Source of the DNA: Myxococcota bacterium
GTDB taxonomy: Bacteria; Myxococcota_A; Polyangia; Nannocystales; Nannocystaceae
Assembly: GCA_039028615.1 (NCBI GenBank)
Contig: JBCCHT010000002.1
Coordinates: forward strand, 352,001-416,000
Length of the DNA stretch: 64,000 bases
Direction of reading: 5' to 3'
Shown: positions 1 to 64,000 of the stretch, in pieces
Position numbering within the stretch: position 1 is the stretch's first letter
Layout: each line of letters starts with the position of its first letter
Notes under the pieces: model-generated
Seen by the model: only the letters and a program-made list of their open reading frames with translations
What the model was told of the DNA's origin: nothing
Databases searched by the model: none
Translations under genes and position numbers: made by a program

Positions 1-881
1 TCGACCCATCGATCGAGCTGCTCGAGCCCCGCCCCGTGCACGCGCGCTTGCGCGGCCGAGGGCAGCTCGCCGAACTTCAACTGTAGCAGCCGAAGAAGAA
101 CCCTGGCTTCGCCTTCCATCCGGAGCTCGTCCAGAAAGTCGATCGCCTCGGCTTCGACCTCGGGCTTCATCATGCTCATGATCGTCTCCAACTCCTGCCG
201 GTAGGCTCTTCCAATATACGTCCAAAATGGCCGAAGTGCTTCGGGGCCGCGCTCGGACCGCAGTTCGATAAACAGCCGGCCCAACCGGTCCCCTCGTTCC
301 CGGCCGGACAGGCTCCGGGATACCGCAACCAACGCCGCGCGCGACACGACATCGCAGACCGCACGCGCCTGCTCGAAGCGGTCGAGCTGCCGTGGCCCGA
401 GTTCGAGGACTTCCATCCGCAGCTCCACGTGGGCTCCGCCGTCGACCACGGGCGGGGTGCACAGCTCGGACAACCGCCGCGCCTTGGTCCACCGCCCACC
501 CGTGTAGAGCAACACCGGGATCACGTACGGCAACCGGTCACGCGGAACGTCTGGCCGCTCGCGATACTGCCGCAGCGCGTTGTTGCAGTACGAGTGCATG
601 CGCAACGGCATCATCGCGTCCTCGGTGGTCTGGTTTTCCCACAGGCAATAGACCAGTGCGTCCCCTGCCCCACGGACCTTCACGTCGAAGACCAGATCGC
701 TGAAGCTCGCCTTCAGCTCGGCATCGACATAGCTCCCGTTGATCAGCCGTAGCGTAGGCCAGTCGATCTGCGCCCCGAGCTGGGGCGCCATCGCAACGCG
801 AAGCACGCCCGCGGCGTGCTCGGGTTTGGACAAAATCTCCTTCAGGAACAGGTCGTGAGGAGGTCGACGGGGAGAGGCCAT
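1..881 (-). CDS. Rpn/YhgA-like recombination-promoting nuclease (PD-(D/E)XK, putative transposase family), 3' end runs off window
   Basis: Not in the ORF track. Hand translation from ATG 881 gives MASPRRPPHDLFLKEILSKPEHA...GSYVDAELKASFSDLVFDV...YCLWENQTTEDAMMPLRM...VIPVLLYTG...EGEARVLLRLLQLKFGELP...LEQLDRWV. The HD, SDLVF, ExQ, MPLRM and IPVLLY motifs and the C-terminal helix match Rpn. GAGGGGGAG RBS upstream; no stop before position 1. Confidence 0.85.
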   Translation of the reverse strand, partial: MASPRRPPHDLFLKEILSKPEHAAGVLRVAMAPQLGAQIDWPTLRLINGSYVDAELKASFSDLVFDVKVRGAGDALVYCLWENQTTEDAMMPLRMHSYCNNALRQYRERPDVPRDRLPYVIPVLLYTGGRWTKARRLSELCTPPVVDGGAHVELRMEVLELGPRQLDRFEQARAVCDVVSRAALVAVSRSLSGRERGDRLGRLFIELRSERGPEALRPFWTYIGRAYRQELETIMSMMKPEVEAEAIDFLDELRMEGEARVLLRLLQLKFGELPSAAQARVHGAGLEQLDRWV

Positions 882-929
882 GGCTCCCCCTCACCTAGTG
901 AGGACCAGCCCTGGTCGTGGACACCGAAT

Positions 930-1589
930 CTACTCGGACGAGCCGTCGCCAGGGCCGGAGGTCAGCGCCGGAGTCACGCGGAACGCCGACGCCTGCAGCT
1001 CGTTGTCTCCCAGCTCGTGGGGCAACAAGACGCCATACGCCTCCTCCATGAGCTTGCGACCGGTTCGACGCGTGCGGAGGAAGCGAAGCGGCTCTTGGAT
1101 CAACGGAGCGGCCCCGAGCGCCATCAGCCACAGCGACCCGCCGAGACCGATGATGGTGGCCATACACACCAGGAAGAACGCCAACATGCCGAACTGAAAC
1201 AGGGTGGCGCGCGAGGTCAGCGGATGCTTGCGCCGAACCATGCTCACCCGCGTGCCCCGTGGCTCCGGCTCGAAGCGAACCTCGAGCATGTCGGGGTACG
1301 GGGTGGGCTCCAGGTGACCACGAAACCCTCGCCGGTTGGGCCGGCGCCACAAGACGACTCGATCGTCGTGGCGCTCGTAGAAGAACCGACCGTCGAAGTA
1401 GACGCGCATCAGCGGGGTATCTTGGTCGAGCCGTCGCTCCTCGAACCCGGCTCGGCCGGCGAGCAGATCGATGAGCTCGCTGACCGACAGCCCGACGAGC
1501 AAATCCCGCCTCGCGGCCGCGGCCCGAACCGCCTTGCGAGACACGAGAGTCGTGGGCGGGTCGCCCGTAAGCGCGCTGCTCATCCGCAA
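930..1589 (-). CDS. hypothetical membrane protein
   Basis: 219-aa ORF with a hydrophobic hairpin (LFQFGMLAFFLVCMATIIGLGGSLWLMALGAAPLI). No family recognised. Confidence 0.6.
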   Translation of the reverse strand: MRMSSALTGDPPTTLVSRKAVRAAAARRDLLVGLSVSELIDLLAGRAGFEERRLDQDTPLMRVYFDGRFFYERHDDRVVLWRRPNRRGFRGHLEPTPYPDMLEVRFEPEPRGTRVSMVRRKHPLTSRATLFQFGMLAFFLVCMATIIGLGGSLWLMALGAAPLIQEPLRFLRTRRTGRKLMEEAYGVLLPHELGDNELQASAFRVTPALTSGPGDGSSE

Positions 1590-1694
1590 GCGGTAGCACG
1601 AAGGACACGGTGTCGCCCTCGCCGATTTTCGCCGGCCCCAGAGTTCACCGCGTCGCGACGCAATCGCAGGCCCGTAGAGCCGACGTTCGGCCCC

Positions 1695-1736
1695 AAAAAA
1701 AGGAGCGGGCCTTGCTCGAAAAAGAGCAAGGCCCGC
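1695..1736 (-). terminator. Rho-independent terminator of the atu-like operon
   Basis: Perfect 13-bp stem GCGGGCCTTGCTC (1705-1717) / GAGCAAGGCCCGC (1724-1736), followed on the minus strand by TCC-TTTTTTT, about 20 bp after the BKACE stop. Confidence 0.85.
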
Positions 1737-1757
1737 CGCTTCGACCGAACTCCGCCG

Positions 1758-2633
1758 CTACTTCGCGGGCTGAAGCCCCATCGCCGCCCGGGCTTCGGCC
1801 GGCGACGCGACCTCGCGACCGGCTTGCCGAGCACACTTCACCATGGCCTCGATCAGGTCGCCATTGCCTCGCGCTCGCTCGCCGTCGGGCAGGTAAAAGG
1901 TGTCCTCGAGCCCCGTGCGCAGCGAGCCCCCGAGCTCGGCGGCCCGCTGATGCAGCGGCCACACGTCCTGGCGACCGATGGCGGTGACCTCCCACGAGCA
2001 GCCCTCGCGACGGTAGTCGATGAGCAGCGGCAGCAGGCGTGGGTCGGCGGGCATGCCCGAGGCCACCCCCATCACGAAGTTGTAGTGCGGGCTCTTGGCC
2101 ATGCCGACGTCGGAGAACAACCCCACCGAGCGCACGATGCCCACGTCGAAGCACTCGAACTCCGGCATCGCGTCGACTTCCTTCATGATGTCGAGCATCT
2201 CCTGGATCTTGGAGACCGGGTTGTCGAACACCATCGGCGGCCACGCCCAGGTCCCGGCGCGCCGAGCCTTGAGGTAGTTGAGGCTGCCCGCGTTGCAAGC
2301 CGCAATCTCGGGGCGTACCAGCTTCATCGCCTCGACCGGGCCGGACACGTCCTTGCCCACGACCCCGGTAGTCATGTTGATGATCACGCCGGGGCAGGCC
2401 TCGCGCACCGCCTTGGTGATCTCCGCGCAGATGGTCGGATCCCACGTGGGCATGTGCCCCATGCCCGGATCCTGGCTGCGGTAGTGCAGGTGCATGATGG
2501 TGGCCCCCGCGTCGAAGGCCTCCTTGGCCGACGCGGCCATCTGCTCGACCGTGACCGGAACGGGATGCTGCTTGGGGTTGGTGAGCACCCCGGTCACCGC
2601 ACAGGTGATGATCGCCTTGTCTGATTCGCTCAT
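1758..2633 (-). CDS. beta-keto acid cleavage enzyme (BKACE / DUF849, Kce family)
   Basis: AIITCAVTG, HLHYR Zn-binding HxH, PEFECFDVG, RTGLEDTFY and REVASPAEAR motifs. Overlaps the upstream gene by 4 nt. Confidence 0.9.
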   Translation of the reverse strand: MSESDKAIITCAVTGVLTNPKQHPVPVTVEQMAASAKEAFDAGATIMHLHYRSQDPGMGHMPTWDPTICAEITKAVREACPGVIINMTTGVVGKDVSGPVEAMKLVRPEIAACNAGSLNYLKARRAGTWAWPPMVFDNPVSKIQEMLDIMKEVDAMPEFECFDVGIVRSVGLFSDVGMAKSPHYNFVMGVASGMPADPRLLPLLIDYRREGCSWEVTAIGRQDVWPLHQRAAELGGSLRTGLEDTFYLPDGERARGNGDLIEAMVKCARQAGREVASPAEARAAMGLQPAK

Positions 2634-4624
2634 CCGTCGTTCTCCGTCTCTTCGAGGGTCAGCTGGGCGACGATTTGTCGCGCGCTGACCTGGTCACCCT
2701 CGGCGATGGACACCGCGGCCACGACCCCGTCCGCGGGGGCCGGCACGCGATGCTCCATCTTCATGGCCTCCAAGATCAGCAAGGGCTGACCGCGCTCGAC
2801 GGACTCGCCCGCCGCTACGAGCACGGAGACCACCCGTCCGCCGATCGGCGCCCGGACTTGGCCGTCCCCGTCCTCGCCTTCGTCGGAGGACCCGCGAGGA
2901 GGCGGCTCGTGGAAGCTGAAGGCCGAGCCCGCCTCGTCGACGGCAATCCCGTCGTCGAGCATCGCGACCGACAGCCGCTTGCGCACGCCGCTCGTCTCCA
3001 CGACGACCTGCTCGGCCCCGTGCTCGACGACCCGGAGCTCGAGGGCATCGCCTTCGCGCGCGCCCTCGACTCGGAACTTCCCGCCGCCGTCGTGCTGGAC
3101 GCGTAGCGTGCGTTGGTCCTCGCGCTGCCGTAGGAACACCGGCCACGCGGGGTTCCCCGTGCTCCTCCACGGCCACGGATCGAGCCGCGCCTCGGGACGC
3201 GCGGGGTCCAGACCCGAGCGCACGACGGCCGCGACCGCCCACGACAGCGCCGAGGGCTCCGGTCGCTGCGGAGGATCGTCCGCCAGCATCTTGTCGATGG
3301 CATCGGTGGTGATGGTGCCCGCCACCACTGGTTCGCTGTCGAGCAGCTCGACGAGGAAGTCGCGGTTGCTGCCGACCCCGAGCAAGACGCTCTTGCGAAT
3401 GGCCGCCACCAGGCGGCGCCGCGCCAGCTCGCGTGTCTTGCCGTAGCCGATGAGCTTGGCGATCATCGAGTCGTAGAACGGCGAGATGGTCTGCCCGGAA
3501 CGAACCCCATCGTCGACGCGCACTCCGGTGCCCTGGTACGGCCGCCACGCCGCGATCCGCCCCAGCTGCGGCGCAAACCCGGCGTAGGGGTCCTCGGCGT
3601 AGATCCGAGCCTCGATGGCGTGCCCCTCCATCCGCAGGTCCTCCTGAGCCAGCGGCAGAGGCTCGCCCTCGGCCACCCGCAGCTGCAGCTCGACCAGGTC
3701 GAGCCCCGTCACCATCTCGGTCACCGGGTGCTCCACCTGCAGGCGCGTGTTCATCTCGAGGAAATAGTAGTTGCCGTCGTCATCCAGCAGGAACTCGACG
3801 GTGCCCGCTCCCTCGTAGCCGATGGCCTTGGCCGCCGCGACGGCTGCTCCGCCCATCGAGGCCCGCAGCGTCTCGTCGACCGCGGGCGACGGCGCCTCTT
3901 CGAGCACCTTCTGGTGCCGACGCTGCGCCGAGCATTCCCGCTCGCCGAGGTGAATCGCATTGCCGTGCGTATCGGCGAAGACCTGGATCTCGACGTGCCG
4001 GGCCCCTTCGACCAGCCGCTCCAAGAACAGGTCGCCGCGACCGAACGCATTGGTGGCCTCCGAGCGGGCGCTGGCGATGGCATCCGCCAGCTCGCCGATC
4101 TCCCGGACCACCCGCATACCTCGACCACCGCCGCCCGCGACGGCCTTGACCAAGACCGGCATCCCGATGGCCTCCGCCTCCGCGCGCAGCGTGGCGTCGT
4201 CCTGGTCCTCGCCCAGGTAGGCGGGAGCCGTGGGCACCTCCGCGTCGATCATGCGGCGCTTGGCCTGCACCTTGTCGCCCATCAAGCGAATCGCCGACTC
4301 GGGCGGACCCACGAACGTGATGCCCGCGTCCACGCAGGCCTTGGCCAGGTCGCCGTTCTCCGAGAGGAAGCCGTAGCCGGGGTGGAGCGCATCGGCCCCC
4401 GTCCGCGCCACCGCGTCCATGATCCGCGCCAGGTCGAGATACGACTCGGCCGCGGGCCCCGGACCCAGGCACACCGATTCGTCCGCCTCGGCGACGTGCG
4501 GCGCCTCTTCGTCGGCTTCGCTGAAGACGGCGACCGTCGCGATTCCCAGGTCACGCGCGGAGCGGATCACCCGGCGGGCAATCTCGCCGCGATTGGCGAT
4601 GAGCAGCTTTCGAATACCCGGCAC
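2630..4624 (-). CDS. atuF: acyl-CoA (geranyl-CoA-like) carboxylase alpha subunit, biotin carboxylase + BCCP
   Basis: KLLIANRGEIA, HPGYGFLSEN, GGGGRGMR, RRHQKV, EMNTRLQVEHPVTE and C-terminal EAMKM biotin site. The symbol rests on operon order. Confidence 0.85.
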   Translation of the reverse strand: MPGIRKLLIANRGEIARRVIRSARDLGIATVAVFSEADEEAPHVAEADESVCLGPGPAAESYLDLARIMDAVARTGADALHPGYGFLSENGDLAKACVDAGITFVGPPESAIRLMGDKVQAKRRMIDAEVPTAPAYLGEDQDDATLRAEAEAIGMPVLVKAVAGGGGRGMRVVREIGELADAIASARSEATNAFGRGDLFLERLVEGARHVEIQVFADTHGNAIHLGERECSAQRRHQKVLEEAPSPAVDETLRASMGGAAVAAAKAIGYEGAGTVEFLLDDDGNYYFLEMNTRLQVEHPVTEMVTGLDLVELQLRVAEGEPLPLAQEDLRMEGHAIEARIYAEDPYAGFAPQLGRIAAWRPYQGTGVRVDDGVRSGQTISPFYDSMIAKLIGYGKTRELARRRLVAAIRKSVLLGVGSNRDFLVELLDSEPVVAGTITTDAIDKMLADDPPQRPEPSALSWAVAAVVRSGLDPARPEARLDPWPWRSTGNPAWPVFLRQREDQRTLRVQHDGGGKFRVEGAREGDALELRVVEHGAEQVVVETSGVRKRLSVAMLDDGIAVDEAGSAFSFHEPPPRGSSDEGEDGDGQVRAPIGGRVVSVLVAAGESVERGQPLLILEAMKMEHRVPAPADGVVAAVSIAEGDQVSARQIVAQLTLEETENDG

Positions 4625-4633
4625 GGTCAGACC

Positions 4634-5476
4634 CTAGGACTTTCCGCCGTCGGCCCAATGGGGCGGGCGTTTTTGAATGAACGCAGTCATACCTTCGGTG
4701 CCCTCGGGCCCCCTCGCCTGCTCGGCGAACTTCTGGGCGCCCTCGTCGAGCACGGCGTCGTGGTCGATGGCTCCGACCTGCAACATCAGGTGCTTGGTCG
4801 CCGCGATCGCTCCGGGAGCACAGCGACGAATCTGCTTGAGGATGCCTTGGAGGATCTGGTCGACCTCGTCGTCGTTCGTGGCCAGCTCGTGCACCAAGCC
4901 CATGGCATGGGCGGCGGCGCCGTCGAAGCGCCCACCGGTCACCGCGAGCCGTCGCGCCTGCGACAGACCCAGCCGACGGACCAAGAACGGCGCGATCTGA
5001 GCCGGCGGCAGCCCCAAGCCGGTCTCCGGCAAGCCGAACTTCGCGTCGTTCTTGGCGATGGCCACGTCGGCGACGCACGCCAGACCAAAGCCCCCGCCGA
5101 GCACCGCCCCTTCGAGCACCGCGACCACGGCCTGCGGCGCTCGATCGAACGCGGTGATCATGCGACCGAAAGCCCGGTTCACCTCGGCGACCGGGTCCTT
5201 CTCGCCCTCGGCCGGCATGTTCATGCGCGCCTTGGCCATGTCCTTGACGTCACCACCCGCGCAGAAGTGCCCTCCGGCGCCGCGCAGCACCAAGGCCCGC
5301 ACGTCGCGACGATCGAGGATCGCCTCGAGCAAGGCCTCGAGCTCCCCCACCATCTGGAGGCTCATCGCATTGCGAGACTCCGGCCGGTTCAGGGTGACGT
5401 GCAGGACCCCGGTCTCGTCCTTGCTCAGGAGGAGATGCTCGGGGCTCAGCTCTTCGAGTCGCCCGTCCTCACTCAT
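4634..5476 (-). CDS. atuE: enoyl-CoA hydratase (isohexenylglutaconyl-CoA hydratase-like)
   Basis: LNRPESRNA, FCAGGDVK, GGGFGL and FGLPETGLGLPPAQIAPF crotonase motifs. Confidence 0.85.
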   Translation of the reverse strand: MSEDGRLEELSPEHLLLSKDETGVLHVTLNRPESRNAMSLQMVGELEALLEAILDRRDVRALVLRGAGGHFCAGGDVKDMAKARMNMPAEGEKDPVAEVNRAFGRMITAFDRAPQAVVAVLEGAVLGGGFGLACVADVAIAKNDAKFGLPETGLGLPPAQIAPFLVRRLGLSQARRLAVTGGRFDGAAAHAMGLVHELATNDDEVDQILQGILKQIRRCAPGAIAATKHLMLQVGAIDHDAVLDEGAQKFAEQARGPEGTEGMTAFIQKRPPHWADGGKS

Positions 5477-6645
5477 CAGCTCTTGGCCTTCTTCTTGCTG
5501 GGCAAGATGCCCATGAGTTTGCAGATGATCGACATCATCACCTCGTCCGCACCACCACCGATGGAGACCAGACGCCCGTCACGGAAGAAGCGCGACACCT
5601 TGGACTCGGCCATGTAGCCCATGCCGCCCCAGAACTGCAGGCACGTGTCGGCGACCTCGCGCGCGAGCCGGCCCGACTTGAGCTTCGCCATGGACGCCAG
5701 CTTCGTGACGTCCTTGCCGCTGATATAAAGCTCGGTCGCCTGGTAGGTCAGGGCGCGCAGAGCCTCGATCTCGGTCGCCAGCTCGGCCAGTTTGAAGTGC
5801 ACCCACTGGTGGTCGAGCACCGACTTGCCGAACACCTGGCGATCGCCCGTGTACTCGATGGTCGCGGAGAGCACCTGGTCGAGCCCGCCGATGACGTTGG
5901 CCGCGCCCCACAGCCGCTCCTCTTGGAACTGGATCATCTGGAAGGTGAAGCCGTGCCCCTCCTGGCCGATGATGTTGCGCGCCGGCACCCGCACGTCGTC
6001 GAAGCGAATCTCGGCGGTGTCCGAGGAGGCCATGCCGATCTTCTTGAGCTTGCGAAACCGGACCACGCCCTTGGCGTCCATGGGCACGATGATCAGGCTC
6101 TTGTTGCGATGCGGCGCCCCCTCGGAGGTGTTGGCGAGGCAGCACATCCAGTCCGCCTGCATGCCGTTGGTGATCCACATCTTGCCGCCGTTGATCACCC
6201 ACTCGTCGCCCACCCGACGTGCCTTGGTCTTGATCGCGGCTACGTCCGAGCCCGCGCCCGGCTCGCTGACCCCGATGCACCCCACCCGATCGCCGGAGAT
6301 CGACGGCACCAGGAACTCCTGCTTGAGCTCCTCGCTCCCGAATTTGGCCAACGCCGGGGTGCACATGTCCGTCTGTACGCCGATGGCCATGCCCACGCCG
6401 CCAGTGTGCATACGTCGACCAAAAGTCTCGGCCATGATCACCGAGTACGAGTAGTCGAGCCCCAGCCCGCCGTAGGCCTCGGGCTTGGTCACCCCGAGGT
6501 ACCCTTGATCGCCCAGCTTCTTGAAGACCTCATGGGCGGGGAAGATCTCTTCTTCCTCCCACTTGTCGGCATGGGGATTGATCTCCCGCTCGATGAATTT
6601 GGCCAGGTTGTCCCGCAGCTGCTCGTGCTCGTCAGTGAGTTTCAT
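5476..6645 (-). CDS. atuD: acyl-CoA dehydrogenase (citronellyl-CoA dehydrogenase-like)
   Basis: SEPGAGSD, NGGKMWITNG, FQEERL, QFWGGMGY, IGGGADEVM. Confidence 0.88.
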   Translation of the reverse strand: MKLTDEHEQLRDNLAKFIEREINPHADKWEEEEIFPAHEVFKKLGDQGYLGVTKPEAYGGLGLDYSYSVIMAETFGRRMHTGGVGMAIGVQTDMCTPALAKFGSEELKQEFLVPSISGDRVGCIGVSEPGAGSDVAAIKTKARRVGDEWVINGGKMWITNGMQADWMCCLANTSEGAPHRNKSLIIVPMDAKGVVRFRKLKKIGMASSDTAEIRFDDVRVPARNIIGQEGHGFTFQMIQFQEERLWGAANVIGGLDQVLSATIEYTGDRQVFGKSVLDHQWVHFKLAELATEIEALRALTYQATELYISGKDVTKLASMAKLKSGRLAREVADTCLQFWGGMGYMAESKVSRFFRDGRLVSIGGGADEVMMSIICKLMGILPSKKKAKS

Positions 6646-6672
6646 GGCTTCGCTCCTGGTCGTGCTCGCGCC

Positions 6673-8295
6673 TCACAGGCGCGCCACACCGAAAGTGTTG
6701 GGACGGAGCTGACGCGCCTGCGACTCGCGACAAATCGCGAGGGTGGTCGCCAGTACCCGTCGGGTATCACGGGGGTCGATGACGCCGTCGTCCCACAGCC
6801 GGGCCGTGGCAAAGAGGGCGTCGGACTCTGAGTCCAGCTTGTCGCGAATGGCCCCGGTCATCTTGGCCATGTTCTCGTCATCGATGTCCACGCCCTGTCG
6901 CTTGAACTTGGCGCGGGTGATGATCTCCATGACCTTGGCCGCCTGCTCGCCGCCCATCACCGAGATGCGCGCGTTGGGCCAAGCGAAGATGAAGCGCGGG
7001 TCGAAGGAACGACCACACATGCCGTAGTTGCCGGCTCCGAAGGCTCCGCCGAGCAAGATCGTGATCTGCGGGACGCTGGCGTTGGCCACCGCCTGGATCA
7101 TCTTGGCGCCGTGCTTGACGATGCCCGCCGCCTCGGCGTCGGTGCCCACCATGTAGCCGGTGGTGTTCTGCAGGTAGATGATGGGCGTGCCCGACTGGCA
7201 GCAGGCCTGAATGAAGTGCCCGGCCTTGGCCGCGCCCTCGGGGAAGATCGGCCCGTTGTTGCCGATGATGCCCACCGCCTGGCCCTCGATGCGAGCGTGA
7301 CCACAGACAGTCTGCGCTCCATATAGAGGTTTGAAGTCGAGGAAGTCCGAGCCGTCGACGATGCGGGCGATGACCTCGCGGACGTCGTAGGGCTGGCGAT
7401 AGTCGACCGGCACCACGCCCAGGAGTTCTTCGGCATCGAAGCGCGGGGGCTGGCTCTCCCGACGCTCCAGCGGTCCGCGCTGGTCTTCGTCCCACGGGAT
7501 CTTGCCCATCAGCTCGCGGGCAATCTCGAGGGCGTGGGCGTCGTCCTGGGCCATGTACTCGGCCGTCCCCGACACGCTCATGTGCATCTGCGCCCCGCCG
7601 AGCGTCTCCTCGTCGGCATCCTCGCCGAGCGCCGCCTTCACCAAGGGCGGGCCGGCCAGGAAGATCCGGCTGCGCTCCTTGACCACGATGACGTAGTCGG
7701 ACAACCCGGGGATATAGGCCCCGCCCGCCGTCGACGACCCGTGCACCACCGTCACCTGCGGCAAGCCGGCCGCGGACAGTCGCGCCATGTTGGCGAACAC
7801 CCGGCCGCCCTCGACGAACAGCTCGCTCTGGTACAGCAGGTTGGCGCCTGCGCTCTCGACCAGGCTGATGCAGGGGAGCCGGTTGTCGAGCGCGATCTCC
7901 TGCGCCCGCAGGCTCTTGCGCAGGCCCATCGGCGAGATGGCGCCGCCCTTGATGGCCGAGTCCGAGGCGCTGACCATGCAGCGTCGACCCGCCACGAAGC
8001 CGATGCCGATGACGTTGGAGCCGCCCGAGATCGAGCGCTTCCCGTCGTCGTCGTGCATCTTGTAGCCCGCGAGCGTCGAGAACTCGAGGAAGGGCGAGCC
8101 GCGGTCGAGCAGCCGAGTGACGCGCTCGCGAGGCAGCAGCTGCCCCCGCTTGTCGTACTTGGCCTGCTTGGTCGCGGAGTGGGCCCGAACCTTGGCCTCG
8201 AGCTCGCGAAATTGGTCGACGAGCGCGAGCATCTTGCCGCGGTTGTCCGCGAACGCCTCGCTCCGAGTATCGATGGACGATGACAGCACGGGCAT
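6673..8295 (-). CDS. atuC: acyl-CoA carboxylase beta (carboxyltransferase) subunit
   Basis: LLPRERV, ESAGANL, GSSTAGGAY, FLAGPPLVKAA, GAGNYGMCGR, DDGVIDPRDTR. Confidence 0.88.
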   Translation of the reverse strand: MPVLSSSIDTRSEAFADNRGKMLALVDQFRELEAKVRAHSATKQAKYDKRGQLLPRERVTRLLDRGSPFLEFSTLAGYKMHDDDGKRSISGGSNVIGIGFVAGRRCMVSASDSAIKGGAISPMGLRKSLRAQEIALDNRLPCISLVESAGANLLYQSELFVEGGRVFANMARLSAAGLPQVTVVHGSSTAGGAYIPGLSDYVIVVKERSRIFLAGPPLVKAALGEDADEETLGGAQMHMSVSGTAEYMAQDDAHALEIARELMGKIPWDEDQRGPLERRESQPPRFDAEELLGVVPVDYRQPYDVREVIARIVDGSDFLDFKPLYGAQTVCGHARIEGQAVGIIGNNGPIFPEGAAKAGHFIQACCQSGTPIIYLQNTTGYMVGTDAEAAGIVKHGAKMIQAVANASVPQITILLGGAFGAGNYGMCGRSFDPRFIFAWPNARISVMGGEQAAKVMEIITRAKFKRQGVDIDDENMAKMTGAIRDKLDSESDALFATARLWDDGVIDPRDTRRVLATTLAICRESQARQLRPNTFGVARL

Positions 8296-8304
8296 GGATT
8301 CGCC

Positions 8305-9189
8305 TCAGTCTTTCTTGGGCTCGCCGTCGCCCCCGAGGATCTTGGGCACGACCGCGCGATGAAAACCCTGGTACGGCTCGCTCTTGGACTTCGCGGGCGA
8401 GGGCCAGTGCAGGCTGGCCAGCGGCGCGCCTCCGTCGACCTTGATGGTCTCACCGGTGACGAAGGCCGAAGCCTCGCTGAGCAAGTAACAGATCGCCGAG
8501 CTGACCTCGGCCTCGGTGGCCAGGCGCTTGAGCGGCACCGAGTCGCGGAGCTTGGGGATCATGGCCTTGACCGGCCCGGAGTAAGTATCGAGCCCGCTGC
8601 TGGCCACCCAACCCGGCGCGACCGCGTTGACGCGAACCCCGTCCGGCGCCCACTCGATGGCCGCCGTCTGGGTCAGGTTGATCATCCCCGCCCGAGCCGC
8701 GCCCGAGTGCCCCATCCCCGGCATGCCCTTCCACATGTCGGCGACGATGTTCACGATGCTGCCGCCGTGGTTGTTCATGTGACGGGTGAACAGCTCGCGC
8801 GCGACGAGGAAGCCGCCCACCAAGTTGGTGCGGACCACCGTCTCGAAGCCCTTTTGATTGATGAGGGCCAGCGGCGCGGGGAACTGCCCGCCCGCGTTGT
8901 TCACCAACCCGTGCACTCGGCCCCGACGCTCGATGATGCCCCCGATGACCTCGGCGACTTTCTCCTCGGCGCGGATGTCCAAGACATCCCAGTCGGCCGA
9001 GCCACCGTCTTCGGTGATCTCGGCGGCGACCCGCTCGAGCTTGTCCTGCTTGCGGCCGATCAGGACGACATGGGCTCCCAATGAGGCCAGCTCATGTGCC
9101 GTGCAGCGGCCGATGCCGCTACCGCCCCCAGTGACGATGATGCTCTGACCCGCGAACAGGTCGGTACGAAACACGGAACGGTAGGTCAT
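8305..9189 (-). CDS. atuB: SDR oxidoreductase (citronellol/citronellal dehydrogenase-like)
   Basis: TGGGSGIG, NNAGGQF, HSGAARAG, NAVAPG. Start set at MTYRSVF (ATG 9189) rather than the track's 9273. Confidence 0.85.
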   Translation of the reverse strand: MTYRSVFRTDLFAGQSIIVTGGGSGIGRCTAHELASLGAHVVLIGRKQDKLERVAAEITEDGGSADWDVLDIRAEEKVAEVIGGIIERRGRVHGLVNNAGGQFPAPLALINQKGFETVVRTNLVGGFLVARELFTRHMNNHGGSIVNIVADMWKGMPGMGHSGAARAGMINLTQTAAIEWAPDGVRVNAVAPGWVASSGLDTYSGPVKAMIPKLRDSVPLKRLATEAEVSSAICYLLSEASAFVTGETIKVDGGAPLASLHWPSPAKSKSEPYQGFHRAVVPKILGGDGEPKKD

Positions 9190-9380
9190 GGATGGCCCAA
9201 GGTCGCTCGCGACGCGGCGCCACCCTACGGCGGACCTCGTCAAAACGGAAGTGTCATTGTGAAAATTCGCCAAAGAACATCGTTATCGGCATTTTATTAC
9301 CTCACAAAAGCGTACGACCGTACGGTTGGCGCAATCTGCACTTCTGGACGCGCGCCGGATCATGGAGTACGAAGCCCGTG
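9190..9380. promoter_or_regulatory. divergent promoter region with palindrome ACCGTACGGT (9317-9326)
   Basis: AT-richer spacer between the atu-like operon and SCP2. Contains a perfect 10-bp palindrome overlapping a CGTACG repeat; possible repressor operator. Confidence 0.4.
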
Positions 9381-9683
9381 ATGAGCGTTGAAGATCTGAC
9401 CAGCAAAATCGCCGAGCGCATGGGCCAGGACTCGGGCCTTGGTGCGATTCTCAAGTTCGACCTGGGCGACGCCGGGGCGATCGTTCTCGACGGCAAGAAT
9501 GACCCGAACTCGGTCAACAACGACGCGTCGACCGAAGCCGACTGCACCGTCGGCGTGAGCCTCGAAGACCTCACCGCCATGATGAGCGGCGACCTCGATC
9601 CCATGGCCGCGTTCTCGCTGGGCAAGCTCCGCATCGAGGGCGACATGGGCGTCGCCATGAAGCTCGGCAGCCTGCTGCAATAA
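9381..9683 (+). CDS. SCP2 sterol/lipid-binding domain protein
   Basis: ADCTV...LDPMAAFSLGKLRIEGDMGVAMKL SCP2 signature. Start set at ATG 9381. Confidence 0.9.
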   Translation: MSVEDLTSKIAERMGQDSGLGAILKFDLGDAGAIVLDGKNDPNSVNNDASTEADCTVGVSLEDLTAMMSGDLDPMAAFSLGKLRIEGDMGVAMKLGSLLQ

Positions 9684-9711
9684 GCCGCCGCACCCTCTCT
9701 CGTAAACGAAA

Positions 9712-9746
9712 GAGCCCGAGTCCCTCGCAATCGAGGACTCGGGCTC
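9712..9746. terminator. hairpin between convergent SCP2 and xth genes
   Basis: 12-bp inverted repeat GAGCCCGAGTCC / GGACTCGGGCTC. Confidence 0.65.
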
Positions 9747-9771
9747 GGTCGTGTGGGCTCGCGGACGGAGC

Positions 9772-10551
9772 TCAGGAGAAGCGAGCCGTCACCGGGACGT
9801 GATCGGAGGGCACGTCCCACCCCCGCGGCTTGCGATCGTGAATGACCTCGGTGCAGCGCTCGGCCATTGCCTTGGTCGCGTAGACGTGATCGATGCGCAG
9901 CCCCTCCCCCTGCTCGTAGCCGTTGGTCCGGTAGTCGTACCAGGTGAAGTGTCCGCCCTCGGAGACGTGCCGGCGGAAGCAGTCCTCGAGCCCGAAATCG
10001 AGCAGGTTGGCCAGCGCAGCGTGCTCTTCGTCGGTAAAGAGCAGTCGTCCGCGAAAACGCTCGGCGTCGTACACGTCGCGGTCGTCGGGCGCGATGTTGA
10101 AGTCGCCCACGATCACCACCGAGCCGCCCGCGTCGTGCTTGGCGTCGAGCTCCTCTCGGAGGCGCTTCAGCCAGCGGAGCTTGTAGTGATAGGCATCCGA
10201 GCCCAGCTCGGTCCCGTTGGGCACGTAGAGGTTGTAGACGGTCAGCTCCCCCTGGGTCACCGCCAACACGCGAGGGTGCCGGTCGGCATCACCCTCGGCG
10301 AAGCCACACTGGACCGCATCGGGCTTGGTCTTGGTCAACGTGGCCACGCCCGCCAGCGCCTTGCCGCCGTGAAGCGTCACCTGATAGCCGAGCTCCATGA
10401 AGGGCACCCGCGGGAAGAGCTTGTCTTCGACCTTCGTCTCCTGCAGGCACACGATGTCGGGCTCGTGGTCGTACAAGTACGTGAGCACGTGATCGAGCCG
10501 GGCTCGGATCGAGTTGACGTTCCAGCTGGTGATCGACAGCGGGGTCGACAT
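9772..10551 (-). CDS. xth: exodeoxyribonuclease III
   Basis: SWNVNSIRAR, CLQETK, YVPNG, GDFNIAP, GLRIDH, SDHVP. Confidence 0.95.
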   Translation of the reverse strand: MSTPLSITSWNVNSIRARLDHVLTYLYDHEPDIVCLQETKVEDKLFPRVPFMELGYQVTLHGGKALAGVATLTKTKPDAVQCGFAEGDADRHPRVLAVTQGELTVYNLYVPNGTELGSDAYHYKLRWLKRLREELDAKHDAGGSVVIVGDFNIAPDDRDVYDAERFRGRLLFTDEEHAALANLLDFGLEDCFRRHVSEGGHFTWYDYRTNGYEQGEGLRIDHVYATKAMAERCTEVIHDRKPRGWDVPSDHVPVTARFS

Positions 10552-10623
10552 GGCGGCGGAGGCTAGCAGGGCTCCCTCCCCTCGCGTAGCCAGCGCTCCC
10601 TACGCGCGCTATGCTGGCAGTCC

Positions 10624-11037
10624 GTGACTGTCGACGAGCTGGAACGCGTGCTCCGAGCCGCGACCGACGAGATCGAAGGCGAGGACGGTCGTTGGCAACT
10701 TCGACTCGGAGAAGTGCCCTTGGCCTGCATGACCGATCTCCACTTCGATCGCATGCGGATCATCGCGCCCATCGCCGAGGTCGACGAAGTCACCGACGAG
10801 CTGCGCGATCTGTGCCTCGAGGCCAACTTCCACACCGCCCTCGATGCCCGCTACGCCACGAGCGAAGGCGTGCTCTATGCCGCCTTCATCCATCCTCTTT
10901 CGCCGCTCGATGCCGAGCAGGTCGAGTCTGCCATCCGTCAGGTTGCCAGCCTGGTCGAGACCTTCGGCACGACCTTCTCCAGTGGAGAGCTGGTCTTCGG
11001 CGATCCCCCGCCGGGCCAGGGCGGCCTGATGAACTGA
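10624..11037 (+). CDS. hypothetical protein, YbjN / T3SS-chaperone-like fold
   Basis: Acidic 137-aa ORF with RMRIIAPI...LEANFHTALDARYA...ETFGTTFSSG. Fold assignment is from memory. Confidence 0.6.
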   Translation: MTVDELERVLRAATDEIEGEDGRWQLRLGEVPLACMTDLHFDRMRIIAPIAEVDEVTDELRDLCLEANFHTALDARYATSEGVLYAAFIHPLSPLDAEQVESAIRQVASLVETFGTTFSSGELVFGDPPPGQGGLMN

Positions 11038-11497
11038 CACCGCAGTTCGCAGGCAGCGATCGGGCTGCGCGAAGTCGGGCCCTCTGAGGAGTGAGCCCCT
11101 CTGCTCGATATCGCGCCGCCCTCGCGTGGCATCGAACCCCTCGGTCTCGCCGACAGACGGTGTGCCCTGCCCATCGCGACGCGCGTACCGCGGACCGCCT
11201 CGGTAGATCGCCGTCGTGCGCGATTATGTGCAGGAACCCCGTACGTCCTCGTATTCGGGCACTGAGGGAGATCTCCTCGAATGAATGAGCACAGTCACAC
11301 ACCGTTCGAATCCGGCTTCTGAACAACGGTCAGCGAGATAATCTTGTGCTCTACGCAACGGTCGCGTCCTGTTTTCATGTGTGCGCATCTCCTTCCATCC
11401 CGTACCCTGGACCCATCAACTCATCCGGGTAACCAGATGGGCTGATGAGCGCCTCGCACGCGCTCCCAGGGGCCGGGGAAACACAAGAAGGAAGACG

Positions 11498-13264
11498 ATG
11501 CGGATGGCTGACTCACAGTTGAAGAATGTTCTCGGAATTGTCGCGGCATTTGCGCTCCCCATCGTGGGGGTGGGCTGCGCGGCTGACGACACGGGGGACG
11601 AGCTCGAGGGCTTCGACCAAGATCGAATCATCGAGATCAGCAACGAGAGCACCTGTGTGACGCTCATTGCGGGCAAGAAAGCCAACGCTGGCACGGTCTG
11701 CACGTCCATCGACAACACGGTCGACACCTCCGCCCAGTGTGGCGAGGGAGCAGCCGGCGTCATGAACGTCACCTTCGAAACGACCGGTCCCTGGGAGCTG
11801 GTCAAGGCCCGCATCGGCGTGGGCAAGGGCATGGAGGACATTCCGACCACGCGACGGGGACGCGTGAAGAAGAATCAGCTGCCCTACCAAAGCGGTGACA
11901 TCGAGGGCGCGACCAGCCAGAGCTTCGCCGTTCCGCTGTGCGAGCTCGGCCTCGATGCGGCGGACACCGAGTGCGACCCGCTCAAGGCCCACGTCGTCGC
12001 CCACGCCCGCGTTCGCAAGCAGCGTCGCAACGGCACCTACCGCTACAAGGGTGCCTGGGCCGACGGCATCTCGCTCGGCCGCCGCCGTCGCTGGGGCAAG
12101 TTCTTCACCATGGAGCTGACCTGCTCCGAGGGCGAGACCCCGCCCCCGCCCCAGGCTCAGTGCGAGACCGCCTTTGCGGCGGGCCCGGGCGCCACCTGTT
12201 TCTTGGGCGCCGACTTCGACGGTGACGGCCACGACGACGGCCACGGCAACTGGGGCTGGACCAACGGTCCCGTCGCCCCCGGCACCTCGACGCAGTGGCC
12301 CGTCTACGCGTCGGTCGGCGGCTGCGATCCCACGCAGGGGCAGCACGTCGGCAACCTGGGCATCTCCTACGACGGCTCCAACGCCACCGTCGTGTTCGAC
12401 CGCGTCGGCGAGATCACCCTCGACGAGGAGCAGCTGTACATCGGCAGCGAGGCGCTGGCCCGCGATGCCGACGGCGAGTTCACGGTCACGCCCGCCGACT
12501 TCCCGATCGCGGTCGACCTCGAGGACGCCACCCAGACCACGCACACCGTCTCCGGCCTCAGCGGCGACGTCCACGTCGTCTACCACGCGGTGGCGTGCGG
12601 CGAGGGCCTCGAGCCCAACGAGGATCCGCTGGCCGTGCTGACCGACGAGTTCCTCGTCGACGGCGACCTGTCCGGCTGGAGCATCCACGAGCCGAACACC
12701 GCCGACGTCAAGGTCGAGGACGGTGCGCTCATCATCGAGCCCTTCGGCAACACCCAGTGGTACGCCACCGACGAAGCGATGCAGGTCTACAAGACCGTCG
12801 CGGGTGACTTCTCCGTCTCGGCCCACATCCAGGTGACCAACCTGGCGGGCGAGCCCGCGGCCCCCGGCGACCCGTACCGCATCGGCGGCATCATGGTTCG
12901 CGACCCGGCCAGCGAACTGCCGAACACCTACCACATGGGCATCGGCAACATGAACCAGCCCGAGGTGGTCACCGTCTCCAAGAGCACCGACGAGGGCAGC
13001 AGCAGCATCGGCACTCAGCCCTGGGGCGGCACCACGGCCGAGATGCGAATCTGTCGAGTCGGCAGCGACATCCAGTCCTTCATTCGCCTCGACGACGACG
13101 AGGGCTGGCGACTGCTCGACCACCGCACGCGCGGCGATCTGCCCTCGACCCTGGCCGTCGGCGCGATCGGCTACGCCGGAACTCCCGTGCCCGACCTCCA
13201 CGTCGAGGCGGACTACCTACAGTTCCAGACCATCACCAAGCTCGAGGACTGCTACCGCGACTAG
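11498..13264 (+). CDS. secreted lipoprotein: two related beta-domains plus C-terminal ConA/DUF1349-like domain
   Basis: Lipobox-like IVGVGC after a hydrophobic stretch. C-terminal YKTVAGDFSV..GGIMVRDP..MRICRVG. Start moved to ATG 11498 (or 11504) behind AAGAAGGAAG. Confidence 0.65.
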   Translation: MRMADSQLKNVLGIVAAFALPIVGVGCAADDTGDELEGFDQDRIIEISNESTCVTLIAGKKANAGTVCTSIDNTVDTSAQCGEGAAGVMNVTFETTGPWELVKARIGVGKGMEDIPTTRRGRVKKNQLPYQSGDIEGATSQSFAVPLCELGLDAADTECDPLKAHVVAHARVRKQRRNGTYRYKGAWADGISLGRRRRWGKFFTMELTCSEGETPPPPQAQCETAFAAGPGATCFLGADFDGDGHDDGHGNWGWTNGPVAPGTSTQWPVYASVGGCDPTQGQHVGNLGISYDGSNATVVFDRVGEITLDEEQLYIGSEALARDADGEFTVTPADFPIAVDLEDATQTTHTVSGLSGDVHVVYHAVACGEGLEPNEDPLAVLTDEFLVDGDLSGWSIHEPNTADVKVEDGALIIEPFGNTQWYATDEAMQVYKTVAGDFSVSAHIQVTNLAGEPAAPGDPYRIGGIMVRDPASELPNTYHMGIGNMNQPEVVTVSKSTDEGSSSIGTQPWGGTTAEMRICRVGSDIQSFIRLDDDEGWRLLDHRTRGDLPSTLAVGAIGYAGTPVPDLHVEADYLQFQTITKLEDCYRD

Positions 13265-13400
13265 GTGAGTCCTCCGGCAGACCCCTACGCGGGTCGCGAC
13301 AGACGAGGTCGCAGCGAGGTTTCGCTGCGGCCTCGTGCGCTTTTCGACCTTCGATCCCTTGAGCACACATCGAGCTTCGGGGGAAGCTTGGAGGCACCGA

Positions 13401-16322
13401 GTGAAGGATCCCACCACACACGCGCCCGCGTCGTTGTTGACGAACACGGGCAGCGCTTCTCGGTCGGGACGCCGTCGTCGCTCCAGCGATCGAAGACGCG
13501 ACCGCGAGCTGCCCAGCGGGTCTCGCCTCGGTCGCTACGTGGTGCTCTACCGCCTCGGTCGCGGCGGCATGGGGGTCGTGTACGCGGCCTACGATCCTCA
13601 GCTCGATCGCAAGGTCGCGGTCAAGGTCCTGCGTCCCAATCGCAAGCCGCAAGACGGCGAGGACGACCGCATGCTGCTCGAAGCGCAGGCCCTCGCTCGG
13701 CTCGCGCATCCCAACGTCGTCGCCGTGCACGATGCCGGCTTGATCGACGGCCAGGTCTTCGTGGCCATGGACTTCGTGGAGGGCGACACCCTGCGGCGCT
13801 GGCTCAAGGCGGCCCCTCGCTCGCGACGGGAGATCCTCGACGCCTTTCGGCAGGCCGGCGAGGCCCTGGTCGCCGCCCACTCCGCCGAGATCGTCCACCG
13901 CGACTTCAAGCCCGACAACGCGATCATCGGCCGGGAAGGTCGGGTGCAGGTGCTCGACTTCGGGCTCGCGCGGCTGCGCAGCGACACGCCCGCGAACGAC
14001 TCGATGTCGGGGCGGCGGCTGAGCACCGAGCGCAGCGGCGGATACAGCCGGGAAGACTATCGGCGCAAAGGCACGCCCGCCTACATGGCGCCCGAGCAGC
14101 ACGACCACGAGGACGTGGGACCGGCCGCCGACCAGTTCTCCTTTTGCGTCTCGCTGTGGGAGGCCCTGTGCGGGCGCCCGCCCTTTTTCGGGCGTAACGA
14201 GGTCCTGCTCACCAACATCGTCACGGGCAACTTCTCCGACTCGGGACGCAAGCTCTCCGGGCACCTACGGAAGATCCTGCGGCGCGGGCTCGCAGTCGAT
14301 CCAGGCGATCGCTACCCCTCGATGCGGGCGCTGCTCACCGACCTCGATCGAGACCCCCGTCGACGCTGGCGTCGCGTGGGCTTGGGCGTGGGCGCGCTGG
14401 TCATCGCGGGCGGGGGTGCGGCCGCCTATGCCCAGCTCGCAGCGCCCTCCGATCCCTGCACGGCGGGCACCGAGCGCATGGCCGAGGTGTGGAACGACGA
14501 GACCCGCGCCCAGGTCGACACCGCCATCGCGAACTCGAACCGCGGCCACTCCTCGCACACGCAGCAAGCCATCGGCCAGGCCGTCGACGACTACTCACAG
14601 CGCTGGGTCTCGACCTATACCGAGGCCTGCGAGGCCACCCACGTGCGGCACGAGCAGTCGGATGCCCTGCTCGATCTGCGGATGAACTGCCTCAGCCAGC
14701 GCCTCGAAGACCTGTCTGCCGTGACCACTCTGCTGGCCGACGCGGACGGAGAGGTGGCCGACCGTGCGCTGTCGACCATCGACGGGCTCTCGGTGATCGA
14801 GGGCTGCAACGACGTGCTCGCCCTGCGTGAGCGTCAGCCGCTGCCCCGGGACGAAGAGCGCCGCCGCGAGGTCGAGCGAACTCGCGGACGCGTCGCCCAG
14901 AGCCGAGCTCTCGAGCGAGCGGGTCGCCTGGACGAAGCAGTGGTGGGTGCCCGGGCGGCCCTCCGACGCGCGCGGGAGCTCGACTACGAGCCGCTCGTGG
15001 CCAAGGCCGGCCTCGCCCTCGGCACCGCCCTCGAAGCCAAGGGGGACATCGACGAAGCCAGCCAGGTGTTGCTGGACGCCGAGCTCGCGGCCGAGGTCGC
15101 GCGCGACGACGCGGTGCTCATGGAGATCCGGGTGCTGCTGGTCATGGTCGAAGGCGACCGCCAAGCTCGCACGCACTCCGGGCACATCTGGGCCCGGCTG
15201 GCCCGCGCCACGCTCGAGCGCATCGGCGGCGACCCGGGCTTCGAAGCCCTGCTCGAGAACAACGTCGCCCTCGTGCTCGAGCACGAAGCCCGGCCCGAGG
15301 ACGTGCTCGCGCACCAACGCCGGGCGATCGAGCTGGCCGAGCAAGCCGGCCTCAGCGAGCTGCGCCGCGCCTCGCTGTACAACAACCTCGCCGGGACCCT
15401 CGCGCAAGTCGGTCGCTTCGACGAAGCCCTGCAGCGAGCCCAGCAAGCACGCCTGACCTGGGAGCGCTCGCTGGGCAGCCAGCACCATCGCGTGGCCACG
15501 GCCATGGCCATGCTCGGCTACATCTACGACCTGCGCGAAGACACCCGGCAGGCGCTGCACTGGTACCAGCGCGGCTACGACCAGATCGTGCGCGAGCTCG
15601 GGGCCGACAACCCGCGCACCGCCGAGCTGCTCGCCAACCTCGCGATCAGCCAGGCCCAGCGCGGGCAGCTCGAAGAGGCCGAGGGGAGCTTCCGCCGCGT
15701 CCTCGCGCTCAACACCAAGGCCTTTGGTCCCGACCATTTCCAGGTCGCCCGCGCCCACGTCAACCTCGGCGTGCTGCTCAGCCGCCGTGGCTACTACGAA
15801 GACGCGCTCGCCGAGCAACGACGCGCCCTCGCCATCAAGGAGCGCACGCTGGACGACGACAACCCCCAGCTCGCCGCGTCGCTCCACGAGGTCGCCAACG
15901 CGCTCGAGAAGCTCGAGCGACACCACGAAGCGCTGCCGCTGCGCGAGCGAGGCCTCGACATCCTCGAGCAAGCCTACGGACGCGGGCACGCTCGGCTCGC
16001 GACCGTGCTCGCCAACCTCGCCTACAACTACCTCGAGGTGGACGACCTCGGCCATGCCCTCTCCGTCGCGAGTCGAGGGTTGGTGGTGGCCGACGATCCC
16101 TCGGTGGGCCCGGTCGAGCGGGCGTACATCCAGCTCGTGCTCGCCTCGGTGCTGAGCGCTCGCGACGAAGACCTCGACCGTGTACGCGAGCTCTTCGACC
16201 TCGCCCAGCGCTCGCTGACCGACCACGAAGCGCCCACGCAGCGGCAGCTGCTGAGCCTGCTCGCCGAGCGCCATGGCTGGGAGGTCGAAGCCAGCCCCCC
16301 GCCCTCGGCCACCGCCGGTTAG
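13401..16322 (+). CDS. Ser/Thr protein kinase with TM segment and TPR repeats
   Basis: LGRGGMGVV, VAVK, HRDFKPDN, DFG, GTPAYMAPE; TM segment; TPR-like repeats (NNLA, NLG). Probable GTG start after GGAGG. Confidence 0.9.
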   Translation: MKDPTTHAPASLLTNTGSASRSGRRRRSSDRRRDRELPSGSRLGRYVVLYRLGRGGMGVVYAAYDPQLDRKVAVKVLRPNRKPQDGEDDRMLLEAQALARLAHPNVVAVHDAGLIDGQVFVAMDFVEGDTLRRWLKAAPRSRREILDAFRQAGEALVAAHSAEIVHRDFKPDNAIIGREGRVQVLDFGLARLRSDTPANDSMSGRRLSTERSGGYSREDYRRKGTPAYMAPEQHDHEDVGPAADQFSFCVSLWEALCGRPPFFGRNEVLLTNIVTGNFSDSGRKLSGHLRKILRRGLAVDPGDRYPSMRALLTDLDRDPRRRWRRVGLGVGALVIAGGGAAAYAQLAAPSDPCTAGTERMAEVWNDETRAQVDTAIANSNRGHSSHTQQAIGQAVDDYSQRWVSTYTEACEATHVRHEQSDALLDLRMNCLSQRLEDLSAVTTLLADADGEVADRALSTIDGLSVIEGCNDVLALRERQPLPRDEERRREVERTRGRVAQSRALERAGRLDEAVVGARAALRRARELDYEPLVAKAGLALGTALEAKGDIDEASQVLLDAELAAEVARDDAVLMEIRVLLVMVEGDRQARTHSGHIWARLARATLERIGGDPGFEALLENNVALVLEHEARPEDVLAHQRRAIELAEQAGLSELRRASLYNNLAGTLAQVGRFDEALQRAQQARLTWERSLGSQHHRVATAMAMLGYIYDLREDTRQALHWYQRGYDQIVRELGADNPRTAELLANLAISQAQRGQLEEAEGSFRRVLALNTKAFGPDHFQVARAHVNLGVLLSRRGYYEDALAEQRRALAIKERTLDDDNPQLAASLHEVANALEKLERHHEALPLRERGLDILEQAYGRGHARLATVLANLAYNYLEVDDLGHALSVASRGLVVADDPSVGPVERAYIQLVLASVLSARDEDLDRVRELFDLAQRSLTDHEAPTQRQLLSLLAERHGWEVEASPPPSATAG

Positions 16323-17092
16323 AACAGAAGCGGGACCCCGACCCACGCCGCCAAGGCCAGGTTGCCCGCCGCGACCCAGCGATACGGCGGATAGAGCCGA
16401 AACCGTAGCCAGTAGCCGAACACCAGGCCTCCGACCATGGCGGCCGCGGGATGGCCCGCCAACGCGCAAGCGAGCATCATCGGCCAGCACAGCACCAGGC
16501 ACGTCCAGCCCAGACGCAGGCCATCCGCGAAGACGTGTCGCGCCCAGATCCATCGACGCCCGGGCAACGGACGGCCACCGTGGCAGGACCACAGCGAGCG
16601 TTCATGGGTTTTCGTGAGGGTCCAGCCCGCCGAAAAGAGGAAGAGCACTACCGCGATGGGTGCGGCGAACTTCCCGAGGGCGATGGTGACCCACGCGACG
16701 GGGTAGGCGAGCACGACCCAGGGCATCAGATAGCCCAGCACGAAGAGACCGACGCCCACGCGGCGCACATGCAGGAACGAGCGAAACGCCACTCGTCGGA
16801 TGTGGAGCACCTCGAGCGGGAGCATCATCGCGACCACCATCGCCATCCAGGCGACGGCCGAACCCGTGATCGGGCTCGCGGCGGAGCGATGGTGATGATG
16901 GTGGTGGTGGTCTCCACCGTCCATTCCGCTGGCCTGGGCCTCGAACCCGAGCCCCTGGACCATGTGCGGCAGCATCATGGCCCAGCCGACCAAGGCGAGG
17001 GCCAGGACCCACCACTCGGGATGAGCCCGGCACCAGCGCCTCAGACCAGCCCATCGATTGGAACGTGTCGACATCGCCGTTTGGCCTCTCAT
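16319..17092 (-). CDS. DUF2182-like putative metal-binding integral membrane protein with poly-His
   Basis: WMAMVVAMMLP, GYLMPW, CH and CWPMM motifs and a HHHHHHH run. ATGA overlap with the tyrosinase stop. Confidence 0.75.
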   Translation of the reverse strand: MRGQTAMSTRSNRWAGLRRWCRAHPEWWVLALALVGWAMMLPHMVQGLGFEAQASGMDGGDHHHHHHHRSAASPITGSAVAWMAMVVAMMLPLEVLHIRRVAFRSFLHVRRVGVGLFVLGYLMPWVVLAYPVAWVTIALGKFAAPIAVVLFLFSAGWTLTKTHERSLWSCHGGRPLPGRRWIWARHVFADGLRLGWTCLVLCWPMMLACALAGHPAAAMVGGLVFGYWLRFRLYPPYRWVAAGNLALAAWVGVPLLF

Positions 17093-18492
17093 TGTGCGTA
17101 GAGGCTGAGACGACCGATACGCATCCGATCGCCCGCCGCGGGGCGCACGGGTCGGATGTCGATCGGGACCGTCGTTCGATCCGCAAGGGCCTCGACCGCT
17201 TCGGTGACGTCGAGATCCGAGCTGAGGCCCGCGCCCCCGTGCTTGTCGTCCGTGTCACTCGCCGCCGCGATCCCAAACGGAGAAACGCGTCCCACGAAGT
17301 GCCGCTCTCGCTCCTCGTCGTCGGCTCCGGCCGGGACCCCCACGTAGACGTCGAACGCTCCAACGTTGGTGTCGCTCGTCATGTGCTCGATGTGAAGGAC
17401 ATAGCGCGTCGACTCCGGGTCGTTGTTTGCGTACCGCGGCTCGAGGGGAAGCGAAGTGGCCGTCACGCCGCGGTCCATCGGCACCTCCAGCGCGGCGTCG
17501 GCCACCCCGATCATCGTGGGTTCGATGGGAGCCGATGCAGCGAAGCGGGCCGGAGGTTGGGCCTCCGCTGACGGTACGGGATCGCTGACGTCCTCGTAGA
17601 GGTATCCGAGTTCTGCCGTCTTCACGACTTCGCGGGGAGTCATCCAGTGGTCGTTGCCATTGACGTCCTTGAATCGGAACCGTTGCTCCAACCAGACGCG
17701 GCTCGTTGGGTTCTCGTTTCGAGGGCTGCGGGCGACCCACACGTCCCATAGTCGGTCGAGGTTGCAGTGGTGGGTGTAGAAGCTGGGATCCCGCGCCGAC
17801 CGATCGAAATCGGCCATGACCTCACCAACCGCCACGTGGACCGAGTTGTGCGGGTACTGTTCCAACGCCCCTTGCTCCTTCAGGTTCAGATGCTCGGTTC
17901 TGCCGATGTTCCGGCTCCCGAAGTTCTCGAACCCACTGACGAGCAAGGTGTCCTTCGTCCGAACGGATCTTTCCCCAAAGGAACGGCCGTCGTTGATGTA
18001 GCGATCCTCCAAGAACAGGTGGTTCGGCTCCGCCCGGTTCGTCCCCGTCTCGGTGGCGGTCCACTCCCGCTTGCGGAACGACTTCGGTAGCCGGCGGCGT
18101 TCTTCTTCACTCACCGCTCCGGCACCGCCCTTGCCCTGGTAGGTCCTCCAGTACGGCAGGGTCCAGTCTTTCGGCCCTTTCAGCACCTCCCCGTGCACCT
18201 CGACCCCGTCGCGGATGATCTTCGCCACGATGCTCTCGAAGTGAAGCAAGTAAATCCGATGCCAGGGCCAGATGAACCAATGGCCGTGCTGGCACTGCCT
18301 CCAGTACGGCTTCATCTGCGGCGGCAACGGTCGCTCCCGCTTGGGAACCGAGTGGATCTTCGCTTGAAACAGCCAGCTTCGATGATCCGTCTCGGGCAGG
18401 CTCTTCATGAAGCCGACCGCCCGGCTGTACCACAGCATGGTGTCGTCATTGGGGTCGGCTTCGATCGTCAGGATGTCTTTGCGTGTCTTCAT
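17089..18492 (-). CDS. tyrosinase / polyphenol oxidase with C-terminal cap domain
   Basis: CuA: IH...CQHG.WFIWPWHRIYL, LPYW. CuB: PHNSVH...RDPSFYTHHCNLDRLW. Start uncertain (ATG 18492 chosen; ORF open to 18651). Confidence 0.9.
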   Translation of the reverse strand: MKTRKDILTIEADPNDDTMLWYSRAVGFMKSLPETDHRSWLFQAKIHSVPKRERPLPPQMKPYWRQCQHGHWFIWPWHRIYLLHFESIVAKIIRDGVEVHGEVLKGPKDWTLPYWRTYQGKGGAGAVSEEERRRLPKSFRKREWTATETGTNRAEPNHLFLEDRYINDGRSFGERSVRTKDTLLVSGFENFGSRNIGRTEHLNLKEQGALEQYPHNSVHVAVGEVMADFDRSARDPSFYTHHCNLDRLWDVWVARSPRNENPTSRVWLEQRFRFKDVNGNDHWMTPREVVKTAELGYLYEDVSDPVPSAEAQPPARFAASAPIEPTMIGVADAALEVPMDRGVTATSLPLEPRYANNDPESTRYVLHIEHMTSDTNVGAFDVYVGVPAGADDEERERHFVGRVSPFGIAAASDTDDKHGGAGLSSDLDVTEAVEALADRTTVPIDIRPVRPAAGDRMRIGRLSLYAQ

Positions 18493-18738
18493 GAGGTTCC
18501 GGTCCAGGCGCTCGCGATGGCTCATCGACGGGAGCTGAGAGTCGAGGCGTTGCGCTCGACTGGCGCAGGTCATCGAGGGGAGCCCAATGGCTGTTCCCCG
18601 ACCCGACCAGGACGACCAAAGATTGCTACCGAACGCCGATTTCGAGCTCAAACAGCAGATTCACGTCCACATTCGTTGGCGCACTGCCGTTCACCGAGGC
18701 AGCCCAACGGGGACCATCAGGCCCCCCGCAGCAAAGAA

Positions 18739-19767
18739 CTAAACGAGCATGTGCCGATGCAAGGGCCGGCCTTGGCCGAGTTCCTGGACGAGGTGGAACA
18801 TCAGCTCGGTAAAGCGGCTGCCTTGCCGTGAGACGGTCCGCTGAAAGACCTCGTCTTCGCGCAGCCGCACCACCATGGGCTCTTTGCCATCCTCGGTGCG
18901 CTCCAAGTACGCACGATACAGATCGAGCATCTCCTCGACCTGCGGCACATCCCGGCCCACGACGTCGGAGAGACTCCGCAGTCGCTGCAGCGGCGTGCGA
19001 CCGACCATGCTTCGAACATCCTGCCGAGTCACGCGAACGGGATCGTCGGCGGTGAGCGCCAACAGGTAGGTCAGCGCCGAGAAGCACGTCAAGCAGCGAG
19101 CGAGTCGCATCTTGTAGCTCTTATAGCGACGCTCGGCGAGCAGCACGGCGGGGCGGTCCGCAGGCGAGATGGTGGTGTCCTGCTCGAGCTCCAGTCGTTT
19201 GTCGCGAAGCCGCGACTCGTGGTTGAGCAAGACGATCCGCCAGTAGCGAACGATGTCGTTGACGAGCACGAAGGGCAGATAGTCGCTCGAGTGCAGGTCT
19301 TCGTTGAGCCAGTAGGCGTCGAGGATCTTGTCGACGATGGTGTCGTGGGCGGGCTGCCCCATGAGCACTCGGCTCTCGAGCAACAAGAGCATGCGCTTGG
19401 TCAGCACGCCGCGACCATCGTCTTGCGGATCTCCGAGCAAATCGAGCAGCTCGGTGGCGCGCACGGGCTGGAGGTACTTGCCGTCCCCGTCCAGGGCGGG
19501 CAATCCGGCGGCGGCGTTGGCCGTGCGCACGGCGGTCACGAGCGGGGTGAGCTGCCGGGGTTCGTCGTCGATGCGCGCGATGTAGGCGTCGAGGTCGCTG
19601 CCCTTGCCCATCTCACCGCGCCCACAGGAGCCGGTGGCGTAGACGCAGGTGTGCTCGCCGATGAGCTCGGGGACACGTTCACCGAGCTGCGCGTCGAGGC
19701 TCCGCTGCAAGGCGGCGACCTTGTCTTCCGTGCGTTGGCGTCGTCGCTCGAATACCTCGCCGTCCAT
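18739..19767 (-). CDS. Pol-beta superfamily nucleotidyltransferase with helical C-terminal domain
   Basis: YATGSCGRGE....SDLD (GS + DxD), then KRMLLLLES, NDIVRYWR, YKMRLAR. TGATG overlap with the upstream exonuclease. Confidence 0.8.
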   Translation of the reverse strand: MDGEVFERRRQRTEDKVAALQRSLDAQLGERVPELIGEHTCVYATGSCGRGEMGKGSDLDAYIARIDDEPRQLTPLVTAVRTANAAAGLPALDGDGKYLQPVRATELLDLLGDPQDDGRGVLTKRMLLLLESRVLMGQPAHDTIVDKILDAYWLNEDLHSSDYLPFVLVNDIVRYWRIVLLNHESRLRDKRLELEQDTTISPADRPAVLLAERRYKSYKMRLARCLTCFSALTYLLALTADDPVRVTRQDVRSMVGRTPLQRLRSLSDVVGRDVPQVEEMLDLYRAYLERTEDGKEPMVVRLREDEVFQRTVSRQGSRFTELMFHLVQELGQGRPLHRHMLV

Positions 19768-20399
19768 CAGTCGTCGCTCCCTCCGTACTCGAAGACGTTG
19801 GCGAAGATTTCAGCCTGTGCAATCGCATCGTCGACGGCGTGGTGCGTATTGGGCCGACTCGATTGCAACGCGGCGGGCAGGCCCTTGCGACCGGCACTGG
19901 CGATCGGAATGCCGCGCTTGATCGCGACGGCCGTCTTCACGTCGAAGCAACGGGAGTGCTTGAAGGGCGAGCTCCCGGCGAAACGCACGAAGTACCAGTA
20001 CAGCCACGACCAGTCGAAGCTGAGCGGATAGGCCACCAAGACCGGACGGCCCGATCCGCAGCGCTCCGAGATCCAGCGATGGGCCCGCTCCATGGCCGCG
20101 GCCGGGTCGGCTCCAGCCTCCAGCAAGGCCTGGCGATCGAGACCATTGACGGCGAGCGCCTCGGGCTCGAACTGCGTGGAGATGGGCTTCAGCTCCGCGT
20201 AGAACGAATCCTCATGGCTGGGAGGTCGACGAAATTGGGTGCCGTCGAAGCTGCCGGCCACCACGAGCGCAAAGCTCAGCATCGAGTACGGACCGGGGAT
20301 CGGCCCGTCCGTCTCGACGTCGGCGGAGAAGTAGACGTCGGTGATCGGGGCGTCGGGGCCCGGGAGCCATGACGCCAATTTGACCGAGCCTTCCGACAT
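19767..20399 (-). CDS. DEDDh 3'-5' exonuclease (RNase AS / Rv2179c-like)
   Basis: ExoI SADVETDGP, ExoII AYPLSFDW, ExoIII HHAVDDA. Start ATG 20399 after GGAAGAGGGG. Confidence 0.85.
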   Translation of the reverse strand: MSEGSVKLASWLPGPDAPITDVYFSADVETDGPIPGPYSMLSFALVVAGSFDGTQFRRPPSHEDSFYAELKPISTQFEPEALAVNGLDRQALLEAGADPAAAMERAHRWISERCGSGRPVLVAYPLSFDWSWLYWYFVRFAGSSPFKHSRCFDVKTAVAIKRGIPIASAGRKGLPAALQSSRPNTHHAVDDAIAQAEIFANVFEYGGSDD

Positions 20400-20504
20400 C
20401 CCTCTTCCACCGGGCTCACGCGGCCCGCGTGCGGATCGTACACGCGTCGATCCGCGACGGCCATCCATGTTCGCCGCGCTGCGCTCGTTCGCGCACGGGC
20501 ACGC

Positions 20505-21701
20505 TCAGCCTTCGGGCTCGAAGTTCTGACAGGCGATGTCGATGCTGACGTTGAGCGCGGTCTCGACCGCCATGGGCACGGAGGCGGGGCCGCTGCACAG
20601 ATCCGCGGAGTAGCCGTTGGCCCCGAGCATGTCGGTGAACTCGTAGAGCCGGGTGGCGTGGAAGATCTCGCAGTCGAAGCCCGCGCAGCCACAGCTACCC
20701 GGCTGCTGGCAGATGTTGACGCCCGCTGCGACGTTGGGATCGCCGGCCACCACGATGGCCGACACGCCGTCTATGTCGCCGTTTTTCACGGTGACGAGCT
20801 CGTCGACCAAATCGCCGAGGTTGGGGGGCGGCGTGGCACACCCGATGCCGCAGACGTTCCCGCCCATCTGGTCGTAGGCCCCGTAGTCGTCGACGTCGGT
20901 CAGCAGCACCAACACGAGCAGGGCATCATCGCGCACGAAGTCGTTGATGCCGCTCGAGAGCAAGGTGCTGGCGCTGGTCAGGACGTGTTCGCAACCGAGC
21001 GCGGCGCCACCGATACCGCCCACCTGCCCCACCGCTCCGTTGAATGCGTTGGCGATCTCCATGGGCGTCATGGAGGTGGAGTCGAACCACGGGTCGGGCT
21101 CGAACCAACCGGGCGGGACCATGAAGCCATGGTCGTCGTCGTCGGTCACCGCGATGCGATAGTCGATGCCGCCGCCGTTGAGCGCCTCGAGAGCCATGAT
21201 GACCTGAGTGAAGGCCCCGGTCGCGGCCAGAGCAGCGCGCTCCTCGATCATGGAGGCCGAGCCGTCCACGGCGAAGAGCACGTCGATCGCCTGGCAGCCC
21301 ATCCCGATGCCTCCGGTCGGCGGCGGGCCGACATCGAGGATCGGTCCGCCGCCATCATCGGTGGTGCCCGTGGGAGGCTCGCCGCTGGAGTCCAGGCCCG
21401 TGGTGAGCGGTGGCATGCCGTCGGTCGTGTCACCGCCGGTCGCCCCCATGGTCGCCCCCCCCCCGGTGGGCGTCGCCGCGGTGTCGGCTGGTGTGGCCCC
21501 GTCGTCGGTGGTCCCTCCGATCGAAGTGCAGACGCCCGACAAGCACTCGAGGCCCGGGTCACACGCGCCGCCATCGGTGCAGCGGCAGTCTTGCGAGCCC
21601 ACGAGACAATCGTCGTCGCTGCCACCGAGCCCTCCGCACGCGGCTCCGGCCACCGTCGCCGTCATCCACAGACCAACCCACGTTCCCTTCCGCAAAGCCA
21701 T
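20505..21701 (-). CDS. Cys-rich lipoprotein with T/G-rich linker and vWA-like domain
   Basis: AGAAC lipobox, EGF-like Cys cluster, IDVLFAVDGSASM (DxSxS), LLTDVDD. Confidence 0.75.
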   Translation of the reverse strand: MALRKGTWVGLWMTATVAGAACGGLGGSDDDCLVGSQDCRCTDGGACDPGLECLSGVCTSIGGTTDDGATPADTAATPTGGGATMGATGGDTTDGMPPLTTGLDSSGEPPTGTTDDGGGPILDVGPPPTGGIGMGCQAIDVLFAVDGSASMIEERAALAATGAFTQVIMALEALNGGGIDYRIAVTDDDDHGFMVPPGWFEPDPWFDSTSMTPMEIANAFNGAVGQVGGIGGAALGCEHVLTSASTLLSSGINDFVRDDALLVLVLLTDVDDYGAYDQMGGNVCGIGCATPPPNLGDLVDELVTVKNGDIDGVSAIVVAGDPNVAAGVNICQQPGSCGCAGFDCEIFHATRLYEFTDMLGANGYSADLCSGPASVPMAVETALNVSIDIACQNFEPEG

Positions 21702-21788
21702 GGCCGAGTGTACGACGGTGGTCGACGGTTTCACTGACGAAGCGCAACGAGAAGCGATTCGGGATGGGCCGGGGGCCGAAGACCACAT

Positions 21789-22691
21789 CTACTGGGGATA
21801 GGATTCGAACACGCTCTTGAGCCACTGCCAGACGGCGGCGATGCGGGGAATCTCGCGAGTCGCCCGATGACCGACCATCCACAGCGACCCCTGCGGGAGC
21901 TCGGCCAACGACTCGCGTAGCCGAGCCACGCAGGGCATGGCCTGCAAGTGCGGGAGCTCGGCGTAGGCCGTGGGCGCGATCATGACTCCGATCCCCGCCC
22001 GCACCGCTTCGATCTGGGCGGTCATGCTGCTGCTCTCGAGCACGACGTGGGCGGGCTCGACGTGGCGAGCGACCCACTGGGCGTCGGGCTGATGCGCCAG
22101 GTCTTCGCCCCAGGTCACCCAGCGCACGTCCTTGGTCCGGCGCAGCCGTTTGATCTGCGCCACGACGTCCGGCGATGCGACGAGAGCGTAGCCGCTGGTC
22201 GCCAGCCGGGTGACGACGAAGTCGCCCGCCTCCGGCCTGCGGATCCGCAAGGCAATGTCGGCTTCGTGCCGCGAGAGATCGGCATAGCGGATCGTGGACA
22301 CGACCTGCAGCCGCAGCCGCGGGAACGCGTCGGACAGCTCGATGATCCGCGGCGCGAGGAAGTGGTCGACGAAGCCGGGCGGGGCGGTCAGCCGCACGGC
22401 CCCCTCGGGCTCGACCTCGAAGCCATCGAGCCCCCGCGCGAAACCTCGGGCCGCCTCTTCCATGCTCTGCGCGTAGGGCAGCAGGCGCTCGACCGCGGCC
22501 GTGGCCCGGGTGCCATCCGGGGTGCGATCGAACAGGTGCGCCCCCATCTGCTCCTCGAGCGTGCTCAGTCGCCGCGACACGGTCGAGATGTTGACCTGCA
22601 ACTGTTCGGCGGCCCGCTTGAGCGAGCCGTGGCGATGCAGCGCCAAGAGCACCTTCAAGTCGTCCCAACGCAGCGATTCGACATCTTGCAT
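21789..22691 (-). CDS. LysR family transcriptional regulator
   Basis: WDDLKVLLAL...GSLKRAAEQL.VNISTVSRRLSTLE...LFDR HTH; EADIALR. Confidence 0.92.
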   Translation of the reverse strand: MQDVESLRWDDLKVLLALHRHGSLKRAAEQLQVNISTVSRRLSTLEEQMGAHLFDRTPDGTRATAAVERLLPYAQSMEEAARGFARGLDGFEVEPEGAVRLTAPPGFVDHFLAPRIIELSDAFPRLRLQVVSTIRYADLSRHEADIALRIRRPEAGDFVVTRLATSGYALVASPDVVAQIKRLRRTKDVRWVTWGEDLAHQPDAQWVARHVEPAHVVLESSSMTAQIEAVRAGIGVMIAPTAYAELPHLQAMPCVARLRESLAELPQGSLWMVGHRATREIPRIAAVWQWLKSVFESYPQ

Positions 22692-22756
22692 GAATGCAAA
22701 CCCCTCTTGAAAATTAGCTCAACGACAACCCGTACTGCAAACCCCATCCTGGAGGC

Positions 22757-23722
22757 ATGAGCGAAGTCCACACCGTGTTCGGAGCCGGCCAGATCGGAAC
22801 CCTGCTGGCCACACAGCTCGCCCAGGCCGGCCACCGGGTACGCCTCGTCCGTCGCGGGCCGGCCCGCGCCGCGATCCCCGGGGTCACCTGGATGCAGGGC
22901 GACGCCACCGATGCCGCCTTCGCAGCCGAGGCGTGCCGCGGTGCCACCACCGTCTACAACTGCACGAACCCGCCCGACTACGCCCGTTGGGATGGCCTGC
23001 TGCAGCCGCTGTTTCGCTCGATCTGGAAGGCGGCCGCCGACGCGGAGGCACGCCTGGTCCAGCTGGACAACCTCTACATGCTGGGCCGCCCGCCGAGCGC
23101 CCCCTTCGACGAGTCCACGCCGATGAACCCCTGCAGCCACAAGGGTGCGCTGCGCAAGGCGATGGCCGAGGAGCTGATGGAGATGCACGCCCAAGGTCGG
23201 CTCGAGGCGTGTGTGGGTCGAGCCTCGGATTTCTTCGGGCCCGACACGCCGAACACCGCGGTCATGCGCCCCGATGTACTGAAGCGTCTGCACCAAGGCG
23301 GCTCGGTCTATCTGTTCGGCAACCCGGACATGCCGCACAGCTACTCGTATGCCCCCGATGTCGCCCGCGGTCTCGCGACGCTCGGCACCCATCCCGACGC
23401 CCCGGGTCGCACCTGGCACCTGCCCGTCTCGGCTCAACGCACCACCCGGGAGCTCCTCGAGGCTTTTGCCGCGCACTCGGGGGTGAAGATCAAGGTCCGT
23501 CGGGTGCCGCAGTGGCTCATGCGAACGATCGGCGTATTCGTGCCGCTGTTCGCCGCGGTGGCCGAGATGGCCTATCAGTGGGACGTCCCCTATCTCGTGG
23601 ACGACCGGGCGTTCCGAACGACCTTCGGCATCGAGCCCACGCCGCTGCCCCAAGCGATCGAAACGACGCTGGCCTCGACCCGACCCGAAGCCGCACCCGC
23701 TACGGCCCGAACGGTGAGCTGA
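22757..23722 (+). CDS. NAD-dependent epimerase/dehydratase family protein
   Basis: VFGAGQIG, DNLYM, RASDFFGP, HSYSYAPDVA. Divergent from LysR. Confidence 0.88.
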   Translation: MSEVHTVFGAGQIGTLLATQLAQAGHRVRLVRRGPARAAIPGVTWMQGDATDAAFAAEACRGATTVYNCTNPPDYARWDGLLQPLFRSIWKAAADAEARLVQLDNLYMLGRPPSAPFDESTPMNPCSHKGALRKAMAEELMEMHAQGRLEACVGRASDFFGPDTPNTAVMRPDVLKRLHQGGSVYLFGNPDMPHSYSYAPDVARGLATLGTHPDAPGRTWHLPVSAQRTTRELLEAFAAHSGVKIKVRRVPQWLMRTIGVFVPLFAAVAEMAYQWDVPYLVDDRAFRTTFGIEPTPLPQAIETTLASTRPEAAPATARTVS

Positions 23723-23734
23723 GCTCGCGACCGC

Positions 23735-23968
23735 TCAGCGGCGGGGCACGAGCGGATCGACCAGCGACTCCAGGCCGTTGGTCTTGATCTCGAGCGCCAG
23801 GGCCATCTGCTCCCCGAGCACGCCCTTGGGAAACCCCTCGCGGGCGAACCACAGCAGGTAGCGCTCGGGCAGGCGGATCAGCGGCCAGCCCGAGTACTTC
23901 CCGAACGGCATCGTGGCCTCGGCCAACTGCAGCAGCTGGGTGGGATCGGGCTCGAGCGCGCTCGCCAT
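23735..23968 (-). CDS. DUF3820 family protein
   Basis: MPFGKY...LPERYLLWF...GFPKG.LG....LALEIKTNGL. Confidence 0.88.
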   Translation of the reverse strand: MASALEPDPTQLLQLAEATMPFGKYSGWPLIRLPERYLLWFAREGFPKGVLGEQMALALEIKTNGLESLVDPLVPRR

Positions 23969-24043
23969 GCCGCCGACGATAACGCGAGCCACCGCGGCAC
24001 GTCAGCCACTGCGCACCCCCGGAGTGCTGCTAGGGTCGCCCCG

Positions 24044-24973
24044 ATGTCGGCCGCGTTCCCCCCTGCCCTGGTCCCCGGCCAACCCTTGCGGAGCCTGCTT
24101 CCCGAGTCGACCTGGGTCCGCCTGGCCGAGTCGCTGCTCGAGCGACACGGGCTCCCGAGCGCCGACGTGGCGATGTTCTCCACCGGCTCCGACGTGGTGC
24201 TCGGCTCCCGCGCCCACGTGGTGAAGGTGAGCAACCCGAACTGGCGGGCGCAGATGGTCAGCGAGCGCGAGTGGAACCAGCACCTGCGCGGACGCTTGCC
24301 GCTGCGCATCGCCGAGCCGCTCGCATGGGGGGAGATCGACCAGTGGCCCTACCTGATCACCGAGCGAATCGAGGGTCCCTCGCTGGCCGAGGTCTGGCCG
24401 ACGCTCGATCGCTCGACTCGCCTGCGGCTGGCGGCCGATCTCGGCACGATGATGGCCCAGCTGCACGCGGTCGAGCCCCCGGACGGGCATGCGGCACGGT
24501 GGCCCGCGTTCGTGGCGAAGCGTCACGCGCTCATGGACGAGCGACTCGCGGCGCAAGGGGCCGACGAACGGTGGCGCTCCGAGATCCAGCAGTTCGTGCA
24601 GCGAACGGCGCGACCCGAGCGTCCGCTGGTGTGTCTGCATACCGAGCTGCTCGGCCATCACGTCCTGCTCGAGTCCCGCGACCGGCTTCGGCCCACCGCG
24701 CTGATCGACCTGGCCGACGCCGAGGTCGGACACCCGGACTACGACGTCGCCGCGCTGGTGGAGTTCGTGTTCATGGGCGAGGCGGGATGCCTCGACGCAT
24801 GCCTCGGCGCCTACGGCTGGAGTGAAGCCGAGCGCGGCGCCGCGGGATCGCAGCGACTCGCGGCGTGGGCCCTGCTGCATCGCTTCTCCAACCTGCCCCG
24901 CATGCTGGAGGCCGTGGGCAGCCCTGCCCCCACGAACCTCGACGCACTCGTCGAGCGCCTGTTTCGCTGGTAG
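24044..24973 (+). CDS. aminoglycoside phosphotransferase / choline kinase-like protein
   Basis: HVVK, WPYLITERIEG, LH, LHTELLGHH (Brenner-motif position), LIDLAD, GHPDYD. Confidence 0.8.
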   Translation: MSAAFPPALVPGQPLRSLLPESTWVRLAESLLERHGLPSADVAMFSTGSDVVLGSRAHVVKVSNPNWRAQMVSEREWNQHLRGRLPLRIAEPLAWGEIDQWPYLITERIEGPSLAEVWPTLDRSTRLRLAADLGTMMAQLHAVEPPDGHAARWPAFVAKRHALMDERLAAQGADERWRSEIQQFVQRTARPERPLVCLHTELLGHHVLLESRDRLRPTALIDLADAEVGHPDYDVAALVEFVFMGEAGCLDACLGAYGWSEAERGAAGSQRLAAWALLHRFSNLPRMLEAVGSPAPTNLDALVERLFRW

Positions 24974-25086
24974 CGGGCCTCCGATCGCCCGTACGGGTGC
25001 GCACCGAGCACCAGCGACCGTACCGGTCGCCGGACTTTTCGCACGCTCCCGCTCCGACGAGATCCGCCCGCTCGATGGGCGCCGCG

Positions 25087-26484
25087 TCAGCCCGAATCGC
25101 TGGCGCCCGACGAGGCGATGGTCGCCGCGATCGATGGGGTCTTGGTGCGCCCGCGCAGGAAGAAGTGGTGCACGAGCAGCGCGCCGACGAACCAGCCCGC
25201 GCCGAGGAACAGCGAGGGGTCGGCATTCGAGGCGAGCACCACCAGCACCACCACGCTCGAGACCATGTAGAGCACCGGGGTGACCGGGTAGCCCCACGCT
25301 CGGTACGGGCGCTTGGTGTTGGGCATCTTGCGGCGCAGGATCATCACCGCCATCACGGTGAGCGTGCCCGTGATGAGCATCGCCGCGGTGGTGTAGTTCA
25401 TCAGCTGCTCGAAGCTCTGGCTGAAGACCAACACCAAGGCCCACGCCGCCTGCATCCACAGGGCGACGACCGGGGTGCGGAAGCGCTTGTGGAGGTGGCC
25501 GGCCGAGCCGGGACAGTGCCCGTGGCGAGCCATCGCGAAGGCGATGCGAGAGCCGGTGAGCACGGTGCCGTTGATCGAACCCAGCATCGCGAGAACGATG
25601 AGGGTGGTGACCCCGAGCTCGCCGATTCGACCGAACAAGGCCCCCGCCGCCGCGGTGCCGGCCTCGCCCACGTTGGCCAGGTCGGCCATGGGGAACACGG
25701 CCAGGAACCCGACGCACAGAATGAAATAGAGCGCGGTGACCCCCAGCGTTCCGCCGACCAGCGCCCGCGGTAGATTGCGCGCAGGGTTGCGAATCTCGCC
25801 GCCTACGAAGATTGCGGCGTTCCAGCCCGAGTACGCGAAGTAGACCGGCAGGAAGGCCAGAGCCGCGGCCGCGGTGGTGGGCATGGTGATGGGACCGGGC
25901 GAGGCCCACGCTCCACCGTCGACCCCCTCCGAGGCGAGCACGCCGACGCTGGCGGTCAGCAACACGAGCACGGGGATCCCGGTGAGCACCACCTGGAATC
26001 GACCCGAGACCACGACGCCGATGTGGTTGAGCGCGGTCAGGCTCACCACGATGATCACCGCCCACGCGATGGTCGGATCCAGGCCGAACTGCAGCGGCAG
26101 CTCGTAGTACGGACCGAGCACCACGGGCAGCTGGAACGACGCCGTGCCCACGGCCATCGTGGCCAAGGACCCGGGGAAGATGGCGAGCAGCTGCAGCCAC
26201 CCCACGCCGAAGGCGATGCCCGGGCCATAGGACAGCCGGAGATAAGGATAGTCACCGCCCGCGCGCGGCATCATGGCGCCGAGCTCGGCGACGGCGAGCG
26301 CACCGAACAGCGCCGACAAGCCGCCGACGACCCACATCGCGAGGAAGGTGCCCGGGTGCTCGAGCTGCGCCGCAACCACGGGCGGCGCGATGAAGATTCC
26401 GATGCCGAGCATCGACCCCGCGACGAGCGCCAGCGCGGGGAGGGGGCCCAAGGAGCGGGCTTCTTCGTGGTCGGGGTCTCGCAC
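25087..26484 (-). CDS. APC family amino acid permease
   Basis: GSMLGIGIF, AELGAMMPRAGGDY, YFAYSGWN, GEIRNPARNLPRA, SRIAFAMAR, RPYRAWGYP. Start uncertain (ORF open to 26556). Confidence 0.9.
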   Translation of the reverse strand: MRDPDHEEARSLGPLPALALVAGSMLGIGIFIAPPVVAAQLEHPGTFLAMWVVGGLSALFGALAVAELGAMMPRAGGDYPYLRLSYGPGIAFGVGWLQLLAIFPGSLATMAVGTASFQLPVVLGPYYELPLQFGLDPTIAWAVIIVVSLTALNHIGVVVSGRFQVVLTGIPVLVLLTASVGVLASEGVDGGAWASPGPITMPTTAAAALAFLPVYFAYSGWNAAIFVGGEIRNPARNLPRALVGGTLGVTALYFILCVGFLAVFPMADLANVGEAGTAAAGALFGRIGELGVTTLIVLAMLGSINGTVLTGSRIAFAMARHGHCPGSAGHLHKRFRTPVVALWMQAAWALVLVFSQSFEQLMNYTTAAMLITGTLTVMAVMILRRKMPNTKRPYRAWGYPVTPVLYMVSSVVVLVVLASNADPSLFLGAGWFVGALLVHHFFLRGRTKTPSIAATIASSGASDSG

Positions 26485-26717
26485 GTGGACCAAGGGCCAG
26501 GGACGTTTCCGCGGACTGTACCGCAAGATCCCGCGAGTCTCGGCAAAACCGGCCAACGGCAGGATCGCGCCTCCTACGCCCGAGCAGGTCGATTCATGCC
26601 CGGGGGCGCCGTGGCCGTTTCATAGAGCCTCGACGCGGAGCGAGGCCTCTTGGCCGGCGACCTGGCCCCCGAGGTTTGACAGGCCGGAATTCCCGGGGCT
26701 AGCGTGCCCGCCGGCCC

Positions 26718-27938
26718 ATGCGCGCCCCCCACCCTCATGCACCACGGACGTCGCGAGCGACCGCCTGCACGCTCCGCCGCGGGCCGCTGCAAACGTCGCT
26801 CGGCAAGTGGATCGGCCGCGGGCTGAGCCTCGCCCTCGTCGTCGCTCTGGTCCCCACCGGTTGCAAGAACGGCCCCGACCTCTCCGCCGACTACGCGCAA
26901 ACCGCCCGCGAGAACTACGAGCTGGCGCTGGGCGAGTTCTCGGACGAGGACTGGGACGAGGTCATCCAGTACGCCGACTTCGTGCGGATCCGGTTCCCCT
27001 TCAGCCGCTTCGCGGTCGAGGCCGAGCTGCTGATCGCCCGCGCCGAGTTCGAGGAAGGCAACTACCTCACCGCGCAGGATGCCTTCCGCCAGTTCGCCAA
27101 GCTGCACCCCACGCACCAGCACGTGCGCAACGGTTGGGTCAGCTACATGGCCGCGGTGTCGGCCTACATGAACGGGCCCCAGAACTTCTTCTTGTTCCCG
27201 CCCGATCACCAGCGTGATCAGTCGCGACTGCGCGAGGCGTTGGTCGAGCTCGAGTACTTCTTCGATCACTACGGCGGCACGCCCTCGACCGAGCACGCGG
27301 CCGCCCTGCGCGACGAGATCAACCGACGCCTGCTCGAGCACGAGCTGTACGTCGCCCGCTTCTATCTCGACCGCGAGAAACCCGAGGCCGCCATCGGCCG
27401 GCTCGAGTCGGCGCACGCTCGCTACCCGGGGATCGGCCTGGATGCCGAGGTGTTGTTCCTGCTGGGCATCACCTACCTGCGCATGGAAGAGATCGAGCTG
27501 GCGCGCTCGACCTTCAGCGAGCTGCAGAGCCAGCATCCGAAGCACCACCACGGGAAGCAGGCGCGGATCTACCTGCGCTACATCTACGACACCTACGGCC
27601 CCGCCGATCCGGGACGCGAGCGCCCCGATCGCAGTCCGCCCAAGCCCCTGCCGCCGCCCGAGCCCAAGAACCGGGAGCGACCGGAGCACCCGGAGGCGAT
27701 CGAAGAGCCCGAGGTGCCCGCGGGTCCCGTGCTGCAGACCACACCGCCCAGCGGCGGAGCGAAGGGCACGCTCGAGACCGGGGGCAAGGCCAAGGTCGGC
27801 GGTGGAGCCGAGGCCAGTGGCGAGGCCAGCTCCGAGAGCGAAGCCAGCAGCGAGGCGGCCAGCGAAGAAGAAGCGGCGAGCGGCAGCGAGAGCGACGCGA
27901 CCGAAGAGGACCCGGACGCGGGCTCCGAGAGCGAATAG
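26718..27938 (+). CDS. bamD: outer membrane protein assembly factor BamD with acidic low-complexity tail
   Basis: Lipobox PTGC, RFPFSRFA, LHPTH, RDQS, LLEHELYVARFY, YPG. True start may lie further downstream. Confidence 0.85.
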   Translation: MRAPHPHAPRTSRATACTLRRGPLQTSLGKWIGRGLSLALVVALVPTGCKNGPDLSADYAQTARENYELALGEFSDEDWDEVIQYADFVRIRFPFSRFAVEAELLIARAEFEEGNYLTAQDAFRQFAKLHPTHQHVRNGWVSYMAAVSAYMNGPQNFFLFPPDHQRDQSRLREALVELEYFFDHYGGTPSTEHAAALRDEINRRLLEHELYVARFYLDREKPEAAIGRLESAHARYPGIGLDAEVLFLLGITYLRMEEIELARSTFSELQSQHPKHHHGKQARIYLRYIYDTYGPADPGRERPDRSPPKPLPPPEPKNRERPEHPEAIEEPEVPAGPVLQTTPPSGGAKGTLETGGKAKVGGGAEASGEASSESEASSEAASEEEAASGSESDATEEDPDAGSESE

Positions 27939-27962
27939 CTCGAGCCCACGCCGAAACGATCA

Positions 27963-27994
27963 ACGCCCGCGAAGCTCACCGAGCTCGCGGGCGT
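27963..27994. terminator. hairpin between convergent bamD and lipoprotein genes
   Basis: ACGCCCGCG...AGCTC-ACC-GAGCT...CGCGGGCGT interrupted inverted repeat. Confidence 0.55.
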
Positions 27995-28016
27995 CGCCGT
28001 TCGGGGCCGGCCGAAG

Positions 28017-29426
28017 TCAGCCCTGCGGCGGGGTCGATCCGACCAGCGCAAAGCCGGTCATGTCCGAGTAGGTATAGGCGTCGACCAAGCCGGTGACCGT
28101 GTCGTAGGTCCCGGTCGTCGGATCCATGCGATAGGCGGCCGTGCCCGCCCCCACGCCCGGCACCCCGGCGACACCCCAGATGTTGCCCTCGAAGTCGATG
28201 CTCACCCCGTGCACGTGCTCCGGGATCGTGAAGCTCGCGACCTCGGTCACCGAGTTCGTATTGATGGCGCGGAAGGTGAACGGCGCGGCGTTGGAGCCCG
28301 AGACCCACAGGCGGTCCTCGCCGTCGACCATGCAGCCGCCCAGATCGAGCGGGAGGTTGTAAGAGGCCCAGGTGCCCGTGCCGTGGTCGTAGCGGTTGAC
28401 CGCCCCGCCACCGCAAGTCCAGATGCGCTCCTCGTCGTCGATGGCAATGCCGTAGCCCGACCGCCCGGTGGTGGGAATGAGGTCGTAGCTGAGATCGTCG
28501 ATGTCCACCCGCACGAGGAAGTCCCCGAAGATGTGCATCTCGTTGAACCAGAGGTTGCCCTCGGTGTCGACGACCGCCCCGTAGCCCCCGAAATCGTTGA
28601 ACGCGGTCAGGCCGTTGATGGTGACCATGTCGTCGATGCTGCCGTCGTCGCCGTTGAGCAGGATGACGTCGGCCGTGCCCCCGACGTTGGTGCCCGTGGT
28701 CCAGACCTGCTGGCCCTGCCACGAGCAGGTCCCCGGGTTGAACGTCCCCTGCGTCCACGCGATGGGGCGCTGCGAGCCGTAGGCGAAGGGCGAATGCCAG
28801 GCGACGCACTCCTCGGTGCCCCAGGCCAAGATGTCGGACGCCCCGGTCGAGGTCTGGATGCCCGCCATACCGTTGGACTCCTGGCAGTCGCCCTGGTCGG
28901 CGTAGACCTTGGTGATGCCGCCCGTGCGGTTGGCCACCGCCACGTCGCCGGAGAGGTTGACCGAGGTCCGCGACGGCAAGCCGTTGGGGTTGGGCGACAC
29001 GAGGAAGCGACCGACCTCGTCGAGCGTCTGCGTGTCGATCTTGGAGATCGTGCCCTCGCCGCTGTTGGCGATCCAGATGTAGCTGAAGGACAGGTCACCG
29101 ACCTCGCCCCCGCCACAGCCACCGCCGCCGCCATCGGGCGTCTCGTTGACGTCGAAGATGAAGCCGTCGTCGCTGCTGTCGGGGTCTTCGGTGGTCGCCT
29201 GGTCGGTGGTGCCCCCCGTCGTGCCCTCGGCACTCGATTGATCGGTCGTCGGGTTCGGCGTCGGATCCCCCGTGACCGACGTCGCCATGGTCGGGACGTC
29301 GTCCGAAGTGTTGCCCGCGGAGGCGTCGTTCTGTTCGCCTTCCTGCCCGGGGGTGCATGCCATGGCCGCCAACGCGACGGTCGCTCCCAGTGTCTTCACC
29401 CAATCTCGAGTCAAGCCAACATCCAT
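28017..29426 (-). CDS. lipoprotein with T-rich linker and Vgb-like beta-propeller
   Basis: AAMAC lipobox; YIWIANSGEGTISKIDT, PSRTSV, YGIAIDD, YTYSDMTG. Start ATG 29426. Confidence 0.75.
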   Translation of the reverse strand: MDVGLTRDWVKTLGATVALAAMACTPGQEGEQNDASAGNTSDDVPTMATSVTGDPTPNPTTDQSSAEGTTGGTTDQATTEDPDSSDDGFIFDVNETPDGGGGGCGGGEVGDLSFSYIWIANSGEGTISKIDTQTLDEVGRFLVSPNPNGLPSRTSVNLSGDVAVANRTGGITKVYADQGDCQESNGMAGIQTSTGASDILAWGTEECVAWHSPFAYGSQRPIAWTQGTFNPGTCSWQGQQVWTTGTNVGGTADVILLNGDDGSIDDMVTINGLTAFNDFGGYGAVVDTEGNLWFNEMHIFGDFLVRVDIDDLSYDLIPTTGRSGYGIAIDDEERIWTCGGGAVNRYDHGTGTWASYNLPLDLGGCMVDGEDRLWVSGSNAAPFTFRAINTNSVTEVASFTIPEHVHGVSIDFEGNIWGVAGVPGVGAGTAAYRMDPTTGTYDTVTGLVDAYTYSDMTGFALVGSTPPQG

Positions 29427-29940
29427 CGAGCCATCGTACCAGCCTCCGCTCGCTCGACGACTTTCGTGCGATTTCCCGACGGTCGATCGTGGCTCTGGAC
29501 CAATGTGGGGCTGACCGGACGCGATGCCGACAGGGATACACCTACGCGAGGCAGCGCGACCGCGCGACCGCGCGACGACACACCACCGTTCGTTCGACGG
29601 CCTCGGCTCGGCCATCGACACCGCGGGCCTGCTCGACATGGACGTCGCGGATCGGCACTGCGGCCGACGACGGCGGGACGGCGACCGGCGTCGATGCGCA
29701 CGGTCGGATCGACACACCCCGCGAGAGCCGATCGCACTGCGGCTGCCCCGCGCATCGCGGCGCGGGTCCCCCAACCGCGGAACGGGAGCCGTCCCGGCAT
29801 GCCGAGATCCCCCGCTCGACACCCGCTACCGCGTCTCAACCGGCAACCAGCCGCCGCTCAGCCGCCTTCGTAGCCCGGTTTGGGCCTAGGACCCGCGACG
29901 GGTTGGTGCTCGCGGCGGTTCCTTCGTACGCTAGCCGCTG

Positions 29941-30630
29941 GTGCAGGATCCGGGGCAAAAGTCATCGCCCAACGCGCTGCGGGAACTCGACGACTGGACC
30001 CTGTGGGAGCGCTGGCGGGACAACGATCGGCGGGCGGCCACCGTCCTGGTCGAGCGTTACTCCGGCATGCTCCATCGGTTCTTCCGCAACAAGGTGTGGG
30101 ACACCGAGGACGCGACCGAGCTCATCTCCGAGACGCTGCTCGGCTGCGTCGGTGCGCTCGACCGAGCGGAGCCCACCGGGCCGTTCCGGTCGTTCTTGTT
30201 CGCGATCGCGATGAACACCCTTCGTCGCTACATCCGGGTCACGTTCAAGCGGAAGCAAGAGGTCGAAGACTTCGACGAAGTCTGCGTGGGCGACATCGAC
30301 GACACGCCCAGTGCGTTCGTGTCCCGCAACTCCGAGACGCGGCTGTTGGTTCGTGCACTGCGACGACTACCGATGAAGTTCCAGATCGTGCTGGAGCTGC
30401 AGTTCTTCGAGCAGATGTCGGGCGCCGAAATCTCCGAGCTGCTCGGCATGCCGGCCGCGACCGTCTACACCCGGCAACGACGTGCACGGGCCAAGCTCCG
30501 CACCATCGTCGAGGACCTCGCCTCCACGCCCAGCGTCGCCCACTCGACGATGATGGGAATCGAGACGTGGGCCCATCAGGTGCGGGCGCAGCTCGAACCT
30601 CCGGCCGACGACGACGACGAACAAAGCTAG
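29941..30630 (+). CDS. ECF RNA polymerase sigma factor
   Basis: Region 2 LHRFFRNK...FRSFLFAIAMN; region 4 ALRRLP...LEL..EQMSGAEISELLGMPAATVYTR..RAR. Confidence 0.9.
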   Translation: MQDPGQKSSPNALRELDDWTLWERWRDNDRRAATVLVERYSGMLHRFFRNKVWDTEDATELISETLLGCVGALDRAEPTGPFRSFLFAIAMNTLRRYIRVTFKRKQEVEDFDEVCVGDIDDTPSAFVSRNSETRLLVRALRRLPMKFQIVLELQFFEQMSGAEISELLGMPAATVYTRQRRARAKLRTIVEDLASTPSVAHSTMMGIETWAHQVRAQLEPPADDDDEQS

Positions 30631-30897
30631 TATTTTCGGGGCGTTGAACGCCGCGTCGGCTCGCGAAGAGCAGCGCGGTGTTCCGGGGTTCGGTCCCGAC
30701 TTCGACCCATCGGCGGCATGTCGAACACTGCCGGTTGGCCGGAGCAGCGGCGGCGGAACATCATGTTCGTCGACGCCGCCGTCCGGTCCCTCCCGATGCC
30801 GCACCGAGCGCTGGTACGTGAAGGTGCGTGCGTTCCCCATTCCCGCGCGCATGACGTACCCTCGTCGGGGCATCGAGCCTTCGTCTTCGTTCCAACG

Positions 30898-31704
30898 ATG
30901 GATGCACAGATCAAAAACCACCTCGCCGCGGGTCGCGAGCTGTACCAAGCCGGCGACTACGAAGGCGCACGAGCGCACCTCGAGGCGGTTCGCGAAGCCC
31001 ACGATGGCTTCGCCGACGTGCACAACATGCTCGGCTACATCCACTCCGAGCAAGGTCGCCCGGAGCAGGCCTGCGAAGCGTTCGAACGCGCGCTGGCCAT
31101 CAACCCGCACTACACCGAGGCGACGCTGAACCTGGCCGTGCTCTACAACGAGCTCGGGCGCTACGACGAAGGGCGCAAGCTCTACGAACAGGCTCACAAC
31201 TCGCGCGGCTCGGGGGGACTCGAGGAGCTCGAGCCCTTGGCCCGCGGCAAGATCGCCAACATGCACCGCGACCTCGCCGACGCCTACCTCGCGGTGGGAC
31301 TGGCCGACCACGCGATCAAAGAGCTGCAGAAGGCGCTGCGGGTGTGTCCTACCTTCGTCGACATACGGACGATGCTGGCCAACACCCTGCGGGAAGCCGG
31401 CCGCTTCGCGCAGTCGCTCGACGAGTTCCAAGCCATCTGCGACCTGTCGCCCGACTACCTACCCGCGCGTACCCACTACGGGGTCACGCTGTGGCGGGTG
31501 GGTCGAATCGCAGAGGCGCGTGCGCAGTGGCAAGAGGTGATGGAGCGCGATCCAGGGAACCGTAGCTGCCAGGTCTACTTGAAGATGACCGATGGGCAGA
31601 CCGATGCCCCCGTCGAGGTCGAACAGAGCGACGACGACGCCGACGAGGCCGACGCGTCCGAGGACTCACCCGAAGACGACGGCGAAGATCACGAGTCCGA
31701 GTAG
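30898..31704 (+). CDS. tetratricopeptide repeat protein
   Basis: FADVHNMLG, FERALAINPHYTEA, ELQKAL.VCP.FVD, PDYLPAR TPR units. Start ATG 30898. Confidence 0.85.
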   Translation: MDAQIKNHLAAGRELYQAGDYEGARAHLEAVREAHDGFADVHNMLGYIHSEQGRPEQACEAFERALAINPHYTEATLNLAVLYNELGRYDEGRKLYEQAHNSRGSGGLEELEPLARGKIANMHRDLADAYLAVGLADHAIKELQKALRVCPTFVDIRTMLANTLREAGRFAQSLDEFQAICDLSPDYLPARTHYGVTLWRVGRIAEARAQWQEVMERDPGNRSCQVYLKMTDGQTDAPVEVEQSDDDADEADASEDSPEDDGEDHESE

Positions 31705-31750
31705 CCCCAGACCTGCCCGGCGCGGAGCCGATGGCATACCCTCCCATCGA

Positions 31751-33469
<1,719 letters not shown>

Positions 33470-33473
33470 CGCC

Positions 33474-36449
33474 CTACTGGGCCAGGAACGCCTCGATCTT
33501 CGCCCGGACCTCGGGATCACCGGTCGCGTAGAACGTCTCGGCGGCGGTCGCCAGCTCGTTGGCCCGGGCTCGATCCCCGCCGCCTCGGGCGAGCGCCTGG
33601 GCCAGCGTCCACTCGGCCTCGGCCCGAAGCTCGGGCACACCGACGCGCGCCGACCGGATGCGTAGCGCTCGAGTGGCGGGCTCGATCGCCGCGGCGGCAT
33701 CGCCCAACGCCAGCTGGGCCGCCGCGATCCCGACCAATCCGTACGAGACGTCGAGATGGTCGGGCTCGTGTACGGCCGTCGCCACGGCCGAGGACCGCTT
33801 CGCCGCCGCCAGCGACTCGGCGTGTCGCCCCAACCCGGCGAGCGCCTGGGCCAGGTTCGCGTGCGCGATCACCAGGTGGGGATGCTCGGCCCCGTGCGTC
33901 TGCTCGAGCAACGCCATCGCCTCACGGTGGTGCCCCAGCGCGGCCTCGAAGTCGCCCATACTCAGCTCGGCCGTCCCCAGGTTCGACAACAAGATGCCGC
34001 GCACGGGGTGCTCGGGCGGCAGCGAGGCGTCGACGATGGCGAGCGCACGCCCGTAGGCTCCCGCCGCCCCCTCGGCGTCCCCCAGCACGTCGTAGACCAT
34101 CCCGAGGTTGCTCAGCATGGGCATCAAGTCCACGTGCTCGCGGCCGAGCGCCTTTTCGACCTCGGCCACGCTGCGCTCGATCATGGGGCGAGCGTCGGCG
34201 CTGCGTCCCTGCTCGTGCAGCATGAGTGCCACGCTCATGCGAGCGGCCGCCACCGCGGGGTGCCCCGGGGGAAAGCTCTTTCGCGCCACGGCCAGCCCAC
34301 GCCGCTGGATCTCCGCCGCTTCCTCGATGGCCCCGACCCGCCGCAGGTTCTCGGCCAAGCCGCCCAGCGCCCCGACCATCTTCGGGTGCTCGACGCCCAG
34401 CGCCGCGCCCAAGCGCTCGACGCCCTGCCGCGCCAGGTCGACCGCCTCGTCGTAGTCTCCACGCTCGCGATGGATGCTCGCCAAGGTCGCCGCGACCTCG
34501 GCCATCCCGGGGTGTCGTGCGCCCAGGCTGGCCTCGCCCGCGGCGGAGGCCTGCTCGGCCAAGCGCAGCGCATCGTCGAAGCGCCCGTCGTCGCGCGACA
34601 GCTTCGCCAGCATGTGCTTGGCCTGGAAGATCTGCGGGTCGTCGTCCTTCACCCCGGACCGACGAGCCAGGGCCAAGGACAGCTCGATCCACCACGCGCC
34701 CTTGGCCGCGGCTCGCTGACGCACGCCGATGACGGTGGCGAGGTCGGCCGCCAGCACGCTCGCCAGGTGGACCGACCCTCCTTCCATGGCGAGCACGAAC
34801 ACCCGGCGATACCCCTGCTCGGCCTGCTCGTAGCGCTGCTCGAGCTCGTCGATGCGCGCGAGCATCTGCCCGGCTCGCACCACCCCTCGACCGAAGTCGA
34901 TGGCCCCCGCGTCCGCCTGCGTCCGCTCCAGGGTCTCGCGAGCCGCCTCGCGGCGACCCGCGAGCAGATCGCCCTGCGCTTTCGCCAGCGCCGCCTCCAA
35001 CGCGCGGCGCTGTGCCCCTTGCTGGGGGTCTCCGAGCTCGACGGGCAGGTGATCGAGATAGCGCTCGTCCACGCAAGAGTCGAGTAGAGGCAGCGCGGAG
35101 GTCATCGCCACCGCGCCATCCACGATCCCCGCGTCGGCTTCGGCCAGCACCTCGATCGTCGCGGCGAAGCGCTGGCGACGTTCCTCCAGGCATACCGCCG
35201 AGACCTCGGCCCGCTCTCGATCCCAGCGCCCTTCGATCTGGGTCACCACGCAGGCCGCGGTCCGGGCCTCGGCCCACCCCTTCGCCGTACGGTCGAGCCA
35301 GGGCTCGATGCGCTCGACGGTGTCCCGCGCCCGCGGCAGGCCCGTGGCCAGCAGGCCCTCCGAGGTTCGCCGTCTGGCCTCGTCGTTCCACACCTCGTCG
35401 ATGGAGGCCCCTTCGCGCTCGCAAGCCTCGACCGCCCGGGCATGCAACAGACGCTCGCCGCCGACCAACCCGCCGACCAGGGCCGCGCCCCCGATCACCA
35501 GCCCCACGCGGCGACGCGTCCGCGAGGGGTCTCGGGACAGCTCCAGCAACAACGCGCCCATGTCCGGCCAGCGCTGCTCCGGTCGCAGCGCGAGTCCACG
35601 ACGCAGCGCCGCGCGTACGTGGGCCCCGACCTTGATGTTCGTCGGCTCACGAAGCTCCCCCGCCGTGACGTTGGCCGCCAGCTCGGCGAGGGTGTCTCCA
35701 CCGAACGGGTGCTGCCCGAACAGCGCGCTCCACAGCGCGACACAGAACGAGAACTGGTCCGTCTGCGCCGTCAGCTCGGCTTCGGCGAACTGCTCGGGCG
35801 CCATGAATCGCGGCGTGCCGGCCAGCGCCCCGCCGGTCTGGGCCGTGCTCGCATCGTCGACCTCGGCCAGCTCGTTCACCGACCGAATGCGCTGCGCCAG
35901 CCCGAAGTCCATCACTTGCGCGCGTGGAACCGAGATGGGGCCATCCGCCCCGATCATCACGTTGTCCGGCTTGAAGTCCCGGTGGACCAGGCCGCGCTGG
36001 TGGGCGGCCGCCAGCCCGTGTCCCGCTTGCACGAACACGTCGAGGATCTCGCGGACGCTCCGCTCGCCACGCGAGCACCACGCGGCCAGCGTGACGCCCT
36101 CCACGAAGTCCATCGCCAAGAACACCCGGCCGCGCTCGATCCCCACGTCGTGGATGGCCACGACGTTGGGGTGACTGACCCGCGCGAGCGCCTGGGCCTC
36201 GGACAAGAGGCTCTCGGCCGCGGGCGTCGGGGTCCCACCACCGGTCGGCGCCAGCAGCTTCACGGCGACCTTGCGATCGAGCTGCGGATCGTAGGCCGAG
36301 TACACGACCCCCATGCCTCCGCGCCCGACCCGCTCGATGAGCACATAGCGACCGATGCTGGCCCCGACCTCGAGGGCAGGCTCCAGGGGCGCTCGCAGGC
36401 TGCCCTGTTCCCCCACCTGGGTCTCGTCGCCACTCGACGCGTGACTCAC
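33474..36449 (-). CDS. Ser/Thr protein kinase with TM segment and TPR repeats
   Basis: VGRGGMGVV, VAVK, HRDFKPDN, DFG, GTPRFMAPE; HP-x-x-A..SNLG TPR repeats. Start uncertain. Confidence 0.9.
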   Translation of the reverse strand: MSHASSGDETQVGEQGSLRAPLEPALEVGASIGRYVLIERVGRGGMGVVYSAYDPQLDRKVAVKLLAPTGGGTPTPAAESLLSEAQALARVSHPNVVAIHDVGIERGRVFLAMDFVEGVTLAAWCSRGERSVREILDVFVQAGHGLAAAHQRGLVHRDFKPDNVMIGADGPISVPRAQVMDFGLAQRIRSVNELAEVDDASTAQTGGALAGTPRFMAPEQFAEAELTAQTDQFSFCVALWSALFGQHPFGGDTLAELAANVTAGELREPTNIKVGAHVRAALRRGLALRPEQRWPDMGALLLELSRDPSRTRRRVGLVIGGAALVGGLVGGERLLHARAVEACEREGASIDEVWNDEARRRTSEGLLATGLPRARDTVERIEPWLDRTAKGWAEARTAACVVTQIEGRWDRERAEVSAVCLEERRQRFAATIEVLAEADAGIVDGAVAMTSALPLLDSCVDERYLDHLPVELGDPQQGAQRRALEAALAKAQGDLLAGRREAARETLERTQADAGAIDFGRGVVRAGQMLARIDELEQRYEQAEQGYRRVFVLAMEGGSVHLASVLAADLATVIGVRQRAAAKGAWWIELSLALARRSGVKDDDPQIFQAKHMLAKLSRDDGRFDDALRLAEQASAAGEASLGARHPGMAEVAATLASIHRERGDYDEAVDLARQGVERLGAALGVEHPKMVGALGGLAENLRRVGAIEEAAEIQRRGLAVARKSFPPGHPAVAAARMSVALMLHEQGRSADARPMIERSVAEVEKALGREHVDLMPMLSNLGMVYDVLGDAEGAAGAYGRALAIVDASLPPEHPVRGILLSNLGTAELSMGDFEAALGHHREAMALLEQTHGAEHPHLVIAHANLAQALAGLGRHAESLAAAKRSSAVATAVHEPDHLDVSYGLVGIAAAQLALGDAAAAIEPATRALRIRSARVGVPELRAEAEWTLAQALARGGGDRARANELATAAETFYATGDPEVRAKIEAFLAQ

Positions 36450-36543
36450 CTCGAAGAGCCTACCAAGACCCCCGACGACCCATGCACCCCGAGGAGGTCC
36501 AGGCCGGGACAGCGAGCGGGCAACACCCCTGGTACAAGTCCGC

Positions 36544-38190
36544 ATGAGCGGAGCACGCAAGGCCGCGCCTCCGGTCACGCTCGAGCGCTGCCGCGACCCC
36601 GGCTTCACTCCCGGAGTTCGCGACGTCCCGGCGTTACTCGAGCTGTGGACCAGCCTGCGGGACAGCGGCCAGCGCAAGGCAGCGGACCACGTCGTCAAGG
36701 CGCTCGCGCGAGCGGACGACGGCGTCGCCCGGGTGCTCCTCCGCGACTTCGAGACGGCCCCGGCCGATCACCGCACGCTGACGGTACGGGCCCTGTCGCG
36801 CCTGTCGTCGCGGCTCACCCTGCCCGACTGGCCCGACCTCGTCGCTCGCGCGCTGCGGGACTGGGAGCCACGGGTGGTGAGGGAAGCCGCGCGGGCGGTG
36901 GGCAAGCTCGACGACCCCGACCCCGCGACCTACGAAGGCCCGCTGCTGACGATCTACGAGGGCGCTGCCCTTCCCGAGCGACGTGCCGCCATCGAGGCGC
37001 TGGGCCGCATTGCCGGGCCTCACCTGTGCGAGCGCATCGAAGCCACCCCCTGCGACGATGCGGATCTCGAACGTCGCCGGGCCGAAGCGCTGACCCTCAT
37101 CACTCGTCGGGCCGATCGCGAGACCCCGGGGCGCATCGTCCCCTCCGCGGCCCTGCCCGAGCCCACCCTCGTGTGGCTACGCGGTCGCGAGGGAGTCAGC
37201 CATACCGTCGCCGACCAAGCCGAGCGCCGACTCCAGGCCCTGAGCCCGCACGGCCTGAGCATCGAGATCGTGGGCGACGACACCGTCGAGCTACGCTGGG
37301 CCGGCGACCTCGAGGCCCTGTATCGAGTCCGAAGCGCCATCGAGGTCGCCCTGGTGTTTCCCCTCCCGGCGGGCGCAGACCTGGTGTCGCGGATCGTCGA
37401 GGGGCTCGAGCAACCCGCGCTGCTCGCAGCCTTGGCCGCGTGGACCGAAGGCCGCCCGCGCTTCCGCCTGAGCCTGGCCTCGGGCGGACGTCGCCGCGCC
37501 GACCTGTGGTCGGTGGCCCGCCGCATCGCCTCGCGCAACAGCCCGCTCGTCAACGACAGCCGCGAAGTGTGCTGGACGGTCGAAGTCGACGAAGCGGGCG
37601 GGCGCCTGTTGTGCCTGCCCCGCGAGGCCGACCCCCGCTTCCGCTATCGCAAGGCCGACGTGCCCGCGGCCACCCACCCCACCTTGGCCGCCCTGCTCGC
37701 GTGGGCCGGGCAGCCACGCTTCGGCGAAGTGGTGTGGGACCCCTTTTGCGGCAGCGGCTCGGAGCTGGTCGAGTGCGCCCGCATGCAGCCCGGCTTGCAC
37801 CTGTGCGGCACGGACACCAGCGCGGCCGCGATCGCGGCCGCCCGTCAGAACTTCGAGGCGGCACAGCTGGACGTCGACAGCGTCGAGCTCATCCAGGGCA
37901 GCGCGATCGACCAACGCCCCTCGCACGTGCCGGTCTCCTTGATCGTCTCGAACCCCCCGATGGGCCGCCGCGTGATGGTCGACGGCACCGGAATGCGCCA
38001 GCTGCTGCAGGACTTCGTCGCCCGGGCGGCCCAGCTGCTCGCGCCCGGGGGCCGGGTGGTGTGGCTGTCGCCCGCCCCCCGATCGACCGCGCACGCGGCC
38101 GAACAGCTCGGCATGTCGGCCGAAGACTTGCCCGCGGTGGACATGGGCGGGTTCACGGCAACCCCGCAGATCCTCCGCAAGCCGCTTTGA
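36544..38190 (+). CDS. HEAT-repeat + SAM-dependent methyltransferase (RlmL/Trm11-like)
   Basis: N-terminal DWEPRVVREAARAVG and ERRAAIEALG HEAT-like units; RFRYR, WDPFCGSG, SNPPMG. Confidence 0.75.
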   Translation: MSGARKAAPPVTLERCRDPGFTPGVRDVPALLELWTSLRDSGQRKAADHVVKALARADDGVARVLLRDFETAPADHRTLTVRALSRLSSRLTLPDWPDLVARALRDWEPRVVREAARAVGKLDDPDPATYEGPLLTIYEGAALPERRAAIEALGRIAGPHLCERIEATPCDDADLERRRAEALTLITRRADRETPGRIVPSAALPEPTLVWLRGREGVSHTVADQAERRLQALSPHGLSIEIVGDDTVELRWAGDLEALYRVRSAIEVALVFPLPAGADLVSRIVEGLEQPALLAALAAWTEGRPRFRLSLASGGRRRADLWSVARRIASRNSPLVNDSREVCWTVEVDEAGGRLLCLPREADPRFRYRKADVPAATHPTLAALLAWAGQPRFGEVVWDPFCGSGSELVECARMQPGLHLCGTDTSAAAIAAARQNFEAAQLDVDSVELIQGSAIDQRPSHVPVSLIVSNPPMGRRVMVDGTGMRQLLQDFVARAAQLLAPGGRVVWLSPAPRSTAHAAEQLGMSAEDLPAVDMGGFTATPQILRKPL

Positions 38191-38421
38191 GAATGTAGGT
38201 CCCAACCCTTCAATGCGCCGCGTCCTGCGCTAGGTCCGGGCTCCAGCGCGTTCGCGCGGGCGAATCGAGGTGGGCGATCCAGCGCACGAACGTCGACCGA
38301 GGCCCGCTGGCGTCGCATGGCCTCGCACGCGGATGCGGGCTGACACGCCGTCCACGGCCGCTTTGCCGGCCTCCACTGGCCGCGGTACGAGGTTTCCGCT
38401 ACCTTTTCGCGCGCTCGTACG

Positions 38422-39069
38422 ATGAGTTTGACAGAAGAATTCCTCAAGTTTTCGCTGCTCGGGGCGGAGTGGGTCCTTTGGCTACTCGTCGTGCTCAGCG
38501 TCCTCAGCGTCTACGTCATGATCGAGCGGGCGCTGTTCTTCCGCGGGGTCTCCGGGGCCGACGCGGAGCTCCGACGCAAGCTGCTGTCCCAGCTGTCCGA
38601 GGGCGACCGAGAGGGCGCCGCCAAGACGGTCAAGGACGCCAACGGCCCGGGTGGCCGCATGGTCCGCGAGATGCTCGGTCAGGCCGAGCACGGCAGCGAG
38701 GCCATCGAGGCCGCCCTCAATGCGGTGCGCCCCGAAGAGCGCGTGCGGTTGGGCAAGAACCTCAGCTTCCTCGGCACCCTGGGCTCCAACGCTCCCTTCA
38801 TCGGCCTGTTCGGTACCGTCCTCGGCATCATCAAGGCCTTCAAGGACCTCGCCGAGTCCGGGCTCAAGCCGGGCGGCGAGACGAGCACCGAGGTCATGGC
38901 CGGTATCTCCGAGGCCCTGGTCGCCACCGCGGTCGGCCTGCTCGTCGCCATCCCGGCCGTCGTCGCCTACAACATCTTCCAGCGCCGCGTGAAGCGAACG
39001 CTGGGCGAGGCCGAGAGCCTGGCCAACACCGCTCGCTCGCTCATCGCGGGCCGCGACGAGGAGAAGTAG
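38422..39069 (+). CDS. exbB: MotA/TolQ/ExbB proton channel protein
   Basis: LGTLGSNAPFIGLFGTVLGII, GISEALVATAVGLLVAIPA. Confidence 0.9.
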   Translation: MSLTEEFLKFSLLGAEWVLWLLVVLSVLSVYVMIERALFFRGVSGADAELRRKLLSQLSEGDREGAAKTVKDANGPGGRMVREMLGQAEHGSEAIEAALNAVRPEERVRLGKNLSFLGTLGSNAPFIGLFGTVLGIIKAFKDLAESGLKPGGETSTEVMAGISEALVATAVGLLVAIPAVVAYNIFQRRVKRTLGEAESLANTARSLIAGRDEEK

Positions 39070-39073
39070 ACCC

Positions 39074-39508
39074 ATGGCAGGCGGGGCCGACTTCGACGAC
39101 GAGGGTGAGATCACCGGGATCAACGTGACCCCGCTGGTCGACGTGGTCCTCGTGCTGCTCATCATCTTCATGGTGACGACGTCGATCATCACCAACCCCG
39201 AGGGGCTGCGGGTCGACAAGCCCGAGGCGGCCAGCGGCGAGTCGGTCGATCGACTCAGCGTGCTGCTCGTGTGCCGCCGCGACGGGTCCACCGCGGTCGA
39301 CGGCGTCGAGGTCGAGACCGACGCCGAGATCCGGGCCGAGATCAAAAAGAAGCTCAAGCAAGACCCCGATCTCCAGGGGATCGTTCAGTGTGACACCAAG
39401 GCCGAAGTCGGTCGCATGGTCCACCTCATCGATTTGCTCCGGGCCGAGAAGGTGATGAAGTACGCCATCGCCACCGAAAAGCCCCCCAAGGAAGAAGCCG
39501 GCGGTTGA
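39074..39508 (+). CDS. exbD: ExbD/TolR biopolymer transport protein
   Basis: INVTPLVDVVLVLLIIFMV. Confidence 0.9.
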   Translation: MAGGADFDDEGEITGINVTPLVDVVLVLLIIFMVTTSIITNPEGLRVDKPEAASGESVDRLSVLLVCRRDGSTAVDGVEVETDAEIRAEIKKKLKQDPDLQGIVQCDTKAEVGRMVHLIDLLRAEKVMKYAIATEKPPKEEAGG

Positions 39509-40362
39509 GCCTCCACTCCCAGTTCGACGAACAAGACGAGTCACCCGGACGGTGGCCGCTCTTTCTGTTCGTCGCGTCCGTGGCCTTCCACGTGGCGATC
39601 TTCTACACGCTCCACGAGATGCCGGAGCCCGAGGCGGACTACAAGCCGACGATCTACGAGGTCGCGGTGGTCGATCCCCCGGAGCCCGAGCCGGAGCCCG
39701 AACCCGAGCCGGAGCCTGAACCCGAGCCGGAGCCCGAACCCGAGCCGGAGCCTGAACCCGAGCCGGAGCCGGAGCCCGAGATCAAGCCTCCGCCCAAGCA
39801 GAAGCCGCCTCCCAAGAAGCAGCCGCCCAAGCAGCCGCCGCCCGCCGACGAGCTGCCGCCGCCGCCCAAGTTCCGCCTGCCCACCGACCAGACCGTTCCG
39901 TCCGGCACGGGCAGCCCCGTCTCCGTCAACGCAGGCGGCACCACGACCCCGACGACCGGCGGCTACACCAAGGGTTCCGACGACGGCAAACCCGGCGGCA
40001 AGAAGGGCAGCAAGGGCAAAGGCACCGGGGGCACCGGGGACGCGCCCACCGGTCCCAAGTGGGCGCCCAAGAGCGACATCTACATCAAGAAGTTGCCGCT
40101 GCCCAAGAAGCGCCCGCCCAAGCTCCAGTGTCCGGCCAGCCGCGACCAGGGGATCTTCGGCACCGTCGTGCTCAGCATCGACGTCCGCACCGACGGCACC
40201 ATTCGCCGGGTCCGCGTGATCCGAGGCATCGGGGGCGGCTGCGACGCCATCGCCAAGAAGGCGATCAAGAAGATGACCCTCAGCCCCGCGATGGGCACCG
40301 ATGGCAAGAAGGCCGACTACGCCGGCCTCCGCTACGAGTACGTGTTCGACCCGCCGAGCTGA
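39505..40362 (+). CDS. tonB: TonB family energy transducer
   Basis: TM segment with SxxxH (SVAFH), Pro-Glu/Pro-Lys spacer, C-terminal GTVVLSIDV..DG TonB_C-like domain. TTG start overlaps the exbD stop. Confidence 0.85.
   Translation: MSLHSQFDEQDESPGRWPLFLFVASVAFHVAIFYTLHEMPEPEADYKPTIYEVAVVDPPEPEPEPEPEPEPEPEPEPEPEPEPEPEPEPEPEIKPPPKQKPPPKKQPPKQPPPADELPPPPKFRLPTDQTVPSGTGSPVSVNAGGTTTPTTGGYTKGSDDGKPGGKKGSKGKGTGGTGDAPTGPKWAPKSDIYIKKLPLPKKRPPKLQCPASRDQGIFGTVVLSIDVRTDGTIRRVRVIRGIGGGCDAIAKKAIKKMTLSPAMGTDGKKADYAGLRYEYVFDPPS
39679..39780 (+). repeat. (Pro-Glu)17 coding microsatellite (CCNGAR)
   Basis: 102 nt of CCG/CCC/CCT-GAG/GAA hexamers inside tonB. Confidence 0.9.
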
Positions 40363-40383
40363 CCCTGCGTCGCCCCGGCTCGC

Positions 40384-41754
40384 TCAGCGCTCGTCGGCCC
40401 CGATGTCGGGCCGCTCGTCGCGGAGCTGCCCGTCGATGTCGTAGAGCACGGCGTCGTCTCCCAGCTGCACACCCGCGTCGATCGCCGACGCCCCGTCGAT
40501 GAGGTGGACGTCGCCCCCGAGCGGATCGACGAACTCGTTGAGCTCGGCCAGCAGGTTGCCCGCGACCGGCACCCCGGCGTCGTCGCGATCGAGGATCTCG
40601 TTGGTCACCAGGTTGTTGACCACCCGCGCCTGCGTGTTGGGGAAGCGGTACTCGATGGAGTTGTAGGTCTCGATGGCGGAGACCACCGTGTTGTGCACCA
40701 CCGTCGCCCCGCACACGTTCCACAGCCCGATGCCGGTGTCGAAGCCCACCTCGGAGGCAGCGATGCCCGTGCCCGTGGCCATGACCATGTTGTTGCGCAC
40801 CACCCCGCCCTGGTGGTCGAAATAGGAATCCCCGCAGGGGCTGTCGTCGAAGCTCCGCCGCGGCTCGGCGTCCTCCCACAACCCGAGGATGATGCCCTGG
40901 GTGCAGTCTTGCACCACGTTGTGCTCGACCACGGTGTGGGCCGAGGTCTCGAGGAAGCGAATGCCCGCCCCGCCGTAGCCGGTGGAGCACCACATGCCTT
41001 CGATGTAGTTGTCGCGGATCGTCCAGCCGAAGGTCGCGAAGCCGGCCACGGCCGAGACCCCGTCGCACGCTTCGCCCAGCTCCTGGCGCCCCTCGTCGGT
41101 CAGCTCGATGGTGGAGCAAGCCAGGGTGCCGTCGTCGGCAGGGAACTCGGCGTAGCTCGGGTTGACCTTGAACGCCGCCGCGATCGGGTCGATGAGGTGC
41201 AAGCGATAGCCCTGCACCCGGTCCGCTGCGGCCGTTTCCGAGCCGGTCACGTGCACGAGGTGATCGGTGGGCCGGGCCAGGGTCAGCTCGGCCACCATCA
41301 CGTCGGACTGCTGAATGGTGAAGATGGTCGACGCCAGGCGCTGGCCATCGATGAGCACGTCCTCGGGCTGCCCCGTCGACGACCGCACGGTGATGCCCGG
41401 AGCGTTGGGATAAAGCGCCCGATCGATGAGGTAGGTGCCCGGGGTGAGCACGACGGTGCTGCCTTCGGGCGCAGCCTCGACGATGTCCGGCAGCTCTGCC
41501 GCCTGCTCGGGCCCGACCGTGATCACGGTGCCGGTCGGCGGCGGCAGAGGAGCGCAGGGATCCGGCCGCGGTCCTCCCGGCTCGCCCGGGCCTCCGCTCT
41601 CGTCGGCCCCGCCGCTGTCGAACCCGGTGCCCGAGTCGGCGATGGGCCCCGGCCCGGTGTCCGTGCCCGAGCCCGCCGTCGCGTCGGGATCGAAGAGCGG
41701 ATTGATCTCGCAACCCGCCAACGCGAGCGCGAATATGGCCGACCAGCGCCTCAT
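40384..41754 (-). CDS. lipoprotein with right-handed parallel beta-helix domain
   Basis: LALAGC lipobox; LTPGTY, WTIRDNYI, VVEHNVV, VVRNNMV, VVHNTVV; PDIGADE end. Start ATG 41754. Confidence 0.8.
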   Translation of the reverse strand: MRRWSAIFALALAGCEINPLFDPDATAGSGTDTGPGPIADSGTGFDSGGADESGGPGEPGGPRPDPCAPLPPPTGTVITVGPEQAAELPDIVEAAPEGSTVVLTPGTYLIDRALYPNAPGITVRSSTGQPEDVLIDGQRLASTIFTIQQSDVMVAELTLARPTDHLVHVTGSETAAADRVQGYRLHLIDPIAAAFKVNPSYAEFPADDGTLACSTIELTDEGRQELGEACDGVSAVAGFATFGWTIRDNYIEGMWCSTGYGGAGIRFLETSAHTVVEHNVVQDCTQGIILGLWEDAEPRRSFDDSPCGDSYFDHQGGVVRNNMVMATGTGIAASEVGFDTGIGLWNVCGATVVHNTVVSAIETYNSIEYRFPNTQARVVNNLVTNEILDRDDAGVPVAGNLLAELNEFVDPLGGDVHLIDGASAIDAGVQLGDDAVLYDIDGQLRDERPDIGADER

Positions 41755-41830
41755 CGACAGCTCCGTCGACAGGGTACCCATGGGGCCCGACGCCGCCAAC
41801 CGGTGCGATCGTCGCGCCCGGGATTGGAGG

Positions 41831-43288
41831 CTAGGCGAAGAGCCCATCGATGCGGCCGACGACCTCACCGAGATCTTGATCGACACCGACCGCCCGCATC
41901 GCCGAGTTCAGCACGTGGCCGGGATGCATGCCGTCGGCGACCACGTGCTGGCCGGCGTCGAGACCACCGGCTCGCCCCGCGATGAGGCAGCACATGTTCT
42001 CGGTCGAGTGGGTCGACAACTCCCCTCCGCTGCCCGGGTCAAAACCGTGCCCGGCCTCGTTGAGGTGCACCAACGCGCAGCGATCGAGCACGGAGCCCCC
42101 GCCCTCGGGGGTGTCGCGGAGCTTCGCCACCAGGTACGCGAAGTGATCGATGTGCCACGCCCGCACGCGGCTCATGTCCTCGGTGGTGCCGCCCCCGTGC
42201 CCCAGCTCGTGCAGGTCGTAGGGGATGTCGGTGATGGGATGAATGTTCATGTGCGACTGCGCCATGGTCATCAGCCACGCCACCGAGCGGGTCAGGTCGC
42301 AGGTGAAGGCCATGTGGATCAAGTCGGCGAACACCCGCGCCCGCGTCGACTCGTCGCTCCAGCCCGCGTTGACGTCGTAGCCGTCGCCACCCACACTGGC
42401 GTTGTCGCCCCCGACGGCCGGGTCCTCCCCCGGATCGGGCAGCATCTGGCAGTGCCCTCCCGCGTCGGGCGGGTTGGCAGCCAAGCGCATCTCGAGGTCG
42501 CGAATCTCGTCGAGGTGCCGCTCCATGCGTCGGCGGTCGGCCGTGCCCAGCTGCGGCATGAGGGCATCGATGCTCGCCCCCACCCGATCGAGCACGGATC
42601 GGCGCTTGTCGAGCTCGTAGAGCAGGTCGGCGGCGTCTCCCGGATCGGGCGGCACGAACCCGGTGAACAAGGCCTGGTAGGCCAGGCGCGGGCTCGTCTG
42701 GCCGGGGTTGGCCACGATGCTGTCACCCTCGCGGCGATACGACAGGATGTCGCGACCATAGGGCGCACTCTGGGTGAGGTACCAGCTGGCCTGCACCTGA
42801 TAGGCCAGCGAGCGAAAAGTCGTGCCGCCGCCGATCGCCTCGGCCACGAGCTGGTCGGCGGTCGGCCCGTTGACGCCGTAGTCGTCGGTCGAGCTGTTGC
42901 GCACGCCGCTGATCAGGGGCCCCAGCGCCTGGATGTGAAAGTCCGACGCCCAGCCCCCGGCCGGGATCGGCGAGGTGCCGTAGGGGATCCGCAGGCCCGA
43001 CACCACGCTGATGTCATCGCGCACGTTGCCGTAGCCCGAAAGCGGAGCCAAGGCCGTCTTGAGGTCGTAGTCGTGCCCCACCGTGTCGGGCGCGTAGAAG
43101 TTGTGCACGGGGTCGTTGTCGGCTCCCAGCGCGCCCCCGTCGAAGCTCACCAGGAACCGATGCGGGAGCACCTCGCCCCCGGCCAGCGCCGTCCCGTGGG
43201 AATCCAGCATGATCTCGAGGGTCGGCAGCGCCACGGCCACGCCTCCCAGCCCTCGCAAGAAGGTCCGTCGTCCAAGCCTGCGTGTCAT
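41831..43288 (-). CDS. DUF1552 domain protein (Tat signal)
   Basis: LGRRTFLRGLGGVAVALP.LE, RRSVLD, AFTCDLTR, HELGH, EGGGSVLD. Confidence 0.88.
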   Translation of the reverse strand: MTRRLGRRTFLRGLGGVAVALPTLEIMLDSHGTALAGGEVLPHRFLVSFDGGALGADNDPVHNFYAPDTVGHDYDLKTALAPLSGYGNVRDDISVVSGLRIPYGTSPIPAGGWASDFHIQALGPLISGVRNSSTDDYGVNGPTADQLVAEAIGGGTTFRSLAYQVQASWYLTQSAPYGRDILSYRREGDSIVANPGQTSPRLAYQALFTGFVPPDPGDAADLLYELDKRRSVLDRVGASIDALMPQLGTADRRRMERHLDEIRDLEMRLAANPPDAGGHCQMLPDPGEDPAVGGDNASVGGDGYDVNAGWSDESTRARVFADLIHMAFTCDLTRSVAWLMTMAQSHMNIHPITDIPYDLHELGHGGGTTEDMSRVRAWHIDHFAYLVAKLRDTPEGGGSVLDRCALVHLNEAGHGFDPGSGGELSTHSTENMCCLIAGRAGGLDAGQHVVADGMHPGHVLNSAMRAVGVDQDLGEVVGRIDGLFA

Positions 43289-43289
43289 C

Positions 43290-44945
43290 TCAGTCCTCCT
43301 CCCGTCGGTAGGAAAATGCTTCGTCCTCGACCAGCGCGAGCACGACGGCGTCGAACCGATGGCCTTCGCCCCGGAAGCGCGTGAGCAAGTCGTTCACGTA
43401 GCGCAAGTCCTCGAACCCGACCTGGTGGCCCATGGCCATGCGATAGAGCTGATGGACCATGCAGGAGTCGAGCAGCTCGTTGTCCATCACGTAGTCGGCC
43501 AAGCCAGCCGGGCCGGAGAAGGGCTGACCATCGATGCGCCCCTCCCCCGTGATCTCGCACTGCGGGTTGTCGGCCTCCGCGGTGCGGAAGCGGCCCATCT
43601 GGTCGTACTGCTCGAGGCCGAAGCCCACCGGGTCGACCAGCTCGTGGCAGCCGTTGCACGAGCCGTTGCTGCGGTGTTCCTCGTAGCGATCGATCTTGCA
43701 CTCCGCGTCGCCGCCCTCGGGCGGGTTGTCGACGTCGACATCGGGCGGAGGCGGCGGAATGGCCTGGCACAGCAGGCGGGTGCGGATCAGCAGGCCGCGC
43801 TGCGTGGGGCTGGTGTCGCCGAAGCGCGCCGCGACCGAGAGGAACGAGCCGTGCGAGAGCAAGCCCTGGCGACCGATGGCACCGTAGTCGACCCAGGTCG
43901 GCTCGTCGCTGCCGGGCGCGGGCAGGCCGTACAGCTCCGCCAGCGTGTCGTCGACGTAGCTGCCCCCGGCCGCGAACACGTCGAGATACGAGCGCGGATC
44001 GTCGAAGATCACGTCGTCAAGCAGGGCCCGGGTCTCGCGGCGCATCGAGGTCGTCAGCGCGGCTTCGTGGGGCAAGGCGTAGTAGCCGAGCCACATCGCA
44101 TGAAAGCGATCGATCCGCTCGCGAGCGCGGGGGTCGTCGAGCATGGTCCGCGCCAGCTCGGCCACCTGCGCCGGACTGTCGAGCCCGCCCGCCTCCGCCT
44201 CGTCGAGCAAGTCGTCCGACGGCGTCGTCCCCCACACGAAGTACGAAAGCCGCGTCGCGACCTCGTAGCCGTCGAGTCGGAACACCCCGGGCTCCGCCGT
44301 GGGCGTGCCTACCTCGACCCGATAGATGAAGCTCGGGTGCTGCAAAAGGACCCGCAGCACCGTGTCTACGCCCTCGTAGAAGTCGCTGCGCTGCGCGGCG
44401 AAGTCGAGGCCCAGCTGCGTCCAGCCCTCGATCTCCTCGGTCGTCAGCGGTCTCCGCAGCGCCCGTCGGCCCACCCGACCGACGAAGTCTTCCATGCAGC
44501 TGGCATCGGCGGGCCCGGTCGGCTCACAGCCCACCACCAGCTGCCGCCGGGTGGGGTCTTGCACCAAGCGCGTCGCGATGTCGTTGGCCATGGTCTCGAT
44601 GCTCTCCACGAGCACGGTGGAGACCGCTTGATTGGTGAAGTCGTTGTCGAAGGGATCGATGACGTCCTCGGGCAGGAAGCGCGTGCCCGGGTCGGTGTCG
44701 TCGCCCAGCAGGTCGCGCAGGGTGTGGTCCATCTCCGTACGCGAGAGTCGACGCAGCCCCACCATGCCGACGCCGCCGTTTTCGGGTGGAGTCTCGGCCG
44801 TGCCGTCGTCACTGCCCCCGTCGGCGGTGCCGCTGCCTTCGGTCCCGAAGCCCAACCCGCCGTCGGGAGTCCCGCGATAGCAGCCCATCACCAGGGTGCC
44901 CCCCAGCGCTGCCATCGCCACGTTTCGATAGGTCCTCGTCCTCAT
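43290..44945 (-). CDS. DUF1592/DUF1588/DUF1587/DUF1595 domain lipoprotein
   Basis: LRRLSRTE, RALRRPL, P.FIYRVE, EVATRLSY..W.TTP, RQGLL, TSPTQRG, CNGCH, DPVGFGLEQYD. Start ATG 44945. Confidence 0.88.
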   Translation of the reverse strand: MRTRTYRNVAMAALGGTLVMGCYRGTPDGGLGFGTEGSGTADGGSDDGTAETPPENGGVGMVGLRRLSRTEMDHTLRDLLGDDTDPGTRFLPEDVIDPFDNDFTNQAVSTVLVESIETMANDIATRLVQDPTRRQLVVGCEPTGPADASCMEDFVGRVGRRALRRPLTTEEIEGWTQLGLDFAAQRSDFYEGVDTVLRVLLQHPSFIYRVEVGTPTAEPGVFRLDGYEVATRLSYFVWGTTPSDDLLDEAEAGGLDSPAQVAELARTMLDDPRARERIDRFHAMWLGYYALPHEAALTTSMRRETRALLDDVIFDDPRSYLDVFAAGGSYVDDTLAELYGLPAPGSDEPTWVDYGAIGRQGLLSHGSFLSVAARFGDTSPTQRGLLIRTRLLCQAIPPPPPDVDVDNPPEGGDAECKIDRYEEHRSNGSCNGCHELVDPVGFGLEQYDQMGRFRTAEADNPQCEITGEGRIDGQPFSGPAGLADYVMDNELLDSCMVHQLYRMAMGHQVGFEDLRYVNDLLTRFRGEGHRFDAVVLALVEDEAFSYRREED

Positions 44946-45087
44946 CGCATTGACGCAGACTGACGAGCCCCCGATCGGTTCATGGATTTCTTCGAGGAAA
45001 TCGCAGGCGAGTGCATCCGCTGCCGATCGTGTAAGCGCTCGCGCCCCGGCATCCCGCGCCATGGGGGACGACGACCCCAGACCGCTG

Positions 45088-45711
45088 CTACTGCGAGTCG
45101 GGTTGGTCGGAGCGAGCTCTCAGTGAGCGCGCCCATCCGTCGAGGTCGTGCAGGCTCTGCGCCGGCACCCCGCCCTGCGCCACGACCTGCTCGAGGTGCT
45201 CGCGTAGACGCTCGCGCGCCCGCAGCAAGCGGGTCTTGACCGTACCGCGCGGGATGTCCAGCACCTCCGCCAGCTCGGCCGTGCTCAGCCCCTCCCAGTA
45301 GTGCAGCTCGAGCAAGACCTGCGACGCCAAGGGCAGCTGCTGCAGCGCGAGCAGCAGGTGCTGGTCCTGCTGCGTCTTGGCCAGGATACGGCTGGGCGAA
45401 GTCCCCAGATCGATCACCGACTGGCTCAAGGGATCGGGCCGCCCGACGCCTCGATACCCCCGCGCGATGTGGTCATAGAGCCGGTTGCGTGCGATTCGGA
45501 ACAAGTAGGCGCGGAAACTGGAGCCATCGCGCAGGCGATCGCGCGACTCCACACAGGCCAAGAACGTGCCCTGAATCAAGTCCTCGCGCTCGTCTCCGAC
45601 CTTGGTGCGAAAGAACCGGCTCAGCGCCGAGATGTGCCGCTCGAAGAGCACCCGACCCGCCGCGGAGTCGCCCGCGCGCCAGGCCTCCAGCAGCTCCCCA
45701 TCCGTCCGCAT
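45088..45711 (-). CDS. ECF RNA polymerase sigma factor
   Basis: EREDLIQGTFL, FRAYLFRIARN, LELHYWEGLSTAELAEVLDIPRGTVKTRLLRAR. Confidence 0.92.
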   Translation of the reverse strand: MRTDGELLEAWRAGDSAAGRVLFERHISALSRFFRTKVGDEREDLIQGTFLACVESRDRLRDGSSFRAYLFRIARNRLYDHIARGYRGVGRPDPLSQSVIDLGTSPSRILAKTQQDQHLLLALQQLPLASQVLLELHYWEGLSTAELAEVLDIPRGTVKTRLLRARERLREHLEQVVAQGGVPAQSLHDLDGWARSLRARSDQPDSQ

Positions 45712-45785
45712 CGCCTAGACCCTACACCATGCCTTCGTCCCGAAAGTGTGCGTGCGTGACGGGCCAACGAGCGTTACGGTTGCCT

Positions 45786-47060
45786 GTGTCTCGACGCATT
45801 GCGCAAATTTCGTGGGCCTTACTCCTTACCGCGTGTTTCGACCCAGAGACTTCTTCGTCCGGAGAATCCGGCACCGAGTCGCCGTCGACCGGAACTCCGT
45901 CGGCAACGCCCATGGGCACCACGGCGGAGACGCCCGATCTCCCCACGACCACGACTCCGGCCACCACGGGCGGCACCACCGACGGTGAAGACACCACCGA
46001 CGGTGAAGACACCACCGACGATGAAGACACCACCGACGGACCCGGCGAGGACAGCAGCTCCTCGGGTGAACCCGAGCCTCCGCCGATGAACATCGCCTTC
46101 GTGACCGCGGCCAGCCACAACGGCTCGCTCGGCGGGCTCGCGGGGGCCGACACCATCTGCAGCGATACCGCGGCATCGGCCGGGCTCGAGGGAGAGTTCA
46201 TCGCGTTCATCGGCATCAGCTCTGCGGAGAACCCCCGGCAACGCCTCGAGGGCGCACGAGGATGGGTTCGCGTGGACGGGCAACCCGTGTTCGACCTGCC
46301 GACCGACGACATCTTGTATCCACTGCGTATCGACGAGATGGGCAACGACGTCGGCGGGAACGTAGAGGTCTGGACGGGATATCGGCGGACCTCGATCTCG
46401 CCGCTGTCCACGTGCGCCGACTGGACCACGGCCTCGGGCGCCGACGAAGGCAACATTGGCGTCGCCGATGCGGGGTCGGCCACCTTCCACGACAACGGTC
46501 GCGATCCTTGTTCCTTCTCGCGACGCCTGTACTGCTTTCAGATCGACCACGACATACCGGTCGAGCTGCCGGAGGTGGTGGGCCGAACCGCCTTTCTCGC
46601 CGACACCTCGTGGGACGGCTTCGGTGGCATCGGTGCCGCCGACAACATCTGCCAGAACCAGGCGGACATGGCGGGGCTCGGCGGTCTGTACCTCGCCGCG
46701 CTATCGGGTACCACGGCGACCGCTCGCTCCCGCTTCGACCTGACCGGTGACCCCTGGGTTCGCCCCGACGGGCTCGCGCTCGCCCCCACCGCGGCCGCGT
46801 TCTTCGACCAGGCCCTGTGGGACCTGCCGCTCCACATGGAGGCGGACGGCACGGCTCCAGCCACGACCCAGACGACATGGACGGGGCCAGACTGGAACTC
46901 CACGGGCTCGTCGAGCCAGACCTGCGCCAACTGGGCGGGGTCGACTGGCAACGGACTCGCCGGTCGCAGCGCGTACAGTGACAAGAACGTCGCGATCGCC
47001 TCCGTCGACATCGACGACTGCGACGACTCGGGCGCGAACCTCTACTGTCTGCAGCAATAG
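45786..47060 (+). CDS. lipoprotein with T-rich linker and two DUF1554-like (collagen NC10/endostatin-like) domains
   Basis: LLLTAC lipobox; two copies of G.LGG(L/I).(G/A)AD.IC...A..AGL.G...W(V)R.DG...WTG...C.(D/N)W...LYC(F/L)Q. Start uncertain (45729 or 45786). Confidence 0.75.
   Translation: MSRRIAQISWALLLTACFDPETSSSGESGTESPSTGTPSATPMGTTAETPDLPTTTTPATTGGTTDGEDTTDGEDTTDDEDTTDGPGEDSSSSGEPEPPPMNIAFVTAASHNGSLGGLAGADTICSDTAASAGLEGEFIAFIGISSAENPRQRLEGARGWVRVDGQPVFDLPTDDILYPLRIDEMGNDVGGNVEVWTGYRRTSISPLSTCADWTTASGADEGNIGVADAGSATFHDNGRDPCSFSRRLYCFQIDHDIPVELPEVVGRTAFLADTSWDGFGGIGAADNICQNQADMAGLGGLYLAALSGTTATARSRFDLTGDPWVRPDGLALAPTAAAFFDQALWDLPLHMEADGTAPATTQTTWTGPDWNSTGSSSQTCANWAGSTGNGLAGRSAYSDKNVAIASVDIDDCDDSGANLYCLQQ
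45975..46039 (+). repeat. 18-bp tandem repeat ACCACCGACG(G/A)TGAAGAC x3.6 (TTDGED)
   Basis: Three near-identical units plus a partial one in the linker of the DUF1554-like lipoprotein. Confidence 0.85.
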
Positions 47061-47105
47061 CCTCGCCGCCTGCGGAGCAGCGTAGTTCGATGCTACGCTG
47101 CTCTC

Positions 47106-48278
47106 GTGGGGCACTCGACTCGGGCATGCGCATGGCTGCTGGGCACCACGCTGGTGCTCGTCGCCGGCTCCGCCCGCGCCACCGATGGGGTCGAGCCGCG
47201 GATTCCTCCCGACTGGACGGACCCCGCGTGCATCCAGATCGTCGACCGCAGCGCGGGCAGCAGCACCATCAACCTGCCCTACTCGATCCTCGAGGAAGAC
47301 CTCGACATTCCCAATGAAGAGGTCGAGGACAGCCGACGGCACCAGTTCTTCGCGTTCTGCCGCTCCTATCCGCTGACGCGCTACCTCCCCACCTGGATCA
47401 CCCAGGCCGACATCGACCGCGCCGACCTGGTCGGTCTCGGGCCCACGGGGGTCGAGGTCGGCGACCTGCTCGAGGAAGACCCGGCGTGGGACGACTGCTG
47501 GTTTCGGATCACCGAAGACGACGATCGCCGCCCGATCTCCTTCGATGTCGCCGCGGCCGGGGTCGACTGGGACACCTCGCAGGTGCCCGCGGGGACCTAC
47601 CTGGTCGAGGGCTACACCTGGTTTCCGCCCTTCAACGAGTGGAACGACCGCGCCGGGGTGATCAAGGTCGTCGACGAGCCCGACCTCGCGGCGAGCGGCC
47701 CCGCCATCGCCATCTCCAATGGTGAGGAAATCGTGTTCCTCGACGAGACGGTCACCATCGAGGGCTGCGTGAGCGCGATGGAAGGGTCCACGATCGACGC
47801 CTACTACGCGCTCAACGAGCTTCCCGAGCAATGGGTGGCGTTCGCCGAGGACGAGCCGGTCGACACGGAGAGCTTCGCCATCGAGCTGGCACCCCCCGAA
47901 GAGCTGTTCGGGGAGTCGCTCATGGTGCGCGTGGAAATCACCGACCCCATGGGGCGGAGCTTCGTGCACCACATGCGCGAGTTCGTGGTCTTGCTCGAGA
48001 GCTCCGGCCCCGGCAGCTGCGACGAAGGCGGGTTCATCGGCGGCGCAGGGTGCCAGGGCACCGACGACGGGAGCAGCGAAGGACCCGCGGACACCGATGG
48101 CATGGCGGCCGACTCCACCGCGGGCACGACGGCGAGCTCCGCCACCGAGTCGGACTCGAGCACACCACAAACGGGGCCCGGCAGCGGCTGCGGCTGCAAC
48201 CAATCTCCGGGCCGCGCACCGGGAACGCTGGCGCTCGGGTTGTGGGCGCTGCTCGGTCGACGTCGTCGCCGACGCTAG
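47106..48278 (+). CDS. secreted protein with MYXO-CTERM-type sorting signal
   Basis: Signal peptide ending ARA; C-terminal GCGC...LALGLWALLGRRRRRR. Confidence 0.8.
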   Translation: MGHSTRACAWLLGTTLVLVAGSARATDGVEPRIPPDWTDPACIQIVDRSAGSSTINLPYSILEEDLDIPNEEVEDSRRHQFFAFCRSYPLTRYLPTWITQADIDRADLVGLGPTGVEVGDLLEEDPAWDDCWFRITEDDDRRPISFDVAAAGVDWDTSQVPAGTYLVEGYTWFPPFNEWNDRAGVIKVVDEPDLAASGPAIAISNGEEIVFLDETVTIEGCVSAMEGSTIDAYYALNELPEQWVAFAEDEPVDTESFAIELAPPEELFGESLMVRVEITDPMGRSFVHHMREFVVLLESSGPGSCDEGGFIGGAGCQGTDDGSSEGPADTDGMAADSTAGTTASSATESDSSTPQTGPGSGCGCNQSPGRAPGTLALGLWALLGRRRRRR

Positions 48279-48320
48279 CGCTCGCTCTGCCGTCGACGGC
48301 GAGTGCTACCATGCCCCCGC

Positions 48321-50420
48321 ATGAGCACCCGGCCGCGCCATCCCGGGCTGGGAGTGGATACCCAGCACGATCTGGCCGAGCAGAACATGCGCAACCGGCT
48401 GGCGACGTCGCTATTCGGTGAGTCGCACATGCCGGTCAAGGTCGACCGCTACGTGGTGCTGCAAGAGCTCGGCGCGGGCGGCCTGGGGGTCGTGTATGCC
48501 GCCTACGACCCCAAGCTCGATCGTCGGGTCGCGCTCAAGCTCATCAACCCCGCCCGACTCACCCCGGCCGCGGCGCAACGCATGCAGCGGGAGGCCCAGG
48601 CGATGGCCCAGCTCGCGCATCCCCACGTGGCCACCATCCACGACACGGGGACGCACGGCGACGGCACCTTCATCGCGATGGAGCTGGTCGATGGCGTGAC
48701 GCTGTCCCGCTGGACACGGCAGCAGGACCGCACCTGGAAGGAGATTCGCGACGTGCTCAGCGGCGCCGGTCAGGGCCTGGCCGCGGCGCATCGCGAGAAC
48801 CTGATCCACCGCGACTTCAAGCCGGCCAATGTCCTGGTGGATGCCCACGGCCGCGCGCGGGTCCTCGACTTCGGTCTCGCGTGTGCGGCCGACGAGGTGC
48901 CGTCGGTGGGGCTCGATGGCTCCACCAGCGTGCTGGGCGACGCCATCACCGAGACGGGCATCTTGATGGGCACGCCCCGCTACATGTCGCCCGAGCAGTT
49001 CGCGGGTCGGGCCGATGCCCGCTCGGATCAGTGGGCGTTCTGCGTCGCGGCGTGGGAGCTGCTGTATCGGACCCCGCCCTTCACCGCGCCCGACGTGCCC
49101 AACCTCCGGCAGGTGGTGAACTCCGGGCACATTCCCCCGACGCCGCCGGACTCCCCCGTCCCCGGGTGGCTGGAGCGAGTGCTGCGGCGAGGCCTCAGCG
49201 TCGACCCGGCCGCCCGCTTCGCCGACATGGACGCGCTGCTCACCGCCATGGATCGCGACAAGCGATCGCGGCGCAGGCAACGACTCGGCGTGGCGGCGGC
49301 GGTCGTGCTCTCGGCAGCGCTGACCGGTACGCTGATGTTGCTCTATCGCCCGGAGCCGACCGGCGAGTCTCGGGCCCGGGTCGAGCAGTACGACCAACAA
49401 GCACGAGCGGCCGCGGCCGAGGGACGGTTTGTCTACCCCGCCCCCGATGCCCCGCAAGAGCCCACCGCCTTCGCCCGCGTGGTCGCCCTCGAGCAGATCG
49501 AAGGGCCGAGCCGCGCCGAGGCCCAGACGCGTGCGGCCGCCCTGCGCGAGGAGCTGGCGCAGACGCTCGTGGACTTGGGGGACGAGTACACCGACCGCTC
49601 GGGCGGGGCTTCGTTCGCCGCCGACTACTACGCCGCGGCGCTCATCTTTGCGCCCGACCACCCCCGCGCCCGCGGCCGCTCCACCTTGACCCCGGGGGAG
49701 CTGTCGGCCCTGCGACACAAGGCCGAAACGGCGGAGTTCTCCGGCGCCGAGCTGGCCGGCGCCCAAGTCCTCGCCGCGCTCGCCGAGCCGAACGAGCCGG
49801 AGCGCGCGGCCAAGATCGCGGCCCTGTACGACGGCTCCAATGCCCCCGCCGCGAGCACCAGCATGCACCTCGAGGAGCTGCTGGGCTCACCGCCTCGACG
49901 CGCGGCCAAGACCCGTCGACGCAAAGCCCCGACCCCTCGCGCCGACCCGGCGCCACCCCCCGCCGCCGCCGACGAGACGCCTCCCGAAGCGGCCGCCCCG
50001 ACCCCGCCTCCGGCTCCAACCCCCCTCGGTCGCGATCAGGGCCCGCGCAACCCGGCCGCGGCCGCGGCGGAGACCAAGCGAGGTCGGGCCGCCCTCGCCC
50101 GCGGGGACGATGCTGCCGCCGAGACCTCGTTCTTCCGCGCGCTGAGCTTCGACCGCCGCAACGTCGGCGCCCAGCTCGGCCTGAGCGAGCTGTACTTCGA
50201 TCGCGGCTCGTACCAAAAGTCGCTGAGCTACGCCCGCAAGGCAGTCAAGGCGGCCCCTCGCAACGGCGCGGCTCACATGCAGCACGGCGACGCGTGCTTC
50301 AAGGTCCATCGCTACGACGAAGCTCGGGCCGCGTATGTCGAAGCCCAGCGGCTGTCGCAGGCGGGCGCCACCCGTGCGCTCGAGCGGCTCGATGCCAAGC
50401 TGAAGAGCAGCTCCGGCTGA
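48321..50420 (+). CDS. Ser/Thr protein kinase with TM segment and C-terminal TPR
   Basis: LGAGGLGVV, VALK, HRDFKPAN, DFG, GTPRYMSPEQ; TM segment; Pro linker; TPRs. Confidence 0.9.
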   Translation: MSTRPRHPGLGVDTQHDLAEQNMRNRLATSLFGESHMPVKVDRYVVLQELGAGGLGVVYAAYDPKLDRRVALKLINPARLTPAAAQRMQREAQAMAQLAHPHVATIHDTGTHGDGTFIAMELVDGVTLSRWTRQQDRTWKEIRDVLSGAGQGLAAAHRENLIHRDFKPANVLVDAHGRARVLDFGLACAADEVPSVGLDGSTSVLGDAITETGILMGTPRYMSPEQFAGRADARSDQWAFCVAAWELLYRTPPFTAPDVPNLRQVVNSGHIPPTPPDSPVPGWLERVLRRGLSVDPAARFADMDALLTAMDRDKRSRRRQRLGVAAAVVLSAALTGTLMLLYRPEPTGESRARVEQYDQQARAAAAEGRFVYPAPDAPQEPTAFARVVALEQIEGPSRAEAQTRAAALREELAQTLVDLGDEYTDRSGGASFAADYYAAALIFAPDHPRARGRSTLTPGELSALRHKAETAEFSGAELAGAQVLAALAEPNEPERAAKIAALYDGSNAPAASTSMHLEELLGSPPRRAAKTRRRKAPTPRADPAPPPAAADETPPEAAAPTPPPAPTPLGRDQGPRNPAAAAAETKRGRAALARGDDAAAETSFFRALSFDRRNVGAQLGLSELYFDRGSYQKSLSYARKAVKAAPRNGAAHMQHGDACFKVHRYDEARAAYVEAQRLSQAGATRALERLDAKLKSSSG

Positions 50421-50424
50421 GGGC

Positions 50425-51498
50425 TCAGAATCGGCCCTGGACCCACAGCGAACCGAGTCCCGGAGCCAGCTGGATCCTCGCCGTCGAGCGCTCTTCGCCG
50501 CGGCGACGCGGCCGAGTCGCCACCGTCAGGCCGATGCCCGTCGCGAGCAGCACACCGCCGACCACCGCCAGGCCGATGCCCGCCTCGGCGGTGGCGTAGA
50601 TGAACCGGCAGTTGCCGTTGGGATCGACATCCGCGCCGGAGCACTGCACTCGGTTGGGCTGACCGTCGATCACGATCAGCGGGACCCCCACCACCAGGGC
50701 CGCGCCGCCGATGCCCAACGCCGACCACCCCAGCGCCCGCATGCGTTGCCGTCGCTTGGGGCGAGGCACAGGCTCGAGCGTCACCTGCACGCGATCGCGG
50801 ACGCCGGCCACCGCCTCGAGCTGACGCTGCTCGGACACGTAGCCATCGAGCTGCGCTTCCACCCGGTGCGGCCCGGGCTCGACCACGCGCTCGAAGGGCG
50901 TCTGCCCCACGATTTCCCCGTCGAGCACCACCACCGCGCCGGGCGGGATGCTGTCGAAGACCAACACGGGAGGCTCGAGGCTCAGGGCGTCGAGCCGCGC
51001 GCCGATGGCCGCGGCCTGACTGTCGATGACCTCCACCACCTCGGAGAACCCGCAGACCTCGCAGCGCTCTCGGCTCTGGGCCACGCTGCGCTCGGTCTGG
51101 GCGTCGATGACATCCACGACGATGGTGAAGTCGCGGCGCTCCGCCACCACCCGCATGTGCACGGCGTGATGGGTCTGCGCCCGGCGAGCCCGCTGAGCTC
51201 GACATGCGATGGTCTCGCACGCGGCATCGCTGGGCTCGGCCACGGCCACCTGGACCCCGCCCCGCACGAGCCCTTCCTGGAGGGCGCGGGCCAGCTCGGC
51301 GCGGCGCGCCTCCGGGAGCATCGCATCGCCTTCGATCTGCGCGGGCAGCAGCAAGACCGCCCCCGACGCGGACGTCGGCTGCGGCGGGGGTTCGACCACG
51401 GGCGGCGGGCTGGCGTGCGCCGTCGCGGTCTGCAGAGCGACCCCGAGCACCACCCACGGTGCTCGAGACCCTCGGCCATGCTGTGGCGTCCCCCGCAT
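50425..51498 (-). CDS. PEGA domain protein with C-terminal hydrophobic segments
   Basis: FDSIPPGAVVVLDG..VGQTP....EPGPHRVEAQLDGY PEGA motif. Start uncertain. Confidence 0.8.
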   Translation of the reverse strand: MRGTPQHGRGSRAPWVVLGVALQTATAHASPPPVVEPPPQPTSASGAVLLLPAQIEGDAMLPEARRAELARALQEGLVRGGVQVAVAEPSDAACETIACRAQRARRAQTHHAVHMRVVAERRDFTIVVDVIDAQTERSVAQSRERCEVCGFSEVVEVIDSQAAAIGARLDALSLEPPVLVFDSIPPGAVVVLDGEIVGQTPFERVVEPGPHRVEAQLDGYVSEQRQLEAVAGVRDRVQVTLEPVPRPKRRQRMRALGWSALGIGGAALVVGVPLIVIDGQPNRVQCSGADVDPNGNCRFIYATAEAGIGLAVVGGVLLATGIGLTVATRPRRRGEERSTARIQLAPGLGSLWVQGRF

Positions 51499-51549
51499 TC
51501 GAGCCCGCAGCCTACCCACCTCGGACCCAAAGCCCAAGGCGGCGGGCTC

Positions 51550-52629
51550 TCAGGCGCTCGGATCGGCGCTGGGCGACGCGCCGCCCTTGCCCTCGGGATC
51601 GAAGGCCTCGAGCTCGGCGCTGATCTTCTCCAAGAATCGACGCTTCTCGTGGAACGGCAGGAACGCGCTCTTGAAGCCATTGAGGATCACCTGGTGCAGG
51701 TCCTCGAGCGAAAAACCCATCTCGCTGTGCATCAGGTGCATCTCCTCGGACACCGTCGTATCGGTGATCAGCCGGTTGTCGGTGTTCACGGTGACGCGAG
51801 CGCCGAGGTTGAAGTAAAGGCGCATCGGGTGCGAGCCGAGGCCCTCGACCGCCCCCGTCTGCACGTTGGACTTCGGGCAGCACTCGAGCGGGATCCGATG
51901 ATCGACCACGTAGTGCAGCAGATCACCATCCTCGCGCAGCCGGCAGCCATGGCCGATGCGGTGGGCCCCACAAATGTGCAGGGCCTGGGCGATCGACGGG
52001 GGGCCGTAGGCCTCGCCCGCGTGAATCGTGACGTTGATGTTGTTTTGACGCACCAGCTGAAACGCGTCCTGGTGCTCCTTGGCGGGGTGGTCGTCCTCGG
52101 CCCCGGCCAGATCGAAGCCGACCACACCTCGGTTTTTGTAGGCGACCACCAGCTCGGCCATCTCGAGCGATGACGCGGGCGAGATGTTTCGAATGCCGCA
52201 GACGATGATGCGACTGACGATGCCGTACTTCAGCTCGGCGTCGTACAGGCCCTTGAGCACCGTCTCCACCACCGTGGTCAGGCGCAACCCTTGCCGGGTG
52301 TGCAGCATGGGGGCGTAGCGCACCTCCATGTAGCGAACGTTCTCACGTGCGGCGTCCTCGGCGAGCTCGAAGGCGGCCCGGTACAGGGCTTCCCGCGTCT
52401 GCAGCACCTGCAGCGTGACTCCGAAGGCCTCTAGATACTTGACCAGGCTGCCCGTGTTCTCGCCGATGTGCATCGCCGCCCGCAGACCTGCGACATCGGA
52501 GGCGGGCAGTTCGATGTTTTGCTCGCGCGCCAGGTCGAGCACCGTTTCGAGCCGCATCGAGCCATCGAGGTGGACGTGCAGATCGGTCTTGGGAAGGCGC
52601 TGGAAGACCGAAAGGGGCAGCGAATTCAT
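51550..52629 (-). CDS. add: adenosine deaminase
   Basis: LPKTDLHVHLDGS, YMEVRYAP, GFDLAGAE, TIHAGE, RIGHG, NTDN. Start ATG 52629. Confidence 0.92.
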   Translation of the reverse strand: MNSLPLSVFQRLPKTDLHVHLDGSMRLETVLDLAREQNIELPASDVAGLRAAMHIGENTGSLVKYLEAFGVTLQVLQTREALYRAAFELAEDAARENVRYMEVRYAPMLHTRQGLRLTTVVETVLKGLYDAELKYGIVSRIIVCGIRNISPASSLEMAELVVAYKNRGVVGFDLAGAEDDHPAKEHQDAFQLVRQNNINVTIHAGEAYGPPSIAQALHICGAHRIGHGCRLREDGDLLHYVVDHRIPLECCPKSNVQTGAVEGLGSHPMRLYFNLGARVTVNTDNRLITDTTVSEEMHLMHSEMGFSLEDLHQVILNGFKSAFLPFHEKRRFLEKISAELEAFDPEGKGGASPSADPSA

Positions 52630-52825
52630 GCAGACTTCTAACGCCCTCGTGGGCACCGCGCTAGGGCCACGCCGCGAGATCACACACCGGGCATGGAGAA
52701 GGGGGTTTTTGCCCCACAAAGGGCGGCTATCGGGCCGCTGTCGGCGCGTAGCGGGGGACGGATCGCGATGGATCGGGGCCCAGCCAATGCCCTAGACTTA
52801 GCGCTCGATTCGAGGTCATCGCCCG

Positions 52826-53548
52826 TTGTTCTCGCCCACCTCCGAGGGTTCCCCTGCTCCTCGGTCGCGCTCTTGGCTGCGCGGCGTGGGATCGATCGCT
52901 CTTTTGGGGTGCGCGACTGCGAACATCGGCGGCTGCGTTCGCGAGCCCCATGCGTGCGAGCTTCAGCTCGAGCGAGGCGACGTCATCATCACCGAGATTC
53001 GGGGCCCCCAAGACGGCACCGACACCCGCGGCGAATGGTTCGAGCTTTACAACGCCACCGACGCGATGGTCGACCTGTTCGGCCTGCGCGGTGAGCTCGT
53101 GAACCTGCGGGGCTCCATCGAGATCAACTTCATCGTGCGCGAGTCGTTGCCCGTGGGCCCCGGCGAGTACGTGGTGCTCGGCAGCCTCGCCAATGCGCCC
53201 CCCGAGGTCGACTACAGCTTCAACGACGACTTCGCGGTCGAGCCCCGTCTCGAGGACTCCGACGGCACGCTCGTGGTGCCCGTCGGCGAAGACAGCGACC
53301 CGCGCGAGCTGTTCTCCAACGCCCGCGTCGAGCTGTTCGCCTGCGACCAGCTGATCGAGACGGTCATCTACGAGCAGCTGCCGGCCGCGGGCACCTTCAG
53401 CTTCGACGGCGCGCGCAGCCCGAGCGCCGACGACAACGACGACCTGAGTCACTGGTGCACCAACGACGCCGAGGCGCCCGAAGACGGACCCCAAACCGAG
53501 ATCGGACTGCCCGGGTCTCCGGGGGAGGCCAACCCGCCATGTCCCTGA
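52826..53548 (+). CDS. lamin tail domain (LTD) lipoprotein
   Basis: Cys after a hydrophobic leader; GDVIITEI...GEWFELYNAT...VDL.GL...GSPGEAN LTD signature. Confidence 0.8.
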   Translation: MFSPTSEGSPAPRSRSWLRGVGSIALLGCATANIGGCVREPHACELQLERGDVIITEIRGPQDGTDTRGEWFELYNATDAMVDLFGLRGELVNLRGSIEINFIVRESLPVGPGEYVVLGSLANAPPEVDYSFNDDFAVEPRLEDSDGTLVVPVGEDSDPRELFSNARVELFACDQLIETVIYEQLPAAGTFSFDGARSPSADDNDDLSHWCTNDAEAPEDGPQTEIGLPGSPGEANPPCP

Positions 53549-54858
53549 CCTCGGTGAAATCCCTGGTGGCCGGCTGCGGCCTCGTGCTGCTCGGCTCCTG
53601 CACTCCGCGGGGCACGGTCCACTACGACCGCACCAAGCTGGCCGAGAGCCTCGCCAACGAGCAGAGCGACTCGGGCCTCGTCGTCGGCGAGTTCGTGCTC
53701 GCCAGCCCCGCGGTGGTCGATGGCGACACGATCAAGGTGGTCGGCATCGAGGGCACCCTGCGCCTGCTCGGCATCGACACCGAAGAGACCTTCAAGAGCG
53801 ACAAGGACCGCCGCGCCTACGACGACGGCTTCGAGCAGTACCTCGCCAAGAAGCAAGAGGGCCACGACCGACCCATCAAGGCGGCAACGCCCCTGGGCAT
53901 GGACGCCAAACACTGGGCCGAGGAGTTCTTCGAGGGCATCCGCACCGTTCGGCTCGAGCGCGACCATCCCAAGGAGCTGCGCGGTCGCTACGGACGCCTG
54001 CTGACCTACGTCATGGTCGAGAAGGACGGCGAGTGGCTCAACTACAACGTCGAGTCCGTGCGCGCGGGGATGAGCCCCTACTTCTCGAAGTACGGCTACT
54101 CGCGACGCTTCCACGACGAGTTCGTGCAGGCCCAAGAAGAAGCCCGCGCCGCCAAGCGAGGCATCTGGGACCCCGCGCTCGAGCACTACCCCGACTATGA
54201 CCTGCGGCTGCGCTGGTGGGACGCCCGCGCCGAGGTCATCGCCCAATTCGAAGAGCAGGGCCAAGGCCGCGAGGACTGGGTCGTGCTGACCAACTGGGAT
54301 TCCCTCGATCGGCTCGCCGGGCTCGAGGGGCGCGAGGTCACCGTGCTCGCCACCGTGGGCGACATCTACCCCTCCAAGGGCAAGGGCCCCGCCCGGGTGA
54401 TGCTCTCGCGTCGCATGTTCAGCGATTTCCCGCTGATCTTCTTCGACGACGAGGTGCTCGAGACCTGCGGCGTCGACAAGGCCCGCGGCGAGTTCGTGCA
54501 GGTGCGCGGCACCGTGAGCCGCTACGAGTTCCGCTCCAAGCGCAAGCGCGCCCGTAAGAAGGACGCGAACGAGCAGCCGCCCTCGCAGCTCCAGATGCAG
54601 ATCCGCCGACCGGAGCAGATCGCATTCATCGACACGCGGCCGGCCCAGATCGCGGGGGGGTATGCCCCGCGGATGCCGGAGCCCGCGCCCGAGCCGGTGG
54701 TCGACGACGCGCCCCCGCCCGTGCCCGATCCGACCCAAGCCGCCCCCACGGGCGCCGAGCCTCCGCCGCCTCCGCCCGTCGAGCCCGACTCGAGCGTGCA
54801 GCAAGCCCCCGTCGGCGACGACTCGCCCGAACAATCTCCGCCCGCAGTGGCCCCCTAG
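53539..54858 (+). CDS. thermonuclease (SNase) lipoprotein with C-terminal OB-fold-like domain and Pro-rich tail
   Basis: LLGSC lipobox; VVDGDT, RLLGIDTEE, RYGRLLTYV, EARAAKRGIW; then GREVTVLATV...GEFVQVRGTVSRY...LQMQIRRPEQI. Confidence 0.88.
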   Translation: MSLTSVKSLVAGCGLVLLGSCTPRGTVHYDRTKLAESLANEQSDSGLVVGEFVLASPAVVDGDTIKVVGIEGTLRLLGIDTEETFKSDKDRRAYDDGFEQYLAKKQEGHDRPIKAATPLGMDAKHWAEEFFEGIRTVRLERDHPKELRGRYGRLLTYVMVEKDGEWLNYNVESVRAGMSPYFSKYGYSRRFHDEFVQAQEEARAAKRGIWDPALEHYPDYDLRLRWWDARAEVIAQFEEQGQGREDWVVLTNWDSLDRLAGLEGREVTVLATVGDIYPSKGKGPARVMLSRRMFSDFPLIFFDDEVLETCGVDKARGEFVQVRGTVSRYEFRSKRKRARKKDANEQPPSQLQMQIRRPEQIAFIDTRPAQIAGGYAPRMPEPAPEPVVDDAPPPVPDPTQAAPTGAEPPPPPPVEPDSSVQQAPVGDDSPEQSPPAVAP

Positions 54859-54889
54859 GTCCGTCACCCCCGAGACACACGAGGACACG

Positions 54890-57706
54890 ATGTCGAAACA
54901 TCCCATTGTTCGAGCCCTGCCCTGGGCGCTGGTCATGGGCTCCGCTTTGCCCGCGTGTGGCGGCGACGACCTCGCCCGCCCGCCGGGGGCCTGCGAGTCC
55001 GGACTGCTCGTCGGCGACCTCGTGATCACCGAGATCATGGCCGACCCCCCGGGCGCCGACTCCGGCCGGGAGTGGTTCGAGATCTACAACGCCAGCGCCA
55101 CCGAGTTCGACCTGCGCGGGCTGGTGTTGCTGCACAGCCGCGAGGACTCGACCGACGCCAACGTGCACGAGATCGGCCGCAGCCTGACGCTGGGGCCCGA
55201 CGACTACGCGGTGGTCGGCGGCCTGCTCGACGACGAAGACGTGCTCGCCGTCGTGCCCTACATCGACTACGGCTACGGGGGCGACCTCGGCGACATGCGC
55301 AACAGCGCGGGGCGCTTGGTCGTGGCCTGCGGGGACGAGATCATCGACGAGGCCCTCTACAACGACCCCACCCCGAATCACTCGCGCAGCTTCACGGGGG
55401 ACCGCGCCCCCGATGCCAACGCCAACGACGACCTGAGCTTGTGGTGCGACTCGAGCTCGGAGATCGACGCCGAGGGCTTCGGCACCCCCGGGGCCTCCAA
55501 CGACATCTGCGTGGGCACGGGCGGGCCCGTCTCCTGCATCGACAACGGCGTGCTGCGAGAGGCCCGAGCCCCCGAGGCGGGCGACCTGGTCATCACCGAG
55601 GTGCTCTCCGACCCGGCCGCCGCCGAGGACGACAGCGCCGAATGGTTCGAGGTGCGGGTCAACGCCGACATCGACCTCAACGGCCTGGCCATCGGCAAGC
55701 AGTCGAGCTTCGAAGACGCCGAGCCCGTGACCGGCAACGACTGCGTCCCGGCCTTGGCCGGCACCCGCCTGGTGTTTGCACGCAGCGCCGACTCCGAGCT
55801 CAACGGCGGGCTCCCCAACGTCGACATCGAGTTCGGCTTCTCGCTCAATCAGTCCGACAACCAGGTCGTGCTCAGCTACGGCAACCTGCTGGTCGACACC
55901 TTCCCCTACGGGAGCTCGTCGCCCGGGGTGGCCCACAACCTCGATCCCGACTTCGAGAATACCGACGACAACGACGACGAGCGCTACCACTGCGACGCGA
56001 CGTCGACCTACGGAGCCGGCGATTTCGGCACGCCCGGGGCGCCCAATACCGAGTGCGAGATTCCACCGCCCGAGGGCCAGTGCCTCGACGGGGAGTCCTT
56101 CCGCGACATCGTCCGGCCGCAGCCGGGTGACCTGCTGGTCACCGAGATCATGGCCAACCCCGAGGCGGCCGGCGAAGAGAGCGAGAGCGAGTGGTTCGAG
56201 CTGCGCGCCACCGCCGACTTCGACCTCAACGGGCTCGAGCTCGGCACCGAGGAGGGCAAGCCCCGCGACGTCGTCGAGGCCACCGAGTGCCTGAGCATGG
56301 GCGCGGGGGACCACGTGGTGGTCGCTCGCGAGACGGACCCCGCCATCAACGGTGGGCTCCCGGTCGTCGACGCCACCTTCGGCTTCGCGCTGACCAACTC
56401 CAACGGTGCGCTGTGGATCGGAAGCGGCGGCACCACCCTCGACCTGGTGACCTGGGCCTCCGTGCCCGCAGGCGCCTCCCGCAGCCTCGACGCCAGCATC
56501 ACCGATCCGGGCGCCAACGACCCGGACGAGGTCTGGTGTGAGGGCCTCGAGCCCTTCGGCGATGGCGACCTCGGCACGCCGGGCGCGGAGAACCCCGTGT
56601 GCGGCGGCATCCCGACCGGCACCTGCCTCGACGGCGGCCGCGAGCGCGACCTGGTCCGGCCCGCCGTGGGGGAGCTGGTCATCACCGAGCTGATGCCCAA
56701 CCCGGCCGCGGTCAACGACTCCGAGGGCGAGTGGTTCGAGCTGCTGGCCACGGCGAACGTCGACCTCAACGGGCTGCGCTTCGGGGACGACCCCGCCGAC
56801 GCACCCAGCCGCGACAACAGCCTGCCCGCCGGGGGCGACTGCATCAGCGTCAGCGCAGGTGAACGGGTCATCCTCGCGCGCAACGCCGACACCATGGCCA
56901 ACGGCGGCCTGCCCGAGGTCGTCGGCACCTTCAGCTTCGGCCTGGTCAACGGCGGCGGGGCCCTGTTCGTCGGCATGGGCGACGAGGTCATCGACGACAT
57001 CACCTGGACGGGCAGCGCGGCGGGAGTCGCCCTGACCCTCGACCCCATGGCCGAGGACGCGGTCTCCAACGACGACCCGGCCAACTTCTGCGCCGCCACC
57101 GAGCCCTACGGCGATGGTGACCTGGGCAGCCCGGGCGCGCAGGGAGCCGCCTGCGGCGGTGGGGGCGGAGGAGACGGCATGTGCGACGACGGGGGCATGC
57201 CCCGCGCCATCGTGGCCCCCACCGTGGGCGACCTGGTCATCACCGAGGTCATGCCCAACCCGAGCGCGGTCGCGGATTCCTCCGGCGAGTGGTTCGAGGT
57301 CCTGGTCACCGCCGACGTCGACCTCAACGGCCTCGAATTCGGCGACACCCCGGGCGCTCCCGATGGGACCCTCGCCTCGGGTGGAGCCTGCATCGCGGTG
57401 ACCACCGGCCAGCGCCTGGTGTTCGCACGCAATGCCGACGCCATGGCCAACGGGGGCCTGCCCGCGGTCGACCAGACCTTCAGCTTCGACCTCGTCAACG
57501 GCGGTGACGACCTCTTCGTCGGCGTCGACGGCATGGTGCTCGACCAGATCTCCTGGTCGAGCAGCAGCGCGGGCACCAGCATCTCGCTCGACCCCGCCGC
57601 CGAGGACGTCGTGGCCAACGACGATGCCGCCAACTTCTGCGCGGGCGTCGACCCCTACGGCGACGGAGACCTGGGCACCCCCGGTTCGGTCAACCCCGCG
57701 TGCTGA
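54890..57706 (+). CDS. lipoprotein with five tandem lamin tail domains
   Basis: ALPAC lipobox; five G(D/E)L(V/L)(I/V)TE...P...EWFE...DL(N/R)GL...G(T/S)PG units with Cys-containing linkers. Confidence 0.85.
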   Translation: MSKHPIVRALPWALVMGSALPACGGDDLARPPGACESGLLVGDLVITEIMADPPGADSGREWFEIYNASATEFDLRGLVLLHSREDSTDANVHEIGRSLTLGPDDYAVVGGLLDDEDVLAVVPYIDYGYGGDLGDMRNSAGRLVVACGDEIIDEALYNDPTPNHSRSFTGDRAPDANANDDLSLWCDSSSEIDAEGFGTPGASNDICVGTGGPVSCIDNGVLREARAPEAGDLVITEVLSDPAAAEDDSAEWFEVRVNADIDLNGLAIGKQSSFEDAEPVTGNDCVPALAGTRLVFARSADSELNGGLPNVDIEFGFSLNQSDNQVVLSYGNLLVDTFPYGSSSPGVAHNLDPDFENTDDNDDERYHCDATSTYGAGDFGTPGAPNTECEIPPPEGQCLDGESFRDIVRPQPGDLLVTEIMANPEAAGEESESEWFELRATADFDLNGLELGTEEGKPRDVVEATECLSMGAGDHVVVARETDPAINGGLPVVDATFGFALTNSNGALWIGSGGTTLDLVTWASVPAGASRSLDASITDPGANDPDEVWCEGLEPFGDGDLGTPGAENPVCGGIPTGTCLDGGRERDLVRPAVGELVITELMPNPAAVNDSEGEWFELLATANVDLNGLRFGDDPADAPSRDNSLPAGGDCISVSAGERVILARNADTMANGGLPEVVGTFSFGLVNGGGALFVGMGDEVIDDITWTGSAAGVALTLDPMAEDAVSNDDPANFCAATEPYGDGDLGSPGAQGAACGGGGGGDGMCDDGGMPRAIVAPTVGDLVITEVMPNPSAVADSSGEWFEVLVTADVDLNGLEFGDTPGAPDGTLASGGACIAVTTGQRLVFARNADAMANGGLPAVDQTFSFDLVNGGDDLFVGVDGMVLDQISWSSSSAGTSISLDPAAEDVVANDDAANFCAGVDPYGDGDLGTPGSVNPAC

Positions 57707-58194
57707 TGCGTTCACCGACCAAGATCATGGGGGCCGGCCTGGTGCTCGGGCTGGCCCTGGGAGTGGCCTGCAGTGACGGGCCCGAGTGTGGTCCCACCGA
57801 GGCCGTCGTGGCGCGGGTCATCGATGGCGACACCATCGAGCTCGAGTCCGGGGAGCGGGTGCGCTACCTGCTGGTCGACACGCCCGAGCTCAGCGGCGGG
57901 GGCGAGTGCTACGGGCTCGAGGCGGCCGAGTTCAACCGCTCCGCCGTCGAGGGCGAGACGGTCACGCTGTCGTACGACACCGAGTGCACCGACGGCTTCG
58001 ATCGCCTGCTCGCCTATGTGCAGCTGCCCAGCGGGCGCCTCGTCAACGAGGTCCTGCTCGAGCGCGGCCTGGCCTGCGTGCTGCACATTCCGCCCAACGG
58101 TGAAGATCGCGTCGATGAGTTTCGCGCCATCGAGGCTCAGGCCCGCGCGGGCCAGAACGGCCTGTGGGGCATGTGCACGGAGGCGCCGTGCTGA
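57706..58194 (+). CDS. thermonuclease (SNase) lipoprotein
   Basis: LGVAC lipobox; VIDGDT, RYLLVDTPE, DRLLAYV, GLA, ARAGQNGLW. TGATG overlap with the LTD gene. Confidence 0.9.
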   Translation: MRSPTKIMGAGLVLGLALGVACSDGPECGPTEAVVARVIDGDTIELESGERVRYLLVDTPELSGGGECYGLEAAEFNRSAVEGETVTLSYDTECTDGFDRLLAYVQLPSGRLVNEVLLERGLACVLHIPPNGEDRVDEFRAIEAQARAGQNGLWGMCTEAPC

Positions 58195-60458
58195 GCAGGC
58201 TCGGTCGAGGGCTCGCGCTGTCCGCCCTGCTGCTGGGCGCTGCGTGGCCCATGACCGCCCGCGCCGTCGAGTACGAGGTCTTCGTCGACGTCGATGACGA
58301 AGAGGACCTCAACGAGCTGCTGCTCACCGAGCAGGTAAGCGAGACCACCTACGAGACCCTCGTGGAGCTCATGCGTCGGGGCACCGACCTCAACCGAGCC
58401 TCCCGCGAAGACCTCTACGCGCTGCCCAACCTGACCTACGACGAGGTCGATGCGATCTTGGCGTATCGCGACGACGCGGGGCGCATCGCCGACCCGGCGG
58501 ACCTGGTGGTGGCCAACGTCATCAGCCGACGCAAGCTCGCCGCCATCGCCTCGTTCCTGCTCGTGCCCGATGCCAAGGGCTCACGCGGGGCCGTGCACGG
58601 CCTGGTCCGCTACCGGATGACCTACGTCGCCCAGGACCCGCGCGTGCCTCCCATGGCCCTGCAGGCGCGCGTGCGGGCGTTCGGCAACCTCACCGTGGGC
58701 GGGGCCGCCGTGCTCGAGCCCCAGCTGCTCGCGCCAGTGCGCTGGGACCCCAACCGCGCCGCCCTGGTGGCCGAGGGCGACCAGGTGCGCCCCCGGGTGC
58801 CCAAGCTCTTCGCCCAGTGGGAGACCGACCGCTGGGGCGTCATCGCGGGTACCTACCGCATCGGCTTCGGCCAGCGCCTCACCTTCGACAACAGCCGCCG
58901 CTACACGCCGAACGGCTTCTACCTCGACGACGCGCTCATCGCTCGCTACGACCTGACCCGCCTGTGTCGCGAGTCCGCGGGCGAGCTGCGGGTCTCCCCC
59001 TGCGACGACGACGATCGCCGCGTCGCCCCGTCGTTTCGCTTCAGCCCCGGCCTGACCGGTGTGGCGGGCGGAGCCAAGAAGCTGCCGCTGCCCGTGGGGT
59101 GGTTTCAGGCCTACGGGTTCTGGTCGATGCAGACGCACGACCTGTACCAGTACCGAATCTACGAGCGCGACCGGTGTGAAGACCCGCGCAGCGACGACGC
59201 CTCGTGCGAGTCGCCCGCGCTGTACAACCCCACCGAAGGCACGCTCGATCCCTCGAGTCGGCACGTGTTCCGCACGCTGCCCCGCACCGTCGACCTCATC
59301 ACGCAGGGTGCCAACCTCGGTTGGTACAACGACTCGCGAACCCACGTCGGCGTGACCGGCTACGGCACCATTCCCCGCTGGCGCATCGACGGCGCGGCTC
59401 TCGACTTCAAGCCGGCCGAGCGCTTCCCCCGGGGCGGTGCCTTCGGGGCGGTGGGGGCCGACTTTTCGTGGGGCTACCGCTGGGCCGACGTCTTCGGCGA
59501 GGTCTCGCGCAGCTTCGACGGCACCGATCCCTCGCAGGGCGGCGGGGGTGGCTTCGCCGGCATCCTGCGGCACACCGCCTCGTGGAACGACCAGGAGCTC
59601 GAGGTCAGCGCGCGCTACTACGACTCGCGCTACTCCAACCCCTACTCCCGTCCCATCTCCGCGCGCGACCGCTTCGAGGGCAACCAGGCCCGCGACGAGG
59701 CGGGCGGGCGGGTCCGCTACACCGCCCTGCTCGCGCAGAAGGTCAGCCTGCGGACCTTCGCCGACTTCTGGGTGCGTCCCTCCACCCTCGAGCCGCGCAC
59801 TCGCGTCTACGCCCGCGCCGACGTCGATGCCACCAAGTGGTGGCGTCCCGGCCTGTGGCTCGAGTACCAGAACAACGACCTGGGGCGCCCCAACTTCACC
59901 GATTGCCGCGACGTCTCCATCGAGGCCGGTGACGTGCTGGGGCTGCCCGACGAGGCGATCATCTGCGGAGGCCAGCGCGTGCAGCTGACCGCGCGCTCGC
60001 GCTTCGCCCCCATCCGTCGGCTGTACTTCACGCTCCAGTATCGCCACGAGTTCCAGAACTCGCTGTTCGCCGACACCCAGTTCTCCCGTTCGGGCGCCAC
60101 CGACGACGACATCGACTTCGAGACCTTCGACATCTTCGACGAGGCCGACCTGGCGCGGCTGCAGGCCAATAACCGCCTGCGCCAGGACACCAACGCCTTC
60201 GTCCAGGTCGTCGCCAAGCCCATCGATCCGCTCCGCCTGCGGGCGCGGGTGCGGTGGTTTTGGGAGGACATCACCGACAACTCGCGCCTCGAGCACTCGG
60301 TGTGGACCTACTTCGAGGCGCAGTACAAGATTCGCCCCTGGGCGGTGCCGATGATCCGGTACAGCATCTTCGCCTACGTCGATCGCCGCGACAGCACCGC
60401 CACCCGCTCGCCGAACCCCGAACACTGGATCGCGCTGCAGTTCCAGTCGCGGTTCTGA
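58188..60458 (+). CDS. ComEA-like helix-hairpin-helix protein with predicted outer-membrane beta-barrel
   Basis: Signal peptide (ARA); DLNRASREDLYALPNLTYDEVDAILAYRDDAG HHH_3-like motif; G.YRIGFGQRL and many aromatic alternating strands; ends in LQFQSRF. GTG start after GGAGG, overlapping the SNase stop. Confidence 0.8.
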   Translation: MLSRLGRGLALSALLLGAAWPMTARAVEYEVFVDVDDEEDLNELLLTEQVSETTYETLVELMRRGTDLNRASREDLYALPNLTYDEVDAILAYRDDAGRIADPADLVVANVISRRKLAAIASFLLVPDAKGSRGAVHGLVRYRMTYVAQDPRVPPMALQARVRAFGNLTVGGAAVLEPQLLAPVRWDPNRAALVAEGDQVRPRVPKLFAQWETDRWGVIAGTYRIGFGQRLTFDNSRRYTPNGFYLDDALIARYDLTRLCRESAGELRVSPCDDDDRRVAPSFRFSPGLTGVAGGAKKLPLPVGWFQAYGFWSMQTHDLYQYRIYERDRCEDPRSDDASCESPALYNPTEGTLDPSSRHVFRTLPRTVDLITQGANLGWYNDSRTHVGVTGYGTIPRWRIDGAALDFKPAERFPRGGAFGAVGADFSWGYRWADVFGEVSRSFDGTDPSQGGGGGFAGILRHTASWNDQELEVSARYYDSRYSNPYSRPISARDRFEGNQARDEAGGRVRYTALLAQKVSLRTFADFWVRPSTLEPRTRVYARADVDATKWWRPGLWLEYQNNDLGRPNFTDCRDVSIEAGDVLGLPDEAIICGGQRVQLTARSRFAPIRRLYFTLQYRHEFQNSLFADTQFSRSGATDDDIDFETFDIFDEADLARLQANNRLRQDTNAFVQVVAKPIDPLRLRARVRWFWEDITDNSRLEHSVWTYFEAQYKIRPWAVPMIRYSIFAYVDRRDSTATRSPNPEHWIALQFQSRF

Positions 60459-60626
60459 GCCGGCCTGCGCCGCGAACGCCACGGTCTGCGGGCACCCACA
60501 ACGGTGTACGGGGCCTGGTGGAGCACCCGCCACGCCGTGGTCAATCGAAGGGGCGGTGGTACGTGGTTGGCAGTACGAGGGCCGCGCTGGGCACGAGCGC
60601 GGCTGCTACGATCCACCGGAGCCGAC

Positions 60627-61829
60627 ATGGGCGTGAACAAGGCAGCAGCACTCGGGGCAGGCATGGCGATGACGATGCTGGCGACCGGCTGCGTCGAGCG
60701 CCTCATCTACGACCACGTCTGCGGCAACGGCATCGTCACCCCGGGCGAGCTGTGCCTCGGCCTGGGGGATCGCCGCGAGGTGGTGGTCGACACCCTCGCG
60801 CCGCTGTCGTTGCGCACGGGCGACTTCAACGGGGACCTGAACGCCGACCTCATGGTCTTGGGCACCGAGCCCTCGGGCATCGTCGCGGCGCGGCTGTGGC
60901 TCGGTGACGGCGACGGTGGGCTCTCCCCTCCCCTCGACCCCGGCGTCGGGGGGTGCAGTGCTCATCCCGTGGCGGGCTCGCTCGGCGACGACACGGCCGA
61001 CGACCTGCTCGTCGATGACTGTGGGCCTTCGGTCTCGTTGTTTCGCGGCACCAGCAGCGGCACCTTCCAGTCCGCGCTGACGGTGGTCACCGGGGTCGCG
61101 ACCCACGGCTCCGGCATGATCGACCTCGACGACGATGGCCTGCACGACGTCGTCATCTTCGGCTCGCTGCCCGAGGACCAGGGCGGCCTCGCGCTGGCCG
61201 TGGCCCAGCAGACCTCGCCCGGCGTGTTCCGGCCCCCTTCGATCAGCAACGTCGAAGGCGGCCCGCTCGGCCTCGAGCCCAACGGATGGAGCATGCTCGA
61301 CTACGACGGCGACCCGCACCGCGACGTCATGCTCGTGCAGTCGGATCTCCCGGGGGGCATCGCCATCAGCCGGGGGCTGGACAACTTCAACTTCAGCGCG
61401 CCCGAGCCGGTGGGTCCGCCCGGGCTTCAGGTCAGCTGGGCCGCCGTGCGAGACCTCGATGGCGACGGCACCGAAGAGGTGCTCGCCGCCAGCTACGACG
61501 CCCAAGCGCTCATCGTGCTCGACTTCGACGACGGGCTGCTCGTGGAGCGACGCCGTAGCTCGATCCCTGGCCTGCAGCCCAGCCCCATCGCTCTCGACGA
61601 CGTCGACGGCAACGGCACGCTCGACCTCGTCCGCGTCGAATCGGGCGTGACCAACCTCGACGTCTGGCAGGGGCAGGAGGACGGGCGCTTCACCGGGCCC
61701 ACCTCGATCGATCTCGACGCCCCCATCGATCAGCTCGCCCTGACCGACCTCGACAACGACGGGGTGCTCGACATCGTGGCCGGGAGCTTCGGTGAGTCCC
61801 GGGTCCGGGTGCTGCTCAGCGATCCCTGA
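60627..61829 (+). CDS. FG-GAP/VCBS repeat lipoprotein
   Basis: LATGC lipobox; GDFNGDLNADL, DLDDDGLHD, DYDGDPHRD, DLDGDG, DVDGNGTLD, DLDNDGVLD. Confidence 0.88.
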   Translation: MGVNKAAALGAGMAMTMLATGCVERLIYDHVCGNGIVTPGELCLGLGDRREVVVDTLAPLSLRTGDFNGDLNADLMVLGTEPSGIVAARLWLGDGDGGLSPPLDPGVGGCSAHPVAGSLGDDTADDLLVDDCGPSVSLFRGTSSGTFQSALTVVTGVATHGSGMIDLDDDGLHDVVIFGSLPEDQGGLALAVAQQTSPGVFRPPSISNVEGGPLGLEPNGWSMLDYDGDPHRDVMLVQSDLPGGIAISRGLDNFNFSAPEPVGPPGLQVSWAAVRDLDGDGTEEVLAASYDAQALIVLDFDDGLLVERRRSSIPGLQPSPIALDDVDGNGTLDLVRVESGVTNLDVWQGQEDGRFTGPTSIDLDAPIDQLALTDLDNDGVLDIVAGSFGESRVRVLLSDP

Positions 61830-61985
61830 GACGGCTGGAGCAAAGGCAACGTTCCTGCACCAGCGAGCGTGTTTTCGGTGAGGTCCACGGGGATGCGACG
61901 GCCGAACGGGCCCACTTTGGTGCGAGCGCGCGCCAATCGGTCACTCACCGGTTGCCGCGCCAACGCGGGGCAGTAGCATGGAGGC

Positions 61986-63008
61986 ATGAGTGGAGGGGCA
62001 CGGGCCTGGGTCGGAGCGACCATCGTGGCCCTGGGTCTCGGCATCGCGACGGGAGTCGGGTGCGGGCGCTCGCCCGTATGGCTGCCCTGCGATGGGCTTG
62101 AGACGGTCGAGAACGTGCCCGCGCTCAGCTGCGATCACCCCGCGTGTGCCTCGGCGACCTCGCTGTACCTCGATATCGGGGCCGATAACGTGCTCATCGT
62201 GCAGGACCGCTCGTGTTCGATGGCCGAGCTCATCGATGGGCGCAACAAGTGGTCCCGGGCCGTCGAGGCGCTGGTGGGCGTGCTGACCGACCCGCGCTCG
62301 ACCACCGTGCGATGGGGGCTCTCGCTGTTTCCCGACGGCAACAACGACGGGATCCAGGGACCCATCATCGTGCCGGTCGCGGCCGGCCAGAGCGGGACGA
62401 TCGCCGCCCTGCTGACCAACGCGCTGGACCGCAACGATCGAAACCACCCGCAGCAACCCGGCGAGGGCTGCTTCACCAACCTGGCGGACGCGCTCGATCA
62501 GGCGGCCGACCCCCGCGTCTTCTCCGGCCTCGACGGCAGCAGCCACCTGTTGCTGATCACCGATGGCTTCGCGCGACACGGCGGCGAGGTTGCCTCCAGC
62601 CTGGTGAGCATCCTGCAAGAACTCCACGATGAGGGCACCCCCACCTTCGTGGTGGGCTTCGGCGCGCGGGTCAGTACCAACACGCTCAATGCCCTCGCCC
62701 GCGCGGGTGGGGTGCCGGCCTCGGCCAGCACGGGCTACTACGACGCGGGCCTCGAGGACCTCAGCGGCGCCCTGCTCGAGGTCGTGCAGGGGCTCCGCTG
62801 CCGCCACCGCATCGACCTGCCGCCCGAGGACGTGTCCCGCCTGCTGGTGCGATGGGCCGACGACACCTTCATCCCCGCCGCCCCCAACGGGGGAGACGGG
62901 TGGCGCTACGACGTGGAGCTGGGCGCCCTGGTGTTCTCGGGCTGGGCCTGCGAGCAGCTGCTCGTCGGCGACGTCACGGGGATCGAGCTCGACCTCGACT
63001 GCGGCTAG
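61986..63008 (+). CDS. vWA domain lipoprotein
   Basis: VGC lipobox; LIVQDRSCSM, LLLITDG, TFVVGFG, LNALARAGG. Confidence 0.8.
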   Translation: MSGGARAWVGATIVALGLGIATGVGCGRSPVWLPCDGLETVENVPALSCDHPACASATSLYLDIGADNVLIVQDRSCSMAELIDGRNKWSRAVEALVGVLTDPRSTTVRWGLSLFPDGNNDGIQGPIIVPVAAGQSGTIAALLTNALDRNDRNHPQQPGEGCFTNLADALDQAADPRVFSGLDGSSHLLLITDGFARHGGEVASSLVSILQELHDEGTPTFVVGFGARVSTNTLNALARAGGVPASASTGYYDAGLEDLSGALLEVVQGLRCRHRIDLPPEDVSRLLVRWADDTFIPAAPNGGDGWRYDVELGALVFSGWACEQLLVGDVTGIELDLDCG

Positions 63009-63015
63009 CGACTCG

Positions 63016-64000
63016 CTACTCGTCCACCACGTTGATGAACATCTCCGCCAGCGCCTCGTGTCCGGCGGCCGTGGGGTGGATGCAGGTCAGGTCGAACCAG
63101 TTCTCGTTGCCTTCGCCCCGGTAGCAGACGTTGTCCGGATCCCCGGCCTTGAACCCGTGACCGCAGAATGACTCGAACATGAACACCAGGTCGGTGCCCG
63201 TCTCCGAGGCCACCCGCGCGTACTCCTCGTTGATGAGGTTGAGCGAGCCCAGCAGCAGCTCGGGGTTCTTCGGGTTGGCATCGAAGCCCGCCACGCTGGC
63301 CGCGGGACAGCTCAGCACGTCGACGGTGAAGTCGGTGTACTCGTAGACGTTGGCGTTGACCACGAACACGCCGTTGGGGAAGCGGTCGGGCTCCACCAGC
63401 CAATTGATGGCGTCTTCGTGGTGCTGGACCATCTCTTCGAGGTCGTGGAAGACATCGGCGATGGGCACGCCCGCGATCGAGTCCTGGGCGATCGATGACA
63501 CGTCGTTGCCCCCCATGGTCATGATGACCAGGGTTCGCTGATCGAAGTCCTCGACCGAGAAGCAGTCCTCCATCTGGCCCATGATGTCGTCGTTGCGAGC
63601 GCCCCAGACGGCACACGACGCAAAGTCTCCGCTCTCCTGAATGACCGAGGTCCCGCCGAAGGGGTCGAATTGCTGCCACAACGCTTGGGGTGCCTCGAGC
63701 CCGAAGCGCTCGGCCAGCTGATCGGCGACCAGGCTCCGATAGAACCCGGGCACGGGTGCGGGGGGAGTGCCCACCGTCACGGAGTCCCCCAAGAACACCA
63801 CCCGCTCGATCTCGGTGATGTCCTGGTGGTCGGTGCCCTGGCAGTGCTCGCCCACGGTCACGCCCAGCTTGGTGTAGTCGGGCCCCGGCGACTCGCCGTG
63901 CACGAACTGGTCGTTGAGGCACGCCAGCCCGCGGGGCTCCTCTTCTCCCGTGCTCGACTCCTCGCCCTCTTCTTCAGCCCCGCCCGCGGTCGTGTCCCCG
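63016..64000 (-). CDS. SGNH/GDSL hydrolase family protein, 5' end runs off window
   Basis: FLGDSVT (block I), MGGND (block III), CIHP (block V). The frame stays open from 63903 to the window edge (acidic G/E/T linker). Confidence 0.85.
   Translation of the reverse strand, partial: GDTTAGGAEEEGEESSTGEEEPRGLACLNDQFVHGESPGPDYTKLGVTVGEHCQGTDHQDITEIERVVFLGDSVTVGTPPAPVPGFYRSLVADQLAERFGLEAPQALWQQFDPFGGTSVIQESGDFASCAVWGARNDDIMGQMEDCFSVEDFDQRTLVIMTMGGNDVSSIAQDSIAGVPIADVFHDLEEMVQHHEDAINWLVEPDRFPNGVFVVNANVYEYTDFTVDVLSCPAASVAGFDANPKNPELLLGSLNLINEEYARVASETGTDLVFMFESFCGHGFKAGDPDNVCYRGEGNENWFDLTCIHPTAAGHEALAEMFINVVDE

Follow-up and report, generated by a model that had tools for sequence, protein, structure and literature searches.

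Described routes to extracellular nucleic acids

Loci for DNA utilisation have already been described in Bacteroidales, where the transporter of the ddbABCDEF locus of Bacteroides thetaiotaomicron is related to a Riemerella transformation system (Sharan et al., 10.1101/2025.03.18.642099 / PMC12478041). The concept is therefore not a novel one, although an earlier note on the DNA discussed here knew of no myxobacterial system with such an architecture. According to the passages available from two further papers, an LTD-nuclease protein (LTD, lamin-tail domain) belongs to DNA-degradation loci of Izemoplasmatales (PMC8289736), and the LTD-containing Shewanella nuclease ExeM acts on biofilms (PMC6085458, which also mentions YhcR). 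Transformation in Riemerella and Porphyromonas depends on HhH proteins, RA0C_RS02645 and PGN_0421 respectively (PMC8459023, PMC11532111).

As predators and decomposers, Myxococcota play a major part in soil, sediment, and sludge. In the papers that we found, a search that left subscription journals mostly uncovered, their recovery of nucleic acids from prey or detritus is not described, and none deals with the operon or the HhH-barrel family presented here. The operon comprises five genes, A to E, within a window of 64,000 nucleotides (the whole stretch of DNA that was analysed). Judged by sequence and structural modelling, this conserved unit encodes two exported SNases, acidic LTD lipoproteins, and a predicted 24-stranded barrel; by analogy with ddbABCDEF, it is probably a DNA/RNA-utilisation locus, with a pore that would operate without TonB.

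Operon architecture and conservation

The five genes all lie on the forward strand, with junctions of −10, +31, −1 (TGATG), and −7 nt, exactly as the earlier note had them. Gene A (52826-53548, 240 aa; Pfam, alignment) encodes an acidic lipoprotein with a single LTD, B (53539-54858, 439 aa; Pfam, model, conservation) an SNase-OB lipoprotein, C (54890-57706, 938 aa; Pfam, repeat alignment) a five-LTD lipoprotein, D (57706-58194, 162 aa; Pfam, PDB match, conservation) a small SNase lipoprotein, and E (58188-60458, 756 aa; Pfam, model, conservation) an HhH domain joined to a predicted outer-membrane barrel. The export signals proposed for them, four of lipobox type and one SPI, agree with our reading by eye and with conservation across homologues. 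GC3 of the five genes is 0.88-0.94. Upstream, an intergenic region (52630-52825), in which divergent promoters are expected from the sequence, separates A from the associated, divergent adenosine deaminase gene (51550-52629, reverse strand; Pfam, TIGR01430). A promoter scan found no sigma-70-like site, including upstream of gene A, and its terminator-like matches fall within genes. An FG-GAP repeat lipoprotein gene (60627-61829, forward strand; Pfam) begins 168 nt downstream of E; as it was seen at 9 of 118 loci only, it was dropped as a core member and is probably a lineage-restricted neighbour outside the system.

A search of the phylum matched 144 of 151 genomes, mostly via the HhH alone, and we counted only the 40 other genomes with an E match below 1e-70. 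Neighbours were counted from six-frame ORFs with BLAST and HMMs; B-type genes, which the SNase profile misses, were added from separate homologue searches. At 45 of the 52 related loci with at least 7.5 kb of upstream sequence, A to E occur all together, which answers the gene-neighbourhood check proposed in the earlier note. Chance clustering was dropped because gene order is conserved and the junctions are coupled.

Across a phylum-wide sample of 38 loci from distant Myxococcota, an LTD protein adjoins E at 34 and a nuclease at 28, the latter being a D-type SNase (14), a B-type SNase (5 more), a divergent SNase (1), or a PLD lipoprotein (8). The nearest solved relative of the one single-domain PLD lipoprotein tested among the eight is the Salmonella Nuc endonuclease (1byr, E 1.5e-13). 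Since an unrelated nuclease family replaces the SNase beside E, E appears tied to nucleic-acid cutting. C is the most constant partner of E, and A is an accessory that is missing from some lineages. Two loci with long flanks (L145 and L147) have E without a detected LTD or nuclease gene, and in one family 8 of 13 genomes encode B-type nucleases but no E. No relative of E was found in the plasmids or viral contigs searched, four motif matches in viral contigs being unrelated; a word search that started from a distant homologue of E brought up 8 close relatives only, and ten distant relatives bear no informative names. Related loci occur in the cultured Nannocystis exedens DSM 71, Plesiocystis pacifica SIR-1, Enhygromyxa salina, and Paraliomyxa miuraensis, strains that make the proposed route testable.

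Nucleases and lamin-tail lipoproteins

Both B (Pfam SNase 4e-12) and D (6e-17) belong to PF00565 by family and by fold: D matches PDB thermonucleases (E 9e-15), and the AF2 model of B (pLDDT 90.8) superposes on 1sta with Z 15.5 and rmsd 2.5 over 134 aligned residues. Their catalytic residues line up with D19, D21, R35, D40, E43, and R87, the catalytic set of staphylococcal nuclease, and the full set is present in both. In B, D61, D63, R75, D80, and E83 are kept in 68/68 homologues covering those positions and R153 in 70/70; in D, the residues D40, D42, R53, E61, D96, and R100 are kept in 75/75 and D58 in 72/75. The D83-equivalent position of B is Gly (Gly in 44 and Asp in 26 of 70 homologues). 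Alignment and near-invariant conservation bear out the earlier view that both thermonucleases have intact catalytic motifs. SNase family members cut DNA and RNA in a calcium-dependent manner to oligo- and 3′-nucleotides, and we infer from these sequences that B and D act as calcium-dependent nucleases. The C-terminal domain of B adopts an OB fold of the nucleic-acid-binding type in the model (MCM, RecG, RPA, and HIN OB domains at Z 8-10), and its tail is Pro-rich and acidic.

A and C belong to PF00932, the single LTD of A (Pfam E 6e-6) scoring 27 bits, below the curated cut-off of 34.3, and the five of C 104 bits over five stretches. The LTD of A is 32% identical to the first repeat of C and aligns with all five, in keeping with the six LTDs counted at the outset. 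For the TTG start of A there is support from two relatives whose alignments begin at residue 1; either C29 or C37 could be the lipobox cysteine of A. The repeats of C are tandem, Cys-containing, and strongly acidic, and number 2-5 in relatives; a profile search for a solved relative of the C-type LTD found none. LTD repeats hold 2-10 Lys/Arg against 25-40 Asp/Glu, an acidic excess of about 25 each, which argues against direct DNA binding without cations. Since the LTDs are acidic and the HhH domain of E is without the Gly and Lys discussed below, neither is taken as the binder, and the OB domain of B is the better candidate.

The HhH-barrel protein

E consists of an SPI signal (residues 1-26), an acidic segment (27-62) preceded by a conserved N-terminal strand, an HhH pair (63-124), and a barrel (137-756) that runs to the C-terminal Phe. 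As anticipated from the sequence, the model (pLDDT 85, pTM 0.83) predicts a barrel; it is one of the outer membrane, and its 24 strands are amphipathic, the even-numbered ones being followed by short turns. Over 99 homologues, the positions that face the lumen carry on average 28 Lys/Arg and 19.5 Asp/Glu, and 13 of these positions are Arg/Lys in >60% of the homologues. By sequence, no solved relative of the barrel was found. A TonB receptor was rejected on three counts, namely 24 strands rather than 22, the HhH N-terminus, and no plug or TonB-receptor match when Pfam and NCBIfam were searched at E 0.1.

The top fold matches of E are the 24-stranded FimD/PapC ushers, which are secretion pores (Z 15.0, rmsd 5.1, 369 aligned); porins and TonB receptors score lower by no more than about 2.5 Z. 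The usher matches would suit an alternative, unlikely in our judgement, in which E is an usher- or Slam-like translocon or anchor that brings the LTD proteins and nucleases to the cell surface; external DNA would be degraded there, the products entering via other pores, with the pseudo-HhH as a periplasmic docking domain. The same idea could draw on the family-wide loss of HhH DNA-binding residues, Bacteroidota-like homologues included, and on the gene for a PorV-family barrel (secretion shuttles), below the NCBIfam cut-off, found upstream at 48 of 80 Bacteroidota-like loci. However, usher identity is 8-10% and reflects strand number; apart from its 24 strands, E shares neither family sequence nor accessory genes with the chaperone-usher class, there being no match to usher families, Ig-like N/C domains, chaperones, or pilins on E or the operon genes (Pfam, NCBIfam). 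Nor do E or the genes beside it match usher chaperones or any Slam-type family. Such a translocon would also need to accept SNase, PLD, and LTD proteins, which are unrelated to one another, as cargo, and the conserved arginine-rich lumen suits anionic solutes.

The N-terminal domain of E has ComEA (8dss, E 8e-14) as its nearest solved structure, and HHH_3 matches at 65-124 (28 bits against a cut-off of 27), so that the HhH pair is homologous to ComEA and its fusion to a barrel, as first described, stands. Identity with canonical ComEA, a small protein of the periplasm or tethered to the membrane, was rejected: E is a 756-aa barrel fusion scoring 14.3 bits against the TIGR01259 cut-off of 152, with Gly and Lys replaced. 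Taking K63 of V. cholerae, K164 of B. subtilis, and K166 of Geobacillus ComEA as reference, the essential DNA-binding Lys is Asp/Glu in the family (E86 here) and the Gly of the second hairpin is Thr (T83); no homologue keeps both the HhH1 Gly-x-Gly and this Lys (0/99 and 0/110). Because Gly and Lys are replaced across the family, the DNA binding of ComEA, on which the earlier note had relied, is not transferable to E. In the two stand-alone ComEA-like genes of the same genome the second Gly is kept, and Lys at the exact position is also absent.

The likeness to ComEA nonetheless raises pilus-independent uptake of long DNA for transformation, with E as the entry and B and D sizing DNA that feeds ComEC. 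It would agree with the comEC and dprA genes of this genome, with comEC directly downstream at 11 of 80 Bacteroidota-like loci, and with the kinship of the ddb transporter to a transformation system, but we regard it as quite improbable. The comEC linkage is confined to one 13-row clade, and comEC is not among the annotated neighbours of Myxococcota loci in the part scanned; the genome has three secretins besides its stand-alone ComEA-like genes; and transforming DNA would not survive two active, sugar-non-specific nucleases. The substitutions in E, moreover, mimic those of ComEA mutants that cannot transform (PMC3879209).

The 80 Bacteroidota-like homologues have no LTD or SNase neighbour by profile and BLAST, and an Atlas listing places the family in Spirochaetota as well. 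A doubtful but wider reading is that E founds a new class of outer-membrane nucleic-acid channels that need neither TonB nor pili. The barrel, 24-stranded and lined with arginine, would be gated by an acidic N-terminus that mimics DNA and is built on a pseudo-ComEA domain, and it would serve feeding where it keeps company with nucleases and LTD arrays and competence where it accompanies comEC. If E does conduct nucleic acids, it would be a third outer-membrane route beside pilus-secretin and TonB-dependent systems.

Nucleoside salvage and the proposed route

An addition to the earlier observations is the divergent adenosine deaminase (ADA) gene, 196 nt upstream of A (Pfam A_deaminase 5e-100, TIGR01430 over cut-off). 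Salvage genes flank 31 of 118 loci (ADA 15, NupC 18, HPRT 11, TK 10, UPRT 3) and are missing from 87, many locus flanks being short. In the E tree, all 15 loci with ADA belong to the Nannocystaceae clade, and ADA alternates with TK/UPRT beside NupC across subclades. A single clade of 47 rows accounts for 28 of the 31 loci with salvage genes, so the association comes close to one historical linkage. In this genome NupC and TK are on other contigs, and no nucleotidase gene was found in the operon or among the scanned neighbours.

The 87 loci without salvage genes, read with the same caution about short flanks, and the action of ExeM on biofilms (in the passages available of PMC6085458) would be compatible with a surface nuclease array that remodels the DNA of biofilms or slime, so as to ease gliding or contact with prey, or destroys incoming foreign DNA, with E only an anchor and nutrition incidental. 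We give this little chance, for it leaves unexplained both the large conserved pore and the NupC/ADA/TK/UPRT adjacency in Nannocystaceae.

Most likely, then, DNA is cut outside the cell and the pieces are imported as food; the PUL-like logic originally put forward is strengthened by the swapping of nuclease families and by the flanking salvage genes. In the proposed sequence of events, the lipoproteins would be anchored in the outer membrane, where the LTD arrays may serve as calcium-loaded spacers or scaffolds holding DNA or nucleases near the surface. B, its OB domain gripping the substrate, and D would cut DNA and RNA from lysed prey, detritus, or biofilm, with calcium, to oligo- and 3′-nucleotides. 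The resulting anionic pieces would then cross the outer membrane through the arginine-lined interior of E, independently of TonB. Rather than ratcheting DNA in the manner of ComEA, the pseudo-ComEA domain of E and the acidic segment at its N-terminus probably serve as a gate to the pore or as a docking site for a partner. Periplasmic phosphatases encoded elsewhere could then yield nucleosides, which would enter by NupC for salvage by adenosine deaminase, thymidine kinase, UPRT, and HPRT. Such a role would give the widespread, unannotated HhH-barrel family and tandem bacterial lamin-tail arrays their first functional context.

Comparison with known systems

B and D have the full catalytic set in common with the staphylococcal nuclease family, and B joins OB and nuclease like Bacillus YhcR, whose architecture is OB plus SNase. 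Unlike YhcR and staphylococcal nucleases, B and D are diderm lipoproteins, as judged from their signals, and form a pair in one operon with a barrel gene; both score below the NucI and EcnA cut-offs. E resembles FimD/PapC ushers, MtrB, and TonB-dependent receptors as a large monomeric barrel within their range of 22-26 strands, but identity is 8-14%, rmsd is 4-7 Å, and no accessory domains are shared. With ComEA (TIGR01259; B. subtilis/Geobacillus 8dfk, 8dss; V. cholerae), E residues 63-124 share the fold and sequence pattern of the HhH pair, fused in E to an outer-membrane barrel. RA0C_RS02645 and PGN_0421 are likewise HhH proteins, required for DNA uptake in Bacteroidota; by their descriptions they are set apart, being periplasmic with HhH at 236-301 and 94-165, whereas in barrel-family proteins of 680 aa it lies near residues 60-120.

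ExeM and the Izemoplasmatales loci, as far as the available passages go, also combine LTD, OB, and nuclease domains with co-located nucleoside transport, but in those passages the LTDs share a polypeptide with EEP or other nucleases and an outer-membrane barrel is not mentioned, whereas here the LTDs form stand-alone tandem arrays. In ddbABCDEF, DdbC is TonB-dependent with a partner DdbD (DUF5689), whereas E is a predicted barrel of 24 strands whose N-terminus is HhH-like and matches no plug family, the nucleases of the present system are of SNase or PLD type, and the accessories are LTD arrays; Pfam and NCBIfam gave no DUF5689 or TonB-receptor match on A to E. The comparison, made on gene make-up rather than on Ddb sequences, is one of analogy and not homology: in each, an outer-membrane barrel is encoded together with nucleases and accessory proteins that are lipoproteins and with an OB-like module for DNA binding, and both share a link to nucleobase or nucleoside metabolism and a kinship with transformation systems.

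The operon and its exported products

The five-gene operon is real and conserved. As the earlier note had claimed in proposing a locus for the capture, degradation and uptake of extracellular DNA, five open reading frames lie on the forward strand of the window, namely an LTD lipoprotein (gene A, 52826–53548), an SNase–OB lipoprotein (B, 53539–54858), a lipoprotein with five LTDs (C, 54890–57706), a small SNase lipoprotein (D, 57706–58194) and a ComEA-like HhH joined to an outer-membrane β-barrel (E, 58188–60458), with junctions of −10, +31, −1 and −7 nt. GC3 is of the coding type in all five (0.88–0.94), and Pfam recognizes SNase domains in both B and D, a single weak LTD in A as against five in C, and the HhH in E (residues 65–124). 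Lipoprotein and SPI signals were assigned by eye and from conservation: Cys occupies position 21 of B in 32 of the 47 homologues aligning there and position 22 of D in 32 of 43, most C homologues carry a small-residue–Cys motif shortly N-terminal to the first LTD, and the Ala-x-Ala preceding the mature start of E is near-invariant. The start of an adenosine deaminase gene on the opposite strand is 196 nt upstream of A; the PEGA-domain gene that follows the deaminase gene converges with a Ser/Thr kinase gene with TPR repeats (48303–51537 for the two), a pair typical for myxobacteria that shows no conservation with the operon. Further exported proteins are encoded at 45489–48278 and 60627–63999, comprising two lipoprotein or surface proteins without annotation, lipoproteins of the FG-GAP and VWA types, and a GDSL hydrolase.

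Nucleases, barrel and proposed function

B and D are likely active nucleases, since purifying selection acts on both active sites, bearing out the catalytic motifs claimed earlier: six residues of B are invariant among homologues, and seven key residues of D, which aligns with thermonuclease over its length, are kept in 72–75 of 75 homologues. Modelled with AF2 (pLDDT 90.8), B resembles staphylococcal nuclease (Z 15.5), and residues 212–338 of the model match the nucleic-acid-binding OB folds of MCM, RecG, RPA and HIN domains (Z 8–10). The C-terminus of B (54600–54858) is a Pro-rich, acidic tail of 74 residues, not conserved in relatives. In one family, 8 of 13 genomes encode a B-type nuclease in the absence of E, next to an OmpA-family gene; in four such loci from other genomes (L302:4592–7583, L303:4010–7143, L306 and L307) the SNase–OB gene lies directly behind an OmpA-family outer-membrane gene with TSP3 repeats, and genes for a ChaN-family lipoprotein and a CTP synthase-like protein are often near.

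E, as proposed, models as a barrel (pLDDT 85, pTM 0.83), in which 24 long amphipathic strands were counted between residues 137 and 755, even strands being followed by turns of 2–8 residues and odd strands by loops that reach 62 residues; its terminal Phe is found in 110 of 110 close homologues. Judged from alignment periodicity rather than coordinates, the polar face averages 28 Lys/Arg versus 19.5 Asp/Glu, and 13 of its positions are basic in more than 60% of 99 homologues. In the present E, 13 of residues 27–62 are acidic and none is basic; across the family, this stretch has about 11–12 acidic residues. A weak hint that this segment may sit in the lumen comes from several structural alignments of the model, which start at residue 25–28 and pair it with the helix inside the VDAC pore or with TonB-receptor plugs; conceivably, it could act as a pore gate. 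The most economical reading, and to our mind a reasonably probable one, is that the operon is a feeding locus for nucleic acids: surface or periplasmic nucleases (B and D) would cut them, the E barrel would let the anionic fragments in, and NupC and salvage enzymes would recover the nucleosides.

Fold searches with E returned generic large barrels alone, at 8–14% identity (FimD, Z 15.0; PapC, Z 14.2; VDAC, porins, TonB receptors and MtrB), and profile searches of Pfam and NCBIfam gave no plug or TonB-receptor family match. The usher-like fold speaks for the main rival, in which E would export or anchor lipoproteins; we regard this as rather unlikely.

The HhH and LTDs as putative DNA binders

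The earlier note had cast the ComEA-type HhH and the LTDs as DNA binders, assignments left unsupported by the degenerate HhH residues and the acidity of the LTD repeats. The HhH aligns with Geobacillus ComEA (E = 8e-14), a mark of ComEA ancestry, yet its second hairpin Gly is replaced by T83 and the essential Lys of ComEA by E86; in the available text of the respective reports, that Lys is essential in Vibrio cholerae (K63) and Bacillus subtilis (K164; PMC3879209, PMC9747964), and K63E and G60V/E abolish transformation in the former (PMC3879209). Gly and Lys are kept together in none of 110 close and none of 99 diverse E homologues, the Lys position is Asp/Glu in 104 of the 110, and the second HhH is basic only in close relatives. 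By its residues, then, the domain is not a standard ComEA, a degeneracy that also counts for E as an exporter or anchor. A caveat is that two stand-alone ComEA-like genes of the same genome keep the Gly, and they too lack Lys at the exact position. The LTD repeats carry 2–10 basic versus 25–40 acidic residues; in Shewanella ExeM, according to the accessible part of that study, the LTD helps activity while being dispensable for it, and its role is not known (PMC6085458). The OB domain of B is a better candidate for binding DNA than either. ComEA ancestry is one of two points for pilus-independent competence, which we hold to be improbable; comEC, dprA and three secretins lie elsewhere in the same genome.

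Conservation and nucleoside salvage

Within its own family, E is present in 28 of 36 genomes; elsewhere in the class, it is found in 2 of 24. Scanning GTDB genomes confirmed 244 stretches, and the best 80 of these were retained; the carriers named among the matches listed are Nannocystaceae, Kofleriaceae and Sandaracinaceae, which would put the window among Nannocystaceae-like Myxococcota. The claimed co-occurrence holds across genomes, all five genes being found in 45 of the 52 retained loci that have 7.5 kb or more of upstream sequence, and the other seven comprise three without A, two without A and D, one with D split in two pieces and one with E alone. Among 150 further genomes sampled evenly from the phylum, 40 have a long E match (E < 1e-70), and 38 of these loci were fetched. 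Despite permuted gene order, an LTD protein adjoins E in 34 of them (32 by profile, one by Pfam, one divergent) and 28 have a neighbouring nuclease (14 D-type, 8 PLD, 5 B-type, 1 divergent SNase), so the constant core is a barrel, an LTD array and some nuclease. Two of the 38 have neither an LTD nor a nuclease neighbour despite long flanks, and two stop at a contig edge. The PLD partner is single-domain and lipoprotein-like; for the one tested, the nearest relatives are Salmonella Nuc, Zucchini and NucT. In the E tree, whose members are non-independent kin, loci with SNase partners and loci with PLD partners occupy different branches. Four Nannocystaceae loci (L079, L088, L042, L045) carry two multi-LTD genes in tandem, with up to nine LTDs per operon. 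Single loci show two YscW-like lipoprotein genes inserted between the B and LTD genes (L143:9294–10306) and, in a distant case, ExbB/ExbD-like genes, recognized by eye, divergent and upstream of E (L165:5363–9807).

A salvage gene lies in the fetched flank of 31 of 118 loci (adenosine deaminase 15, NupC-type transporter 18, thymidine kinase 10, HPRT-like 11, UPRT 3). The signal is strong but nearly a single historical event: 28 of the 31 belong to one 47-row clade of the E tree, within which NupC accompanies the deaminase in some subclades and thymidine kinase with UPRT in another. The present genome encodes NupC and thymidine kinase on contigs other than that of the operon. Just beyond the window (contig positions 416389–419293), 4–6 kb downstream of E, are a glycosyltransferase-28-like gene and, at about 6 kb, an HPRT-like gene; both recur downstream in several Nannocystaceae loci. 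In four related loci (L086, L087, L093, L119) a protein of 885 aa that contains a calcineurin-like phosphoesterase domain is encoded downstream of E and could supply the missing nucleotidase step. Six Nannocystis-type loci (L106–L108, L111, L085, L096) have, upstream and after NupC, a 2OG-Fe(II) dioxygenase gene whose product may have modified bases or nucleosides as substrates. A role of the operon in biofilms or defence, rather than in feeding, strikes us as improbable too.

A wider barrel family

ESM Atlas places E-related clusters in Bacteroidota and Spirochaetota (0.95–0.97). A metagenome scan by motif, and thus motif-biased, gave at least 120 stretches; of the 80 listed proteins, 79 fit the E profile (E ≤ 1.1e-4 within that set), in many cases through the barrel, at a distance from the motif. 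These 80 loci (L182–L261) are Bacteroidota-like by GC and by neighbours such as PorD, and the HhH is likewise degenerate where the pattern located it. A PorV-family barrel gene, below the family cut-off, lies directly upstream of the E homologue in 48 of the 80, a partner that again favours export or anchoring; the pair is apparently unannotated (e.g., L242:4575–8726, L211:4597–8717). comEC lies directly downstream or one gene further in 11 of the 80, all in one 13-row clade, which is the second point for competence. By profile and BLAST, none of the 80 has an LTD or SNase neighbour.

Comparison with described systems

The literature searched, supplementary screens aside, which may include a homologue, yielded nothing on the operon or the HhH–barrel family, and in that sense the operon is previously undescribed. 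In the available text of each report, Porphyromonas PGN_0421 is described merely as ComEA-like (PMC11532111), secreted nucleases are noted in sludge Myxococcota with no mention of an E-type locus (PMC11495043), and Izemoplasmatales possess DNA-degradation loci with an LTD–nuclease protein (PMC8289736). The closest described system, as far as the accessible accounts go, is Bacteroides ddbABCDEF, which combines secreted nucleases with a TonB-dependent transporter and is kin to Riemerella transformation genes (10.1101/2025.03.18.642099, PMC8459023). By analogy, the E operon may work alike, but on those same accounts it is no member of that kind, for its barrel, nucleases and accessory domains all differ. 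What is known, then, is DNA-utilisation loci as such; what is new is one built around an uncharacterised family of outer-membrane barrels.
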